A DNA stretch of 64,000 nt. It comes from Leucoraja ocellata (Eukaryota). The stretch covers positions 558,001-622,000 of the forward strand of contig JAWMAR010000447.1 in the NCBI GenBank assembly GCA_036785375.1, written 5' to 3'. The position numbers were made by a program, and so were the translations under genes. Below are positions 1 to 64,000 of this stretch, piece by piece (position 1 is the first letter of the stretch; each line of letters opens with the position of its first letter). The notes below the pieces were generated by a model. It ran no database searches. It saw only the letters and a list, made by a program, of their open reading frames with translations, and had not been told where the DNA came from.

Positions 1-9
1 AGCAAACTT

Positions 10-15
10 TTTATT
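10..15 (-). terminator. TCF21 polyadenylation signal AATAAA (3' UTR about 1-383)
   Basis: Plus-strand tttatt at 10-15, about 370 nt downstream of the stop codon. Confidence 0.75.
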
Positions 16-383
16 TACAACATTTCCAAAGACCTGCGGATAAAGAAAATATATATATATATATACATATATTTAATGTTATGCTTCCTTACACAGCATG
101 TGACTATCAAAGTCAGCTCTGAAATTTAACGTACCTATAATGTCTTTCGGGACAATATTAAAGTCTGATCACTGTTATTAATGAAGACGTAAAAGATCCC
201 TTTCGTACTCTGACCAGCAAAGTAATGGGACGATATCGACGCGCTGAGTGGAGGAACATTGGCCAGTCAGTGGTGGTGCCGGGCTGCAGAAATGTGTCCA
301 CGGTTCCTTCCTCGGTTACTTTCTCTGTGGCTTTTGGATTTTCCTCCGAAATTATGCGAACTGTTCCTTTATATGTATTTTAG

Positions 384-473
384 TCATGAGGCTGTAGTCT
401 CGCACAGGCGACCAGTATTCGCAATCTCTTTGAGCTCACTCTCCGGCTTTCCCGCGACCATAAACGGCCATGT
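384..473 (-). CDS. TCF21: TCF21 coding exon 2 (29 aa plus stop)
   Basis: Acceptor ttccatttcag|ACA. Translates [32 protein letters not shown], the TCF21-type C-terminus (MSC has TWPFVVSGRP). Too short for the ORF track. Confidence 0.96.
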
Positions 474-626
474 CTGAAATGGAAGAGGAAATGTTGATGA
501 GTGATTGTTCTCATTGAAACAGAAATCAAGTCGAATTTTAGTTTAATTTACTGTCGTGTGTATCGAGGTACAGTGAAAATCATGCGTTGCGTGCTAACCA
601 GTCACTGGAAGGACAATATATGATAA

Positions 627-870
627 AAACATAGAAACATAGAAAATAAGTGCAGGAGTAGGCCATTCGGCCCTTCGAGCCAGCACCGCCATTCTATATG
701 ATCATGGCTGATCAGCCAAAATCAGTACCCCGTTCCTGCTTTTTTCCCCATACCCCTTGATGCCGTTAGTCATAAGAGCTATATCTAACTCTCTCTTGAA
801 AACATCCAGCGAATTGGCCTCCACTGCCTTCTGTGGCAGATAATTCCACAGATTCACAACTCTCTGGGTG
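627..870 (-). mobile_element. CR1/HER1-type LINE 3' end, inserted into a Rex/Babar-type 3' tail in the TCF21 intron
   Basis: (aaacatag)n tail plus ggccattcggcccttcgagcc, matching the 3' end of the RT-coding copy at 53892-56131. Host tail fragments lie at ~537-626 and ~871-950. Confidence 0.85.
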
Positions 871-1189
871 AATCGAGCCGTTTACAGTGTACGAGATAAC
901 GAGAATAACGTGAATATCGTTTAGTACAGGTTTTAAGTCCAGTAAAGTCCAATGTCAGCGTGTTTATTGTCGATGTAATTCTGCTATTTCTATATCACAC
1001 CATCGCTTCCCTCGGTAGGCCAGATAGCTTTGAAACAAACAGAACTAACTATTTTTATTGGGGGGATGATAAGTTAATGAAAGTCTGAGAATTCTGATGT
1101 CACTATTGGCTATAGCCATGATTTTTAAACGCATTTAAAATAACACAATTCCCCTTGCTCAAAATGTCACCAGTCACTATTATCGGCCA

Positions 1190-1450
1190 TGCATGCAGTC
1201 GTGCAGTGTGGAAACGGGCCCTTCAGCCCAACTTGCCCACACCGACCAACTTGTCCCATCTACACTAGTTCCACCTGCCTGCGTTTGGCCCATGTCCCTC
1301 CAAACCTGTCCTATCCATGTATCTGTCTAAATGTTTCTGAACCGTTGCGATGGTCCCAGCCTCATCTACCCCAACTACTGGCAGCTCGTTCCATACATCC
1401 ACCATTCTTTGGGTGGAAAAAAGTTATCCCTTAGATTCCTATTAAATCTT
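1190..1450 (-). mobile_element. CR1-type LINE 3' end (second subfamily)
   Basis: gtggaaacgggcccttcagccc...ttcctattaaatcttt, shared with the RT-bearing copy at 24870-25770. Confidence 0.75.
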
Positions 1451-1460
1451 TGCGATGAGA

Positions 1461-1666
1461 GCGCAACAAACAGCTAATAATGGCCTGTTTCCTTTATCAT
1501 CGTTGCGTTTTTGCATATCTTTCATTCATTGTTCTTTGTCTCTCTACATCATCGTCTATATCTCTCGCTTCCCTTTTCCCTGACTAGTCTGAAGAAGGGT
1601 CTCGACCATTCCTTCTCTCCAGAGATGCTGCCTGTTCCGCTGAGTTACTCCAGCTTTTTGTGTCTA
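1461..1666 (+). mobile_element. Penelope-like element terminal fragment
   Basis: ctgaagaagggtctcgacc...ccagagatgctgcc...gctgagttactccagc, flanked by the near-TSD tctttgc(g/a)atgaga. Confidence 0.6.
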
Positions 1667-3949
1667 TCTTTGCAATGAGAAATACATATCCAAATATAGG
1701 TCCATTCTATTTGTGTGGATTTCATTTTCAGGCTATCCTTTTTGCACGAAAAAATAAATGGACATGAACTTTCAGAAATAATTGTGTGTAAATCATTTGG
1801 CAGACAACAACTACACTCAATATATCAAAACCGGCCACGTTTAAATTCTCTGTTATTTCCATGGATCTCGTGGGTAAATTTCCAACATTTTTGAAAGAGT
1901 CAGATTTTCTGAAAGAATCAGAAAGTATCTGATCTATTTTCGATGTTATTAAAAATAAGTTTAACGCTGTCGCAAACCAATTGAAAACGCCACGAATTTC
2001 AATCCTCAACTCAATAAAATGGTGTTTTAAAATATTAGAATGCACTACGCACAATTAGTTAAGATATTTCAAATGGAAATATGTTCGAATTTAATTCCTT
2101 GGCGAGAATAGTTATTCAAGGGAAATTTATGAAATACACCAATCTTGATGTGTGCCCCACCTATCAACTATAATGCTTTCTAACATTAAAATTAAAACTA
2201 TATAGTACTAATAATCAAAAATCAGTGATAACTTTAGCAGCAACTTTTAAATATAGACTTATTCTATATGTGTATAATGCGTATAATTTTCGCAGAGATT
2301 TGCAGCATTTTCTCTTTTGATTTTTTTCCCTCGTTCAATATGAAAGTGTTCAAACTATTTTACCAGATTTTGTTATTATTTTGAAGATGGTTTGCCTCTT
2401 GTGGCGTTAGAAACCGAGAATATACAGTTTCTTCAAGTAAGCAGTTGTTTAAAGGGATTATTATTACTTTCACACATATGCACCCTTTGTTCTTAATAAG
2501 TGAAAGCAAAGAAAATAAGTAAAATAGATTTGCGAAATATCAAACTGGCTTTTTTTCTGAGCTCAGTTTCCTAAATAATTCAGTAAGTTTTACAAGATCG
2601 CCACTTAGTTTTTTTTATCCACTGACCACTTGGTAAATCAGCAAAAGGTGAAAATACTGTACCGAAGCGATATGGCGAGTTAAATACAATTGTTTAATTA
2701 GGATATAAAGTAAAATAATGGAGTTTCAGGACGAGAGAGATTCAAAGAATTATAGTTGCACCCTGCGAGCTTTAATATTAATTGCATCTCCTCAACGGCA
2801 TTTAATTAAAATGATTTACGACTAACCAGCAAATAAGATTTTTTTGAACACACTACATTTTACATGGAGCTATCGGGTTAGGCGTTTGTATGGTGGAGTT
2901 GGAGTTTAACCTGGGTTTCTGCGCCTATTCAATGAGACAACTCCGTATTTTATTTTCTACTCCAGCAATAAACAGTTTTTTTAATCCCCCCCTCCTCCCC
3001 TCCCCAGATTGGCAAAGTTTTCCTTTGCCTTCACGTATGAAACAAAGGGTATTCGCTTACCTCAAGTTTAAGATTCTAACTTTCGATAGATGCATTCAGA
3101 GATTATTTTTTTTAACTGATCTCAACATTTTTTCAATAAATTCTTACTCGTAAAAGGAAGCGGGCGTTTTGATTCGGTGGATTATTATTTCAGAGTTGTC
3201 CGTTAAAAAGGTTCAAGCGCGGCGCGCTTATCTGTGACCATCGGGGCAGTTTTATAAACACAAAACTGCTTGTTGATCTGATCACACGGGACTGATTTAT
3301 TGATAAAGGGCTCTGCGAGTTGATTCGCGTACAATCGTAAGTTCAGCAACGCCGTTCGTATAGAGCACACACAAACACAAACAAACATTAGCAAACCCGC
3401 AGTCATTCACATCATCACTTTTATTTACACACAGAAATGCATCCACGCAGACTTACACAAATATATAAAATCATTCATTCAATGGCACATTCACACCCAC
3501 ACACACAAATTCTCAAATATACACGGAAGCGTACAAGCACACACATGCTGTTAACTTGAGCAAAACAAAATGCTGGAAGAACTCAGCGGGCCAGAGAGCA
3601 TGTGAGACGAACGGGTCGGGACCCTTCTTCAGACATTATTTGTTATTTCACACGCGTACAAATAATAGAATACTTACAAGTTTGCAAACTTTCACAGCCT
3701 CGCCCGTGCATACATGTGTCGAATCCAATTCGCAAACCCACGTACATACAAAATTCAACAGTCAAACTCACGCACGCGCAAAATACAACCCTCCACTAAA
3801 GCACTATTGAAGACAGACAGATATTGCTGAAGTAACTCAGCGGGACAAACAGCATCTCTGGAGCGAAGGGAAACATAGACATGCGCGCGTGTACGGCATT
3901 TAAAACCACGCGAAAATATGTGCGTTCAAGCAAAAGTGAGTTTTGTTAC

Positions 3950-4411
3950 CAGGTTGACTGGATGAATGTAGCCGTTCTCGTACTTGTCATTGGCTAGGAT
4001 CTGTCTCAGGTGTGCGATGTAGCTGGACGCCAGCCGCAGGGTGTCGAGTTTGGACAGTTTGGTGTCTGGCGGGACCCAGGGCAGGGTGGTTTTGAGGCGG
4101 GAGAAGGCTTTGCTGAGTACCCTCATTCTGGCCCTCTCCCTGGCGTTAGCTGCGTTACGTTGAACCTGCTTCCCTTCCTGGGTCACTCCATTCAGAGGGG
4201 GCTTGTTGGAGCTCGCCTTGCGTCTCTTTCCCGAAGCTCCCCTGACCTTTTTTGGCGACTCGTGGTCGGTGTTGGAGCTGTCTTCGTTGCTGTCGTTGGA
4301 AGTGCAGAACTCCTTGCTGGATTTCCTCTTTAAAGCGTCGCATTCCTCCTCCGTGCCCAGCCCGTCCATTTCCTGGAGGTCTTCTGCATCGCTAACGGAC
4401 CCAGTGGACAT
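3950..4411 (-). CDS. TCF21: Transcription factor 21 (capsulin/Pod1/epicardin), coding exon 1 (154 codons) containing the bHLH domain
   Basis: ATG at 4411 gives [14 protein letters not shown]...[76 protein letters not shown], matching vertebrate TCF21 as I recall it. The exon ends in CTG|gtaaca (phase-0 donor). Confidence 0.97.
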
Positions 4412-4499
4412 GGTTATCGGCGCGATCTCCTGCAAATTGAGACTTAATGACCGAGAAGGCAGCGAGGAAGTTAGGAATGTGGCGCTCTTCAGCTGGGAT

Positions 4500-4620
4500 G
4501 AATTCCTTATACTCAGTTTGATTGAAGACCCTGCGATCTGGATGCGACATCCACAATTTATCTCGCTTCTCGGGAGGCGGGACCCAGGGTGAGAGAGGCG
4601 GGGCCGGTAGCTTTTGACAA
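4500..4620 (-). promoter_or_regulatory. TCF21 proximal promoter/5' UTR, CpG-rich with GC boxes
   Basis: GC-box-like gggaggcgggac (~4572) and aggcggggcc (~4597); TATA-like gataaat on the minus strand (~4557-4563). CpG density is high from ~3850 to 4620. Confidence 0.55.
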
Positions 4621-5724
4621 GCACTGATTCTCAGTCAGAATAATGTCCATGAAACTTTACAGAACCGCAATTTCTTTTTGCGGTTAGTCTATAAAACAAA
4701 AAACCGGAAAATATTTAGCAATTGCATCTAGATTCTGTGATATTTATAGATAACTAGTTTTTTTGGTGTAGTTCAAATTCATAAGTACATAATTTCTAGG
4801 ACAAGATGTATGCCATTCGGCCCATTAAATACACTCGGCAATTCAATCTTGGCTGACATATCTTTCCATCTCAACCGCATTCGCCTGCCGTCGTCCCATA
4901 ACCCCCGACACCCTCTATACAAGATAACTGTGTTAATGGGAATTCCCAGTAAGACAACATGTCACCATAAAATGTGATTATTGATTGGCAATTTTCATTA
5001 AAATTCCAATTAATTGGCATATTTTATGGTGATACTTTTTGGAAATAGACTGTCGTCTTTTAAAGAAAGGTCCACCCGAATAGGGTGATATTTTGGACTA
5101 GTTCTACATAACTAGACGGCATGTTAACATACCCGGGTAAGATGAATTGAAATTATATATTTTTTAAGTACACAAAAACACGGACGAAATGGTTAGTAAA
5201 CAATTGGCGTTTATAGATTTTGGCTTCGACATTTTCAACATCACAATAGTGACTTTAAATTCAAAAATCTCCATTGACTTTAAAGTGCTTAAGGAAAACT
5301 TGAGTGCACGAAAGGCCCCAATTAAATCAACCCCCTTCCCCGCAACCTGTCTCTCAACCCACCGAGGATTAGAAAGGTCCATAGTGTTTCAGAAAACAGC
5401 TTCACAATATTCCGAAACATTGTGCAAAGTTTGGGATAATATTTTGTTTGTTTGGAGGAATTCGGCCGTGGAACCGAAATCGATCCACATAATATATCGC
5501 CAGTTTGTAAAATAAAAAGGTCTATACATGGTTGTTCTTTGGTTAAAAAAAACCCCAGGCTTTTCTTGGGAAACCGCCATTCGGTCTAGCGGGGATAGAA
5601 AACGTTTATTTATCGAGTGAGCTATTTCCATTTTGTTTTCCATCCTGATTATTCATTGAGCAACAGATTTTGTTGATCCAAATCGTCTGAAATAAATGTT
5701 TCAACAATAAAGGAAATAGTTTGG

Positions 5725-6012
5725 CGACAAGAAGAGACTGCAGATGCTGGAATCTTGAGAAAAAAAATCTAAGTGCTGGAGGATAGACACACAATGCTGG
5801 AGTAACTCAACTGGTCAGGCAGCATCTCTGGAGAGAAGGAAGGAACAGGTGACGTTTCAGATCGAGACCCTTCTTCAGACTGAGGGTCAGGGGAGAGGGA
5901 AACCAGTGGTGTGGAAAGGTACAGTGTAAAGTGTGGGAGCTCAGTGGATCAGGCAGGTTAGTGCAGGGAATGGACAAAACGACGTTTCGGGTCGGGACCC
6001 TTCTTCAGACTG
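5725..6012 (-). mobile_element. Tandem Penelope-like terminal fragments with hammerhead-like cores (5851-5878, 5981-6008)
   Basis: The reverse complement of 5981-6008 reads CTGAAGAAGGGTCCCGACCCGAAACGTC. Confidence 0.65.
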
Positions 6013-7087
6013 ATCAGGAAATGGAACCGCGGCTAACTCTCACATCTCAACTTCAAACTCCTTCCTAACCTCTGACAACTGCGACCTACACACGGAAACG
6101 TGGGAGATCCAAAAGACAACTGCACCTTGCTCTGATTCTTCCAAGATAATATCATGAGCCATGAAAATAATCTATTTTTTTAGGAGGCGGCATAAAACTA
6201 TCGGCCATGAATGAATTCATCCTCCCCACCTCCTTCGCTTACTTGCAATCATCGCCGTCCTTTCTGATCTTTTTAATTTAACTCGGAGGTTCTTTCGTAT
6301 GTTGCCACTAGCGGAGGTGTTGCGGTTTAGCGCGCAGTGAAGCTCACGCCAGCACCACTGGTTTACAGAATGTAAAACAAGGAGGCAGTAAATTCTGAAA
6401 GTGTAAAGGCGGCCGTGCTAGATTTATGAAGCTTGCGTCTCACTCTTCTTGGGCTTGTTTGTGCAGGTGGAGGGAGAAATGATTGCCCGCAGATAAGATT
6501 TATGATGAAAATGATGGGTTTCGTAAACGAATAAAATAAGGAGAGATTAATGGCTCCATCGTCAGCTTAGACCCACTCGGACCAAAGCAGTCAAACTTGA
6601 GAACAGGAAAGAGAGATGATTTTGAGATGCAATCAGGAGAAAGTACCGCGAAAAGATGCCTAGAGGTGAACTTTCCGGAATAATCATTATACTGCTCGAA
6701 GGTTTCATACCCGATTGGATATTCCTTGGATTAATTACAGGACATTATTTTGTTTATTTTTTTAAATAATTAGCTTTAATTTACACATTTTAATCTACAC
6801 GGCTTTTCAAATTTGTCATAAAACATTACTACTATTAATGCGTTGACGAGTTATTCAGTTGCGATACAGATGTCGTTCAAACGTTTCTAACGGGGTCGCT
6901 AAGAAAGCCAGCCAGTTTCCTCCGCCACCCATTCGAATCTCCCCTACTTTACAGGGCACCAGCGTTTAATATTAGTTCCTTGAGTCAAAAGTGTTTTATT
7001 GTCATGTGTCCCAGATAGATTTTTACTTGCAGCAGCACAACATATTATCTGTAAACAATATAATAAATGGGGGAAAGTACAGTGTGT

Positions 7088-7091
<4 letters not shown>

Positions 7092-7132
<41 letters not shown>

Positions 7133-7157
7133 TAGAGGGGGGGGGGGGGGGGGGGGG
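7092..7157. repeat. (CA)n microsatellite followed by a poly-G run
   Basis: Seen directly; explains the low-complexity ORFs at 6944-7330. Confidence 0.95.
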
Positions 7158-8604
7158 CAGGGTGGAGAGGGAGAGGGAGATAAATCCCCTTGCGCAGAGT
7201 TGAAACCAGGATGAAAACTGTTGCCCAGTTCGCAACCATTTAATACAATTGAATAACGCAGGTGTTTGGATGGGGAAAAGAGGCCATGTCTCCTAAAATT
7301 GTTATTTTCAGCTGTATTCTGCCATTCCACTAATCCTTGCTAACAGAACAGGCAATGAGATTGACTGGTCATCATGAGCCCGGGTTAGATAGGATTGCCA
7401 GTTTGAATTCTCTGTTTAATTCCTCGAGAACCTGTGGTTGAAAAGTGACAGTATTTGAAGAAGCCCGAAACGTTGCCTATTTCCTTCCGTCCGTAGATGC
7501 TGCCTCGCCCGCTGAGTTTCTCCAGCATTTTTGTCCAGCTGCAAAGTGGCGGATGGATTACCGTTTGGTTGGAAATGATACGGAATTAAAAGACCCAGCC
7601 CGTGCTAATATTGAGGATGTCTCCAATTTGAGGCCTGGAGCATTTCTGTTGGGCGAATGAGCGACCTGTTCTCGAACTTGAGCAGCAACGTGTCCAGCTC
7701 TGGAAAGCGCCACAGAAGGCAGCGCTTAAGTACTTTGTGAGTTTAAATCCTCACTGTGACCTAAACCCCGACTGCTCCATTACTGCACATTGTGCGAGTT
7801 AGTGACCTTCAAACCCAGACCCCCCGCGCTATATAACTAAAACAAACGTTTCCTTCAGCCCATTCAGTTGTTTCTTGGACGAATGAAATGAATCCGGTAT
7901 TATTTGCTGTTAATATATCTATATTGACCTATCTTGTTCATTTAATTCTGTTCAATTATGTTATCCCCTATAATCTGTTGCGCTCCCGTATTGTTTAAAT
8001 GGGTCTAAATAGCCTCATGTTACATTCCATTTGCTCCATGTTGCAATCTTTCCCCATTCATCCCTTAATACTATTAAGTTAATAGTACGACAAAAGCATC
8101 CCAGATAAGTTTACAAGAAGATTCTGCAATTGTCAACTGTTACAGTTTGAAACAGAACAGATCTCGATTTCATTCCAATTGGTCTCAGCTTGAACCTCAC
8201 ATTGTCAGAAATACCAAGGCCGATTCACATTTATAGTAACCTCTGGAATGCATTAGAGCTGAAGATATGACTCGCCAACTTGATTTTATGAGCCTAAATT
8301 CCACTTTTAAATAGATTTAGACTCGAGAAGGCAGCCTCGCCACTCAGCCCATTAGGATGCATTAGAAGTGATGCACAGGACGTTCTAACTTATTGATCTT
8401 CACCAGCATGGATATGTGATATGACCCAGTCGCAGGGGGCTTAAAAAGCCACAAACAATCAATTTGCAACAATGTCGAGTTTCACAGCGGATAAGGAGTT
8501 GTCGGTACATTTCGAATAATTTGACGAGTTTTCGATCTCGTTTACATCACTCACCCGATCCATTGAGTTCATCGGGGAATTCAGTCACTACAAATACATG
8601 ATTG

Positions 8605-8775
8605 TATAGGAAGGAACTGCAGATGCTGGTTTACATCGATGATGGACAAAAATGATGGAGCATCAATGGGTCAGGCAGCATCTCTGGATACAATGAATAC
8701 GTGACGTTTCGGGTCGAGACCCTTCTTCAGACTGTCAGGGGAGAGGGAAACCAGAGGTATGAAAAGGTACAAAAC
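8605..8775 (-). mobile_element. Penelope-like terminal fragment with an intact hammerhead-like core (8703-8730)
   Basis: The reverse complement reads CTGAAGAAGGGTCTCGACCCGAAACGTC. Confidence 0.65.
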
Positions 8776-9104
8776 AAATCATAGCCTTGACACGGGTACT
8801 TGCTCAACCTTTCAACTCGGGGATGATGCAGTGTAATTCTACAAGGAATGAAGACAATTTATGATTACTGGTCAACTAATATGGATTCATATAATTAGTT
8901 TACACCGAAGATAGATAAATAATGCTGGAGTAACACAGCGGTTCAGGCAGCATCTCTGGAGAAAATGGACGATTCGGGTCGAGGCCAGACTACAGAATGG
9001 TTGTCTGGCTGTTTGCGTCTCCAATGCTCCCAAGGGACAACGTGGAAGAGACAACGTGGAAGCGCCTGTTCGGTCCACATAGCAGTGCGTGATATGACTG
9101 AGAT

Positions 9105-9370
9105 GAGGACTACGTTTTCACCCAGAGAGTTGTGAATCTGTGGAATTCTCTGCCACAGAAGGCAGTGGAGGCCAATTTGCTGGATGTTATCAAGCGAGAG
9201 TTTAAACAAGATTTAGCTCTTAGGGCTAACGGAATCAAGGGATATGGGGGGGGAAGCAGGAACGGGGTACTAATTTTGGATGATCAACCATGGTCATATT
9301 GAATGGCACTGCTGGCTCGAAGGGCCGAATGGCCCACTCCTGCACCTCTTTTCTATGTCTATGTTTCTAA
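9105..9370 (+). mobile_element. CR1/HER1-type LINE 3' end
   Basis: cagagagttgtgaatctgtggaattctctgcc (QRVVNLWNSLP) plus the ttctatgt tail. Confidence 0.85.
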
Positions 9371-11559
9371 AACATCACGGAAAACCAGGCTTTGGTTGGC
9401 AGTTGCGGTGATTCTTGGCGCAATGGGCTGGTACCTACTCTGCAGAGGGCGTAGAACGGGCACTAGGCACGGTGGGCACAGAAGTAAAACATCCTTGACC
9501 TTCTTTGCCTCAAATTCTGCCAGCGTGGCTCACAATCCGACCGCATGACATTAAGTGTGTAGGAAGGAACTGCAGATGCTTGTTTTATACCGAACATAGA
9601 CACAACTCAGTGGGCCAAGCAGCATCTCCAAAGGAAAGGGATGGGTGGCGTTTTGGGTCGGAATCCTTCTTTAATTCTTTAATTCTTTAGGTAACACCCC
9701 CCCCCCTCCTCCTTTATCACTTCCCTCTCTCTTCTTTCCTAACCCTTCCTTATACATCCCCTCCTTGACTTCTTCCTCTTTTCTCATCTAACACCCTTAA
9801 ATCTCATCATCTCCTTGTTGTTCCACGTTATCCCCCGTTTGTCTTCTTTTCATCTCTCGCCCTATAGCACCCATATGTCACCCCCCCCCCCCCGCCCCCC
9901 CCCCCCCCCCCCCCCCCGCCCCCGTCACCTATGACTAGGCAGGTTATTGTCCCACCCCACCCCTTTTCCAGATCCCCCCCCCCCACCCCACCCCAGTACA
10001 ATCAGTCTGAAGAAGGGTTGTGACCTAAAATGTTTTCTATCCATGTCCATCAGAAATGTGGCCTAGTCCACTGAGTTACCCCAGCACTGTGTTCTGAGTA
10101 AGATTGCAGCATCCGCAGTTCCTTGTGTTCAGTTTAGTTTAGTTTATTGTCACGTGCACTGAGGTACAGTGGAACGCTTTTATTGCCTGCTAACCAGTCA
10201 GCGGAAAGCCAACACATGATTACAATCAAGCCATTCACAGTGTATATATACATGATAAGGGAATAACATTTAGTACAAAGTAAAGCCAGTAATGTCCGAT
10301 CAAAGATAGTCCAATGGTCATGAATGAGGTAGACAGTAGTTCAGGACCACTCTCTAGCTGCGGTAGAATGGTTCAGTTGCCTGATAACAGCTGAATCATG
10401 AACAGCTAAATTGTGTCTCCAGTCTGCCAAACATTACCCTGATACAATAATATGTCTTATTGGTGCAGTCCTGAAAATGCCCTTCATTATGCCTGTTTTA
10501 TTCAAATGAAATGACATGGGCCCAATTTCAATGGCAACATACCATGATGTTTTAGAAGCACAATGTTTGTTGCATATCCTCAGCTAAAAAAGTCTCAGCC
10601 TTCCAAGCAAAGTCATCAGAATTTCAACCACAGAACAGTATTGCACAATCAACGGCATATTGCATGGAATGATTTTCATAAATTCTATGTCATATATGTG
10701 ATCCATGTGCCATGGCATCCTTTTTGTTGAAAAACGTTTCCTTTGAAATATCCTCTTCAGATTATCCCAGTTTTTATTAAGTAAACTCCAATAAAGATGT
10801 CAAAATCAGCACCATCTAGACAAGAATATTCAATCATAAGGCAAGAATGCCGCTTCTATTACTGTGGAAGTTGGAAATTGTCTAAATATTACAAGCTGTG
10901 TTATCAGGAGAAACAATCATACTCCGTTGCCCAAATGAACACATCACGCAACAGCTGGTAATTACATTGGACAGTCAAACTCCAGAGCAAATGTATCATT
11001 CAATGGTTTTAGCCTAATTGTTTGGGATCACTACATCTTAAAAATTGAACAGTTTTCCTCAGGGAAAAGATAAAGTGGCATTAGAGAGGGTAAATCACCT
11101 ATATGGACATAAACAAAATGAAAGTAGATTGTATGGATTGCTAGCTAGAAACATAGATTCTAGAAATATAAATATAGAGATAGAGAATATACATTATCTT
11201 ATCTACGTGGTACTTCATGACCATTGCCATGAAAGAAAGAACTGCATTTTTCAAGTGCCCTTTTTTATTACAACCCAGACCAAATAAAGTTCTTTCAAAG
11301 TGCAGTCAATTTATGTAATGGCTGTCTGGCAATTAAACAACACATGGAAACAAAGAACCAAAGATGTTGGTTTATAACAAAGATAGATACAAAGTGCTGG
11401 AGTAACTCAGCGGGCCAGGCTTGCATCTCTGGTGAAAAGGTGTGGGTGATGTTTCAGGTTGGGTCTTCTTCGGTCTAAAGGTCGCCCAGATACACCAGAA
11501 GAATCATGGGTGAGATTACCACCCTTCCTAGTCACAGAACATTAAGGCATGTACCAGAA

Positions 11560-11880
11560 CAAGTCCAGAATCCGGGGCCACAGTTTAAGAATAAGGTGTA
11601 AGCCATTGAGAACGGAGATGAGGAAACACTTTTTCACACAAAGGGTTGTGAATTTGTGGAATTCTCTGCCTCAGAAGGCAGTGGAGGACAATTCTCTGGA
11701 TGCTTTCAAGAGAGAGTTGGATAGAGCTCTTAAAGATAGTGGAGTTAAGGGTTATGGGGAGAAGGCAAGAACAGGGTACTGATTGTGGATGACCAGCCAT
11801 GTCCCAGTGAATGGCGGTGTTGGCTCAAAGGGCCAAATGGCCTACTCGCCTATTGCACCTATTGTCTATTGTCTATTGTA
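11560..11880 (+). mobile_element. CR1-type LINE 3' end
   Basis: ORF RGHSLRI...FFTQRVVNLWNSLP...GYG, then a (ctattgt)n tail. Confidence 0.85.
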
Positions 11881-12619
11881 ACACATGATTATTCAGTTAA
11901 CTTCAGGCTAGAAATTTTACTCAAAACAAAACAGTTCTTTCAAAAAAATATTGCATTGACAAGCAAACAGCGCAGCAAAACGTTCGCATATTTTCATTAA
12001 TTTATTTAAAAACATATTTCTCTACAAATAAATCCAACGCAGTCATTCCCTGTTTCATTGTAAACACTTCTTAGAAATTACAATCGATGTAAGTGGAAGC
12101 TGATACAAGGAACTGCAGGTGCTGGTTTACAAAAAATGTTACAAAGTGCTGGGGTAACTCAGCGGATCAGGCAGCATCTCTGGAGAACATGGATATACAG
12201 TGTGACTATTCGGGATGAGACCCTTTTTCAGACTCTTTGGGAAGCTGATTATTTTTCTGCACAGTCCCTTTCTAGATTCCATTATACTATATTTACTAGC
12301 TTGCACTTTGCTTGGATTGAAAGGTACGGTAAGGATGAAACATTCTAATGCAGCCTGATTGTCATGCATACAGTAGCCAAGGAACAAAGATCCAGGCACA
12401 TAATGCAAAGAAACTCCCAAAGGAAGTTGATCATCCCTGGAAAGTTAAAGGTGGAGTGGATCTGAGAGGTCAGTGATTTTTTGAATAAACTTCTTCAAAT
12501 GATTTTGGGCAACAGATGACTTCTGGTTTGCGTTTTTATTTTCACTTCGTGATTCTGTAATCTTTTTCTTCAAAACCTACTCCTGTTAGAAAAGTGCATA
12601 TGGTCAGTGTGGGATCCTA

Positions 12620-12790
12620 ACTCTCCTGGACTCTCACCTTTCGGATCTGGGTTCAAATCCAGTACTAATGGGATGGTTGCTTTTGCTATCTATGCTTGCG
12701 ATGTAAGTGTGGGCAGTTTCATCCCAGTTTATAATGTGCTCTGGCCCTTAGGTCAGAACTGCCCCTCATTTGCTGCTAATTGCTAATCAC
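12620..12790 (+). mobile_element. Ancient LF-SINE-like relic
   Basis: tctcaccttt...ctgggttcaaatccag...cccagttt...gctaattgctaat is collinear with the copy at 44705-44885 and with the LF-SINE consensus as I recall it. Confidence 0.45.
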
Positions 12791-13551
12791 TCAGAGTGAC
12801 TAATATGAAAATATCATCTCATGCAGTTTAGAGTGATCCTCAGTGATAGGTTCAGGCACTTTGTTAGCAATTAGTTTGGGCAATTTTGCTCTGAACCAGA
12901 CCTCTTTATACCTGGCCTTGAAGTGCCTAATGTTGCCTAAAATGGAAACATGTTTATTTGCCAGCACTGGCATCCATCATCTTGAGGAGCGAACATTGAA
13001 AGGAAAGTGCATTCCCCCACATAAGCGAATACGTTTTGATCTAGCTCCACCACTCATGATGATATCTGATCTTTGTACATTTTCAAGTAATACTCACAAA
13101 CTTGCCAAGTTAATTAGAAATAAGACCCATTAATAATTTAATCTTCCACTGAATGTTTCATTTGTTTTGAGATCCATTTGTGACATGATACCATTATTTT
13201 AATTGTTGGGAGGGATTGTTATGGATATGAGTACACTTTAATTGAGCATTAACGACTGATTTATTAATGGCAAATGAATAAATAAAACTTATGCTATAAT
13301 TCTCTGCAGAACAGAACTACTGCTGCATTAATCTTTAGCTTGTCTTCAACTGATCTTTTTTTCCAATTTGCAGACAAAAAACATTAAAATGGCTGGTTTA
13401 TATTTAATGCTGAATTGCCTTTGAATCTGAAGGCCCAGATAAACTCACCTACCATAAAACAAAAATTCACCCCAATCAACAAAATGTACCTGGATCACTT
13501 TAAGCAATATGGCACATCACCACAGTTAAATGCTTCTGTTGATACATTCGC

Positions 13552-14405
13552 TGTGTGGGCAGATGCAGTATAATGTGGATAAATGTGAGGTTATCCACTT
13601 TGGTGGCAAGAGCAAGAGGCAGATTATTATCTGAATGGTGTCAAATTAGGAAAAGGGGAAATGCAACAAGACCTGGGTGTCCTTGTACATTGGTCATTGA
13701 AAGTAAGCATGCAGGTACAGTGGGCAGTGAAGAAACCTAATGGCATGTTGGCCTTCATAACAAGATGATTTGAGGACAGGAGCAAAGAGGTCCTTCTGAA
13801 GTTTTACAGAGCCCTGGTGAGACCACACCACAATTATTGTGTGCAGTTTTTGTCTCCTAATTTGAGGAAGGCATTCTTTCTATTGAGGGAGTGCAGCGTA
13901 GGTTCACGAAGTTAATTCCCGGGATGGCGGGACTGTCATATGATGAAAGAATGGAATGGCTGGGCTTATATTCAATGGAATTTAGAAGGATGAGAGGATA
14001 TCTTATAGAAACATATAATATTATTAAGGATTTGGGCACTCTAGATGCAGGAAACATGTCCGCGATGTTGGAGTAGTCCAGAACCAGGAGCCACAGTTTA
14101 AGAATAAGGGGTAGGCCATTTAGAACGGAGATGGCCTACCCAGAGAGTTGTGAATTTGTGGAATTCTCTGCCTCAGAAGGCAGTGGAGGCCAATTCACTG
14201 GATGCATTCAAGAGAGAGTTAGATAGAGGTGCATTCAAGAGAGTTAGATAGAGCTCTTAGGGCTAGTGGAATCAAGGGATATGGGGAGAAGGCAGGAACG
14301 GGGTACTGATTGTGGATGATCAGCCATGATCATATTGAATGGCGGTGCTGGCTCGAAGGGCTGAATGTTCTACTCCTGCACGTATTTTCTATGTATCTAT
14401 GTATC
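13552..14405 (+). mobile_element. 5'-truncated CR1 LINE (RT C-terminal region plus 3' UTR), frameshifted
   Basis: QRRFTKLIPGMAGLSYDER...LGLYSMEFRRMRG; internal tandem duplication at ~14200-14255. Confidence 0.9.
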
Positions 14406-14814
14406 CTTAAACTGAATCCAACGATGCATAAACCCGGTCCTAATTTAATTTGAGCCAAATTTCGAACAACATCCTCGTCATGTTTCCAATGCTCTCGGCC
14501 ATCCGCATCTCACTCTTACTGCCTTGTCACCTTCTAATCTTGGCTTTGCCATCGCCTTACTAGCCTTCTGATTTCTCTACTACTTGTGGTGCAATTCTTC
14601 CATAATCCAGCAGCTTGCATTTTAGGTTCTCCTGTGAAGCTCTCTCAGAAATCTTGAACCTTCCTCCTTTTCTCTATCACACAAGCATTGACAATAGTTT
14701 AAAAACACGGAACTGCAGATGCCGATTTACAAAAAGACACAAAGGGCTGGAGTAACTCAGGCAACATCTCTGGAGAACATGGATAGGTGATGTATTGAGT
14801 CGTGACCCTTCTGA

Positions 14815-15190
14815 CTGAGGGGTTGGACAGGCTAGATGCAGGAAGATTGTTCCCGATGTTAGGGAAGTCCAGGACAAGGGGTCACAGCTTAAGGATAAAG
14901 GGGAAATCCTTTAAAACCGAGATGAGAAGAACTTTTTTCACACAGAGAGTGGTGAATCTCTGGAACTCTCTGCCACAGAGGGTAGATGAGGCCAGTTCAT
15001 TGGCTATATTTAAGAGGGAGTTAGATGTGGCCCTTGTGGCTAAGGGGATCAGGGGGTATGGAGAGAAGGCAGGTACAGGATACTGAGTTGGATGATCAGC
15101 CATGATCATATTGAATGGCGGTGCAGGCTCGAAGGGCCGAATGGCCTACTCCTGCACCTAATTTCTATGTTTCTATGTTTCTATGTCTAA
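14815..15190 (+). mobile_element. CR1 LINE 3' end inserted in a Penelope-derived fold-back repeat (~14705-15280)
   Basis: SRTRGHSLRIKG...QRVVNLWNSLP and a (ttctatgt)n tail; Penelope-type arms on both sides. Confidence 0.85.
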
Positions 15191-16133
15191 GAAGGGTGCC
15201 TATCCAAAACTTCATCTATCCATGTTCTCCAGAGATGCTGCCAGGCCCGCTGAGTTGTTCCAGCACTCTGTGTTTTTGCAATATCATGCTTCTTCAATGT
15301 AATCCATTGTGCCCAATAATACTGTATCTGCACAGAGACATATTTTGCGAGTGTAAACTAAAACAATGGAAGAAATGATGTATCAGCCACTGTGTCATAA
15401 CAAAGTTCTTGGAAAATCTCAACATATGAGAAAACATTGCACAAGAAAAATGTACCTGTTCTTCATGATTACCATGATTACGTTCTTATATAGCATTAGC
15501 TTCTTGTCGTGAATCTTCTATAATTTCATGCTCCACTGCTCTTCAATGGTTATTTTACTTTTAATACAAAAAATCCAATCATCTTTAGAACCCTACAACT
15601 TCTAAGTATCTTGATGTTTCAGGTAAAACCTTCAACAGAACATGAAAGACAAGCAATTGGCAAGGTCAAGAAAAGAGCAACAAAGACAAGTATGACAATT
15701 TTGTTTATAACTGCAACCATCATCTTCTTGAGTTAGAAAGAGGACATCCAGGATATGGTATCTAAGAAAACAACAAGTAGGTAGTATTATTATAATTGCA
15801 AAATAATTATCAGCATGAGATAGGAAAACAAAATATTGAGTTCCAGAGTCTGAATAATGTTCTATTGGCCCTGAATTTATGAAATATGCAATATTCTCAA
15901 TTACCAGGAGATCATTATCTATCGATAATATAGATAGTGCCTCTATAATTGGACATGTTAACATGCCCATTTGATTTTTATTTTAGTTTAGTTTAGTTTA
16001 TTGTCACGTGTACAGTGAGATTTCATGAATTGAATGGTGTATTCCTGTGCCACACTCAACTTTTTTCACAAATTAATACAAAAGCAGCTCATGAAAGGGC
16101 GATATGTTTGCGTTGTTCTTAGTTTTTGCAAAG

Positions 16134-16432
16134 TTTACTTTAGTTTAGGTTAGAGATGCAGCGCGAAATAGACCCTTCGGCCCACCAAGTCTGCATCGAC
16201 CAGCACATTAACAATATCCTATAGGGACAATTTAACTGATACCAAGCCAATTAACCTACAAACCTGTACATCATTGGAGTGTGGGAGGAAACCGACAATT
16301 TCGGAAAAACCCAAGCAGTTCATGGGGAGAACGTACAAACTCCATACAGACAGCGCCCGTAGTCAGGATCGAACCCAGTCTCCGACACTGCAAGCGCTGT
16401 AAGGCAGCAACTCTACCGCTGTGCCACCATGA
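16134..16432 (-). mobile_element. HE1-like V-SINE (tRNA-derived)
   Basis: tRNA-like head, V-domain (tttgtacgttctcccc...tttcctcccacactcca), CR1-shared 3' end gggccgaaggg and an (aaact)n tail. Confidence 0.8.
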
Positions 16433-17089
16433 CGTCCTAATGTTCTTGTAGCAACTTGTAGCAAAGTGTTGTGTTTATATTCGACATATGGCGATCAAAT
16501 TGCCAAATATGTAGAGGAGTCACAGGGCAATACGTAGGTGACCAAGGATTAAACTCAAAAGAACTCTTTCATTCTTAGCCAGATATTCATTGTTCAATCG
16601 TGATAATTAACTAAAAACTTGTGTTCTTCCAGATGACAGTTACAATCAGAAAGGATGGCTTCATGTTTAAACAAGCAACAGATGCTACAAGAACATAGTT
16701 TGACCCTGACACACCCACAGATTTGATCTGTCTTACTGCAAACAATAATGGAGCCATTTTACTATAACATGCAGATGAAAGGGCAACTCTATTGGGGGCA
16801 ACAATTATTTTACATATTGCCTCATATTACAGACCACTGAAGCGAATGGGGAGTACAACAGCTGTAAACATAATGTACAAACAACAATGTATGATTTCTC
16901 ACAATTTAAATTTAAATTACCCTCAAAATTGCTCAAACAGTAATGATCCAGGGATCATTATTTAAGTACGTGTTGCATTCTCCATTACTTTTTCAATGAA
17001 AGAGGCATTCAGCAAGATGCCAGTGAAAAAGATCATGTAAAAAGAATGACCCCTTCATCTGTTCCAAATATGATGGAAGCCTTCTCACA

Positions 17090-17665
17090 TTACACAGTAA
17101 ATGGTGGGCCTCTGGGTAGTGTTGTAGAGCAGAGGGATCTAGGAGTGCAGGTGCATGATTCCTTGAAGGTCGAGTGGCAGGTAGATAAAGTGGTCAAAAA
17201 AGATTTTCGAGGATGTTGCCAGAACTAGAGGGTGTGACCTATTGGGAGAGGTAGAGTAGGCTGGGTCTCTATTCCATGGCACACAGGAGGATGAGGGGTG
17301 ATCTTACAGAGGTGTACAAAATCATGAGAGGAATAGATCGGGTAGATGCACAGAGTCTCTAGCCCAGAGTAGTGGAACCGAGGACCAGAGGACATAGGTT
17401 CAAAGTGAAGGGGAAAAAATTTAATAGGAATCTGAGGGGTAACATTTTCCCACAAAGGGTGGTGGATGCATGGAACAAGTTGCCAGATGAGGTAGTTGAG
17501 GCCGGGACTATCCCAACATTTAAGAAACAGTTAGACAGGTACATGGATAGGACAGGCTTGGAGAGACCAAGCGCAGGCAGGTGCGACTACTGTAGTTGGG
17601 ACATGTTGGCCAGTGTGGGCAAGTTGGGCCGAAGGGCCTGTTTCCACACAGTATCATTCTATGTC
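17090..17665 (+). mobile_element. CR1 LINE 3' fragment with an internal deletion
   Basis: EQRDLGVQVHDSLK; RTRGHRFKVKG...QRVVDAWNKLP. Confidence 0.85.
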
Positions 17666-20207
17666 TCTATTATCAATATCAATACATGGAGTCCTTACAC
17701 AGAAAAAATACAGATTTATTTAATATCAAGCACATAAAAATTAGGAACAAAGAGGATCGTTTGAAGCATTTGACACTCATCCCTATTCTTTCAACCTTTT
17801 TTTTGCCTGACATGAATATTATCCAATTGATTTATTCAATAGAGGGAACATTTCATAAACTGACCCTAAATGGAGACCAAATAAAAACCTAAAACTTAAT
17901 TCAGACTGGACATTATTCATCTTTGGTTGCATTCCATGGCATTACGTTTTCCAGGGTTCAAGCAGCTCAGGAAACATCGTGTTCCACAGAGTATTTGATC
18001 ATTTCTAACTACATATCCTGAAAACTTCTACTTCTGTCCCAAGCCAGATATTTATCCAGCTGTTTTTCAGAGGAGTTAATCAACGCAACATTAATCACTT
18101 TTGTTGATAGTTTGTTCCACATATCCACAAGTTCACGATAAACAATATTTCTTCTAATCTTCAGCATATTTCCCACAATTTAGAGTACCGACTCCTAGAA
18201 TTATGGATGTTGTTTTCTCAACCTTCCCAAATGCATACTTTCCCTTTTAAAGACAACGTGCTGAAAACTACACACAATGACCCAAAGATGAACAATTAGT
18301 GCCAGAAAAAAACTACAATAACTTGATGAAAATAATAAAATTAACTTTTAGCCTGTGATATCCATTGCCCGATGACGCTTTATTTTCTTACCAGCATTGC
18401 ACAGTTATAACATAGAAGCCTTTTCTTACTTCTATGTAGTAACCACTCCAGGAGAAAAAAGGGGTGAGGCTGAAATGAAATATGCTGTTTAATTGGGGTT
18501 TATAGAGAGACAATGTGTTCTTTATTGTTGGTCTATAGGTATGATATATTTTTAAAAATACATGTCCAACAGGAAATATTCATGATAATGATGCCAATGA
18601 CATGAGACCCAATTTATATGTAATAATAGATCATAGAACATAGAATAATACAGCACAGGAGTAGACCCTTCGGCCGACAATGTCCATGCCGAACCTGATG
18701 TCAAATTAAACTCATCTCCTCTGCCTGCACGTGACCCATATTTGGAGTGGATTTTAAATTTTACCAGACTGTTTATTTTTCATGGGTAAAGTATCAGATC
18801 GAGAAAATTTGCATCAATACACAATCCGATAGATCCGCCAATGGCAGAGCAGACCTGGTGGGCTGAATAGCCGAATTCTGCTTCCATAACTCATGATATA
18901 CATAGTTGTATCCTGCAGTGAAATTTCGGGCTTACGATATATGCCACTGATTCATGTGAATCAGGGCCACTTTTTTGTTTCAGAAAGGAATGCTTTTGGT
19001 GAATATACGATACGATACAATATGATACGATATGATAAAACATTCATCCCCGGAGGAAAATTGGGAAATATCTCAGCAACAGTCACTTTTGCTATTTCAT
19101 TTTGACAATAATGGATTCATTTAAACTTCTAATATTATTATTATTGCACTGCCAACGGAAAGTTATGTTGCAGTAGATTTTTGTTAAGAATTATGTTAAT
19201 ATCAGAACAGTGAGAACTGCCGGACATTACGTATATACAATTAACACCAAACCAAGCTGAAACATTTTACTGCTAACATTCCATATATCTGGCCAGCATT
19301 TGACAATAACGTTCTCACTAGCCTGCACTAAGAGGCACACACCAGCTGGTGTCTGTACATTTATACACTTTTCAACTCATTCAGGATTCGTTGTCAGACT
19401 TGTTCTAACACAGCATCCAGCAATAATCGATCCTATCTTTCCAAGGTATATTTTTTAGGCATCTGTACAAAGATTCAAGGTCTTGCATTTCCAATGGAAC
19501 AATAACCATGCCTGGTGTTGATGTGTGAGACTACTGTAGTCAATGGCAAGATTAAAGCATCTCAATAAGGCAGTGAACCTCACATGGATATAACAACATT
19601 ACATCTCATTTACAGTATGAATCAGGCTACTTGACCCAATTGGTCCTTTACAGTGTTGATGCTGGTTGGAGGGCCCTTCCACCTTTCTTCTTGCTGTAGG
19701 TAACATCTCTCCATGGCTACCCTTTTAAACCCTTTCATGATCTTCAAAAATGATGGTCAGCTCACCCCTCAGTCTTGGAGAATAAAATCCTTGTCTGCTC
19801 AACCTTTCCTGGTGCAGATAACATTTCCATTTCACAACCATTCTTGTTACATATGAAATCTGGACTGGTCTGACACAACTTCATTACGATGTTCACTAGA
19901 AATTCTGAAGGGTCTCGACCCGAAATGTTGCCTATTTCCTTCGCTCCATAGATGCTGCCTCACCCACTGAGTTTCTCCAGTATTTTTGTCTACCTTAGAA
20001 ATTCAACTTGATGCCTAGTTTGCATTACTTATCCAAGCCAAATAATCCTTGTATCGGTTTCCCTTTACACGTCCGCACCTTTGTTCTTTGAGACACTCAT
20101 TCTCTAGGCTTATGGCACCCTTCTTATCACAATACGCCACTGGCATATTTGTACTGAGGTTCGTTAGGTGGCAATTCCTCATTTTTATTGACTCCTTATT
20201 TCATGTA

Positions 20208-20487
20208 GGTGCAGCTGGTAGAGCTGTTGCCTCACAGCGCCAGCGACTTGGGTTCGATCCTGACCTCAGATGCTGTCTGTGTGGAGTTAGCACTTTCTCC
20301 CTGTGACCGCGTGGGTTTCATCCCACACCCCAAAGATTCATGGGTTTGGAGGTTAATCAGCATCTGTAAACTGTCCCTTGTGAATGAGAAAGTGGGATTA
20401 CATAGAACTAGTATGAACAGGTAATCGATGGTTGGCATGTACTCGGAACGCCGAAGGGCCTGTTTCTTTGTTGTGTCTCTAAACTAT
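20208..20487 (+). mobile_element. HE1-like V-SINE
   Basis: gggttcgatcc B-box, V-domain and ccgaagggcctgttt tail. Confidence 0.75.
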
Positions 20488-20649
20488 ACTTTCAATTCCT
20501 GTTTGCAAAACAGCCATACACATTAATGGTGACCAGCAGTAGTGAATCCAGAAATAATGCTTTTGGAATATCACAACCCACCTTGTCTGGTTAACCAGTT
20601 TTAATCTGGGTTTATTGTTACTCTTTTTTGCACCAAATGTTTCAACTAT

Positions 20650-20970
20650 TGCCCAGAGTAGAGGAATCGAGAACCAGGTGACATAGGTTTCAGGTGAGGG
20701 TGGGGGGGGGGGGGGGGGGGGGGGGCATTTAATGGGAACCTGAGGGGTAACATTTTCACACAAAGGGTGGTGGGTGTATTGAACGAGCTGCCGGAGAAGG
20801 TAATTGAGGCAGGAACTATGGCAACGTTTAAGAAACATTTATACAGGTACATGGATAGGACATGATTAGATGGATATGGGCCAAACGCAGGCAGGTGGGA
20901 ATAGTGGAGATGGGACATATTGGTCGGTGTGGGCGCGTTGGGCCGAAGGACCTGTTTCCATGCTGTATCA
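20650..20970 (+). mobile_element. CR1 LINE 3' end with an expanded poly-G run
   Basis: ttcacacaaagggtggtggg...gggccgaaggacctgtttcc. Confidence 0.8.
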
Positions 20971-23072
20971 CTCAATTCTTCTACTTGCACGCGGGTCCAC
21001 TTGCTCTTTGCACCAACCTCAATTTATGGATAATTAAACTCACAAAACACGGAAGACCAAAGTAATCTGCTAGCGCCTATCTGCTTATGAAGGTTTCTAT
21101 TATTTTGATCACACCGTAACTCGCGATGTATTGTGGTAGCATTATAACACCGTATAATGTATTGTGGTAACATTACAACCGTATAAGCAGCGTATAAAAA
21201 GCAGTCGGGAGAGGCGCATTTCAACTTTGACGGGGGGATGTAGCGTCTCGCTGTAACTTTATACCACAGGTAACCTCTTGTAGGAAAGAGATCGTGGATG
21301 AACTCCACAGGAAGAAAAATAAACTCTTAGCCGTGTTTCCTGCAATCCCCCCTCTTTCTGCTGACATTGTATTCCCAGCGGAGATCTTTAATTGGTTATG
21401 TGCTTTCTTGCCCTTGTTTTCCGTTGGAAGCGTTCACTTCCTATGATCTTGGTTTATTTAGGATGCCATTGTCAACATTTCGGCTGTCTATCTGTCCGCA
21501 GCTAGAAACCCAAAACAAAAAAATAGATACCCGTCCCAATATAAATCACAGATATGTGGAAATGAGTCCCTAGAACATTAACCAGGATGTTGGTTAGAAT
21601 TAATACTAACTTACATGCACAGCTTACTCATTATATGTATACAATAATTAAATGTAAGACCAAAGTACTAGCATCGGATTCGTCCCACCACAACTGTCAT
21701 TACAGGGGGAAGCAATGTTCTTGTAGAAGTCGATAACCCAGAGATCCTGGGTGGAAATTTGGCAACAACGGGCTCAATAAAGAGCAGGGTTTATCCATTA
21801 TTTTTCCAAATGAACCCAAATGATTGAGGCGGTGTTGAACGGGGATGGGGACGGGGACTGGGAGGTGCAGACAGATGCATTTTGCACAGAACACAAAGTG
21901 CTGAAGTTAGTTAGCGGGCTAGGCAGCAACTCTGGACCTGCAATACCGAAGAAGAGTCCGGACCCGATATGTCGCTTATTCGTGTGCTCCAGAGATGCTG
22001 CCTGACCCGCAAAGTTACTCCAGCACTTTGTGCTCTGCGCATGTTTCTGCCATAGAGTCAGTCACGTAACTTGTAAACGGGCCGTCCAGCCCAACTTGCC
22101 CACACCAACCAACATGTCCCATCTACGCTCGGCCCACCTGCCTCAATTTCGCCAATATCCCTCCAAACCTGTCCTGTCCATGTGCCTGTCTAAATGTTTC
22201 TTAAAAGTTGTGATCATCCCCCTCCTTCAGCTCGTACTATTTTATTGAGCTTTTTTCTGGGATAGCTTCTTCTGTAAAGACATAATATACTTCCCCTATT
22301 TCATATTCCAGTGTGTTTTGATATCGAATTAACAGCATGGACCGCGTCTCATCCACCAGGGACAAAGGAAGCTGCAGTCAAGAATCAGACGTTGAACACA
22401 GGGAGGTGATCCGATTAAATAATGACCAAGGGTTTTTTTGGCCCAGACTCCATATTCCCATTACCTGCTTGGCACCTCAATCTCCATGGAAAACAAGGCA
22501 CATGTCTGGCCTTGCCCAATCTCCGTCTTACTCCGAGTCCATGCATTGAGCATGGAAGGAGCGCAGTACCGGAGTGACTCTAAAGATGTATCCGCTGCAC
22601 TCAGCCACTTGGCAGCGGCCACCTCGTTATCTCCCAGAGTACAGTCTAGTACCAGCGAGGATAACGATACGATAGAACTTTATTTAAACTAGGGGATAAA
22701 TGGGTCTGCCAACAGTTATAAAACACAAAAGATACAAGAAACTTGAAATGGAAATGACGAATGGAAAGTCCAGCATTGGGGATGTGCAAAGATTGGGGAT
22801 GGGGGAAGGGGAGTCAGTCTACCCTATGACAGAAGGGGGAGGAGTAGTACAGTTTGATAGCTACAGTGAGAAAGGATCTCGTGTGGCGTTCTGTCCCTGC
22901 ATCTTGGTGGGGCCAATCTGTTGCTGATATTGGAGGCAACATGTTTTTTTTTCCCCACTGATCACCATTACATCGAAAACTCTTTACGAGTACTAAGTTT
23001 CAGAAATCCTTAATATTGACACTATCCCGGTGAAATTAGTGGCCCTCGGTACATTGCACTGCTTCAAGCAGG

Positions 23073-23353
23073 TTTAGTTTAGTTTAGAGATACAGCGTGG
23101 AAACAGGCCCCTCCGCCCACCCCGACCAGCGATACACCCGGTACACTAATTCTATCCCACACATTAGGGACAATCGAACTACAAACCTGCACGTTTTTGG
23201 AGTGTGGGAGGAAACCGGGGCACCCGGAGTAACCCCACGCGGGTCACGGAGAGATGGTACAAACTCCGTCCAGACAGCACCCGAGGTCACGATCGAACCC
23301 GGGTGTCTGACGCTGTAAGGCAGCAACTCTACCGCTGCGCCACCGTGCCGCCC
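23073..23353 (-). mobile_element. HE1-like V-SINE
   Basis: Reverse complement gggcggcacggtggcgcagcggtagagttgctgcc...cccgggttcgatc, V-domain and (aaact)n tail. Confidence 0.85.
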
Positions 23354-24297
23354 GCCCCATGTAGAAAGAGTGACCAGGAGTTGCAGAGCTCTCTTATTTT
23401 CCCAGTTTCCATGGGCTGAAGAAGGATCCGGAGCCGAAACGACGTGTGCCCATTTCGCCCTGCAAATACTGCCCGACTCGCTGAGTTGCTCCAGCACTTT
23501 GTGCTTTTGCTCCAGGTTCCACCGCCTGCAGTTTCTCGTGCCTCTTTTAAACGGCAATGTGAGGCGTTACTGCCGGATTTGAAAAAAAGGTTCATGTTCC
23601 GATGATTTGTCAGGTCGGTCGCTTAGCATCACATCGTAAATACTCAATGTAGGACCAGTCAGACTGACAGACACAAATGCATCGAGCACATCTCTTTACT
23701 TGCCCATTCACCGTGGCTGAAACTGCGCTGGTCTCTTCTGCGTGGCCGTTACATTATCTGTAAAGAAACAAGACTCCGAATCAGTGACCTTAATCCATCT
23801 GACTACAATATGTTTCAAGCAGGAATCTCGTCATCCCACAATTCCGCTTGATTTCGACATATGAATTGTGCTTCATTGTAGAAATTTGAGCTGAATTTAG
23901 AACGGGAAAGATTCGAGTTTTTTTCAAATCTTTTTACGCTGGAGTGGCAATAAACAATCACCATTCTTGCACCTTACAATATATATATATATTTCTCCTA
24001 GTCCAAGAAACACATAATTCAAAATAAAAAAGACAGAGTACTGGAGAGGGGTCTCGAACCGAAACATCTCCTATTTCTTTCGCTCCATAGATGCTGCCTC
24101 ACCCGCTGAGTTTCTCCAGCATTTTTGTCTACCTTCGATTTTCCAGCATCTGCAGTTCCTTATTAAATATTTCGAATACTGGAGTAACTCAGCGGGACAG
24201 GCAGCATCTCTGGAGAAGAGGAACAGGTGGCGTTTCGGGTCGAGACACTTCTTCAGAGAGTCAGGGGAGAGGGGAATTAGAGCTATAGACTGTGATA

Positions 24298-24719
24298 TAG
24301 GGTGATTTCATCAAAGTTAAAATGAGTGTAGATCCCCCCTCACGTGACCGAAAAATTTAACTGGAGGACATATGTCACTTCGGTACATGTTAGTGAATGG
24401 GGAAACACGCACTTTCACACCTGTTAAAAACATGGAAAACGGCCGATTTTTGAGCTGAAATTTTCTGTGCTAGTCGGGGTGACCGTGAAGCACAGCGACC
24501 TAAATTTTCAGGCAAAAAAAAGATAGAAAGTAAGGTAATTACAAGAGGGAACTGAAGGTGGAAAACAGCGGAAGTGAACAGCAGACATTTGACGTGGAGA
24601 TTTAAAGGTCCAAAATATCGGGAATTTTCGCATTTGCTTGCTGAATTTCATCAAAAGTAAGTTAATAATGCCTTACTTTTGATGAAATTCAGCGAGCAAA
24701 CGCGATAATTCCCGATATT
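24298..24719. mobile_element. Truncated DNA-transposon-like (MITE) fragment ending in a ~48-bp-arm inverted repeat
   Basis: CpG-rich block that starts abruptly inside a Penelope fragment; hairpin at 24614-24719. Confidence 0.5.
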
Positions 24720-24869
24720 AATTCCCAGGCTGAATTGACTTGTATTTTATTGGTATTTGTGTTGATATCGGATGCGATAAACCACCTCTATTCTCAAAGC
24801 GCACATTGTGTAATCACATATACAAGTGGAGCATTTGCCAATGCTACTTTGTGTGTGGATGCCCGCACT

Positions 24870-25770
24870 TAGAGTCATAGAGTGATACAGTGTGGAAACA
24901 GGCCCTTCGGCCAAACTCGCCCACACCGGCCGACAATGTCCCAGCTTCACTAGACCCACTTGCCTGCGCTTGGTCCATATCACTCCAAACCTGTCCTATT
25001 CATGTACCTGTCTAACTGTTTCTTACACGATGGGATAGTGCCAGCCTCAACTACCTCATCTGGCAGCTTATTCCATACACCCACCACCCTTTGTGTGAAA
25101 AAGTTACCCCTCGGGATTCCTATTAAATCTTTTCCCCTTCACCTTGAACCTATGTCCTCTGGTCCACGATTCCTCTACTCTGGGCAAAAGACTCTGTGCA
25201 TCTACCCGATCTATTCCTCTCATGATTTTGAATACCTCTATAAGATCACCGCTCATCCTCCTGCACTCCACAGAATAGAGTCCCAGCCTACTCAACCTCT
25301 CCCTACAGCTCTCACCCTCTAGTCCTGGCAACATAAATCTTTTCTGAACCCTTTCAAGTTTGACAATATCTTTCCGATAACATGATGCGCAGAACTGATC
25401 ACAATATTCTAAATGCGGTCTCACCGACGTCTTATACAATTGCAACGTGACCTCCCAACTCAATACTCTGACTGATGAAGGCCAAAGTGCCAAAAGTCTT
25501 TTTGACCACCTATCGACATGCAACTCGACCTTCAAGGAACCATGCACCTGTACTCGGTCCCTCTGCTCTACACCACTACCCGGACGCCCACCATTTACTC
25601 TGTAGGTCCTGCCCTTGTTCGACGTCCCAAAATGCAACACCTCACACTTCTCTGTATTAAATTCCGTCAACCATTCCTCCGCCCACCTGGCCAATCAATC
25701 CAGATCCTGCTACGATCTTTCACAACCATCTTCACTATATGCAAAACCACTAACTTTTGTATCAACTCTT
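24870..25770 (-). mobile_element. 5'-truncated CR1 LINE
   Basis: ORF WAEEWLTEFNTEKCEVLHFG...[13 protein letters not shown]...LERVQKRF...TRGHRFK. Confidence 0.92.
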
Positions 25771-26744
25771 CAATATAAACAATCGCTAATATTAATAAAA
25801 TGAAACGATATGCAAAATTTTATTCTGATGGCGGAAAATATTCAGCTGTAATATTCACCTTAGAAATGTTTAGCTATGGAATAAAATATTCTTCCTTTAT
25901 TTTAAAGGCTCTTGGATGGCATATGGACATGCAGAGAATGGAGGGATATGGATCACGCAGGTGGAAGGGGTTAGTTTAACTTGGCATCATGTTCGGCACA
26001 GACACAGTGGGCCGATGGGCCTGTTCCTGTGCTGCACTGTTCTAAAGATAGACACAAAATGCTGGAGTAACTCGGTGGGGTAGGCAGTGTCTCTGGAGAG
26101 AACGAATTGGTGACGTTTTGGGTCGAGACCCTTCTGTATTCTATGTTCTATTTGCTTTTCAGCTTAACTATTTTGTTCCACAAACTACCCCTTTTTTTTC
26201 TCCCTGTTGCCAGAGGAGAGAGAGAGCCTGTGATTGGAAAGCCTGCAAACAGTTGACTTGATAACATCTGCTCTAGTTGCATTTCACTGGCAGTTAAAAT
26301 TTACGACCTATCTGCACATGGGTCATTCCTTTTCAAATAACTGGACTTGATAAATTATTTAGACTTGGGATCAGAGAGCAGATCTGTTGATTGCGTTGTG
26401 ATACACTCACAGACCATAAATTGTTCCATTTGACCGCCAACAGTTCCAAGATAGTGTGTCCAAATGCAAATGAACATTTAAGTGACACATGGTGCAAAAT
26501 ATATATGCTTTTCTTTTATGAAACCAGTTGAGTAGGGTAAATTAGTTTTGCACTTTTTCATGTCTACATTAAAAATAAAATGTTAAAATTCTGACCTGGA
26601 CTCTTACGAATGATTAGAATTAGAAGTTATTTGATCCAACATTTTCATCTTTCAACTAAGGAAAGGATGTTTAGTTTCATAGAGCACATCAACCCAGAGA
26701 GCTGGGGAAAGTTATTTCACATGTGAAGGTTGTGTTTGTTCAAA

Positions 26745-27110
26745 AGGTCATAAGTGATAGGAGCAGAATTAGGCCATTCGGCCCATCAAGTCTACTCTGC
26801 CATTCATTCATGGCTGATTTATCTTTCCCTCTGAACCCCATTCTCCTGCCTTCTCCCCATAACCCCTGACACTCGTACTAATCAAGAATCTATCTATCTC
26901 TGCCTCAAAAATATCCATTGACTTGGCCTCCACAGCCTTCCGTGGCAATGAATTCCACAGATTCACCACCCTCTGACTAAAGAAATTCCTCCTCATCCCC
27001 TTCCTAAAGGACTCTCCTTTAATTCTGTGGCTAGGACCTCTGGTCCTAGACTCTCCCTCTAGTGGAAACATCCTCTCCACATCCACTCTATCCAAGCCTT
27101 TCACTATTCA
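26745..27110 (-). mobile_element. CR1 LINE 3' end
   Basis: KGLDRVDVERMFPL...FFSQRVVNLWNSLP. Confidence 0.85.
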
Positions 27111-27659
27111 GTAGATTTCATCCTTTGTGTTTTACATTAGTGAAGGAAGGTAGGAGAGCGGTAGACTGTGATGTAGAATCGGTTTCAGCTGGAATCATGA
27201 ACAGTAGGGAAGTTTGAAGCAATCTTATCGACACAAAGATGTGAATTATCAATAGGTCAAAGCATGACTGGCAAAATATCAAGGGAAATATCCTATCTCA
27301 TTTCTTTCCCCTTGATTCTCAGTCTGAAGAAGGGTCTCAACCCCAAACATCACCTATCCCTTTTCTCCAGAGATGCTGCCCGATGCACTGAGTTACTCCA
27401 GCTTTTCGTGTCAATCAAAGGCCTGTTTGAATGGACCATGTAACAAGGAAGCATTAATAAGGGTTCTTGTGGTTAAAGATTCCCTGGAGGGTGGGGTGGC
27501 GTGGGGGTGAGGGTAGTGACCACAATATGATTGGATTTCAATTGCAATTGGTGGATCAACATCATTGGTCCCAATCCTGTTGATTTAAAGAAGGGTAATT
27601 ATAATTACAAGAGGGAAGAGTTGTCTGTGATGGACTGGGCAAAGAAGCTCAGACGAAAT

Positions 27660-27875
27660 GTGTAGGAAGGAGCTACAGATGCTGGTTTAAACTGAAGATA
27701 GACACATAATGCTGGAGTAACTCAGCGGGAGAGGCAGCAAGATTCAAAAAGAAGGGTCTCGACTTGAAACGTCACACATTCCTTCTCTCCGGATATGCTG
27801 CCTGTTCTGCTGAATTAATCCAGCTTTTTGTGTATATCTTCGGTTTAAACCAGCATATGCAGTTCCTTCCTACAC
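27660..27875. mobile_element. Penelope-derived fold-back (inverted) repeat
   Basis: Arms gtgtaggaagga...gcagca and tgctgcc...ttccttcctacac are reverse complements. Confidence 0.7.
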
Positions 27876-28039
27876 AGGGTTTTAAAGAAAGTGGTTGCAG
27901 AATGAAGGACCCGTTGGTTACATTTTTCATTACTCGTTAAAATCTGGAGGTACTAGAAGATCAGAAAATTGTCATTGTGGCTCTCCTGGTCATGAGAGGG
28001 AAAGGGTAAAAACCAAAAGGCAGGGAGCCAGTTAAGTAT

Positions 28040-28660
28040 AATAGTTATTATTGGCAGGATGCTAGAGTCACTAATCAAAGAGGAAATCACTAATCAGTCA
28101 GGAAAGTTGAATATAATTAAATCTAGTCAACGTGTTTTTATCAAACGTAAATCATATGTGATAAATTCCTCCTATTTCTTTGAGAATGTAACAGAGAACA
28201 TTTGATGGAGGGGAACCTGTAGATGTAGCGTATTTATATTTTCAAAAGACATTTGACAAGGTTCCATATGGAAGGCTAGTGTTTAAATTAAAAACCTTTG
28301 GCATAAGAGGAAGTGTGTTGGAATGAATTGTTCATAAAAAATAGAGAGTGGAAATCACTGGGTCTTTATGGGTCTGGAGTGGGGTTGCTGGAGGGGTCAG
28401 TTCTTGCTTCTCAATTGATCACTATTTATATTAATGTCCTAGAAAGAAAGGAACAGTATCGAAGTTTTCCAAATTTACTGATGATATGAAAATAGGTGGA
28501 AGATCATTTTTGTAATAAAGATACTGCAATTCACTAATGGGATATCGATAGATTGAACAAGTGGGCAAACATCTGAGGAAAGGGATTTTAATGTAGGCAG
28601 TTTGAGGTTATGCACTTCAGCAAGAAAATCAAAAGACAGATTATTATCTGCAAGTGAGTG
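28040..28660 (+). pseudogene. Old, decayed CR1 RT fragment
   Basis: tttcaaaagacatttgacaaggttcc (FQKTFDKVP), tttactgatgat (FTDD) and gttatgcacttc (VMHF), with many disablements. Confidence 0.7.
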
Positions 28661-28679
28661 AAGTACAGAGGAAAAGAAT

Positions 28680-29145
28680 TATAGTCAAAGAACTTTACAG
28701 CACAGAAACGGACTCTTCAGTCCAACAAATCAACACCAGTTAAATTGCCTAACCAAGCGAGTCCCACTTGCATGCGACTGTAACGGGAAGATTTGCATCC
28801 TTCCAAACCTTTCCTACACATCTAAATGTATTTTAAATGTCATGACTGTACCAGCCTCTACAATATCCTCTGGCAGCTTGTTCCATATATCCATCAGCAT
28901 TTGTGTGAAAATATTACCCCTCAGCTCTGTTTTAAAATACTTCCTCCTTCTCCTTAAACCTATACCGTCTAGTTTTAGACACCCTCACCCTAAGGAAGCG
29001 ACTGTGATTATTCATCTTAGCTATACCCCTTGTGATTTTATAAACCACTCAAATGCCATCCCAGGGCCATATGCTCCAGGGGAAAAAAAGACAAAGCCTA
29101 TCTAGCCTCTCCTTATAACTGAAATCTTCCAGACCTGGCAACATA
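28680..29145 (-). mobile_element. Decayed CR1 LINE 3' fragment
   Basis: Diverged match to the CR1 3' ends elsewhere in the window. Confidence 0.65.
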
Positions 29146-30218
29146 GATTTCATCTAGATCCTCCCCTGTTTAAAGACATCGTTGACATCATCAGTTTAAT
29201 GCTATCAGGTGTTCTAGTGCATGGATTACAGAAAGCTTTTGAGAGGCTTTTGGATAAGTGCATGGATATGCAGGGGATGGAGGTATATTCATGATGCGCA
29301 GGCAGAGGAGATTACTGGCACTGACATTGTGGGCCAAAGGGCCTGTTCCTGTGATACACTGTTCTTGTTCTATGTAAGATGTTCAGCCCAAACATGAAAG
29401 CTGATTGACATCATTAATCATCCATAGATAGACAAAAAATGCTGGAGTAACTCAGCGGGACAGGCAGCATCTCTGGAGAGAAGCAATGGGTGACGTTTCG
29501 GGTCGAGACCCTTCTTCAGGCGTTATTAAATTATCATTATCATTATCATTAAAGCATCATTAAACATCCCATCTCCTTGTGGAGTCAGACAGGGTCCTGT
29601 TCCTTCAGTACACTGTTCAGTCTATGCTACAGAACAAGGCTCATCTTAGAGATTAAAGTATATGGTGGAGCTCCGTTGTCAGTGAGACTGGGAAGGTCTG
29701 CAATAGAGACAAGTGATTACAGCAATAACACTAAATGCTGGGGTAACTCAATGGGTCAGGCAGCATCTTTAGAGATTTTGAATAGGCAACATTTTGGGTC
29801 AGAACCCTTCTTCAGACTAATTATAGTCGGGGGAGAAAGCTGGAAAAGAGATAGGGACAGGGCAAAGCCTGGCAAATAGTAGGCAGGAACAGATGAGGAG
29901 AGTTTGATTGCAGGTGGGTGAAGAAAGGTTAGAAAAGGAGGCAAAAGAGTGTCAGATATGGAGAGAAGTGGAGTGAAATGTTCAGTTTAGGTTAGTTTAG
30001 TTTATTGTCACGTGCACTGAGGTGCAGTGAAAAGCTTTTTGTTGCGTGCTAACCAGTCAGCGGAAAGACTATACATGATTACAATCAAGCCGTCCACAGT
30101 GTACAGATACACAATAAAAGGAATGCCATAATGCAAGATAACGTCCAGTAAAGTCTGATTAAAGGTCGTCTGTGCGTCTTTAATGAGGTAGATAGTTGCA
30201 TAGGACTACTCTCTAGTT

Positions 30219-30417
30219 AGACACAAAATGCTGTAGTAACTCAGCGGGTCAGGCAGCATCTCTGGAGAGAAGGAATGGGTGACGTTTCAGACTGAAAAAG
30301 GGTCTTGACCCGAAACGTCACCCATTCCTTCTCTCCAGAGATGCTGCCTGACCCCCTGAGTTACTGCAGGATTTTGTGCCTACCTTTGATATAAACCAGC
30401 ATCTGCAGTTCTTTCCT
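30219..30417. mobile_element. Penelope-derived fold-back repeat inserted in a Rex/Babar tail
   Basis: Inverted arms; near-TSD actact(c/a)tctagtt. Confidence 0.7.
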
Positions 30418-30672
30418 ACTACTATCTAGTTGTTGGTAGGATGATTCAGTTGCCTGATAATATCTGGGATGAACCCGTCTCTGAATCTGGAGGTGTGTAA
30501 ATCAACAAGGAGAGATATAAGTGGAAGGGAATGGGTGGGGGGAGTGGGGAGAGGGGCAGATAGTGGGAAAATAGGTGGGGTGAGAGGGAGCACAGGAAAG
30601 AGAGAACAGGCATGAGAGATGTTATTAAAGTTGGCGAATTCGGTGACCATACCTTGTGTTGTAAGCTACCCA

Positions 30673-30897
30673 CGGTAGACACAAAATGTTGTAGTAACTC
30701 AGTGGGATAGGCAGCATATCTGGAGAGGAATGGGTGGCGTTTCGGGTCGAGACCCTTCATCAGACTGAAGAAGGGTCTCGACCCGAAACGTCACCCATTC
30801 CTTCTCTCCAGAGATGCTGCCTATCCCACTGAGTTACTCCAGCATTTTGTGTCTACCTTCGATTTCAACCAGCAGCTGCAGTTTTTTCCTACGTATA
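30673..30897. mobile_element. Penelope-derived fold-back element with back-to-back hammerhead-like cores and a 14-bp TSD
   Basis: TSD ttgtaagctaccca at 30659-30672 and 30898-30911; ~85-bp inverted arms; cores at 30736-30763 (-) and 30765-30792 (+). Confidence 0.8.
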
Positions 30898-31962
30898 TTG
30901 TAAGCTACCCAAATGGGTTTTACTGGGCACAATAAGTTACGTTAAACGTTCTGTGCAGATTAGAGCATGAATCGATACGTTAGGATAAAACAAATCAATT
31001 GAGCATTAATTGTCATCCCAAGAGAATATCCACACATACAGCCGTGGCGCCAAATAAAATATGTAATCGGGTTTATAAAATGGGGCGAGAAGCAGTGAAA
31101 CTGTCTCGGGCATCTTCACTTTGAGTAAGTATGTCTTGATTTATTGAATCCGTAACTAACCGGGATGCCTCTGTGTAGTTTACAGCCCTCATACTCCAAG
31201 TTCGATCTGCCACGTTAAAATGATGATTCCTGGACTTGAAAATGACAAATAATTTAAGGAAGTAGGGTCTCGACCCGAAACGTTGCCTATTTCCTTCGCT
31301 CCATGGATGTTGCCTCACCCGCTGAGTTTCTCCAGCATTTTTGTCTACCTTCGATTTCCCAGCATCTGCAGTTCCTTCTTAAACATAGTAATTTAAGGAC
31401 AATCAGTTGGCTGCCGAAGGTACAAAGCGGAGCCACGTTTAAAACAAACCCTTCACCGCAGATAGGCACAAAATGTTGATGACTGGAGTAACTCAGCGGG
31501 TCAGGCAGCATCTCTGGAGAAAAAACGGCCCTTCACGGCAGGGACGGTTCATGAATTGCCAATTTGTTAAATTGTTCCAGATAATCTGTTCATTTTTCCA
31601 AGTCAAATTTTGGATTAAAGAAAATTCCCCCCATAAACAACATTTTGTTGTATATTCGAATTAAATGTTACGGCGTTTCAACATTATGCTGGCGGATCAG
31701 TGTGAAAAAGTAGTTTGATCAATTGGGTACGAGGTGAAACTGAGCTAATGTTGCTGCGTTATTGTGTGTCCGATATAGGGAGCCTAAATGTGAGTTTAAC
31801 TGTGTGTGGGCCAGCTGGCTTTTAAACGGGACCATCCTTAGAGGTTTCCTACAAAGCCACAAGTGATATTTTTCGCGCAAATTGAGCTTAAATGTGATTC
31901 CCAAACCTCCAAATACACTGTTGTCCATCTGCGATCTTGCCCCTAACCTCTCCAAATGCTTT

Positions 31963-31980
31963 CTGGCGCCAGAGGGAGCT
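31963..31980 (+). promoter_or_regulatory. Candidate CTCF-binding motif in a unique CpG-rich island
   Basis: ctggcgccagagggagct resembles the CTCF core CCASYAGRKGGCRS. Confidence 0.4.
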
Positions 31981-33279
31981 TCACATGTAACGGATATCCA
32001 TTGGTGAAAACCCAATATTTTGCTTCCAGTATCATTACCCTTGCGCCCCATCAGAGCTGCTGCTTCAAGCCAAAACAATAGGAAATATTGGACACCTAAA
32101 TGGAAGGCTGAAGAGATTTGGGAGAGGTTTAATCGAGTCGATGATTGCTATCTTGCGCCTTGTGCCTTGGCTTCCTGTTCCTTGTGCCCTCCGCCACTAC
32201 AATAAAGAGGGCGCTTCCAGACCGCGGCCACTTGGTGCCAGACACGCCAATTATGCACCTTACCCGTCCTGGTTTCACGCACCGAAAATGTCTCACCGAC
32301 TTTGGGCCATTTGTTTCAATGTTACATTGTTCTCCCATTTCCGTGTGATCCGACAAAATGATTGAGAATTACACAGCGGACATTCTATGCATAACGCATC
32401 ATGCAGGCTGTTTAGATTTCAGGTTTGATAGAATCAATATAATGCGAACGTTATACAGTCTCTCTGTCATCTGCTTCATACCTCTGTCTGCCAGGCATGA
32501 TCTTAAAACGTGAAAGTATATTTTGAACTCGAGGTTGTTTGACAGTATCGTTCCTGCCACCAATTCTATATTGACAATAATGATTGTTAGATAAAAGAAA
32601 ATCCCTGGTGTCAGTTTAAGACCCAAACAATCCGCAACTCTTATCTGAGAGGTGCCTCTATAATTCCAATCAGCCCGGGAACTATTCAAAGTAAAGCTTT
32701 TCGAGTAAACACTTAAAAGGTTTAATCCAATTTCTTTTATCGGGCATTCTTGCAGGAGTAGTGAGCCACAATGCTTTCCCTGGTTCATTCGGTCAAAAGA
32801 CTCACACACCGTTATTTGGAAAGACGAAGACAAAATAATTTCAGACGCTGCTAAATGTTTGTCTGACAATTCCCTTAGAGTAACATCAAGGGAGTTTTGC
32901 GTGGCATCGATCTTCTGAAGTCGGGAATGGGGAATTTAAAGTGTGGAATACAAAAATAAATAAAGCTTTTATTAAAAAACGCGCGGAGTGGTACAGCTTA
33001 GTTGTAGGAGGTGGTTCCAGTTATTGGTTCCTTAATTATTTTGGAAACATAATACCCCGTTCAGTAACACAAGGCTCCGAGTAACAATAATAGTATGCCC
33101 CACTCCATCTTCACCTCTGCACAATTTAGATAAACAATGATAATCCCAAACTACATGGGAATATTTGGCTATGGCTATCATTAAAGCAGTTTACTTACAA
33201 TGAATATCACTTTGTCCCTTGATTGAGATGTTAGGTGGACATTAGAATGGTTTATCGTCCAACCTTCACATAATTTTAG

Positions 33280-33434
33280 NNNNNNNNNNNNNNNNNNNNN
33301 NNNNNNNNNNNNNNNNNNNNNNNNNNNNNNNNNNNNNNNNNNNNNNNNNNNNNNNNNNNNNNNNNNNNNNNNNNNNNNNNNNNNNNNNNNNNNNNNNNNN
33401 NNNNNNNNNNNNNNNNNNNNNNNNNNNNNNNNNN
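33280..33434. other. Assembly gap (155 N)
   Basis: Run of n. Confidence 1.
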
Positions 33435-33974
33435 TGTCTACATATACTCTGAACTTTTTTTTCTCATTTATTATATTGTTTACATATTCTCTTGTGCTGC
33501 TGCAAGTTAAAAAATCATTGTTCTATCTGGGACATATGACAATAAAACACTCTTGAATTTCTCAAACTATTCTTTGCCAAAATATAAACTTTATTCAAAA
33601 TAGAGACATGCCATTTTGAAATAGCCCACATCTCATGTTCCAATATGTGTAACTTGCATTAGCACAGCAACTTCCGCTCATGGTTCTATCTTTGCAGAAA
33701 CTCTGCAAGCCTTTCCTGACCTTCACCTTGACCCGCCGTTTTTCATTGAGTTGCTGGGTTGCTTTCTTCCACGGGACTTAGCCCATGGTGCACTATGTGA
33801 TTTATTCAGAAGGTGCCTTTTGGCCGAAATATCGGAGCACAGGAAAGCTGGCCACAGACACTGAAGCAGGGCCTAAACAGTGTCATTTTACTTAACTGAG
33901 CCCTTGTCTTGTTTTTCAGGTGGAGAGGAAAGAGATCACACTGTACTGCTCGAAAATCAGTGTTAAGCCTAGAG

Positions 33975-34272
33975 TTTAGTTTAGTTTAGAGAGACAGCAC
34001 AGAAACAGGCCCTTTAGCCCTCCGAGTCCACGCCCACCTGTGATCCCCGCATACTAGCACTATCCTACACACACGCTAGGGACAATTTACAATTATACAG
34101 AAGCCAATTAACGTACAAACCTGTTACGTCTTTGGAATGTGGGAGGAAACCTGATGCCCATAGAAAACCTACACAGTCACAGGGGGAATGTGCAAACTCC
34201 ATACAGACAGCATCTAATGTCAGCTGTCTCTGGTGCTGTAAGGCAGCAACTCTACCGCTGCACCACCATGCT
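33975..34272 (-). mobile_element. HE1-like V-SINE
   Basis: Same head, V-domain and tail motifs as the other copies. Confidence 0.75.
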
Positions 34273-34629
34273 CACCAATATCCCTAAACAACCTCATTTA
34301 AAACATCATCTGGTCAAGTTGGCTGCCAAGCCTTATGCATACAAGTGCCTGCATTTCTAAAGTATTTAATTGTCTTTGGGTTCTCATGATGGAGATCTGG
34401 CTGTGGCCATATAAGTGGGAGCCCTTCTTAAACTGCAATTCATGATTGCAATAAAGAAACACTGAGTCACTATATATACTATAAAGACTCATTTTAAACA
34501 GTCATTAGCATAATTTTATCCTTATTTTTTTACAATTCACACTACTTTAATTGGGGAAGTGCTACAGCCTGAGTTGTGAATCACTGAAGATGTTTATATT
34601 TGCAGAAAATTTGTAGCAGTAATTGGAGT

Positions 34630-34950
34630 CAAAGAGTCATACAACATGGAAACAGGCCCTTCAGTCCAACTCACCCATGCTGACCAAGATGTCCCATCTA
34701 AGCTAGTTCCATTTCATGCATTTGGCCCATATCCCTTTAAGCTTTTCCACATACCTGTCCAAGTGTTTTTATTCTTTAAAAAAAAAAATTAAATGTTGTG
34801 CCTGCCTCAACTACCTCCCCTGGTAGCTCATTCCATCCACCCAGAACCCTCTGAGTGAAAAAGATGCCCTTTAGGTTCCTATTAAATCTTTCCCCTCTCA
34901 CCTTAAACCTATATCATCTGGTTCTTGATTCCCCAACTCAGGTAAAAGAC
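34630..34950 (-). mobile_element. CR1 LINE 3' end
   Basis: atggaaacaggcccttcag...ttcctattaaatctttcccctctcacctt. Confidence 0.75.
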
Positions 34951-35199
34951 TTGGTAAAGTGTTATCATTGGGCTGTTGATCATTTATGATACTTTTTTAA
35001 AAAAATGCATTATATGTTGTAAGGTAGCTTGAGCAGGAACTCTGCTTTTCGAGAACAAATCGGTAATTTAGTGGCAAATTTATGTTCAAGTAATTAAATA
35101 AAATTGGAGTTAAAAATAATCATGGAATATTAGATCATTATTAAAACAAAAGACAGACACAAAATGCTGCAGTCTCAGCGGGTTAGGTAGCATCTCTGG

Positions 35200-35862
35200 A
35201 GAAAACCGCTTAAAATCTCTTCCCTGCCCGGGAGACCCGACCTTTTCCCTGTCGGGTCTCCGTTGTGGTTGGGGCCTAGCACCGTGGAGCAGCCTCCAAC
35301 CTGAACGACCCGGGGGCTCGGGAGACTGCAGAGCTGCGGAGCGTGGGGAGCGGCGGTGACTCGCTGCTGCGACTCGACTCCTGGGGCTCGGAGGCTCCAG
35401 CAACGCAGCTGCAGGTCCGGTGGACTGGGACATCGGGAGCTCGCGGGTCCGGGTGGAGAGACCGCTTCCCGGAGCTCCCGCAACGCGACTTCTCCAGCCC
35501 GTGTCGCGGGGTTGGAATGACCCGGAGCGGTGCCGTACATCGCCCGGCGCGGCTTCATGGCCGTGGGACATTACAGCGCCCGCCGGGGGCTCCAACACTG
35601 TGACTTTTAGACCGGGATCGGGGCCGTACATCGCCCGGCGCGGCCTAAAATGGCCGTGGGACTTATCATCGCCCGCCTGGGGCTTGGACATCGGGAGAGA
35701 AATGGAGAACAAGGGAGAGAAAAGACTTTGCCTTCCATCACAGTGGGTTCACTGTGATGGATGTCTGTGTGAATTAAATTGTGTGTATGTCTGTAGGAAA
35801 TTGTCTTTGTTTGTATGGCTGTGGAAACGGAATTTCGTTTCAGCCTCACTGAGGCTCAAAAA
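35200..35862 (+). mobile_element. GC-rich non-coding retroelement (family shared with 42862-43502 and 63215-64000)
   Basis: Shared ctttgccttccatcacagtg motif and 5' hairpin; internal duplication of gccgtacatcgcccggcgcggc; inserted in a Penelope fold-back. Confidence 0.6.
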
Positions 35863-36455
35863 GTCACCTATTCATTGGCTGATTCATTGTCATATGCTGC
35901 CTGACTCGCTGAGTTACTCCAGATTTTTGTGTGTCTTCGGTTTCAACCAGCATCTGCAGTTCCTTCCTGCACATTACTAAAATAAATGCGTTTCTCCGAT
36001 ATCTTTCATGGAAGGAATCTACTGTCTGGCTGGGTCTGGTCCATTGGTGACTCTCCACACATTATTATTAACTTGTATATTATTGACTTAATCCAGTGGC
36101 AATTGGGGATGAATGTTAAATGCTGACATTTCCACTGAAGTCCACAACCCATGGAATCAATTTAAAACAACATCAAATTCACTGCGGACAGAAACACCAT
36201 AGGTTTGGCATTTTTCTGTCTTTTCTCACAACATTTCTATTTCCAATTTTGCTAAAAATATTACTTTCCTTATTTCTAATTAGAAATGTTGATGCCAATG
36301 AAGGAATGTGTCGTATAAAATCAATGAGATGCCAATTAAGTTGATATTTGCAAGTGTGAAATACATTAGTATCTCTACTGTGTAAACACTTAAAATGAAG
36401 AAAGTTGGATCATTGATATAGATATATAGATATTGATATTGATCATTTATATTGA

Positions 36456-37052
36456 TATACCCTCGCGATTTACGCAAGTTTGCTTTATGCGTTTTTGAAA
36501 TAATGCACTTGTTCCTTTAATACCAAAGTTTGATTCACACGCTCATATTTTTGGAATAATGCACTCAAAGTTTCTGCTGACAGTGTAGTCATTTGTATAT
36601 GACAGTACGGATTTGATGAAACTGGGCCAGTACTTGCTGGACTTTAGAAAGATGAATGGGGACCCTTATTGAAACTTACTGAAGGGTGAAAGATCTTGAG
36701 AGAGTGGATGTGGAGAGGATGATTCAACTAGGAGGAGAGTCTAGGACCAGAGGCCATAGCCTCAGAATTAAAGGACGTACCTTTAGAAAGGAGATGGGAA
36801 GGAATTTCTTTAGTCAGAGACTGAGATTGACAGATACTTGATTAGTATGGGTGTCAGGGGTTATGCGGAGAAGGCAAGAGAATGGGGTTGAGAGGGAACG
36901 ATAGATTAGCCATGATTGATTGCAGAGTGGACTTGATGGTATAATTCTGCTTCTAGAATTTACTAACTTATGAACACGTTTAACTTACGCATTTTTGAAT
37001 TACGTGCCGTTTTACAAGCACGTAATCCCTACGTAAACCACGAGAAGCCCGT
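36456..37052. mobile_element. Degenerate Tigger/pogo-like MITE interrupted by a CR1 3' fragment (~36600-36915)
   Basis: Imperfect TIRs ctcgcgatttacg and cgtaaaccacgag, subterminal ttacgc-type repeats, and a terminal TA. Confidence 0.45.
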
Positions 37053-37276
37053 AATTCACAATCATTAAATGAGAAACACATGATATTCATGGATTTTCAA
37101 ATAATATATTCAACGTCGTTCTTAGTGTCACCTTTTTAACTTCCTGTGAGAAAAACATTAACTCACAACTCCGAAACAGGGGCTCTTCTCAGTACCAAAG
37201 TGCTAGCAGGAGGATTCATGTTATTTGAGGATTCACAACAGTAACACCACAATCCATCACAAAAATCACAACCTTT

Positions 37277-37542
37277 AGATTAGTTCAGAGATGCAGCACA
37301 GAAACAGGCCCTTTGGCCCACTGAATCCGCGCCGACCAGCGACCCCCGAATACTAACGCTATCCGAGACACACTGGGAAAATTTACAATTTTACCAAAGC
37401 CTGTTCACCCACAAATCTGTATGTCTTGAGTGTGGGAGAAAAACCAAAACTGTACAGAATCTGTACAGACAGCAGCCGTGGTCAGGATTGATCCTGAGTC
37501 TCTGGCGCTGAAAGGCAGCAACTCTACCGCTGAGCCACCACG
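37277..37542 (-). mobile_element. HE1-like V-SINE
   Basis: Same diagnostic motifs as the other copies. Confidence 0.75.
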
Positions 37543-38369
37543 CTGAACTACTTTGTTTCTTCTTGAAACTCACAAAAATCTCCTTCCTGAGGATGGAGAG
37601 TAGGGAGCCAGGATTTATAATTTTAAGATGGGCGAGATGAAGAATTTTCTCTAGCCCTGAAGGCTGTGGATATTTAGTTATTGCAGTCAGTACATTTTGA
37701 ACTCCAGGGAAATCAGGTGCATTGGAAATAAGGCAACAAAGTGTAATTGTGGTAGAGGATTACACATTGTCACAGATAACTACACCTTATCTGATTGTAC
37801 TGAATGAGATAACAGCTAGCTGGGACATGTGGTCTGACCTACTCTTATTTCTTATGCTTTTCACAAGTATGTTTTTAACAATAATTTTGGCTTCATAAAG
37901 ACCTACACAATCCAAAAAATCCTAGTAAATGGAAGTTGGCACCACAAAACATTTTGGGTTCGACTTCAGCTGCAATTACATTGGTTAATTGTGAGATCTC
38001 TCGGGAAAATCATTCCCATATAGTCTTTCCAATATAACGCAATTTACCTTTCTATGGAAACATTTGTAATGCTGCAATGGTGGAATTATGTGGTGGAAAC
38101 TACAGCAACTCTGCCAGCGCAAAGAGAGATATACGTATGGTGCGAACTGGACATAACCAATTTCAACAACAGATATACCTACAGAATGCCATACTGGAAA
38201 AGAAAGTAAATTTACAATATATTTACAAAATAAGCCGAACCGAATCATAGCACCTATCTTCGAATCATGGGGTTTTTTTTGTTTAACACTGAAGGTTTAT
38301 GAAAATAATATAACCAGGAAGCTCTGGGAGATATATTTGAATGAAGTATCAAAATGAAGTATCAAAAAG

Positions 38370-38810
38370 AGACTAGGCTTGTATTCACTGGAGTTTAGAA
38401 GGATGAGGGGCGATGTTATAGAAACATATAAAATTATAAATGGACTGGACAAGCTAGATGCAGGAAAAATGTTCCCTATGTTGGGCGAGTCCAGAACCAG
38501 GGGTCACAGTCTTAGAATAAAGGGGAGGTCGTTTAAGACTGAGGTGAGAAAAAACTTTTTCTCCCAGAGAGTTGTGAATTTGTGGAATTCCCTGCCACAG
38601 AGGGCAGTGGAGGCCAAATCACTGGATGGATTTAAGAGAGAGTTAGATAGAGCTCTAGCGGCGAGTGGAGTCAAGGGATATGGGGAGAAGGCAGGCACGG
38701 GTTATTGATAGGGGACGATCTGCCATGATCACAATGAACGGCGGTGCTGGCTTGAAGGGCCGAATGGCCTCCTCCTGCACCTATTTTCTATGCTTCTATG
38801 TTTCTATGAT
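38370..38810 (+). mobile_element. CR1 LINE 3' end
   Basis: Intact 109-aa C-terminal ORF YSLEFRRMRGDVIETYKI...QRVVNLWNSLP plus tail. Confidence 0.9.
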
Positions 38811-38821
38811 GAATATATTTA

Positions 38822-39095
38822 GGTTAGTTTAGAAATACAGCATGAAAACAGGCCCTTCGGCCCACCTAGTCCGCGCTGACCAGTGATCCCCGAACACCAA
38901 CACTCTCCTACACACACTACAGACTATTTTACTGAAGCCAATGAACCTACAAACTTCTACGTCTTTTGAGTATGGGGGGGAAACCGGAGATCCCGGAGAA
39001 AACTTGCGCAGGTCACGGGAAGAATGTACAAACTCGCTACAACCAGCAGCTGTGGTCAGGATCGAACTCAGGTCTCTGGCACTGTCAGTGGCTCT
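38822..39095 (-). mobile_element. HE1-like V-SINE
   Basis: Same diagnostic motifs as the other copies. Confidence 0.75.
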
Positions 39096-39662
39096 ACTGT
39101 GGCTTGGCTTGATATAGTCAAGTCAAGAGAGTATTTTATTGTCATATGTCCCAGATAGAACAATCAAATTCTTAATCGCAGCAGCACAACAGAATATGTA
39201 AAGATATATCAGAATGGATCAATATGGATCAATATGGATCAAGCCGACAAAACTCCTCTAACACATAAACATTATAAATGGTGGCATTTATTAGATTACC
39301 ATCGTCCAATATTGACATCTATAAGGAAAAAATTCTGATATTTCATATTTAGTAACAACAATAAACAGTTGAAGTGAATTGAATATAAGATAAAGCATCC
39401 ATAAGATAACACAATTATCTTTGACGCTGGTGTGAATGTATAGTCCAGGGTTAAATGGCTTTTTTTGAAATGTTATCCCAAACATAAATCACTTTGATAA
39501 CAGAGGTGGGCAACTGACGGTAATCTGATTGATGCTGACAAGCGTGGAAATGAGAAGCTGGAGCTGGGGAGACCAGAAGGGTGTGACAGATTTGCTACAT
39601 TCAAGCTAAGTTTTCCTCAAGTGTACAATGCAGTCAGCTGCAGGCTTGCAATGCATGTAGAT

Positions 39663-39865
39663 ACAGACACAAAATGTTGGAGTAACTCAGTGAGACTGGC
39701 AACATCTTTGGACGGAAGGATTGGGTGACGTTTCGGGTCGCGATCCTTCTTCAGACTGAAGAACCCATTCCTTCTCTCCAGAGATGCTGTCTGTCCCGCT
39801 GAGTTACTCCAGCATGTTGTGTCTATCTACGGTGCAAACCAGCATCTGCAGTTCCTTCCTACACA
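39663..39865. mobile_element. Penelope-derived fold-back repeat
   Basis: Inverted arms centred on cttcagactgaag. Confidence 0.7.
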
Positions 39866-40914
39866 TTGCATGAAGCTATTACAGCTACACATGAGAGTAC
39901 TTAGTTAGAAAAAATTACACTTAAAATATTTACACTTCAACTGTTGGAGGTCTCTACATGAGTCCTTTGCAGCTGGGCAAAAAAAAAAATTAGAAACCCA
40001 AACTTGACCTTGAAACGATTTGTTTTCGCCTGCTTTAATTATTTGGCCTTTGTTCCAACAAGGTGAGCAGGCCACAAACAAACTATTTTTGCGACAGGAG
40101 TTATGGCTTGCAGTCATGCTTGACTCTGCTCAGGAAGCCAGGCACAGGGAGATGGGCTACAATGAGAATTACGTCATACCACCAACCACACTTGTGTAAT
40201 GGGTTGTGTCGTACAAGGCGAGCCATTCCATAACCTTGCAATGATGAGGGATTGCCCATTAGGACCAGTGGTGGATTAATAAGGAATAGGAAGAACAGTG
40301 CAAAGAAAAAGAAGGGTAGGAGCAACACTGACATGCAACACTTCCTTCCTGTCCATAACCACACTCTTCTACAATCATTGCACCTCTCTTTACTCCATGT
40401 TCGTCTTCACTGAACATGTCACTCTCCTGACATATGTGTTTCATACTTAAGATATTAAACTGCCTATTCAGCAGCCTCCCAAAATGTGCTTCCACTAACA
40501 TAACATCCCGTGCTCCCTGATCTGCCTTTCAATATGATCATGGTGGACCTTCCATGTAAAAAAACATTTCCCCCCTTGTGCCTTGTGTCTCTAACAATTC
40601 ATCTGCTTCTTAAATATATTTTGCAACTTGGCTTCCACAGCCTTTGTGAGGGAAAGTTTCATATGTTGAGCATACTCTGACTGAAGAAATCTCTCCTCAC
40701 CTCAGTCCTAAATTTCTTACGTAGACACAAAATGCTGAGGAAGGGTCTCGATCCAAAACGTCACCCATTCCTTCTCTCCAGAGATGCTGCCTGTCCCGTT
40801 GAGTTATTCCAGCATTTTGCGTCTACCTTCAATTAAAACCAGCATCTGCAGTTCTTACCTACACCTAAATATCTTACAGCGCATTCTGAGATGGCAACAC
40901 CTGGCTGTAATTTT

Positions 40915-41055
40915 GGGTCTGTCCCACTTGGGCGTCATTTGTGCGTCACGCAGATGGCTCGCAGAAATTTTGTACATCCCAAAATCCTGGGGCGCTGCAC
41001 GCGTCCGCACATCACTGCCTACGTCACCGTGCAGCATGCGCGCGTCACGTGCATT
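40915..41055. mobile_element. Truncated Harbinger-like MITE
   Basis: gggtctgtcccacttgggcg terminus, same family as 52155-53429. Confidence 0.55.
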
Positions 41056-41178
41056 TGATAATTAACAGAAGTGTTAACTTGTTCATTTTACACAGTTTGA
41101 TGCAATCGTTACATTAGCAGAAGGAGGATTCCTGGTTAAACATTCGTACCATATCATCAATCACAGTAAATATCAGGA

Positions 41179-41384
41179 ACTCAGCGGGTGCAGCAGCATC
41201 TATGGAGCGAAGGAAATAGGCAACGTTTCGGGCCGAAACACTTCTTCAGGTTTCGGCCTGAAGAAGGGTTTCGGCCCGAAACGTTGCCTATTTCCTTCGC
41301 TCCATAGATGCTGCTGCACCCGCTGAGTTTCTCCAGCTTTTTTGTGTACCTTCGATTCTCCAGCATCTGCAGTTCCTTCTTAAA
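41179..41384. mobile_element. Young Penelope-derived fold-back element with a hammerhead-like core and a 17-bp TSD
   Basis: TSD cacagtaaatatcagga at 41162-41178 and 41385-41401; core CTGAAGAAGGGTTTCGGCCCGAAACGTT at 41258-41285. Confidence 0.8.
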
Positions 41385-41784
41385 CACAGTAAATATCAGG
41401 ATCATTTTTCTCTATTCCTTCATCTTTGAACTTTGGACTAATTATGTCATTTTTCAGTAAAATATTTCATAGGAGATAGGGCAGTAGCCGCAGCCCAACT
41501 TTCTCATCTCCATGTTTGCTGTAATATAAGCCAGTCTCTTTTGCTCAGTCATCTTCACTTCAAATTCGACGTCATCACCCTTTTTTGATCACAGTGCTGA
41601 AATAAAATGCGGCCACAGCTTCAATCTTTAATTTCCCATTCCTTTTTCTCATAACCTCTTGTACCTACATCTCCCAGAATTCCTTTTAGAGGCCTACACA
41701 GGATTCTGCTGTATGTTCATTAGTGATTGATTGATTGATTGATCAATGGATTGATTGATCAATGGATTGATTGATTGATTAAAT

Positions 41785-42085
41785 GAAAGATACAGCATGA
41801 AAACAGGCCTTTCGGCCCACCATCAATCACCCATTCACACTAGTTCTAAGTTTTTCAACTTTTGCATCCATTCCCCCACATAAAATGGGCAATTTACTGA
41901 GGGCACTTAACGTACATTCACGTACATCTTTGGGATGTGGGAGGAAGCCGGAGCTCCTGCAGGAAATCCATCCAGTCACGGGAGAACGTGCAAACTCCAC
42001 GCAGACAGTATCCGAGGTCAGGATCGAACCTAGATCTCTGGTGCTGTGAGGCAATCGCTTTGCAGCTGAGTCACTGCGCTGCCCC
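41785..42085 (-). mobile_element. V-SINE variant with an adjacent (gatt)n tract
   Basis: V-domain and B-box on the minus strand; microsatellite at ~41724-41780. Confidence 0.7.
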
Positions 42086-42633
42086 AAACTGAATTTGATT
42101 CATTTGTTCACAATGAGTTAAATGGACAATCTTAGCATATCTGGCAGGTTTCAGGAGCTTCCAGAAAATATTTCCACCTCCTACATTTGCTTGAATGCAA
42201 ACTCTGTTATTTGGCAGTTGTGGCAGGGCTAATTAAGCAGCAATTGTTGATCTCTGCATTTAGCTGCATGTGAGTGGTTTTAAACTCCCAGCGAGTGACG
42301 ACAGCCAATTATTCCCATCACCGGATTCTTGCCAATGCGATAGAAAAACTAAACTGCATTAAACTCTAAACAAAACTAAATTAAAAATGAGCAGATAAAA
42401 TAGAGACATCTATGTGTGCAGTGGTGAACATCACTTTACTGCCAAATGAAGTATAGTCATAGTCATAGAGTTATGTGGTGTGGAAACAGGCCTTCGCCCC
42501 AATTTATCCCATCTACTCTAGTCCCACCTCTCCTTGCTTGGCCCATACCACTCTAAACCTTTCCTATCCATGTACCTGTCCAAATGTCTCTTAAATGTCA
42601 TGATAGTACCTACCTCAACCACCTCCTCTGGCA

Positions 42634-42785
42634 CACAAAAAAGCTGGAGAAACTCAGCGGGTGCAGCAGCATCTATGGAGCGAAGGAAATATTTCCTTCG
42701 CTCCATAGATGGTGCTGCACCCGCTGAGTTTCTCCAGCTTTTTTGTGTACCTTCGATTCTCCAGCATCTGCAGTTCCTTCTTAAA
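42634..42785. mobile_element. Penelope-derived fold-back inserted into a CR1 3' end, 14-bp TSD
   Basis: TSD cacctcctctggca at 42620-42633 and 42786-42799. Confidence 0.8.
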
Positions 42786-42861
42786 CACCTCCTCTGGCAG
42801 TTTGTTCCCTATACTCACCGCCCATAGTGTAAAAAAGTCACCTCTCAAAGGTTTCAAAGGT

Positions 42862-43502
42862 TTTCAAAGGTCTTTTATTGTCACGTGTACCAATTAAGGT
42901 ACAGCGATAGGCGAATTACCATACCGCCATACAAAAAAAGCAGCAAGACACACAACCACATAAAAGTTAACGTAAACATCCACCACAGCGGATTGCCCAG
43001 ATTCCTCACTGTGATGGAAGGCAATAAAGTCTAATCTTCTTCCCTCGGTCGGGGCAGTCGAACAATCCGTTGGGCCGATCGAAGTTCCCGCAGCCGGAGG
43101 TCTAAGCACCCGCGTCGGGGGGTCGAAGCTCCCATGTCGGGGCGGTCGAAGCTCCTGCGGCTTGGAGTTGCCGACGTCGGCTCCACGATGTTAAAGTCCG
43201 CAGGCACCCGCGGTAAAGCTCAGAAGTCGATCCCAGGCAAAGGGATCGCGGTCTCCACGATGTTAAGTCCGCAGGAACCCGCGGTGGAGCTCCCGGTCGA
43301 CCTCCAGCAGAGGCCACCAAATCCTCGATGTTAGGCTGCAGTGCAGACGGAGATACGATACGGAAGAAAATTGCATCTCCGTCAGGATGAGTGATTAGAA
43401 AACATTTCCCCAACCCCTTCCCCCACATAAAACAAGCTAAAGAACACTAAAAACATACATTTGACACATACTAAAGAAACAACAAAGAAGAAGGGGACAG
43501 GC
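42862..43502 (-). mobile_element. GC-rich non-coding retroelement with a Rex/Babar-like 3' tail
   Basis: On the minus strand it ends in ...gtacacgtgacaataaaag; internal gactt(t)aacatcgtggag repeats. Confidence 0.6.
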
Positions 43503-43519
43503 GGGTTCCTATTAAATCT

Positions 43520-43875
43520 TTCGCCCCTCACCTTAAAAGTATTTTTGAGGTGTATTTACTGTTGTGCTGTCGGAAGCTTGGCTAATAATAAGCCCAGAGA
43601 AAGCTTGCACAAAAAGCACTGTGATAACATCAGATAAACTCTTCTGAGTAGATGGTTAAAGAGTAAGTGGCAACCAGGAGAGGGCAGAACTCCAGAGGTC
43701 TTTGAAATGAATCTATGGGCATGTTTATGTCCACCTGATGGGCCTGGTCTGAAAGAGATTGCAACACTTCTTTACTTCTGTACCAGAGTATCCTTATTTT
43801 TTGTTGTGCACATATCTCTAGAATGGAACTTAATCTGGAATCTCCAGATTCACACACAAAAGACCTACCAACTGA
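43520..43875 (-). mobile_element. Ancient Deu-domain SINE-like relic (SacSINE1/AmnSINE1 class)
   Basis: atgggcatgtttatgtccacctga...tctgaaaga resembles the reverse-complemented Deu domain as I recall it; decayed tRNA-like head at ~43820-43875. Confidence 0.45.
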
Positions 43876-44704
43876 ACAACATGTGACACGTTTGCAGGTT
43901 ATATATGTTAAGACACAGTGCAGCTAAGACACAAGGTGCTGGTGTAACTCAGTGGGTTAAGTAGCATCTCAAGCACATGTTTATGTGACAGTTTTGGTAG
44001 GGACTCTTATTCAAACCTGAAGAAGGAGCCTGAAGATATGGTCCCGACCTGAAACGTCATCTATCCATGTTCTCCAGACGTGCAGCCTGACCCACTGAGT
44101 AGTTACTCCAGCACTTTGTGTCTTTTTTTTGTACACCAGCATCTGCAGTTCCTTGTACCTCTTGTGTATTCAGTTACTCATGTAATGTGGAATATAATCT
44201 ACTGGCAAGGGTCCTGATTGTGGATACAATTATAGCAACTTCTAAAATCTTTATTATTTCTTCTTTTGAGCTGAGCATTGCATTCCAGCATAGACATCAT
44301 AATCTGTGTGTCCTTGGCTAAAATTTCCCCCGCACATTAATAACCAGCCCCAACGATGGCCTCAATGTTTATCCTGTATGCCTTGGAGGTTTATTGCCTT
44401 GTTCACTCTGGGATTCCTAGGTTTATCACTTGACTGTTACGGACACAGTAACATACAGATGATAAACAGAGGCAGCCTCAAAGTTTGTCTACATCACACA
44501 CTGTTCCTGAACTGACAGGACTAACGATCCACAAAGTGGGTCATTTCTGAAGTAACATTGTTTGTGTCTGAGCAATTTCATTGAAAGTCTGGCTCAGAGA
44601 GCGTTGAAGATTCAACCTCTTTTGAGCAGGGTGTTGGATTCACATAAAGTGGCAAATTTACTATCTATTGTCATGAATAAATTTGGGACACTGATATGGT
44701 GTTT

Positions 44705-44885
44705 GCATCTAGCCTTTCATCTTATGGACCTGGTTTAAATTCAGCCCAGACTAATGAAAGTTGCCACTATCAGCCTTCTAGAAGGGCCCAATGTGAAATG
44801 GGTTTCAGCAATCCAAGTATAATTCCCAGCATTCATGGGCCGCTGTGTAAACTGTGCATAAATCAGCACTAATTGACAATTAATT
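44705..44885 (+). mobile_element. Ancient LF-SINE-like relic
   Basis: gcctttcatct...ctggtttaaattcagcccag...gaaagt...atgtgaaatgggtt...gcactaattgaca matches LF-SINE motifs in order. Confidence 0.6.
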
Positions 44886-46006
44886 GCATGTATCTGTGTT
44901 GCATCTCAGCTAGGAGTGCATGATACTGGCATGCCTGAAGTGGGAAGTGTGCCATTACCCAGTTTCAATTTAATTAAAACATGAAAATGTGCTGCAGTGC
45001 CAAGTGAATCTTTGTGTATATATCTGATGAAAACACCCAGTTAATTCATCATTTTAAAAGCATATTGGATTGAGTCACTTCCCAGACATGAACGGGAATG
45101 CACGGTGAGCAGACAGATGTGAAATCTTCAGCATGAGAAGAGAAACTTATTCAGACAGTAGAGAAAGCTGTGTAGGAAGAAACTGCGGATGCTGGTTTTT
45201 ACTGAAGACAGACACAAAGAGCTGGAGTAACTCAGCTGCCTGACCCGCTAAGTTACTCCAGGATGATGTGCCTATTGTCGAGAAAGCTGGATCATTATGA
45301 GTCTGAAGAAGGGTTCTGACCTGAAACGTCAACCACCCATGTTCTCCAGAGATGCAGTCTGACCTGTTCAGCTGTGTCTTTCATTATGTTCACCATGTAC
45401 CTGAATATTTATGAACCAAGGCCCTTTTCTTTTCCAATTGTTTAACACCAGGGTCTGGAACTTACACAGGAGATACAGATGTCGATAGGATGGTGAATAT
45501 ATCTGGGAAGGCTGCGAAGAGGTGTGGTGTTTCTCACAAATGAACAGCACAACTTGTTAGCGTCCCATTTTCCGTGTTATATCAAAGCCTGCAGCTGCTG
45601 GTATTGGAAGTATTTCAGAGTAATATTCACTCATGTTTCTTTATGCTTGTGGGCCAGAACTTCCATTTGCTGAAATTAAAAACTTCAAGCTCTGCCAATG
45701 TTTCCAGGGGTCAGGAGACTTGGGTTATTGCATGAAATAAGTGGCCTAAAGACCACATTGTACAGCTGGTGATAGTGAGTAATTCAGCAGTGTGCTGCCG
45801 CAGCTAGTCTTGGCAGTTGGCAGGGCCTCATCAAGATGCTTGGTCAACCAGAGAAATGTTCCCAAGAGAGTTAGCTTCTCAAATTGAACAACCTCATTAC
45901 TCCAAATACAAGTGCACAACCTTTTATCCGAAAGCCTTGGGACCAGACACTTTTCGTAATTCGGAATTTTTTGGCTTTCGGAATGGAAGATATTTAGCGT
46001 AGATTT

Positions 46007-46078
46007 TAACGGCTGGCTCAGTGGTAGAGTGCTCGGCTCATATCCGCAAGGTCGCGAGTTTGCGCCTCGATCCCGGCA
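46007..46078 (+). pseudogene. tRNA-Met(CAT)-like pseudogene inside the TIR element
   Basis: D-arm/A-box tggctcagtggtagagt, anticodon arm cgg-ctCATat-ccg, variable region aggtc, T-arm cgag-tttgcgc-ctcg. The acceptor stem does not pair. Confidence 0.6.
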
Positions 46079-46357
46079 GTTACTCGATCGCAAGTTTGAG
46101 TCTTCAATGTAGTTTTTTCTTGCAGAATAGGAGAGAATAGGGAGGGTTAGGCTGGGATCATTCTCTGCGAGATGATCTTAGTGCGGGAGACAAGTGTAGG
46201 AGAGGTGTACTGACTGTGTGGGCAGAACTTTGGAAGTGATTGCCCACCATTCTCAAAAGCCGCTGTGTCTCCCTGTCCCTGGGATAGCAGGGGGCGATCA
46301 AACAGCACAATAACCCCCTCCCCCTCCAACTCCAGAGGAATCCGCTCCCCGATGGGC

Positions 46358-46460
46358 CGCTACAGCGACAAGTGGCAGTTCGCCCACAGCCCGAGCTGCG
46401 CCACCCCAAGAACAAGACGCACCTTGCACACCATCAGCTTCTGCCCCTACGGGGAGCGTG
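46358..46460 (+). pseudogene. Captured fragment of a ZFP36/ZFP36L-family tandem CCCH zinc-finger coding sequence
   Basis: Reads RYSDKWQFAHS...ELRHPKNKT...TLHTISFCPYG, against the family motif CxYGxKCQFAHG..ELR...[22 protein letters not shown]. Further copies at ~46555-46597 (-, RYGDKCQFAH), ~46820-46862 (+) and ~47093-47155 (+). Confidence 0.85.
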
Positions 46461-48002
46461 TTCCTCTGGAGTTGGAGCGGGGCTGGGCTGGAGTTGCTGA
46501 TCTGGGATCTCCGTGCTTGCAGTGGGCCTGGGGGTCGGTGTCCCGATGAGGGGGCGCAGCTCGGGCTGTGGGCAAACTGACACTTGTCGCCGTAGCGACC
46601 CATCGGGGAGCGGTTTCAGGTGGTCCTGACGTCTTCGACCACCCCCCTGTACAGGAGCTGAGACTGGGAACTGTACCGCCCTTGCAGGTGAGCAGGAGAG
46701 TGGGGTTGTTTGCAGTTGCAGAGGGAGGGGGCAAGGGCGGTACAGTTCCCAGTCTCAGCTCCTGTCCAGGGGGGTGGCCGGAGACGTCAGGACCAACAGG
46801 AACCCGCTCCCCGATGGGCCGCTACAGCGACAAGTGGCAGTTCGCCCACAGCCCGAGCTGCGCCCCCTTATCCGCAACCCGGGTTCCTCTGGAGTTGGAG
46901 CGGGGCTGGGCTAGAGTTGCTGCTGGCTGTGAGTCTCCGGGATCTCCGTGCTTGCAGTCGGTGTCCCGTTGGACCTGATGTCTCCGGCCACCCCCCTGGA
47001 CAGGAGCTGAGACTGGGAACTGTACCGATCTTGCCCCCTCCCTCTGCAACTGCAAACAACCCCACCCTCCTGCTCACCTGCAAGGGCGGTACCCGCAACC
47101 CCAAGAACAAGACGTACCTTGCACACCATCAGCTTCTGTCGCTACGGGGAGCGTGTTCCCCTGGAGTTGGAACGGGGCTGGGCTGCTGCTGGCTGTGGGT
47201 CTCTGGGATCTCCGTGCTTGCAGTGGGCCTGGGGGTCGGTGTCCTGTTGGTCCTGACGTCTCCGGTGACTGGCACTGACCTGCTGGCATCACTGACGTGA
47301 AGACAGTGCAAAGCCCCCGCACCGGTGCAATGGGCGGGGAGCTGGAGAGGGGAGGGAAGGGGTCACACACATGGCCGGGAAGCAGAGGGGTGTAGGTGGG
47401 GTGAAACTGAAGGGAGCGACAATCTGCTGCTGCCTGCCCGTTGAGTTAAAAAGTTCCCACGCAAGACTCACGATACACTGTGTATCGTGAGTCTACCGTG
47501 GGAACTTTTTAACTCAGCGGGCAGGCAGCAGCAGATTGTCAATTATTAACCCTCCCGCGCAATATACCCTCACCTTCTCTTTATGAATGGGGATTTAGTT
47601 CCCCTTTCTTCGAGGACCGACCAGAGGTTCTGCTGTCATCACTGCGGGCCGCCCTCGGTAAACGTCTTCAAGGACCTTTCTTCAAGGACCGAAAAAATGT
47701 CCGCTATTCGGAGCTTTTCGATATTTGGAATTTCGGATAAAAGGTTGTGCACCTGTACATTACTGCCAGGCAACATGTGGCCACTTAATGTCGTACAGTC
47801 ATAGCACCATAGCGTCATACAGCATGGAAATAGGTCCTTACAGGCCCAACTCGTCCATGCCGACCAAGATACCACATCTAAGCTAGTCCCATTTGCTCAA
47901 AACATTTGGCCTATCACCTCCCTAAATCTTTCCTTATCCGTGTCCTGGTCCAAGTGTGTTTTACATGTTGTTAATTTTTCATGTTGCCCCAACGACATCC
48001 CC

Positions 48003-48306
48003 TCGGTGGCGCAGCGGTAGAGTTGCTGCTTTACAGCGCTTGCAGCGCCAGAAATCTGGAATCGAACCCGACAACGGGTGCTCTCTGTACGGAGTTTGTA
48101 CGTTCTCCCCGTGGCAACATGGGTTTTCTCCGAGATCATCGGTTTCCTCCCACACTCCAAAGACGTACAGTGGTGTAGGTAAATTGGCTTGGTAAATGTA
48201 AAAATTGTCCCTAGTGTGTGTAGGATAGTGTTAATATGCAGGGATTGCTGGTCGGCGCGTACCTGGTGGGCCGAAGGGCCTGTTACCGCGTTGTATCTCT
48301 AAACAT
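48003..48306 (+). mobile_element. HE1-like V-SINE abutting a CR1 3' fragment (~47800-47985, minus strand)
   Basis: cggtggcgcagcggtagagttgctgc head, V-domain and gggccgaagggcctgtt tail. Confidence 0.85.
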
Positions 48307-49284
48307 AAACATAAGTTAATTTTTGAGTTGGACTAAATATAACCCCAAATCACCGAAGAGAAGACTGTTCAAATCTAATTTAAAACTATAGATATATGAT
48401 CAAGTTGAAATTGCTCCAAAGGTAGAACAGCTATTATTTGATTCAGTACTTGAGTTATATTTCCATGTTTATATCCGAAAACTCGAAAATAGTTGCAGTT
48501 ACACCTTATCATTATCTGTCAACATAATATGCTCATTTGGCATTCCAGTGCTAAAGATTCTTGCATAGCTTTTATCCCTTGAGGATGACTCTCTCTTAGC
48601 CATTCCCCAAAATGTCAACGCCAACACTGAGTTAAAAAATGCTACTGCGAAGTTTTTGTTAAAAAATGGGGGAGGTTATGTGTTGGCTAACTGGCATTCC
48701 TGTTAATCATTAATAATTTTGGAGTTCGCCTTTTCATCTGCTTTTGATTTACTAGCACCCCTTAGAATGTCATTCTTGGTTACTTTATTCTTACTTGTGA
48801 TGGAATATATTCTGCTATTTTTTTACTTTTTTCTTTAAATATTTCCCAAAGTTATATATCATACAGCAATATTTTTCTCCAGTTTATTTTTATTGAATAC
48901 ATCTTCATTTTCTAATAATTGCTTTTTGCCTATAATATTACTTTAGGTTTTTGTATCTTCATTATCTCTTTAATCAAACCATCTGATACTGCAATCTCTT
49001 TTCAATATACAAAGTGCTGGAGTAACTCAGCGGGTCAGGCAGTATTTCTACAGAACATGTAGGTGACATTGCAGGTCGGGACCCTTCTTCAGACAGTCAT
49101 TATATCCTATATATTCGTAGATATTACCTTTTCTAATTCTCCAGTTCATTCCCATTTCAAAATTCGTAAAGTCAATAAAGTTCATTAAGTCAACATTTAT
49201 TCTTGAGTGAGTAACAGGGAACATACTCCTGAAGCCTGTTCAGTCCATGTAGTGAAGGAAATCTCACAGAGAACCAAGATAGTA

Positions 49285-49863
49285 AGTGGGCTGTCCTAAT
49301 TGGCAAGTTTAGAATAGTTTAGGAAAGTTTGAAAAAGTGTCATGTTGAAGACCTCCTTCGACTATGTAGAAGACCTCCTTCGACCTCCTTCGACTATGTT
49401 GAAGACAAGCTTCGACTGGCTTCGATAAGCTTCGGGAAAATTGGACACGAATAGTGGAGAGTGAAGCCAACCTCCTTCGATCTACTTCGACCTCCCTTCT
49501 ACTATGTTGAAGACTACCTACGACTACCTTCGACTACCTTTGATTACCTTTGACTACCCTCGATTTCCTACGAATAACATGCGGACCTACTACGACCTAC
49601 TACGACCTACTTCGACTAAACCTACGAGTAAAAAAAATATTGTTTTTTTCCATGGCGACCTTTTTTTACTCACGGACATTTTTCAGCGTGTTGAAAAATA
49701 CGTTGCGACCTAGCTGAGGCCTCAAATACACAGGGACTACTCTCGAGCATGAAGGAGAGTTACAAAGACCTCCTAGGACCTCGTGTCCACCATGCTGTAA
49801 GTATGAGTCGAGGGCAAGCTCTTCTAAACTCACCAATCAGGTCGCCGCAGTGGGACAGCCCCT
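49285..49863. mobile_element. PIF/Harbinger-like MITE with an internal (cttcgac/cgacct)n array
   Basis: Termini gggctgtcc...gggacagcccct; the right half is the reverse complement of 53482-53750. Confidence 0.7.
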
Positions 49864-50224
49864 TTAGTTCCAGGACTTAGATTAGTGACATGAAAGGGAA
49901 ATGTATGTACTTCCAAATCTGGGCACTGTGTGCTATGTGTGATTCCATACATGATGCCCTTGTCCTTCTAGTTGCTGGAGTTGAATGCTGTCAGGGCTGT
50001 CGAAGCCCTAATGGATTTCTGCAGTACATTCCATAGATGGTATATCTTGCCCCAGTAGTGAGCAGTTGGTGCTGGGAAAGAATATCGGAAGTGGAGAGTG
50101 GATGTTAATGAAACCTTGTCCTGAAAAGGGGAAATGAATCTTTACAAAAATACCCGTTACCCATAATATTGAACTGATCTGTCTTGTGCAAGTTGTCTTA
50201 ATTAATTGACTTGCTAAAGTCAGA

Positions 50225-50628
50225 GGCGCACGGTGTCGCGGTGACAAGGTGGTAGAGTTGTTGCCTCACAGCGCCAGCAACCAGGGTTCGATCCTAACTA
50301 TGGGTGCTGTCTGTACTGAGTTTGTACATTCTCCCCATGACCATGTGGGTTTTCCCCGGATGTTCAGGCTTTCTCCCACACTCCAAAAACGTACAGGTTT
50401 GTAGGTTAATTGGCTTCGGTAAAACATTGTGAATTGTCCTGTATGTGTAGGATAGTGTTAGTGTACGGGGGTGATCACTTGTTGGCGTGGATTCGGTGGG
50501 CCGAAGGGCCTGGTTCCAGGTCGTATCTCTAAACTAAACTAAACTAAGCTAAACTAAACTAAACTAAACTAAACTAAACTAAACTAAACTAAACTAAACT
50601 AAACAAACTAAACTAAACTAAATTAAAT
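50225..50628 (+). mobile_element. HE1-like V-SINE with an expanded (aaact)n tail
   Basis: Head, V-domain and a ~95-bp pentanucleotide tail. Confidence 0.85.
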
Positions 50629-51772
50629 TCCAATTCCCTTATATCATTGCTGACAATTTATGAATTTCCAAATAAACAATTTACCTTTCGTTCAACATTT
50701 TTTTAGCAATATCTGGAACTTTTTCTGTTTCTTTATTCTTTGTATGAATAATTGTTTGCTATCCTACAATCTCGCATGTTTTCCCCTTTGCTTTCCCACT
50801 GCATGTGTTCAAATCCCCAAGTTACTTGTTTAAAGTCCTTTTTACTGTGCCATTTAACTTTGCCACAAGAGCATAATTCTTTCCAGTTTTGGGCCTTTGT
50901 AAAGTACAGCTCATTCCTGTCATGAAACCGATACCAGTATCTCAGGAACTTCAATCCTTTTCTTCCCACAACACTCTTTCAAACACCCAATCATTCTTTG
51001 TTTATCCCTATCTGACTATCACATAGTTTGGGTAGTGCTGGGCTCTGGATTCTGCTTTTATAACTTGGGCCTCAGCTCCTCCTGAGATTTTATGCAGAAC
51101 TCTGTATCAATGCTGATACATTTGTCCAACAAATGTAAAACCTATTCAGTCTTTGCACAAGTACACATTGGAAAATCGCACCCCATCATTTTGGATCTAA
51201 GTACAAACTAGATATAGAGCGAAAAAAACCAGTATCAACGAATGCCAACAGCTCCATAATATTGCTCCGTAAACTGCAAAGGGAACTCACAAGCAAAGCC
51301 ACACTTGCAGATATGTTCCATGTCAAATTTAAGTCAAAGGTTAACTATTTCTCAAGCAATGTTTCTCCAAAATGTTAATATTATGTGTCAGCTGGTCACC
51401 ATGCCAAAATGTTAGTGGTTTTTCGGCTAAATTACAGACATTCTTCGAAACAGACCAAAAGTATGTTCAGGGGACAAACTAAAAATTAGTAGGCAAGGTA
51501 TAATTATTATAATTTTATGTAAATTATTCCAACTATTGAACATCTAGTAATAAACTGAAAATACAATAAGTGTAAGTGTAAACCGTGGAAGGAGTTTGCA
51601 TCTGTTTACCACACCACGTAACCTGAATGGCTTCAGATCTGTGAAAGTCCTCAGACGTTCATGCTGTTTGATCCACATTTCTGACCCAAACATGTAAATG
51701 TCTCTGGTTTTCATACATGAATGTTTCCCACAAAATTCCTGAACTATTTAGTCATTACTTGCATGTTATGGT

Positions 51773-51974
51773 CCAATTTTAGGTAGTCCTTGCTTTCTCT
51801 TTCTTTCCCCTCCCCTTCCCAGCTCTCCGCCTCTTCCTTTCTTCTTCCCACCCTCCCCCCCTCCCCACCCCCACATCAGTCTGAAGAAGGGTCTCGACCC
51901 GAAACGTCGCCTATTTCCTTCGCTCCATAGATGCTGCCTCACCCGCTGAGTTTCTCCAACGTTTTTGTCTACCT
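51773..51974 (+). mobile_element. Penelope-like 3' terminal fragment with an intact hammerhead-like core (51881-51908), 14-bp TSD
   Basis: TSD ttgcatgttatggt on both sides. Confidence 0.75.
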
Positions 51975-52154
51975 TTGCATGTTATGGTTTGATCGCGTTA
52001 TTGGTAGGAAGGAACTGCAGATGTTGGTTTACACCAAAGGTAGTCGCAAAATGGTGCAGTAACTCAGCGGGACAAGCAGCATCTCGGGAGAGGAGGAATG
52101 GGTGACACTTCAGGTCAAGACCCTTATTCAGACTGAAGTGGGTTTTGACCCTAA

Positions 52155-53429
52155 AGGGCCTGTCCCGCTTGGACGACAGCCTAAAAACAGGTTGTCGCTT
52201 TGTGGTCGTGTCGTGACGCGGGCGTGATGCGTGGTGATTCGTAGTGACGCATGCATTGACGCGCGGTAACGCATGGTAACGCGTGGTGCTTCCTTGTCGC
52301 CCCAGGATTTTGGAATGTTTAAAATCCTGGGGCGACATTTGGGTGCCTCATCATGTCGTGCGCCAAGTCACACGCTGACGTATGCTGTCCTGCGGATGAT
52401 GCCCGGTTAGGGTTAGGGTTGGGGTTGGGGACCACAGATGGGCTGTAAAATATTATTCCTTCAATGCATGGATTTTAAACATTAATATATTAAAATGAAT
52501 ACAATAAAATCAATTGTGCAAATGAATAGGTGTCTGAGTCGTTCAGTTTTTTTTATAGATCCCACTAATAGTACTGCACAAAGGCCACATCATCTGTTTC
52601 AGTAACATCGACTATGGGATAAATGCAGACTTTGGGAACAACCCCCCCCCCCCCCCCCCCTGTCCGCCCCCTTGCCTTGTTTCACAATGGGTGGTGGGTA
52701 TTTAGACTCAGTGGCCGGAGCAGGTGGGTGGCACTGGTACATTGACAACATTGCCTGTACCCAGTTGAAAAGCCCGCTGCCTCTGGGCGTTTGGAGAGAC
52801 CATTGGAAGAGAGATCTGCCTCGGGGCCAACTCGTGACCAACAGTTTAGTTCCCATGAGGAGCAGGCAGCTCGGGCTAGGGTTTGGGTTTCCTCCCGCAC
52901 TCCAAAGGTGCACGGGTTTGTATAAATTGTCCCTCTCGTGTGTGTGATAGTGTGCGGGGGATCGCAGGTCACAGGCTGGATCCACAAATGGGGGGGGGCA
53001 TTGGGGAAAGTGGGGGTGGGGGGGGTGGAGAATGGGAGAAGGGAAGGAGAGGGGGAGAAGGGGATGTGAGGGGAGGGGATAGTGGATAAGGGGGAGAAGA
53101 GTGAAGTGGGGAGAAGGGGGGGAAGGAATGATGGGGGGGAGAGTGGAGTGGAGAAGGGGGGATGGAAGCAGACCAATACATCTAAAAGTAAAACTGAACG
53201 ACTCAGACACCTTTTCATTTTCACAATTGATTTTATTGTATTAATTTTAATATATTAATGTTTAAAATCCATGCAATGAAGGAAGAATATTTTACAGCCT
53301 CAACCCTAACCGGGAGTCACTCGCATGACAGCATACGTCAGCGTGTATGTTGTGCAAGTTGTTGGTTTACGGGCGTCAGTCACTGGCGCTCCGCAGTCGC
53401 CCAAATGTCGCCCAAGTGGGACAGACCGT
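52155..53429. mobile_element. PIF/Harbinger-like non-autonomous element with long imperfect TIRs
   Basis: TAA TSD (52152-52154 and 53430-53432); termini AGGGCCTGTCCC and GGGACAGACCGT; inverted arms include 52441-52550 versus 53190-53298. Confidence 0.8.
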
Positions 53430-53481
53430 TAAACGTCACCAATTCCTTCTCTCCAGAGATGCTGCCTGTCCCACTGAGTTA

Positions 53482-56479
53482 AGGGGCTGTCTCACTGCGG
53501 TGACCTAATTCGCGAGTTCGGACGAGTTTCCCCATGACTCATACTCGCAGCATGGTCGACATGAGGTCCTAGAAGGTCTTTGTAACTCTCCTTCATGCTC
53601 GAGAGTAGTCCCTGCATACTCAAGGCCTCAGTTAGGTCGCGGCGTATTTTTCAACATGTTGAAAAATGCCCGCGAGTAAAAAAAGATCGAAATGGAAAAA
53701 ATCAATATTTTTTTACTCGCGGGTTTAGTCGAGGTAGGTCATAGTAGGTCATAATGCTATTTGTAGGTAGTCTCAATCAAAGTTAATCAAAGGTAGTTGA
53801 AGGCAAAGCTCATTGAGAAAAATAAGGCAAGTAAACCGACCGGTAATGCTAAATGCTCGCTAAACTTTATTAAACATGGTCTGGCTTCTTAGAAACATAG
53901 AAACATAGAAAATAGGTGCAGGAGTAGGCCATTCGGCCCTTCGAGCCTGCACCGCCATTCGATATGATCATGGCTGATCATCCAACTCAGTATCCCATCG
54001 CTGCCTTCTCTCCATACCCCCTGATCCCTTTAGCCACAAGGGCCACATCTAACTCCCTCTTAAATATAGCCAATGAACTGGCCTCAACTACCTTCTGTGG
54101 CACAGAATTCCACAGATTCACCAATCTCTGTGTAAAAAATGATTCTCTCATCTTGGTCCTAAAATACTTCCCTCTTATCCTTAACCTGTGACCCCTAGTT
54201 CTGGACTTCCCCGACATCGGGAATAATCTTCTATAAGATCCCTCCCTCAATCTTCTGAATTCTAGCGTGTACAAGCCGAGTCTATCCAGCCTTTCTTCAT
54301 ATGAAAGTCCTGCCATGCCAGGAATCAGTCTGGTGAACCTTCTCTGTACTCCCTCTATGGCAAGAATTTCTTTCCTCAGATTAGGAGACCAAAACTGTGC
54401 ACAATACTCCGGGTGTGGTCTCACCAAGGCCCTGTACAACTGCAGTAGAACCTCCCTGCTCCTATACTCAAATCATTTTGCTTTGAATGCTAACATACCA
54501 TTTGCTTTCTTCACTGCCTACTGCACCTGCATGCCTACTTTCAATGACTGGTGTACTATGACACCCAGGTCTCATTGCATCTCCCCTTTTCCTAATCGGC
54601 CACTATTCAGATAATAGTCTACTTTCCTGTTTTTGCCACCAAAGTGGATAACCTCACATTTATCCACATTATACTGCATCTGCCATGCATTTGCCCACTC
54701 ACCCAACCTATCCAAATCACCTTGCAGTCTCCTAGCATCCTCCTCACAGCTAACATTGCCCCCTAGCATCGTGTCATCCGCAAACTTGGAGATGTTGCAT
54801 TCAATTCCCTCATCCAGATCATTAATATATATTGTAAATAGCTGGGGTCCCAGCACTGAGCCTTGTGGTACCCCACTAGTCACTGCCTGCCATTCTGAAA
54901 AGGACCTGTTTACTCCTACTCTTTGCTTCCTGTCTGCCAGCCAGTTCTATCCACATCAATACTGAACCCCCAATACCGTGTGCTTTAAGTTTGTATACTA
55001 ATCTCTTATATGGGAACTTGTCGAAAGCTTTCTGAAAGTACAGATATAACACATCCACTGGTTCTCCCTTATCCACTCTACTAGTTACATCCTCTAAAAA
55101 TTCTATAAGATTCGTCAGACATGATTTACGTTTCATAAATCCATGCTGACTTTGTCCAATGAATTCACCACTTTGCAAATGTGCTGCTATCCCATCTTTA
55201 ATAACTGACTCCAGAATTTTCCCCACTACCGATGTTAGATTAACTGGTCTGTAATTCCCCGTTTTCTCTCTCCCTCCATTTTTAAAAAGTGGGGTTACAT
55301 TAGCTACCCTCCAGTCCTCAGGAACAACTCCAGAATCTAAAGAGTTTTGAAAAATTATCACTAATGCATCCACTATTTCTGCGGCTACTTCCTTAAGTAC
55401 TCTGGGATGCAACTTATCTGGCCCTGGGGATTTATCGGCCTTTAATCCATTCAATTTACCTAACACCACTTCCCGGCTAACCTGGATTTCACTCAGTTCC
55501 TCCATCTCATTTAACCCCCGGTCCCTTGCTATTTCCGGCAGATTATTTATGTCTTCCTTAGTGAAGACACAACCAAAGTAGTTATTCAATTGGTCTGCCA
55601 TGTCCTTGTTCCCCATGATCAATTCGCCTGTTTCTGACTGCAAGGGACCTACATTTGTTTTAACTAATCTTTTCCTCTTCACATATCTATAAAAACTTTT
55701 GCAGTCAGTTTTTATGTTCCCTGCCAGTTTTCTTTCATAATCTATTTTCCCTTTCCTAATTAAGCCTTTTGTCCTCCTCTGCTGGACTCTGAATTCCTCC
55801 CAGTCCTCTGGTAGGCTGCTTGTTCTGGCTAATTTGTATGCTTCATCTTTTGTTTTGATACTATCCCTGATTTCCCTTGTTATCCACGGATGCACTACCT
55901 TCCTTGATTTATTCTTTTGCCAAACTGGGATGAACACTTGTTGTAGTTCATCCATGCAGTTGTTAAATGCTTTCCATTGCATATCCACCGTCAACCCTTT
56001 AAGAATCATTTGCCAGTCTATCTTGGCCAATTCACGTCTCATACCCTCAAAGTCACCTTTCTTTAAGTTCAGGGCCCTTGTTTCTGAATTAACAATGTCA
56101 CTCTCCATTCTAATGAAGAACTCAACCATATTTCTTAAAAGTGTCTCCTCTCCTTCACCCCCCCTTCTCCCCCCTTCTCTCCCCTTCTCTTCCCCTCTCT
56201 TCCCTTCTCTCCACCCCTCCCTCCGCGCTCTCTAAAGGACTTACCGAACTGTGCCAGCCGTATTTTACCTTCCTGTTCATCACGGGTGTGAATTTCAAAT
56301 AGCGCTCCCCCGCTTCCCTTGGCCCCCGCCTTTGCGATGTGTTTGTGTGTGCAGACAGTCGATCCGGCTCGTGGTTTCATCGCTGATGGTTGATCCAGCT
56401 CGAGGTTTTTCAGGCAAGTGCCCTCGAGCTTGAAGGTCGAAGACAGTCTCTGAAAAGTCGCATCAATGGGACCGGCCCT
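53482..56479. mobile_element. PIF/Harbinger-like MITE interrupted by a CR1 LINE
   Basis: TTA TSD (53479-53481 and 56480-56482); termini AGGGGCTGTC and GGGACCGGCCCT. Confidence 0.75.
53892..56131 (-). mobile_element. 5'-truncated CR1/HER1-type LINE, ORF2 reverse transcriptase (few disablements)
   Basis: KSPGPD, NYRPVNLTS, QHGF..KSCLTNL, FQKAFD, GVPQGSVLGP and KFADD motifs over three ORF pieces; (aaacatag)n tail; candidate TSD ttctta. Confidence 0.95.
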
Positions 56480-56819
56480 TTACTGCAGCCTTTTGTGCCT
56501 AGTGATTTTATTGGTGTTAGTTTATTATTGACACATATACCAAGACATGGTGAAAAATGGTGTGTGTTTCATCCACTCCATACATGGGTGTATCAGATAG
56601 AGCAAAAGGAAAATATACATGAGCCACAATGAGGTAGATTGAAAGATTGGATGGACAAGGTCTTATTTGGATTTTTCAAACACATTCATTCGTACAGGTG
56701 ATCGCTCCCAAAGAAATTAAAACTCAAACATTAGTTGCATGTTGGATTCAGCTTCTTCCCTGTTCTCCTTCTCCCCAAAGGTAAACATGAGCACAACAGC
56801 CTGAAATAGTGTAATATAG

Positions 56820-57380
56820 TCATGAGCGTGGAAACAGGCCCTTCAGTCCAACTTGCGCATATGATTCAACATATCCCATCTGCACAAGTCCAACCTGCCT
56901 ACGTTTGGCCCATATCCCTCTAAACCTGTCCTACCATATACTGTCCAATTGTTTCTTAAAATCTGCAAGTCCTTCCCTCAACTACCCCCTTTGGCAGCTC
57001 ATTCCATACACTCACCACCCTCGTGTGAAAAAGCTACCCCTCAAATTCCTGTTAAATCTTTTTCCCCTTCACCTTAAACCTAAGTCCACTGGTTCTCGAT
57101 TCCCGTAATCTGGGCAAGAGACCCTGTGCATCTACCCGATCTATTCCTCTCATGTTTTTGTATGCTTCTATAAGATCACCGCTCATCCTCCTGCACGCCA
57201 AGGAATAGAGTCCCAGACTGCTCAACCTGTCCCTATAGCTTAGGCCCTAGAGTCCTAGCAACATCCTCGTAAATCTTCTCTCCACCCTTTCCTACTTGAC
57301 AACATCTTTCCTATAACATGGTGCCCAGAACGGAATGCAATACTCTAAATGCGGCCTCACCAACGTCTTATATGATTGCA
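56820..57380 (-). mobile_element. CR1 LINE 3' fragment
   Basis: Closely parallels 24870-25450. Confidence 0.85.
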
Positions 57381-58160
57381 AAATGCAATAATAAAAAGTA
57401 TTTTATTGACCTCACAGTCAGATGTTGCATGCACCCAGCATAATGGGCCCTTCAAACACTGGGAACAAAATGGTCTTTTGTCCTCAAAATAAGATGGTTA
57501 GAGGAGGTGTTGCAAAGACGTGAAAGACAAGATAAAATACTGCTAGATATTGTATAAACGCAAAACTCTATTAATGTCATATTTCATTGTTGCATGTTGT
57601 CAAATTGTTCATAAAGATTCATCAAGTTTTGCTGCCACATCTATGTTGTTTGAATTGTCTGGCAGAGTACAAAAAGCCCCATAGTCTATCTTAAAGGCCA
57701 TAACCAACTTATAAAAGACTGTTTATGTGTCACCTTAATAATTTAAAATAGCAATAAATTAACCTGTTTGTATTCTGCTGACTAAGAGCTGAAATGTCAT
57801 CTATGGTTGAAGTGGACACTGATAAATATTAAGTATCTGAACAAAGTAATATCAGGTGACATCATTTTCATATAAACACAGTTGATATTTTGCAGATGTT
57901 ACAACTGTAAACAATAAATGTAATCTGTGGTTTCATACTAATAAAAGTCACCCAGTCATTTATCAAGCTATTCACTTCAATTTTGAAAGGGGTGGGGGAA
58001 AGCCTACATTTGTTCTGAATACATTATCTTATTATTTCTTATATATCCAGTAAATGTATCCACGTTTCCAATGTCAACTTATCTTTTCTGCGCAGAAAAT
58101 ACAGTTTGACTGAATGTTTCTGGTGACATCTTACTGCACTCGGTTCATGTGGAGTCAAAT

Positions 58161-58478
58161 GGGGCGGAAGGATGGCGCAGCGGCAGAATTGCTGCCTTGC
58201 AGTGCTAGAGGCCCGGGTTCGATCCTGACTACGGGTACTGTCTGTACGGAGCTTGTACGTTCTCCCCGTGACCTTCTGGGTTTTCTCTGGGTGCTCCGGT
58301 TTCCTCCCACACTACAAAGACGTACGGGTTTGTAGGTTAATTGGCTTTGATAAAAATTGTAAATTGTTCCTACTGTGTAGGATAATGTTAGTGTGCGGGG
58401 GGGGGGGGTAGCTGGTCAAGGCGGATTTGGTGGGCCGTAGGGCCTGTTTCCGATCTATATCTCTAAACTAAGCTAAAC
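58161..58478 (+). mobile_element. HE1-like V-SINE
   Basis: cccgggttcgatcc B-box, V-domain and tail. Confidence 0.85.
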
Positions 58479-58799
58479 GTTTAGCCCCAAACTATCGCCT
58501 ATGTAAACATTTTACCCATTTTGCAAATGCATTTTCTTCCAGTCAAGTACAGAGGTCTCATACTGTAACGTTTCCTTTAGGATAAATCAAAGAATGCCTA
58601 TATCAGTAGATAAATTCAAAGAGTACTGGTGTATCACTTTAATACTGTATAGTGTATATTCATCTGCATAATGCATTGTAACAATGCCAAGGAATAGAAA
58701 ATTGTTTCAAATCCCAGGACCATTATAGGGTAATAAACCAATACTGCAAGGAAAGGTGCTGTTTTATCCATTGTGCATATTCACGCTGAACATCGATCG

Positions 58800-59190
58800 C
58801 ACCTGTTCAGACTAGTTCTATGTTATCCCACTTTCGCATCCACTTCCTACACACTAGGGGCAATTTACAGTGGTCAATTAGTTTACAAACCTGCACATCT
58901 TTGAGATATGGGAGGAAACCGGAGGAAACCGGAGGAAACCAGAGGAAACCCTCTCATTCATAATGAAAACGTGCAAACTGCACAGAGACACCAGGAATTA
59001 ACCCAGGTCTCAGGTGCTGTGAGGGGTGGGAGATTGCAACCTTCACGTGGTCCACCCTGTTTCAACTAATGCAATCAACCCGAAGTGCACAGACAAGATT
59101 AAATAGAACAAGTTGACCTACAACTTTAGGCTGTGCACGCCATACGCAAGAAGATGAAGGTGCTATGAGGCAGCAGCTGTGCCACTGTGC
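58800..59190 (-). mobile_element. V-SINE variant carrying a nested 133-bp insertion (59025-59157)
   Basis: The insert is flanked by aggtgct(g/a)tgagg and ends in ccatacgcaagaagatga. Confidence 0.65.
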
Positions 59191-60474
59191 CACTGTGCCA
59201 GCTGTGCCATTGGTACAGCTGCTTTTTGGCCACGTAATATCTCCAACATACGTATCAATGGTAATAAATTATATCACCTAATGTTACTTTATTCAGATAC
59301 TCCATATTTCTCAGTGTCCACTTCCGCCCCGGTTATTCCTTCTTTCCCTGCTTCCATCGTGCAGAAGATACAGAAGCTTGAAAGCACGTACCACTAGAAA
59401 CAGCTCTTTCCCTCTGTAATCAGACTTCTCGATGGTCCTATGTGCTCGGTGTAGACCTTTTCCATATTTGGGAGAAATTTCAATGTAATCATATTTGACT
59501 CCTTACATATGAAGGACCATTTACACCCTAGTCATTCCCTCTTCTTCATTCTCCTGCCAGACAAAGGTAGCACCCGATTCAGGAACAGCTTCTTCCTTGC
59601 TGTATCAGACTACTGAACAGTTCTCCCCTAAGCTAAGGATGTAGTCTTGACCTCCCAACCTACCTCATTGCTGTCCTTGCACTTTTTTTTTATCTGCACT
59701 TTCTCTGTAGATCACTGTAAGACTGCAACACTATAATCTGCATGCTAGAATTTTTATCTCTGCACTACCAGTTGTACTAGCAGTTGTACTACTAGAGAGA
59801 GGATTTTTCTCTCTGCACTACAGTTGTACATTGTATTCATGTACAGTATGAGTTAACTGGATAGTTTCCATTATTCTCATTATACATGCAATAATTAACC
59901 AATACCAATACCAATTTTCTTACCTTTCCCTTTTTCCTATCATCCACTTTCTCTTTCTCTTTCTATATCTGTTGACAATGCATTCAAACTCTTTTAATTC
60001 AGTTTCTTTCCCAGCAGAAGTCTTTGTGCTGCTTGAATTGATTGACAGTGGTTGTATTCTCCAAGCACCTTTCAAAAATGGAGTGAGGCTTTTAGCATTA
60101 AGAGAAACACAGGAATGGTCCCTTGCCACTTTCTGCAAAATAAATCACATACTGATTATTTTCATTAAAGTTTAAATACAGAATGAAATATAACATAACG
60201 CATAAACAGAAGTTACTCTTATATCATTCTCAGGCTACCAAGGGCATAAATAATAACTTGGCTGACAATTGCACAAACTTGGTGGATTATTTGGACAACT
60301 TTTCTTCTATCTTCAGTTCAGTTCAGTTCAGTTTAGTTCAGTTTAGTGTCACGTGTGCCGAGGTACAGAGAAAAGTTTTTGTTGCGTGCTATCCATTCAG
60401 CAGAAAGACAATACATGATTACAATTGAACCATTTACGTGTATAGAAAGTATGAAATGTTACTGTAGGAATAGT

Positions 60475-61200
60475 TCAAGAGTTCAAGAGAGTTTTATTGT
60501 CACTTGTCCCTGATAGGACAATGAAATTCTTGCTTTGCTTTAGCACACCAGAACATAGTAGGCATGAATACTGAACAGATCAGTGTGTCCATTTATCATT
60601 GCATAAATATATACACACTTGAATAATTAAACTGATAAAGTGCAAATAAACAGATTATTGGCTATTAATGTTCAGAGTTTTGTCCGAGCCGAGTTTAATA
60701 GCCTGATGGCTGTGTGGGAAGAGGCTGTTCCTGAACCTGGTTGTTGCAGTCTTCAGGCTCCTGTACCTACTAGTGGGGAGATGAGTGTGTGGCCAGGATG
60801 ATGTGGGTCCTTGATGATGCTGCCAGCCTTTTTGAGGCAGCAACTGTGATAGATCTCCTCGATGGAAGGGAGGTCAGAGCAGATGATGGACTTGGGCAGT
60901 GTTTACCACTTTTTGTAGTCTTTTCCGCTCCAGGGCGCTCAGGTTTCCGAACCAAGCCACGATGCAACCAGTCAGCATGCTCTCCACTGTGCACCTGTAG
61001 AAGTTAGAGAGAATCCTCCTTGACAAACCGACTTTCCATAATCTTCTCAGGAAGTAGAGGCGCTGATGAGCTTTCTTTATAATTGCATCAGTGTTCTCGG
61101 ACCAGGAAAGATCTTCAGAGATATGCACGCCCAGGAATTTGAAGCTCTTGACCCTTTCCACCATCGACCCGTTGATATAAATGGGACCGTTGATATAAAC
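60475..61200 (-). mobile_element. Rex1/Babar-type LINE 3' fragment (RT C-terminus)
   Basis: VERVKSFKFLGVHISEDLSWS...KKAHQRLYFLRRL...FYRCTVES.LT.CI..WFG; TTRFRNSLFP; tail gtgacaataaa(ctcttgaa)n. Shorter tails at ~6985, 10130, 29985, 33435, 39120, 59570, 60315 and 61735. Confidence 0.85.
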
Positions 61201-61899
61201 AGGACCGTTGATATAAACGGGAATAGTTTTAATAGTGTGGAGCGATTGTAATATGTGATTGGAGATCTGCTTCTGTGGCTAGTATGCAAATAGTCGCCTG
61301 GGTTGGGCGTCATCTTGGAAGCAGTGTCTTGCAGTGGCTTGGTTGAAGGCAGATACAAATGTCAGTTTAATTTAGATGATGCATCATGTCATCCCATCGT
61401 TCCCATGCAGAGAACAATCCCACATTCGTTGCAAAGTTTTGAAAAGGCAATATCATGGCTCCTTGCAGGTTCACAAACAAGTCACAGGCAGCCCTACATG
61501 TGTGCACATTCATAATACAGCTGGGTTGAAAACAGCCACATTGAGTGGGCACCTTTGATGTGGCAACATGCAACCAGGCATTTTGCTGGATAGGACTGCC
61601 ATGACCAAGTCAAGAGGACAGTGGTCAACTTGCCAACCAGGCTGCAATTTGAAAGATAGTCAGGGTTTCAATTTCCACGCAATATTTCACAAACAAACTG
61701 TTTTCCAACAGGAACAAAAGAACTGTCTCATTAATAAGAGTCAAGAGTGTTTTATTGTCATATGTCCCAGATAGGACAATGAAATTCTTACTTGTTGCAG
61801 CACAACAGAATATGTAAACATAGTACATAACGGAAGAAAAAAGTTCAGTATATACATATACACATGCACACATACTCAATAAATAAACAAATATAGTGC

Positions 61900-61929
61900 A
61901 ATAATAATAATAATAATAATAATAATAAT
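61900..61929. repeat. (AAT)n microsatellite within a Rex/Babar 3' UTR fragment
   Basis: Seen directly. Confidence 0.9.
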
Positions 61930-62862
61930 CTGTTGTAGTTCAGAGCTTATTTGTTGTCGTGTTTAATAGCCTGATGGCTGTAGGGAAGAAGCTGTTCCTG
62001 AACCTGGAATAATATAATTAACTGGAAATTTAAAGTGAAAAACCAAACTGCTGGTGAACACTGTTTTCCTAATGAACAGGGATTAGTGTGTGTGGGTGTG
62101 AAACCGAGAGGGGCCGAGTAAGTTTGTGCAAGTCACCATGTAAAAGTAAACAATGATTCTACCCAGAGGGGGAGTGCAAATGCAACTGGAGACACATTAA
62201 CTAGATTAGATCTGATAGACTGTGAATTGCCATACACACCATTCCACAGCTCTGGCCGGTGATATATGGTTTACATGCTCTGTTCTGAAGTCTTAATCAA
62301 TTTATCTCTCGTAACTTTTGATAAACTATGAAGGCCAATTAACTCGGTAGTCCACGGACAATATACATCTCAATTAACTAAACAGCTGAAAGATTATTTC
62401 ACTTCAAGACAGTAAATGACTGGTTCAAAGAGGAATGGAAGAAAAATAATCCTTGTTAGTCGGTGTAAAAAGATCAAATAAAATCATCGGGAATTACTTT
62501 ATATTTTAGTCACAACATAGAAAAATTTGATTATTTTCTATATTTTACGACATAAATTTTATTGCAGGAAATTTTCTAAATATAAATGTTTGTGTCTATA
62601 AATATTCTAGTTTTTGAAGGAATAATCAAATAAAATATGTGAGAATGCAAAGCAATGTAGATGTTGGAAATCTGAAATAAGATGAAAATTATTCTAACCA
62701 GCAGTTTGACGCTGGCTATGACACTATGTACTTCCATTGTTTTAGTTATTTGAAAATATTTTTGGAAACAGAAATGAGTGCATATCATTCCATCACAAAG
62801 AAAAGAAAGTTACTTTAGTTAAAGGCTCTGAGATCATTTGACTAAATAGAGTGAGGTAAAGT

Positions 62863-63172
62863 GGGCGGCACGGTGGCACAGTGTTGCTGCCTTACAGCGT
62901 TCACAGGGCCGGAGACCCGGGTTTTATCACAACTACGGGTTCTGTCTGTACTGCATTTGTAACAATCTCCCAGTGACCGTGTGGGTTTTCTCCGAGATCG
63001 TAGGTTTCCTCCTGCACAAAGACGTACAGGTATGTAGGTTAATTGACAGGTAGGTAAATGTAAATTGTCCCTAGTGTGTGTAGGATAGTGTTAATGTGCA
63101 GGGATTTCTGGTCAGTGCGGACTCGGTGGGCCGAAGGGCCTTGCTTTCGCGCTGTATCTGTAAACTAAACTA
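62863..63172 (+). mobile_element. HE1-like V-SINE
   Basis: gggcggcacggtggc head, V-domain and (aaact)n tail. Confidence 0.85.
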
Positions 63173-63214
63173 AAATAATGAGTAGAAAGTAATGCATTGA
63201 CGACAGATTCCAGT

Positions 63215-64000
63215 TCCGGTGGCGCTGTGAGACGTCCACCTCGCCCGCAGCGGGTTTGTTGTTTTGACTTTTTTTGTTTTTTTTTAGTATGTCCAAAAGT
63301 ATGTTTTAGTGTTTCTCTGTATGTCTTGTGTAGGGGGTGGTGAGAGGGGAAATAGGGGGAAACCGTTTTTCAGGCACCTAACCTCGAAGGAGATGCAACT
63401 TTCTTCCTTTTCGTTTCTTCAACCCCCTCCTCGCGGCTTTTACAGCTGGTTTGGTGCGGCCTTTCCCGGAGTCGGACCCAGAGCTTCAGCGGCTGCGCAG
63501 CAGGACTTTTAACATCATGGGCCCCCTTGCCTGAGAAGCACTCCGACCGCTGGCAGCGGGCCTACAACATCTTGGAGCCGCGGTCTGTGGAGCTTCTGGC
63601 GGCAGGCGCAGAGCAGACCTTCCATCGTGGAGCGGACGATCCCTCGCTGGGGGTCGCCGGAGAAGAGCTCCTACCGCCGGCCTGCGGCCGACAACATCTT
63701 GAAGCCGCGGAAATGTCTGATTTGGGAGCTCTGGGTGTGCTCGACCTGTCCTGACGTCGGCGTTCCAACCACCCCGACAAAAGGGCTTGAACATCGGGCC
63801 GTCCGTAACGGCGACTACGGAGGGTCTGGGACCATGAGTGAACAAGGGAGGAGGAGGAGGAGGAGGATGTTTCTTTGTGTGTTTTGTGTGGGGGGGGGGG
63901 GGGGGGGGTGAGGGGGAAACCGTTTTGGCCGCCTCCTCCATGGAGAGGTGACTTTTTCCAGGTCGCCTCCCCCGTGGCCTAACAACGAGGATCGGGCGGC
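63215..64000 (+). mobile_element. GC-rich non-coding retroelement, 5' part (runs off the window)
   Basis: ttagtatgt...gtatgttttagtgtt...G-run gaaaccg and gacttttaacatc motifs, shared with 42862-43502. Confidence 0.6.

Follow-up and report, generated by a model that had tools for sequence, protein, structure and literature searches.

Minimal type I hammerhead motifs of a probable Neptune-type Penelope-like element: pseudo-LTR location and high-copy short insertions in a skate genome

The motif that recurs through the 64,000-nucleotide stretch of skate DNA analysed here (the window) is best explained as a minimal type I hammerhead located in the pseudo-LTR (pLTR) of a Neptune-type Penelope-like element (PLE), with the window copies representing short insertion products that are likely inactive as ribozymes; we assign this reading a probability of about 0.86. 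Judged by sequence tests, the motif is a PLE minimal hammerhead and would be expected to work like one. Its core was constrained in the master elements, and there was no constraint in the dispersed copies. In the mechanism we propose, the protein of the element would nick DNA and start reverse transcription inside the RNA at two 3'-end sites, as in Anolis Poseidon, using a template RNA whose hammerhead site is presumably uncut. Weak cutting after GUC/GUU would be likely in tandem masters that are active, with the ribozyme working either as an ACGU dimer or with the aid of the element's protein.

To count copies in the window, the 28-mer at 30765-30792 was used as the query, and 30 matches with up to 8 mismatches were obtained on both strands, 4 of them exact, compared to a chance expectation of 0 in 10 simulated 64-kb sequences. 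The earlier note's figure of roughly 30 recurrences on both strands was thus borne out. The number of family fragments in the window rose to 50 when the query included the 3' extension. The hammerhead core was kept in 10 of the 30 copies and the core together with stem II and the 15.2-16.2 pair in 8. Five copies, at 5851, 5981, 8703, 41258, and 51881, had every part of the minimal hammerhead, including the ACGU half of helix III and a helix I of 2-3 bp. Six sites had previously been listed as intact; their coordinates and cores were right, but 29492-29519(-) and 30765-30792(+) were devoid of the helix I 5' strand (0 bp). The stem II variants did keep pairing, as had been claimed, but only by way of loop changes and one change from U-A to a U.G wobble. 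The window held a single candidate for a cis-dimer, the pair at 5851..6008(-), with G10.1.U11.1 in the core at 5851-5878 and a wobble helix I at the core 5981-6008. In the plus copy at 41258-41285, helix I is 3 bp long and was supplied by the inversion junction. The principal features are collected in Table 1. Clean deletion of stem II between short repeated GAA words was found three times (window positions 30289-30311 on the minus strand, and loci L125 and L135) and is what template switching across the hairpin would give.

Table 1. Coordinates, in window positions, of motif copies and of the parts of the fold-back insertion
Feature	Position	Strand	Remarks
Broken motif copy	3605..3632	-	without GAAA; sense strand of bHLH gene intron 474-3949
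Same-strand pair	5851..6008	-	cores 5981-6008 and 5851-5878; same strand, 130 bp apart
pLTR copy and tail	8603..8734	-	complete minimal motif at core 8703-8730; helix I 2 bp
Short copy	29426..29519	-	core 29492-29519 exact; without 5' strand of helix I
Left target-site duplication	30659..30672		14 bp
Short arm of fold-back	30674..30763	-	pLTR copy from core to ~+90; core 30736-30763 broken
Inversion junction	30760..30768		palindromic TCAG-A-CTGA; overlaps core C3-A6 of both arms
Long arm of fold-back	30765..30892	+	exact core 30765-30792 without helix I 5' strand; to ~+128 including 35-nt tail
Right target-site duplication	30898..30911		14 bp
Second-subfamily fold-back pair	41175..41386		with target duplication; cores 41222-41249(-) and 41258-41285(+)
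Copy with ~110 nt of native PLE 3' UTR	51773..51975	+	start approximate; complete motif 51881-51908; end ~+95

A model search for hammerheads, which had been suggested as a check, returned none: no hammerhead family was among the 22 Rfam covariance-model matches in the window at E values up to 1, a result that is expected because the minimal form is without helix III. The Rfam matches were instead to microRNA-precursor models on fold-backs, all below threshold. Near-perfect palindromes of ~110 bp at 24612-24723, 46652-46764, and 47421-47536, which do not belong to the PLE family, were seen as such microRNA-model matches.

The flagged segment at 30674-30892 proved to be a single fold-back insertion flanked on both sides by a 14-bp target duplication, and an 18-mer spanning this type of junction occurred 3,623 times in the genome. 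Both motif copies at the site were broken, one arm having lost U16.1 and the other the helix I strand. The minus core (30736-30763) does differ at the free N7 position (N7 = U, CTGATGA), as had been noticed, but it also reads GAAACGCC, i.e., U16.1 is changed to C, and this break in the core had been overlooked. Either strand of the insertion was predicted to form one hairpin (approximately -165 kcal/mol, z about -20), and a single long hairpin of this kind would be predicted to exclude the ribozyme fold.

To define the architecture of the motif, 214 copies were clustered on downstream sequence alone, which resolved five groups (subfamilies), and core positions C3-A9, G12-A15.1, U16.1, and H17 were present in all 5 subfamily consensuses. 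Helix II consisted of GGGU paired with ACCC or GCCC, a 4-nt loop, and G10.1-C11.1, and the putative helix I measured 2 bp (GU/AC or GU/GC); the helix III palindrome ACGU (15.1-16.1) was present, with a self-duplex of only -1.7 kcal/mol. The CUGANGA/GAAA/UH core and the ACGU palindrome, from which the motif had been recognised, are indeed features that PMC4209133 gives for PLE minimal hammerheads, and the extra A after the core, previously raised as a caveat, loses its force as an objection, since an extra nucleotide after A9 is a conserved feature of these motifs in the same paper; it was found in 79 of 83 sampled copies here. The subfamily consensuses differed at 0 of 11 core positions versus 4 of 7 free positions (p = 0.011), and the four free-position differences lay in loop II and H17, one of them representing CpG decay. 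Three of 14 stem positions differed as well, all leaving U.G pairs. A subfamily with a compensatory C-G pair in helix I was looked for and not found (1,598 C..G versus 2,018 C..A), nor was any double compensatory change in stem II or helix I found within the family. G12, the general base, sits in a CpG and was diverged by 30% in the 83 sampled copies, compared to 29% at a downstream control CpG, and this decay at the CpG background rate indicates that inserted copies are not protected. Matches suggestive of other families with a longer stem II were, for the first 100 of 1,893, insertion variants of the same family.

Folding predictions in the native context gave stem II and helix I probabilities of 0.01 or less in all four loci shown, with the purine-rich core predicted to pair with a downstream pyrimidine tract, and cofolding was predicted to favour a stem II duplex over the ACGU duplex. 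An unpopulated native fold, as predicted by these ensembles, would fit a protein-assisted ribozyme.

The PLE origin proposed for the motif was supported by its linkage to GIY-YIG endonuclease and reverse transcriptase (RT) sequences on the same strand, the motif following the endonuclease by about 100-280 nt. A GIY-YIG endonuclease was located upstream of exact motif copies; among 30 loci selected by the core, 13 carried the endonuclease 98-521 nt upstream, and in 25 of 30 loci selected by the endonuclease a sense core followed no more than 1.1 kb downstream, at a distance of 170-280 nt in 19. Walking 5' from the endonuclease, we found the RT motifs GVAMG and YLRYIDD, and RT, thumb, endonuclease, and pLTR motif were collinear in 7 of 15 fetched stretches; motifs and order place a GIY-YIG endonuclease with cysteines inside its core at the C terminus, after the RT. 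The hammerhead motif is situated in the pLTR on the ORF strand, its sequence runs on into the start of the PLE ORF, and at locus L181, a partial tandem, it precedes the RT ORF on its 5' side (order: endonuclease end, pLTR motif, ORF start, RT, LINE insertion, endonuclease). A CX4CxxC linker (CNRRRCNTC) was present between RT and endonuclease, and a CX2-5CxxC linker marks Neptune and Nematis PLEs (PMC8557442). The linker, although common to Nematis, suggests that the element is a Neptune-type PLE. In addition, partial tandems, inverted 5'-truncated copies, and a 30-40-bp tail were present as PLE hallmarks. The endonuclease matched Pfam GIY-YIG below the cut-off (E = 0.0011) and a 115-aa RT piece had no Pfam match, while the ESM Atlas neighbours were GIY-YIG (0.96-0.97) and RVT_1/HTH_animal (0.95); Pfam being weak, the PLE assignment rests on the motifs and the ESM Atlas neighbours. 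All ORFs seen were broken, none of the elements encountered had both pLTRs, and a motif scan revealed no PLE ORF within the 64-kb window.

The RT matches in the window at 54572-56231 were considered as a PLE RT and rejected as LINE-type in a scan of 8 window ORFs, and broken LINE-type RT copies unrelated to the PLE occupy 53987-56231(-), 24870-25694, and 17187-17737, with Pfam RVT_1 recognised on two pieces. An open stretch at 60874-61278(-) matched Pfam ALKBH8_N (E = 1e-13) and probably derives from the C-terminal portion of a further LINE family. A dispersed 300-bp repeat (37253-37544, with about nine related copies, including 16130-16437, 33973-34272, 48004-48332, and 58162-58481) gave a weak tRNA match of 28.5 bits at 37253-37544 and is probably a tRNA-derived SINE.

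The window also contains a bHLH gene (Pfam HLH), called TCF21 in the earlier note, a name that its likeness would suggest, with an ATG at 4411 and an intron at 474-3949 that is supported by one contig. The degenerate partial copy that had been reported on the sense strand of this intron was recovered, without GAAA (Table 1), and no complete motif was found inside the intron.

Genome counts were made on the 3.44-Gb assembly, in which two exact 27-mers occurred 23,567 and 36,086 times, and a pattern combining the core with a GGG/CCC stem, the ACGT palindrome, and a helix I of 2 bp was matched 70,400 times (controls, 0). In 40 arbitrarily placed 10-kb stretches (400 kb), 195 family fragments made up 4.6% of the bases, which extrapolates to ~1.7 million family fragments genome-wide; the core, stem II, and palindrome were retained in 21 of the 195 sampled fragments and helix I as well in 13. 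A density of one motif per 2 kb, as put forward in the earlier note, therefore holds for family fragments, also as a genome average, but not for complete motifs, which occur at approximately one per 49 kb. Many loci were paired and ~97% alike over kilobases (e.g., L001/L011, L007/L008, and L025/L026), such that both haplotypes are likely represented in parts of the assembly, and haploid counts are lower because of these near-identical duplicated regions.

The 3' ends of the copies were bimodal, with 58 of 157 at +90-99, 49 of 157 at +125-134, and none past +149; these two end sites are 35 nt apart, and the likely ATG at +165 lies beyond both. The 5' ends piled up 0-4 nt before C3, or the copies were inverted, and 42 head-to-head pairs, which are self-complementary fold-backs, were present among 245 fragments. 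Copies started at the cut site in 2 of the 245 fragments and no more than 2 nt from it in 10, and copies spanning the cut site would have come from uncut or religated template. Among 147 young copies picked solely by an exact core, 66 had the native 3' UTR upstream (58 for at least 100 nt), 32 were inverted, 4 were tandem, and 45 joined unrelated DNA. The copies joining unrelated DNA still started with GT in 35 cases and showed a target duplication of at least 8 bp in 25, compared to 1.6 for shuffled pairs, and 19 of these 25 ended within 5 nt of C3. Target duplications of the copies were 8-14 bp long, and many young copies represented complete 95- or 130-bp units beginning 0-4 nt before the core.

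The 5' boundary coincided with YCAGT, and the Initiator consensus YYANWYY (PMC2715227) fitted 62 of 66 native copies despite their unlike 3' UTRs; the consensus is nevertheless common by chance (11.8 per kb). In Penelope of D. virilis, the corresponding region contains an internal TATA-less promoter (PMC2377424). In the reading that we prefer, transcription would probably start at the Initiator-like YCAGT by the core; alternatively, the sharp boundary could arise from template switching at the TCAG/CTGA palindrome. Building on a start at the Initiator, we tentatively suggest, at somewhat less than even odds, that the stubs of 95 and 130 bp did not arise by random truncation and that each represents, in full and with a target duplication, the initial 95 or 130 nt of a capped transcript starting 2-4 nt before the core, that internal RT initiation on monomeric transcripts integrates strong-stop-like products, and that the ribozyme is a 5'-leader switch. 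If this were true, the shortness of helix I (2 bp) would be explained by the leader switch, and hundreds of thousands of strong-stop-like products would fill ~4.6% of the genome.

Four of the 66 native copies (L003, L005, L290, and L331) carried TCAAT in place of TCAGT before the core, a variant in which the Initiator match is kept and the AG and one helix I pair are broken. A G at the 5' junction, possibly cap-derived, was counted by hand in 56 of the first 100 copies listed; 11 of 29 loci were inversions with a templated G, and plain copies divided into 9 with G versus 9 with T. All subfamilies displayed a splice-acceptor-like arrangement 5-30 nt upstream of the core, with a pyrimidine tract, branch-point-like words, and a CAG abutting the core. 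An intron ending at this CAG, as in D. virilis, was rejected, the GT at the ORF end belonging to the stop codon context and lacking conservation, and 61 apparent spliced copies were mostly the 3' UTR end of another subfamily (15 loci examined). No GT..AG joint was found among 15 joints of 292, and no conserved splice donor was found for the CAG before the core.

Among the rival explanations, the one with the greatest consequence is that the dispersed intact copies act together as a functional pool, cutting transcripts of the host or generating circular RNAs, a reading that goes back to the very large pool of potentially self-cleaving RNA inferred in the earlier note. The 70,400 copies fitting the full minimal consensus, the occurrence of family sequence in contigs from sequencing runs that are presumed to be of RNA, and the existence of some same-strand pairs (5851/5981) are consistent with such a pool; however, the full consensus was kept in only 13 of 195 fragments, G12 decays neutrally, the native fold was predicted to be unpopulated at each of the four loci shown, fold-back pairs are predicted to collapse into a single hairpin, and the PLE motifs in the literature show no activity as monomers, little as dimers (8 of 9 Xenopus dimers uncut), or depend on protein. 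A pool of host-cutting ribozymes would matter far more if it were true, but the evidence points against it, and we regard it as very unlikely. A nature of the repeat as a non-autonomous family, either a retrozyme or SINE-like and independent of PLE ORFs, is highly improbable: most copies are 95-130 bp, target-duplicated, and without an ORF, as such a family would be, but the sequence follows the endonuclease and continues into the PLE ORF start, and no tandem arrays of 170-400-nt units with canonical hammerheads were found in the window.

A closer competitor, although still an unlikely one, concerns the masters themselves, in which the motif might owe its retention chiefly to a role as core promoter or binding site for protein, with the Initiator-like YCAGT on its 5' edge, so that a hammerhead would be vestigial even there. 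The 2-bp helix I, the uncut templates, and the Initiator fit of native copies across unlike 3' UTRs all agree with a site of this type, as do the continued in vitro insertion with hammerhead mutants (PMC11167929) and the fact that Naiads thrive without the motif. On the other hand, the Initiator consensus is frequent by chance, and variation in the masters is confined to loop II, H17, and wobbles, which is where a hammerhead tolerates change.

Minimal hammerheads in PLE pLTRs were described in PMC4209133 as mostly solitary, with ~9,000 in Xenopus tropicalis, and as inactive in monomeric and weak in dimeric form, and protein dependence appears in PMC11167929. The skate motifs share with them the CUGANGA/GAAA/UH core, the extra base between A9 and 10.1, G10.1-C11.1, and the palindromic 15.2-16.2, and are likewise mostly single, derived from truncated PLEs, and found in opposite-strand pairs. 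They differ in their number (70,400 complete copies) and in stem length, helix I being 2 bp and helix II 4 bp versus 4-5 and 7-8 bp in schistosomes (PMC4209133). Shark, skate, Callorhinchus, and Leucoraja were absent from the searched supplements of the minimal-hammerhead survey, a 2026 preprint screened one chondrichthyan genome for tandem retrozymes, and no report of PLE minimal hammerheads was found for cartilaginous fish in the literature searched. Our results likely extend these motifs to a very high-copy family in cartilaginous fish, and the 70,400 complete motifs provide a natural dataset for asking if such ribozymes cut in vivo.

The closest mechanistic parallel is Anolis Poseidon PAc, for which Frangieh et al. 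2024 (PMC11167929) linked the PLE tail with RT initiation at two internal sites of an RNA that is uncut: both elements would have two such sites giving an optional tail and an uncut RNA substrate, and both have a hammerhead near the pLTR/ORF junction, whereas the PAc ATG is inside the ribozyme rather than at the likely +165 and Poseidon is without the CX2-5CxxC linker of the skate family. The sharp boundary on the 5' side of the skate copies, together with their two 3' ends, offers a direct and testable map of where PLE RNA and its reverse transcription start. Neptune-clade EN+ PLEs (Craig et al. 2021, PMC8557442) resemble the skate element in the C-terminal GIY-YIG, the Zn-finger-like linker motif, heavy 5' truncation, partial tandems, an adjacent inverted copy, and the 30-40-bp tail, and the skate family differs from them in its clear 8-14-bp target duplications and its sharp 5' boundary at the ribozyme. 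Finally, axolotl non-LTR retrozymes, with 126,247 type I hammerheads (PMC7229834), are comparable in the very high number of motifs in a vertebrate and in the dimer type of their ribozymes, but they are canonical hammerheads in 170-400-nt tandem repeats, whereas the skate motifs are minimal and form the dispersed ends of a PLE.

Follow-up and report, generated by a model that had tools for sequence, protein, structure and literature searches.

How did pieces of a ZFP36-family zinc-finger gene come to lie inside a short TIR element, and did that element take them from the gene itself? The window that we analysed is a stretch of 64,000 nucleotides of the Leucoraja ocellata genome (G000:C447:558001-622000; assembly size 3.44 Gb). 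A sequence-only reading of it had seen 25-bp TIRs, TA flanks, a GC-rich interior and four ZFP36-family pieces, and had proposed that the element's own family captured the gene fragment and multiplied it. We are confident, if short of certain, that the history is less direct: the window element is a transposase-less member, likely a deletion derivative, of a high-copy pogo/Tigger-type family, and it obtained its ZFP36 sequence second-hand, via an ISL2EU-type and then a Harbinger-type family.

Parts of the window element

The element (45909-47755) is 1,847 bp long, its 25-bp TIRs are 24/25 identical, and there are many direct and inverted repeats inside it. We distinguish the following features.

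45907..45908, no strand: left TA target-site duplication (from the sequence and from family comparison)
45909..45933, plus: left TIR, 25 bp; in autonomous copies, this is the end downstream of the transposase gene
45909..46098, no strand: Tigger-derived end, with 81% identity to cargo-free autonomous copies
46144..47479, no strand: cargo block common to the Harbinger-type family (the Harbinger-type match is 46144-47541 if the fold-back copy is included)
46320..46355, plus: non-gene sequence of the original capture junction, common to the ISL2EU-type family
46320-46617, 46769-46996 and 47093-47265: ISL2EU-derived sequence (from sequence comparison)
46356..46452, plus: ZFP36 piece 1, the end of finger 1, the linker and the start of finger 2, with 4-, 12- and 11-nt deletions
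46547..46597, minus: ZFP36 piece 2, the end of finger 1, an inverted copy
46673..47092, no strand: largest internal inverted repeat (arms 46673-46806 and 46959-47092, 94%)
46818..46880, plus: ZFP36 piece 3, the end of finger 1 and the linker, with a 4-nt deletion
47093..47147, plus: ZFP36 piece 4, the linker and the start of finger 2, with an 11-nt deletion
47418..47540, no strand: fold-back palindrome with 61-nt arms, a putative deletion scar
47549..47755, no strand: Tigger-derived end upstream of the lost transposase gene, with 82% identity to a cargo-free autonomous variant
47731..47755, minus: right TIR, 25 bp
47756..47757, no strand: right TA target-site duplication

The basic description of the element was right. 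Both TIRs and the TA on either side are as first read, GC content is 61% at 46001-47000 versus ~42% across the window, and all four pieces align to exon 2 of the host ZFP36 gene (for 46356-46452, E = 6e-14 with a 10-kb subject). At 25 bp, the TIRs are short (40 bp or less), as in pogo/Tigger elements. There is no transposase sequence between the TIRs, and the autonomous element that we describe below matches the two ends only. Further hairpins overlap the inverted repeat at 46673..47092, and the fold-back at 47418-47540 is where older transposase-coding copies run into a Harbinger end and the transposase gene. Of the window element, 699 bp match the ISL2EU-type family, ~1,400 bp match the Harbinger-type family, and 266 bp match the gene; another ~240 bp have no identified source, which counts against the relay that we propose.

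The minus-strand piece is the only one that exceeds the Pfam cut-off for zf-CCCH (21.6 vs. 20.5 bits), and the two plus-strand peptides that were searched against Pfam had no match. This piece had been thought to be alone in keeping a cysteine and a glycine of the finger. Its cysteine is instead a private change, because it is encoded by TGT, as against TGC in the gene and TGG in 182/186 pieces of family copies; and its glycine codon is that of the family majority (114/186 pieces). Internal duplication after capture is real, but the argument for it from these substitutions fails, and the true evidence is a 4-nt deletion that is common to pieces.

Within the element, ARAGORN called no tRNA, and Rfam gave only sub-threshold hairpin matches; this includes 46013-46075, inside the Tigger-derived end, which by eye has the look of a tRNA-type A/B box. 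Elsewhere in the window, ARAGORN called a tRNA-SeC at 37474-37544 (minus strand), which may, as a guess, be a SINE head. There is also an open frame of 451 codons at 54879-56231 (minus strand), which we take to resemble a LINE fragment.

The donor gene and the Tigger-type family

A search of the genome with the zf-CCCH profile gave 62 matches among the 150 scored, and 30 loci were retrieved. Three of these are real genes: a ZFP36L2-like gene, a ZFP36L1-like gene, and a two-exon gene on contig C378, which has a 299-aa product in a public assembly. The parent of the cargo is the two-exon gene (G000:C378), as all four pieces align longest and best to it and the diagnostic sites concur. The donor had been placed among ZFP36, ZFP36L1 and ZFP36L2, of which only a ZFP36/tristetraprolin-like paralogue is left: alignments to ZFP36L1 or ZFP36L2 are shorter and weaker, and the diagnostic sites track the third paralogue. 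The C378 gene does not have Tis11B_N, which is present in the L1-like protein, so it fits ZFP36/tristetraprolin (TTP) and, judging from its sequence, may be the orthologue. Among named proteins, those closest to it are members of the ZFP36 family from rays and sharks. Both assembled copies (L091 on C378 and L335 on C2703) have one-base frameshifts, at different places, and the public protein is intact. These shifts are probably assembly errors; for C378 we say so because the 299-aa public protein and the searched part of the gene agree at 98% identity. In the 40 kb around the C378 gene, there is no TIR of the Tigger or the ISL2EU-type family. So, in the manner of a Pack-TIR, the element holds a host gene fragment with an identifiable and unlinked parent.

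The idea of a dispersed, multicopy family of TA-targeting TIR elements with ZFP36 fragments was borne out by counts made from the interior and from the TIRs. Among loci found by the interior, 29/30 have a TIR and 23/30 have both, and TA flanks all 23 two-ended loci. TA plus the TIR has 7,965 exact matches per strand (15,930 in total, and 0 for the control). The first 100 matches on contig C1 form 36 pairs and 28 singles, which corresponds to an exact-end rate of 0.72 and to ~11,000 elements. ZFP36 pieces are present in 21 of 38 two-ended elements (37 sampled plus L027; one more locus had no pair), and the other 17 belong to a sister family with only the ends in common. For the assembly, we estimate ~6,100 cargo-bearing copies (range 4,200-7,900, or about 4,000-8,000), a figure that is drawn from 13 Mb of one contig and is inflated by the haplotype duplicates that it includes (7/29 in a separate sample). 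A hard floor is given by 883 exact matches to a 31-nt cargo motif with the family-type deletion, some of which lie in the Harbinger-type family or occur twice per element. The copies are dispersed and have different flanks. TA is found on both sides in 97/97 two-ended Tigger copies (part of this sample was found with a TA-bearing pattern). Comparison with empty sites could be made for 17 of the 97, many of them noisy, with clean support in ~6/17; in clean cases, joining the flanks gives 2 bp more than the empty repeat has (L142, 9/10; L171, 20/20).

The sister family (L145, L149, L157 and 14 others on C1) is non-autonomous and 0.9-1.24 kb long, with the same TIRs and no ZFP36. It has ~62% GC and a strongly palindromic interior, and among its 1.24-kb copies identity is 96-99%.

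It had been advised to look for an autonomous pogo/Tigger element whose TIR matches, and a DDE_1 search of the genome led to one. This element is 2,361 bp long, has the window element's TIR with 1 mismatch, and encodes CENP-B_N, HTH_Tnp_Tc5 and DDE_1 (all three above cut-off in 2/2 proteins scanned), with 32 residues between the last two aspartates (DD32D). From the domains and the spacing, which also give the Tigger label, we classify the putative mobiliser as a pogo/Tigger-type transposase. The lack of a transposase holds for the window copy but not for its family, some cargo-bearing members of which have an open transposase frame. We found nine coding copies with ZFP36 cargo, six young and three older and broken. 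Five of the six young copies have open frames of 640-653 codons, stop to stop, and the sixth has a stop. The nine transposases form one clade (support 100/99), and four coding copies are 99.8-99.9% identical despite different flanks. In the older copies, a Tigger sequence of ~25 bp is present twice and brackets the cargo, which is located downstream of the transposase stop codon. In the young copies, duplicated cargo flanks the transposase gene on both sides. As the six young copies have neither Harbinger end nor scar and group with some non-autonomous copies, they may be recombinants.

We also observed cargo-free coding Tigger variants (L211, L221, L226 and L316) with an extended end that matches 47549-47690 of the window; these are likely intermediates that predate the gain of cargo. 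In tandem arrays on C373 (170-190 kb and 290-330 kb; L232-L235, L237 and L238), non-autonomous family members take turns with cargo-free copies of the Tigger transposase whose open frames span 599-671 codons.

Two other carriers and the probable order of transfer

Most of the remaining zf-CCCH matches belong to a family that is older, measures ~1.1-1.5 kb and has another TIR, for which there are 824 exact ends; it holds an undeleted ZFP36 piece of 560 nt. In all 17 long-cargo loci, similarity to the gene begins in one and the same region, at 73-87% identity; in most of them the match runs from mid-finger 1 to just beyond the stop codon, and two reach the 3' UTR. The family's TIR is present at one end in 14 of the 17 and at both ends in 8. 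The column majority of these copies differs from the gene at 24/499 sites, with no fixed deletion, and its single-change codons comprise 16 synonymous and 5 non-synonymous changes. The pN/pS of the copies is 0.56, which is evidence neither way in 17 copies that were chosen as the best zf-CCCH matches and contain 34 frameshifts. Of 29 elements sampled through their TIRs, only 5 contain the cargo; with the 3' part of the gene as the query, there were 555 candidates. The target is A|AT|T with duplication of AT (AT/AT in 22/30 two-ended copies), and the empty-site excess is 2 bp in L120 (49/57 matches), L083 and L123. L283, which is 3.6 kb long and flanked by AAT/ATT, has ends that are related to those of the first carrier but not identical. 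It contains a broken transposase frame; in L256, a copy of that transposase family in which the frame is open, there are THAP, HTH_Tnp_4 and DDE_Tnp_4 domains. In the accessible part of a study of PHIS transposons, ISL2EU has an A|AT|T target and a THAP-HTH-DDE arrangement and PIF/Harbinger has a 3-bp TWA target (Han et al. 2015, PMC4482050); the first carrier resembles the former, and the second carrier, described below, has the 3-bp TWA target. ISL2EU elements are said there to start usually with GG, whereas the TIR of the first carrier begins with AAG, so we file it as ISL2EU-type rather than as a member of ISL2EU. This is the family that has the Pack-TIR feature of capture directly from the parent locus. 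One ISL2EU-type copy on C6 (L068/L093) has an open frame of 242 codons that takes in the whole of finger 2 as well as the C-terminal motif of ZFP36.

The second carrier was found by using the segment after the cargo in old coding Tiggers as the query. It is a 2.0-kb family with 66 exact ends and with neither the Tigger TIR nor Tigger sequence. Among 40 stretches examined, 29 are two-ended, and 27 of those 29 have deleted ZFP36 pieces within ISL2EU sequence. None of the 29 has a plain Tigger match; one has a short match to a variant Tigger end, which counts against the order that we propose. The cargo has the 4- and 11-nt deletions, the change of Cys to Trp, usually two pieces, and ISL2EU-type flanks. 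A 3-bp TAA/TTA duplication flanks 13 of 22 distinct copies, and the empty-site excess is 3 bp in L406 (49/56 matches), with mixed results for the other five testable copies. A Kolobok/T2 identity was rejected (a 4-bp TTAA duplication in 0/22 copies). The ends are 75-85% identical, over 50-100 nt, to the ends of 9 of the 35 DDE_Tnp_4 transposase loci that we compared. One such locus, L265, carries both DDE_Tnp_4 and Plant_tran. DDE_Tnp_4 transposases of Harbinger and ISL2EU type are many in this genome (L251-L285; open frames of 400-540 codons; 150 matches among the 150 scored).

The genome, then, contains three families with their own ends and target sites and a common cargo, and the view that the window element's family took this cargo from the gene has to be given up: the cargo bears the junction, deletions and flanks of two other TIR families. 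A 36-nt non-gene junction is common to the Tigger pieces and the ISL2EU-type family, and a Phe-to-Leu change is found in 10/17 ISL2EU copies and in all 10 Tigger pieces aligned. The junction, this change and the deletions nest in the order gene, ISL2EU-type, Harbinger-type and Tigger, and so we infer that order of transfer from nested features rather than from dated insertions. The ISL2EU-type family would have made the first capture of the ZFP36 piece. The Harbinger-type family would have been next, and it has the cargo in a version with deletions and one duplication, inside ISL2EU sequence. A coding Tigger would then have taken up the block nearly as far as the Harbinger terminus (in old coding Tiggers, the Harbinger end stops ~5 bp before the terminus). 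When Harbinger end and transposase were later lost, a fold-back scar would have been left at 47418-47540, whose centre is present in 17/20 non-autonomous copies, and the transposase-less copies would be mobilised in trans by the Tigger transposase. The inverted piece and the fourth piece arose inside the Tigger lineage. As for mechanism, repair of the gap that excision leaves may have switched template to another locus at the hand-offs; this is likelier than nested insertion or end bypass, because there is no donor terminus or target duplication at the junctions and no family TIR near the gene. An RNA intermediate in the capture is possible, as the captured part lies within one exon.

Two results count against this order: the median divergences of the Harbinger-type (2.5%) and Tigger (2.8%) copies are about equal, and a tree of 240 nt of cargo does not cleanly separate the groups (5 changes vs. 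a minimum of 2). Also, the window copy keeps ~50 bp of Harbinger sequence that is missing from the old coding copies, so no sampled old coding copy is its direct ancestor. The relay might instead have had hand-offs that differed in order or number, with an unsampled donor to both the Harbinger-type and Tigger families or with repeated gain by Tigger. Besides the similar divergence, two Harbinger-type rows and one old coding Tigger that fall outside their groups in the cargo tree, as well as left cargo junctions that vary among Tigger subfamilies, point this way. We nevertheless think it improbable, given that the Tigger cargo contains a Harbinger-type terminal repeat, that this end is 75-85% identical to transposase-coding Harbinger elements, and that all 9 coding copies lie in one transposase clade. 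We give almost no credence to direct capture from the gene by a Tigger-type element followed by internal multiplication. The pieces do match the gene, and the Tigger lineage itself gave rise to two of the four, but 36 nt of non-gene sequence precede the gene match, with the same junction in the ISL2EU-type family, and the 266 bp from the gene compare with 699 bp of ISL2EU-type and ~1,400 bp of Harbinger-type matches. The common junction and deletions refute direct capture unless they arose independently three times.

Less improbable than these, and still unlikely, is that the cargo entered a non-autonomous Tigger first and that coding copies with cargo regained their transposase by recombination. 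This probably did happen in the young coding subgroup, which has cargo on both sides of the transposase and groups with non-autonomous copies. The old coding copies, however, cross the position of the scar into ~260 bp that are contiguous in the Harbinger-type donor, and so scarred copies cannot be the source of that stretch.

Fate of the cargo and comparison with known captures

Whatever its route, the cargo is in poor condition as coding sequence. The pieces contain no complete finger, have 4- and 11-nt frameshifts, and in 182/186 cases have Cys changed to Trp, and they are predicted to be unable to encode a finger. The two complete CCCH fingers in one frame that a functional ZFP36-type protein has are thus missing from the window element. 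The cargo is most likely a neutral passenger, and sequence analysis has so far given no sign of a benefit to the host. Alternatively, small RNAs from hairpin transcripts could target ZFP36 mRNA, or the cargo could aid the spread of the elements. Long inverted repeats take in gene pieces, cargo lies downstream of an open transposase frame, and three families were amplified after they gained cargo. We doubt such a function strongly, because exact matches to ZFP36 exon 2 are at most 16 nt long, because the sister family, which has these TIRs but not ZFP36, is similarly abundant (17/38) and is also GC-rich and palindromic, and because cargo is so infrequent in the sampled ISL2EU-type elements (5/29). 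A more elaborate idea, which we regard as a long shot, is that a still-active Tigger-type element carries a ZFP36 hairpin in its own transcript, that small RNAs from it tune ZFP36 mRNA or shield the element, and that the cargo was selected at each hand-off. Sampled words from a coding copy are found in sequencing runs (37-53% in DNA or untyped runs with three species labels, 6-22% in RNA runs); these are word counts only and not evidence.

The comparisons that follow concern the accessible portions of each source, which also included PMC6004289. Tan et al. (2021, PMC8277862) reported 370 Pack-TIRs in 100 animal genomes, of which four were multicopy, with an example of three copies. Like those, our element has TIRs and a host gene fragment with an unlinked parent, and the multicopy cases were also spread by transposition and often GC-rich. 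Unlike them, it has thousands of copies, cargo that came via two other TIR families, and coding copies that bear cargo, and its Tigger family did not capture directly from the parent locus. pogo/Tigger elements have a TA target, a TIR below 40 bp, the domains CENP-B_N, HTH_Tnp_Tc5 and DDE_1, and a range of DD29-56D, and pogo is treated as a superfamily apart from Tc1/mariner (Gao et al. 2020, PMC7386202); our family agrees in target, TIR length and domains, with DD32D inside the range, and differs in its 1.4-2.6 kb of foreign cargo. In bats, Helitrons amplified a piece of NUBPL to about a thousand copies, among 12,382 copies from 54 genes (Thomas et al. 2014, PMC4224331). These too are vertebrate DNA transposons with stepwise captures and gene fragments at high copy number, but they are rolling-circle elements with captures within Helitrons, whereas here three cut-and-paste groups were crossed. 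Plant Pack-MULEs (PMC8277862, PMC6431247) are likewise non-autonomous elements of 1-2 kb with rearranged, GC-rich gene fragments and mobilisation in trans, but they hold many fragments at low copy number; here the host is a vertebrate, the transposases are non-Mutator, and one fragment is in thousands of copies. We met no mention of gene capture by PHIS elements in that part of PMC4482050. TcMar content is reported to be expanded in skates and rays (PMC12361510), where we met no mention of cargo.

In the literature searched, whose scope excludes Repbase, Dfam, most subscription papers and supplements, there is no report of ZFP36 capture, of a relay across superfamilies, or of such a copy number; the three families may already be annotated in repeat databases. 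Gene capture by TIR elements is itself known, and what sets this case apart is a very high-copy vertebrate Pack-TIR, a traceable relay through three families, and coding copies that bear the cargo. Multicopy gene capture by cut-and-paste elements had been reported as rare and low-copy in vertebrates, and here one fragment is in thousands of copies. These copies are at risk of being misannotated as ZFP36 paralogues, and the near-identical copies with open frames are a candidate active vertebrate pogo element. As every intermediate persists in the genome, the junctions allow the template-switch model of capture to be followed. Finally, as the cargo crosses superfamilies, the element that spreads a gene fragment need not be the one that captured it.
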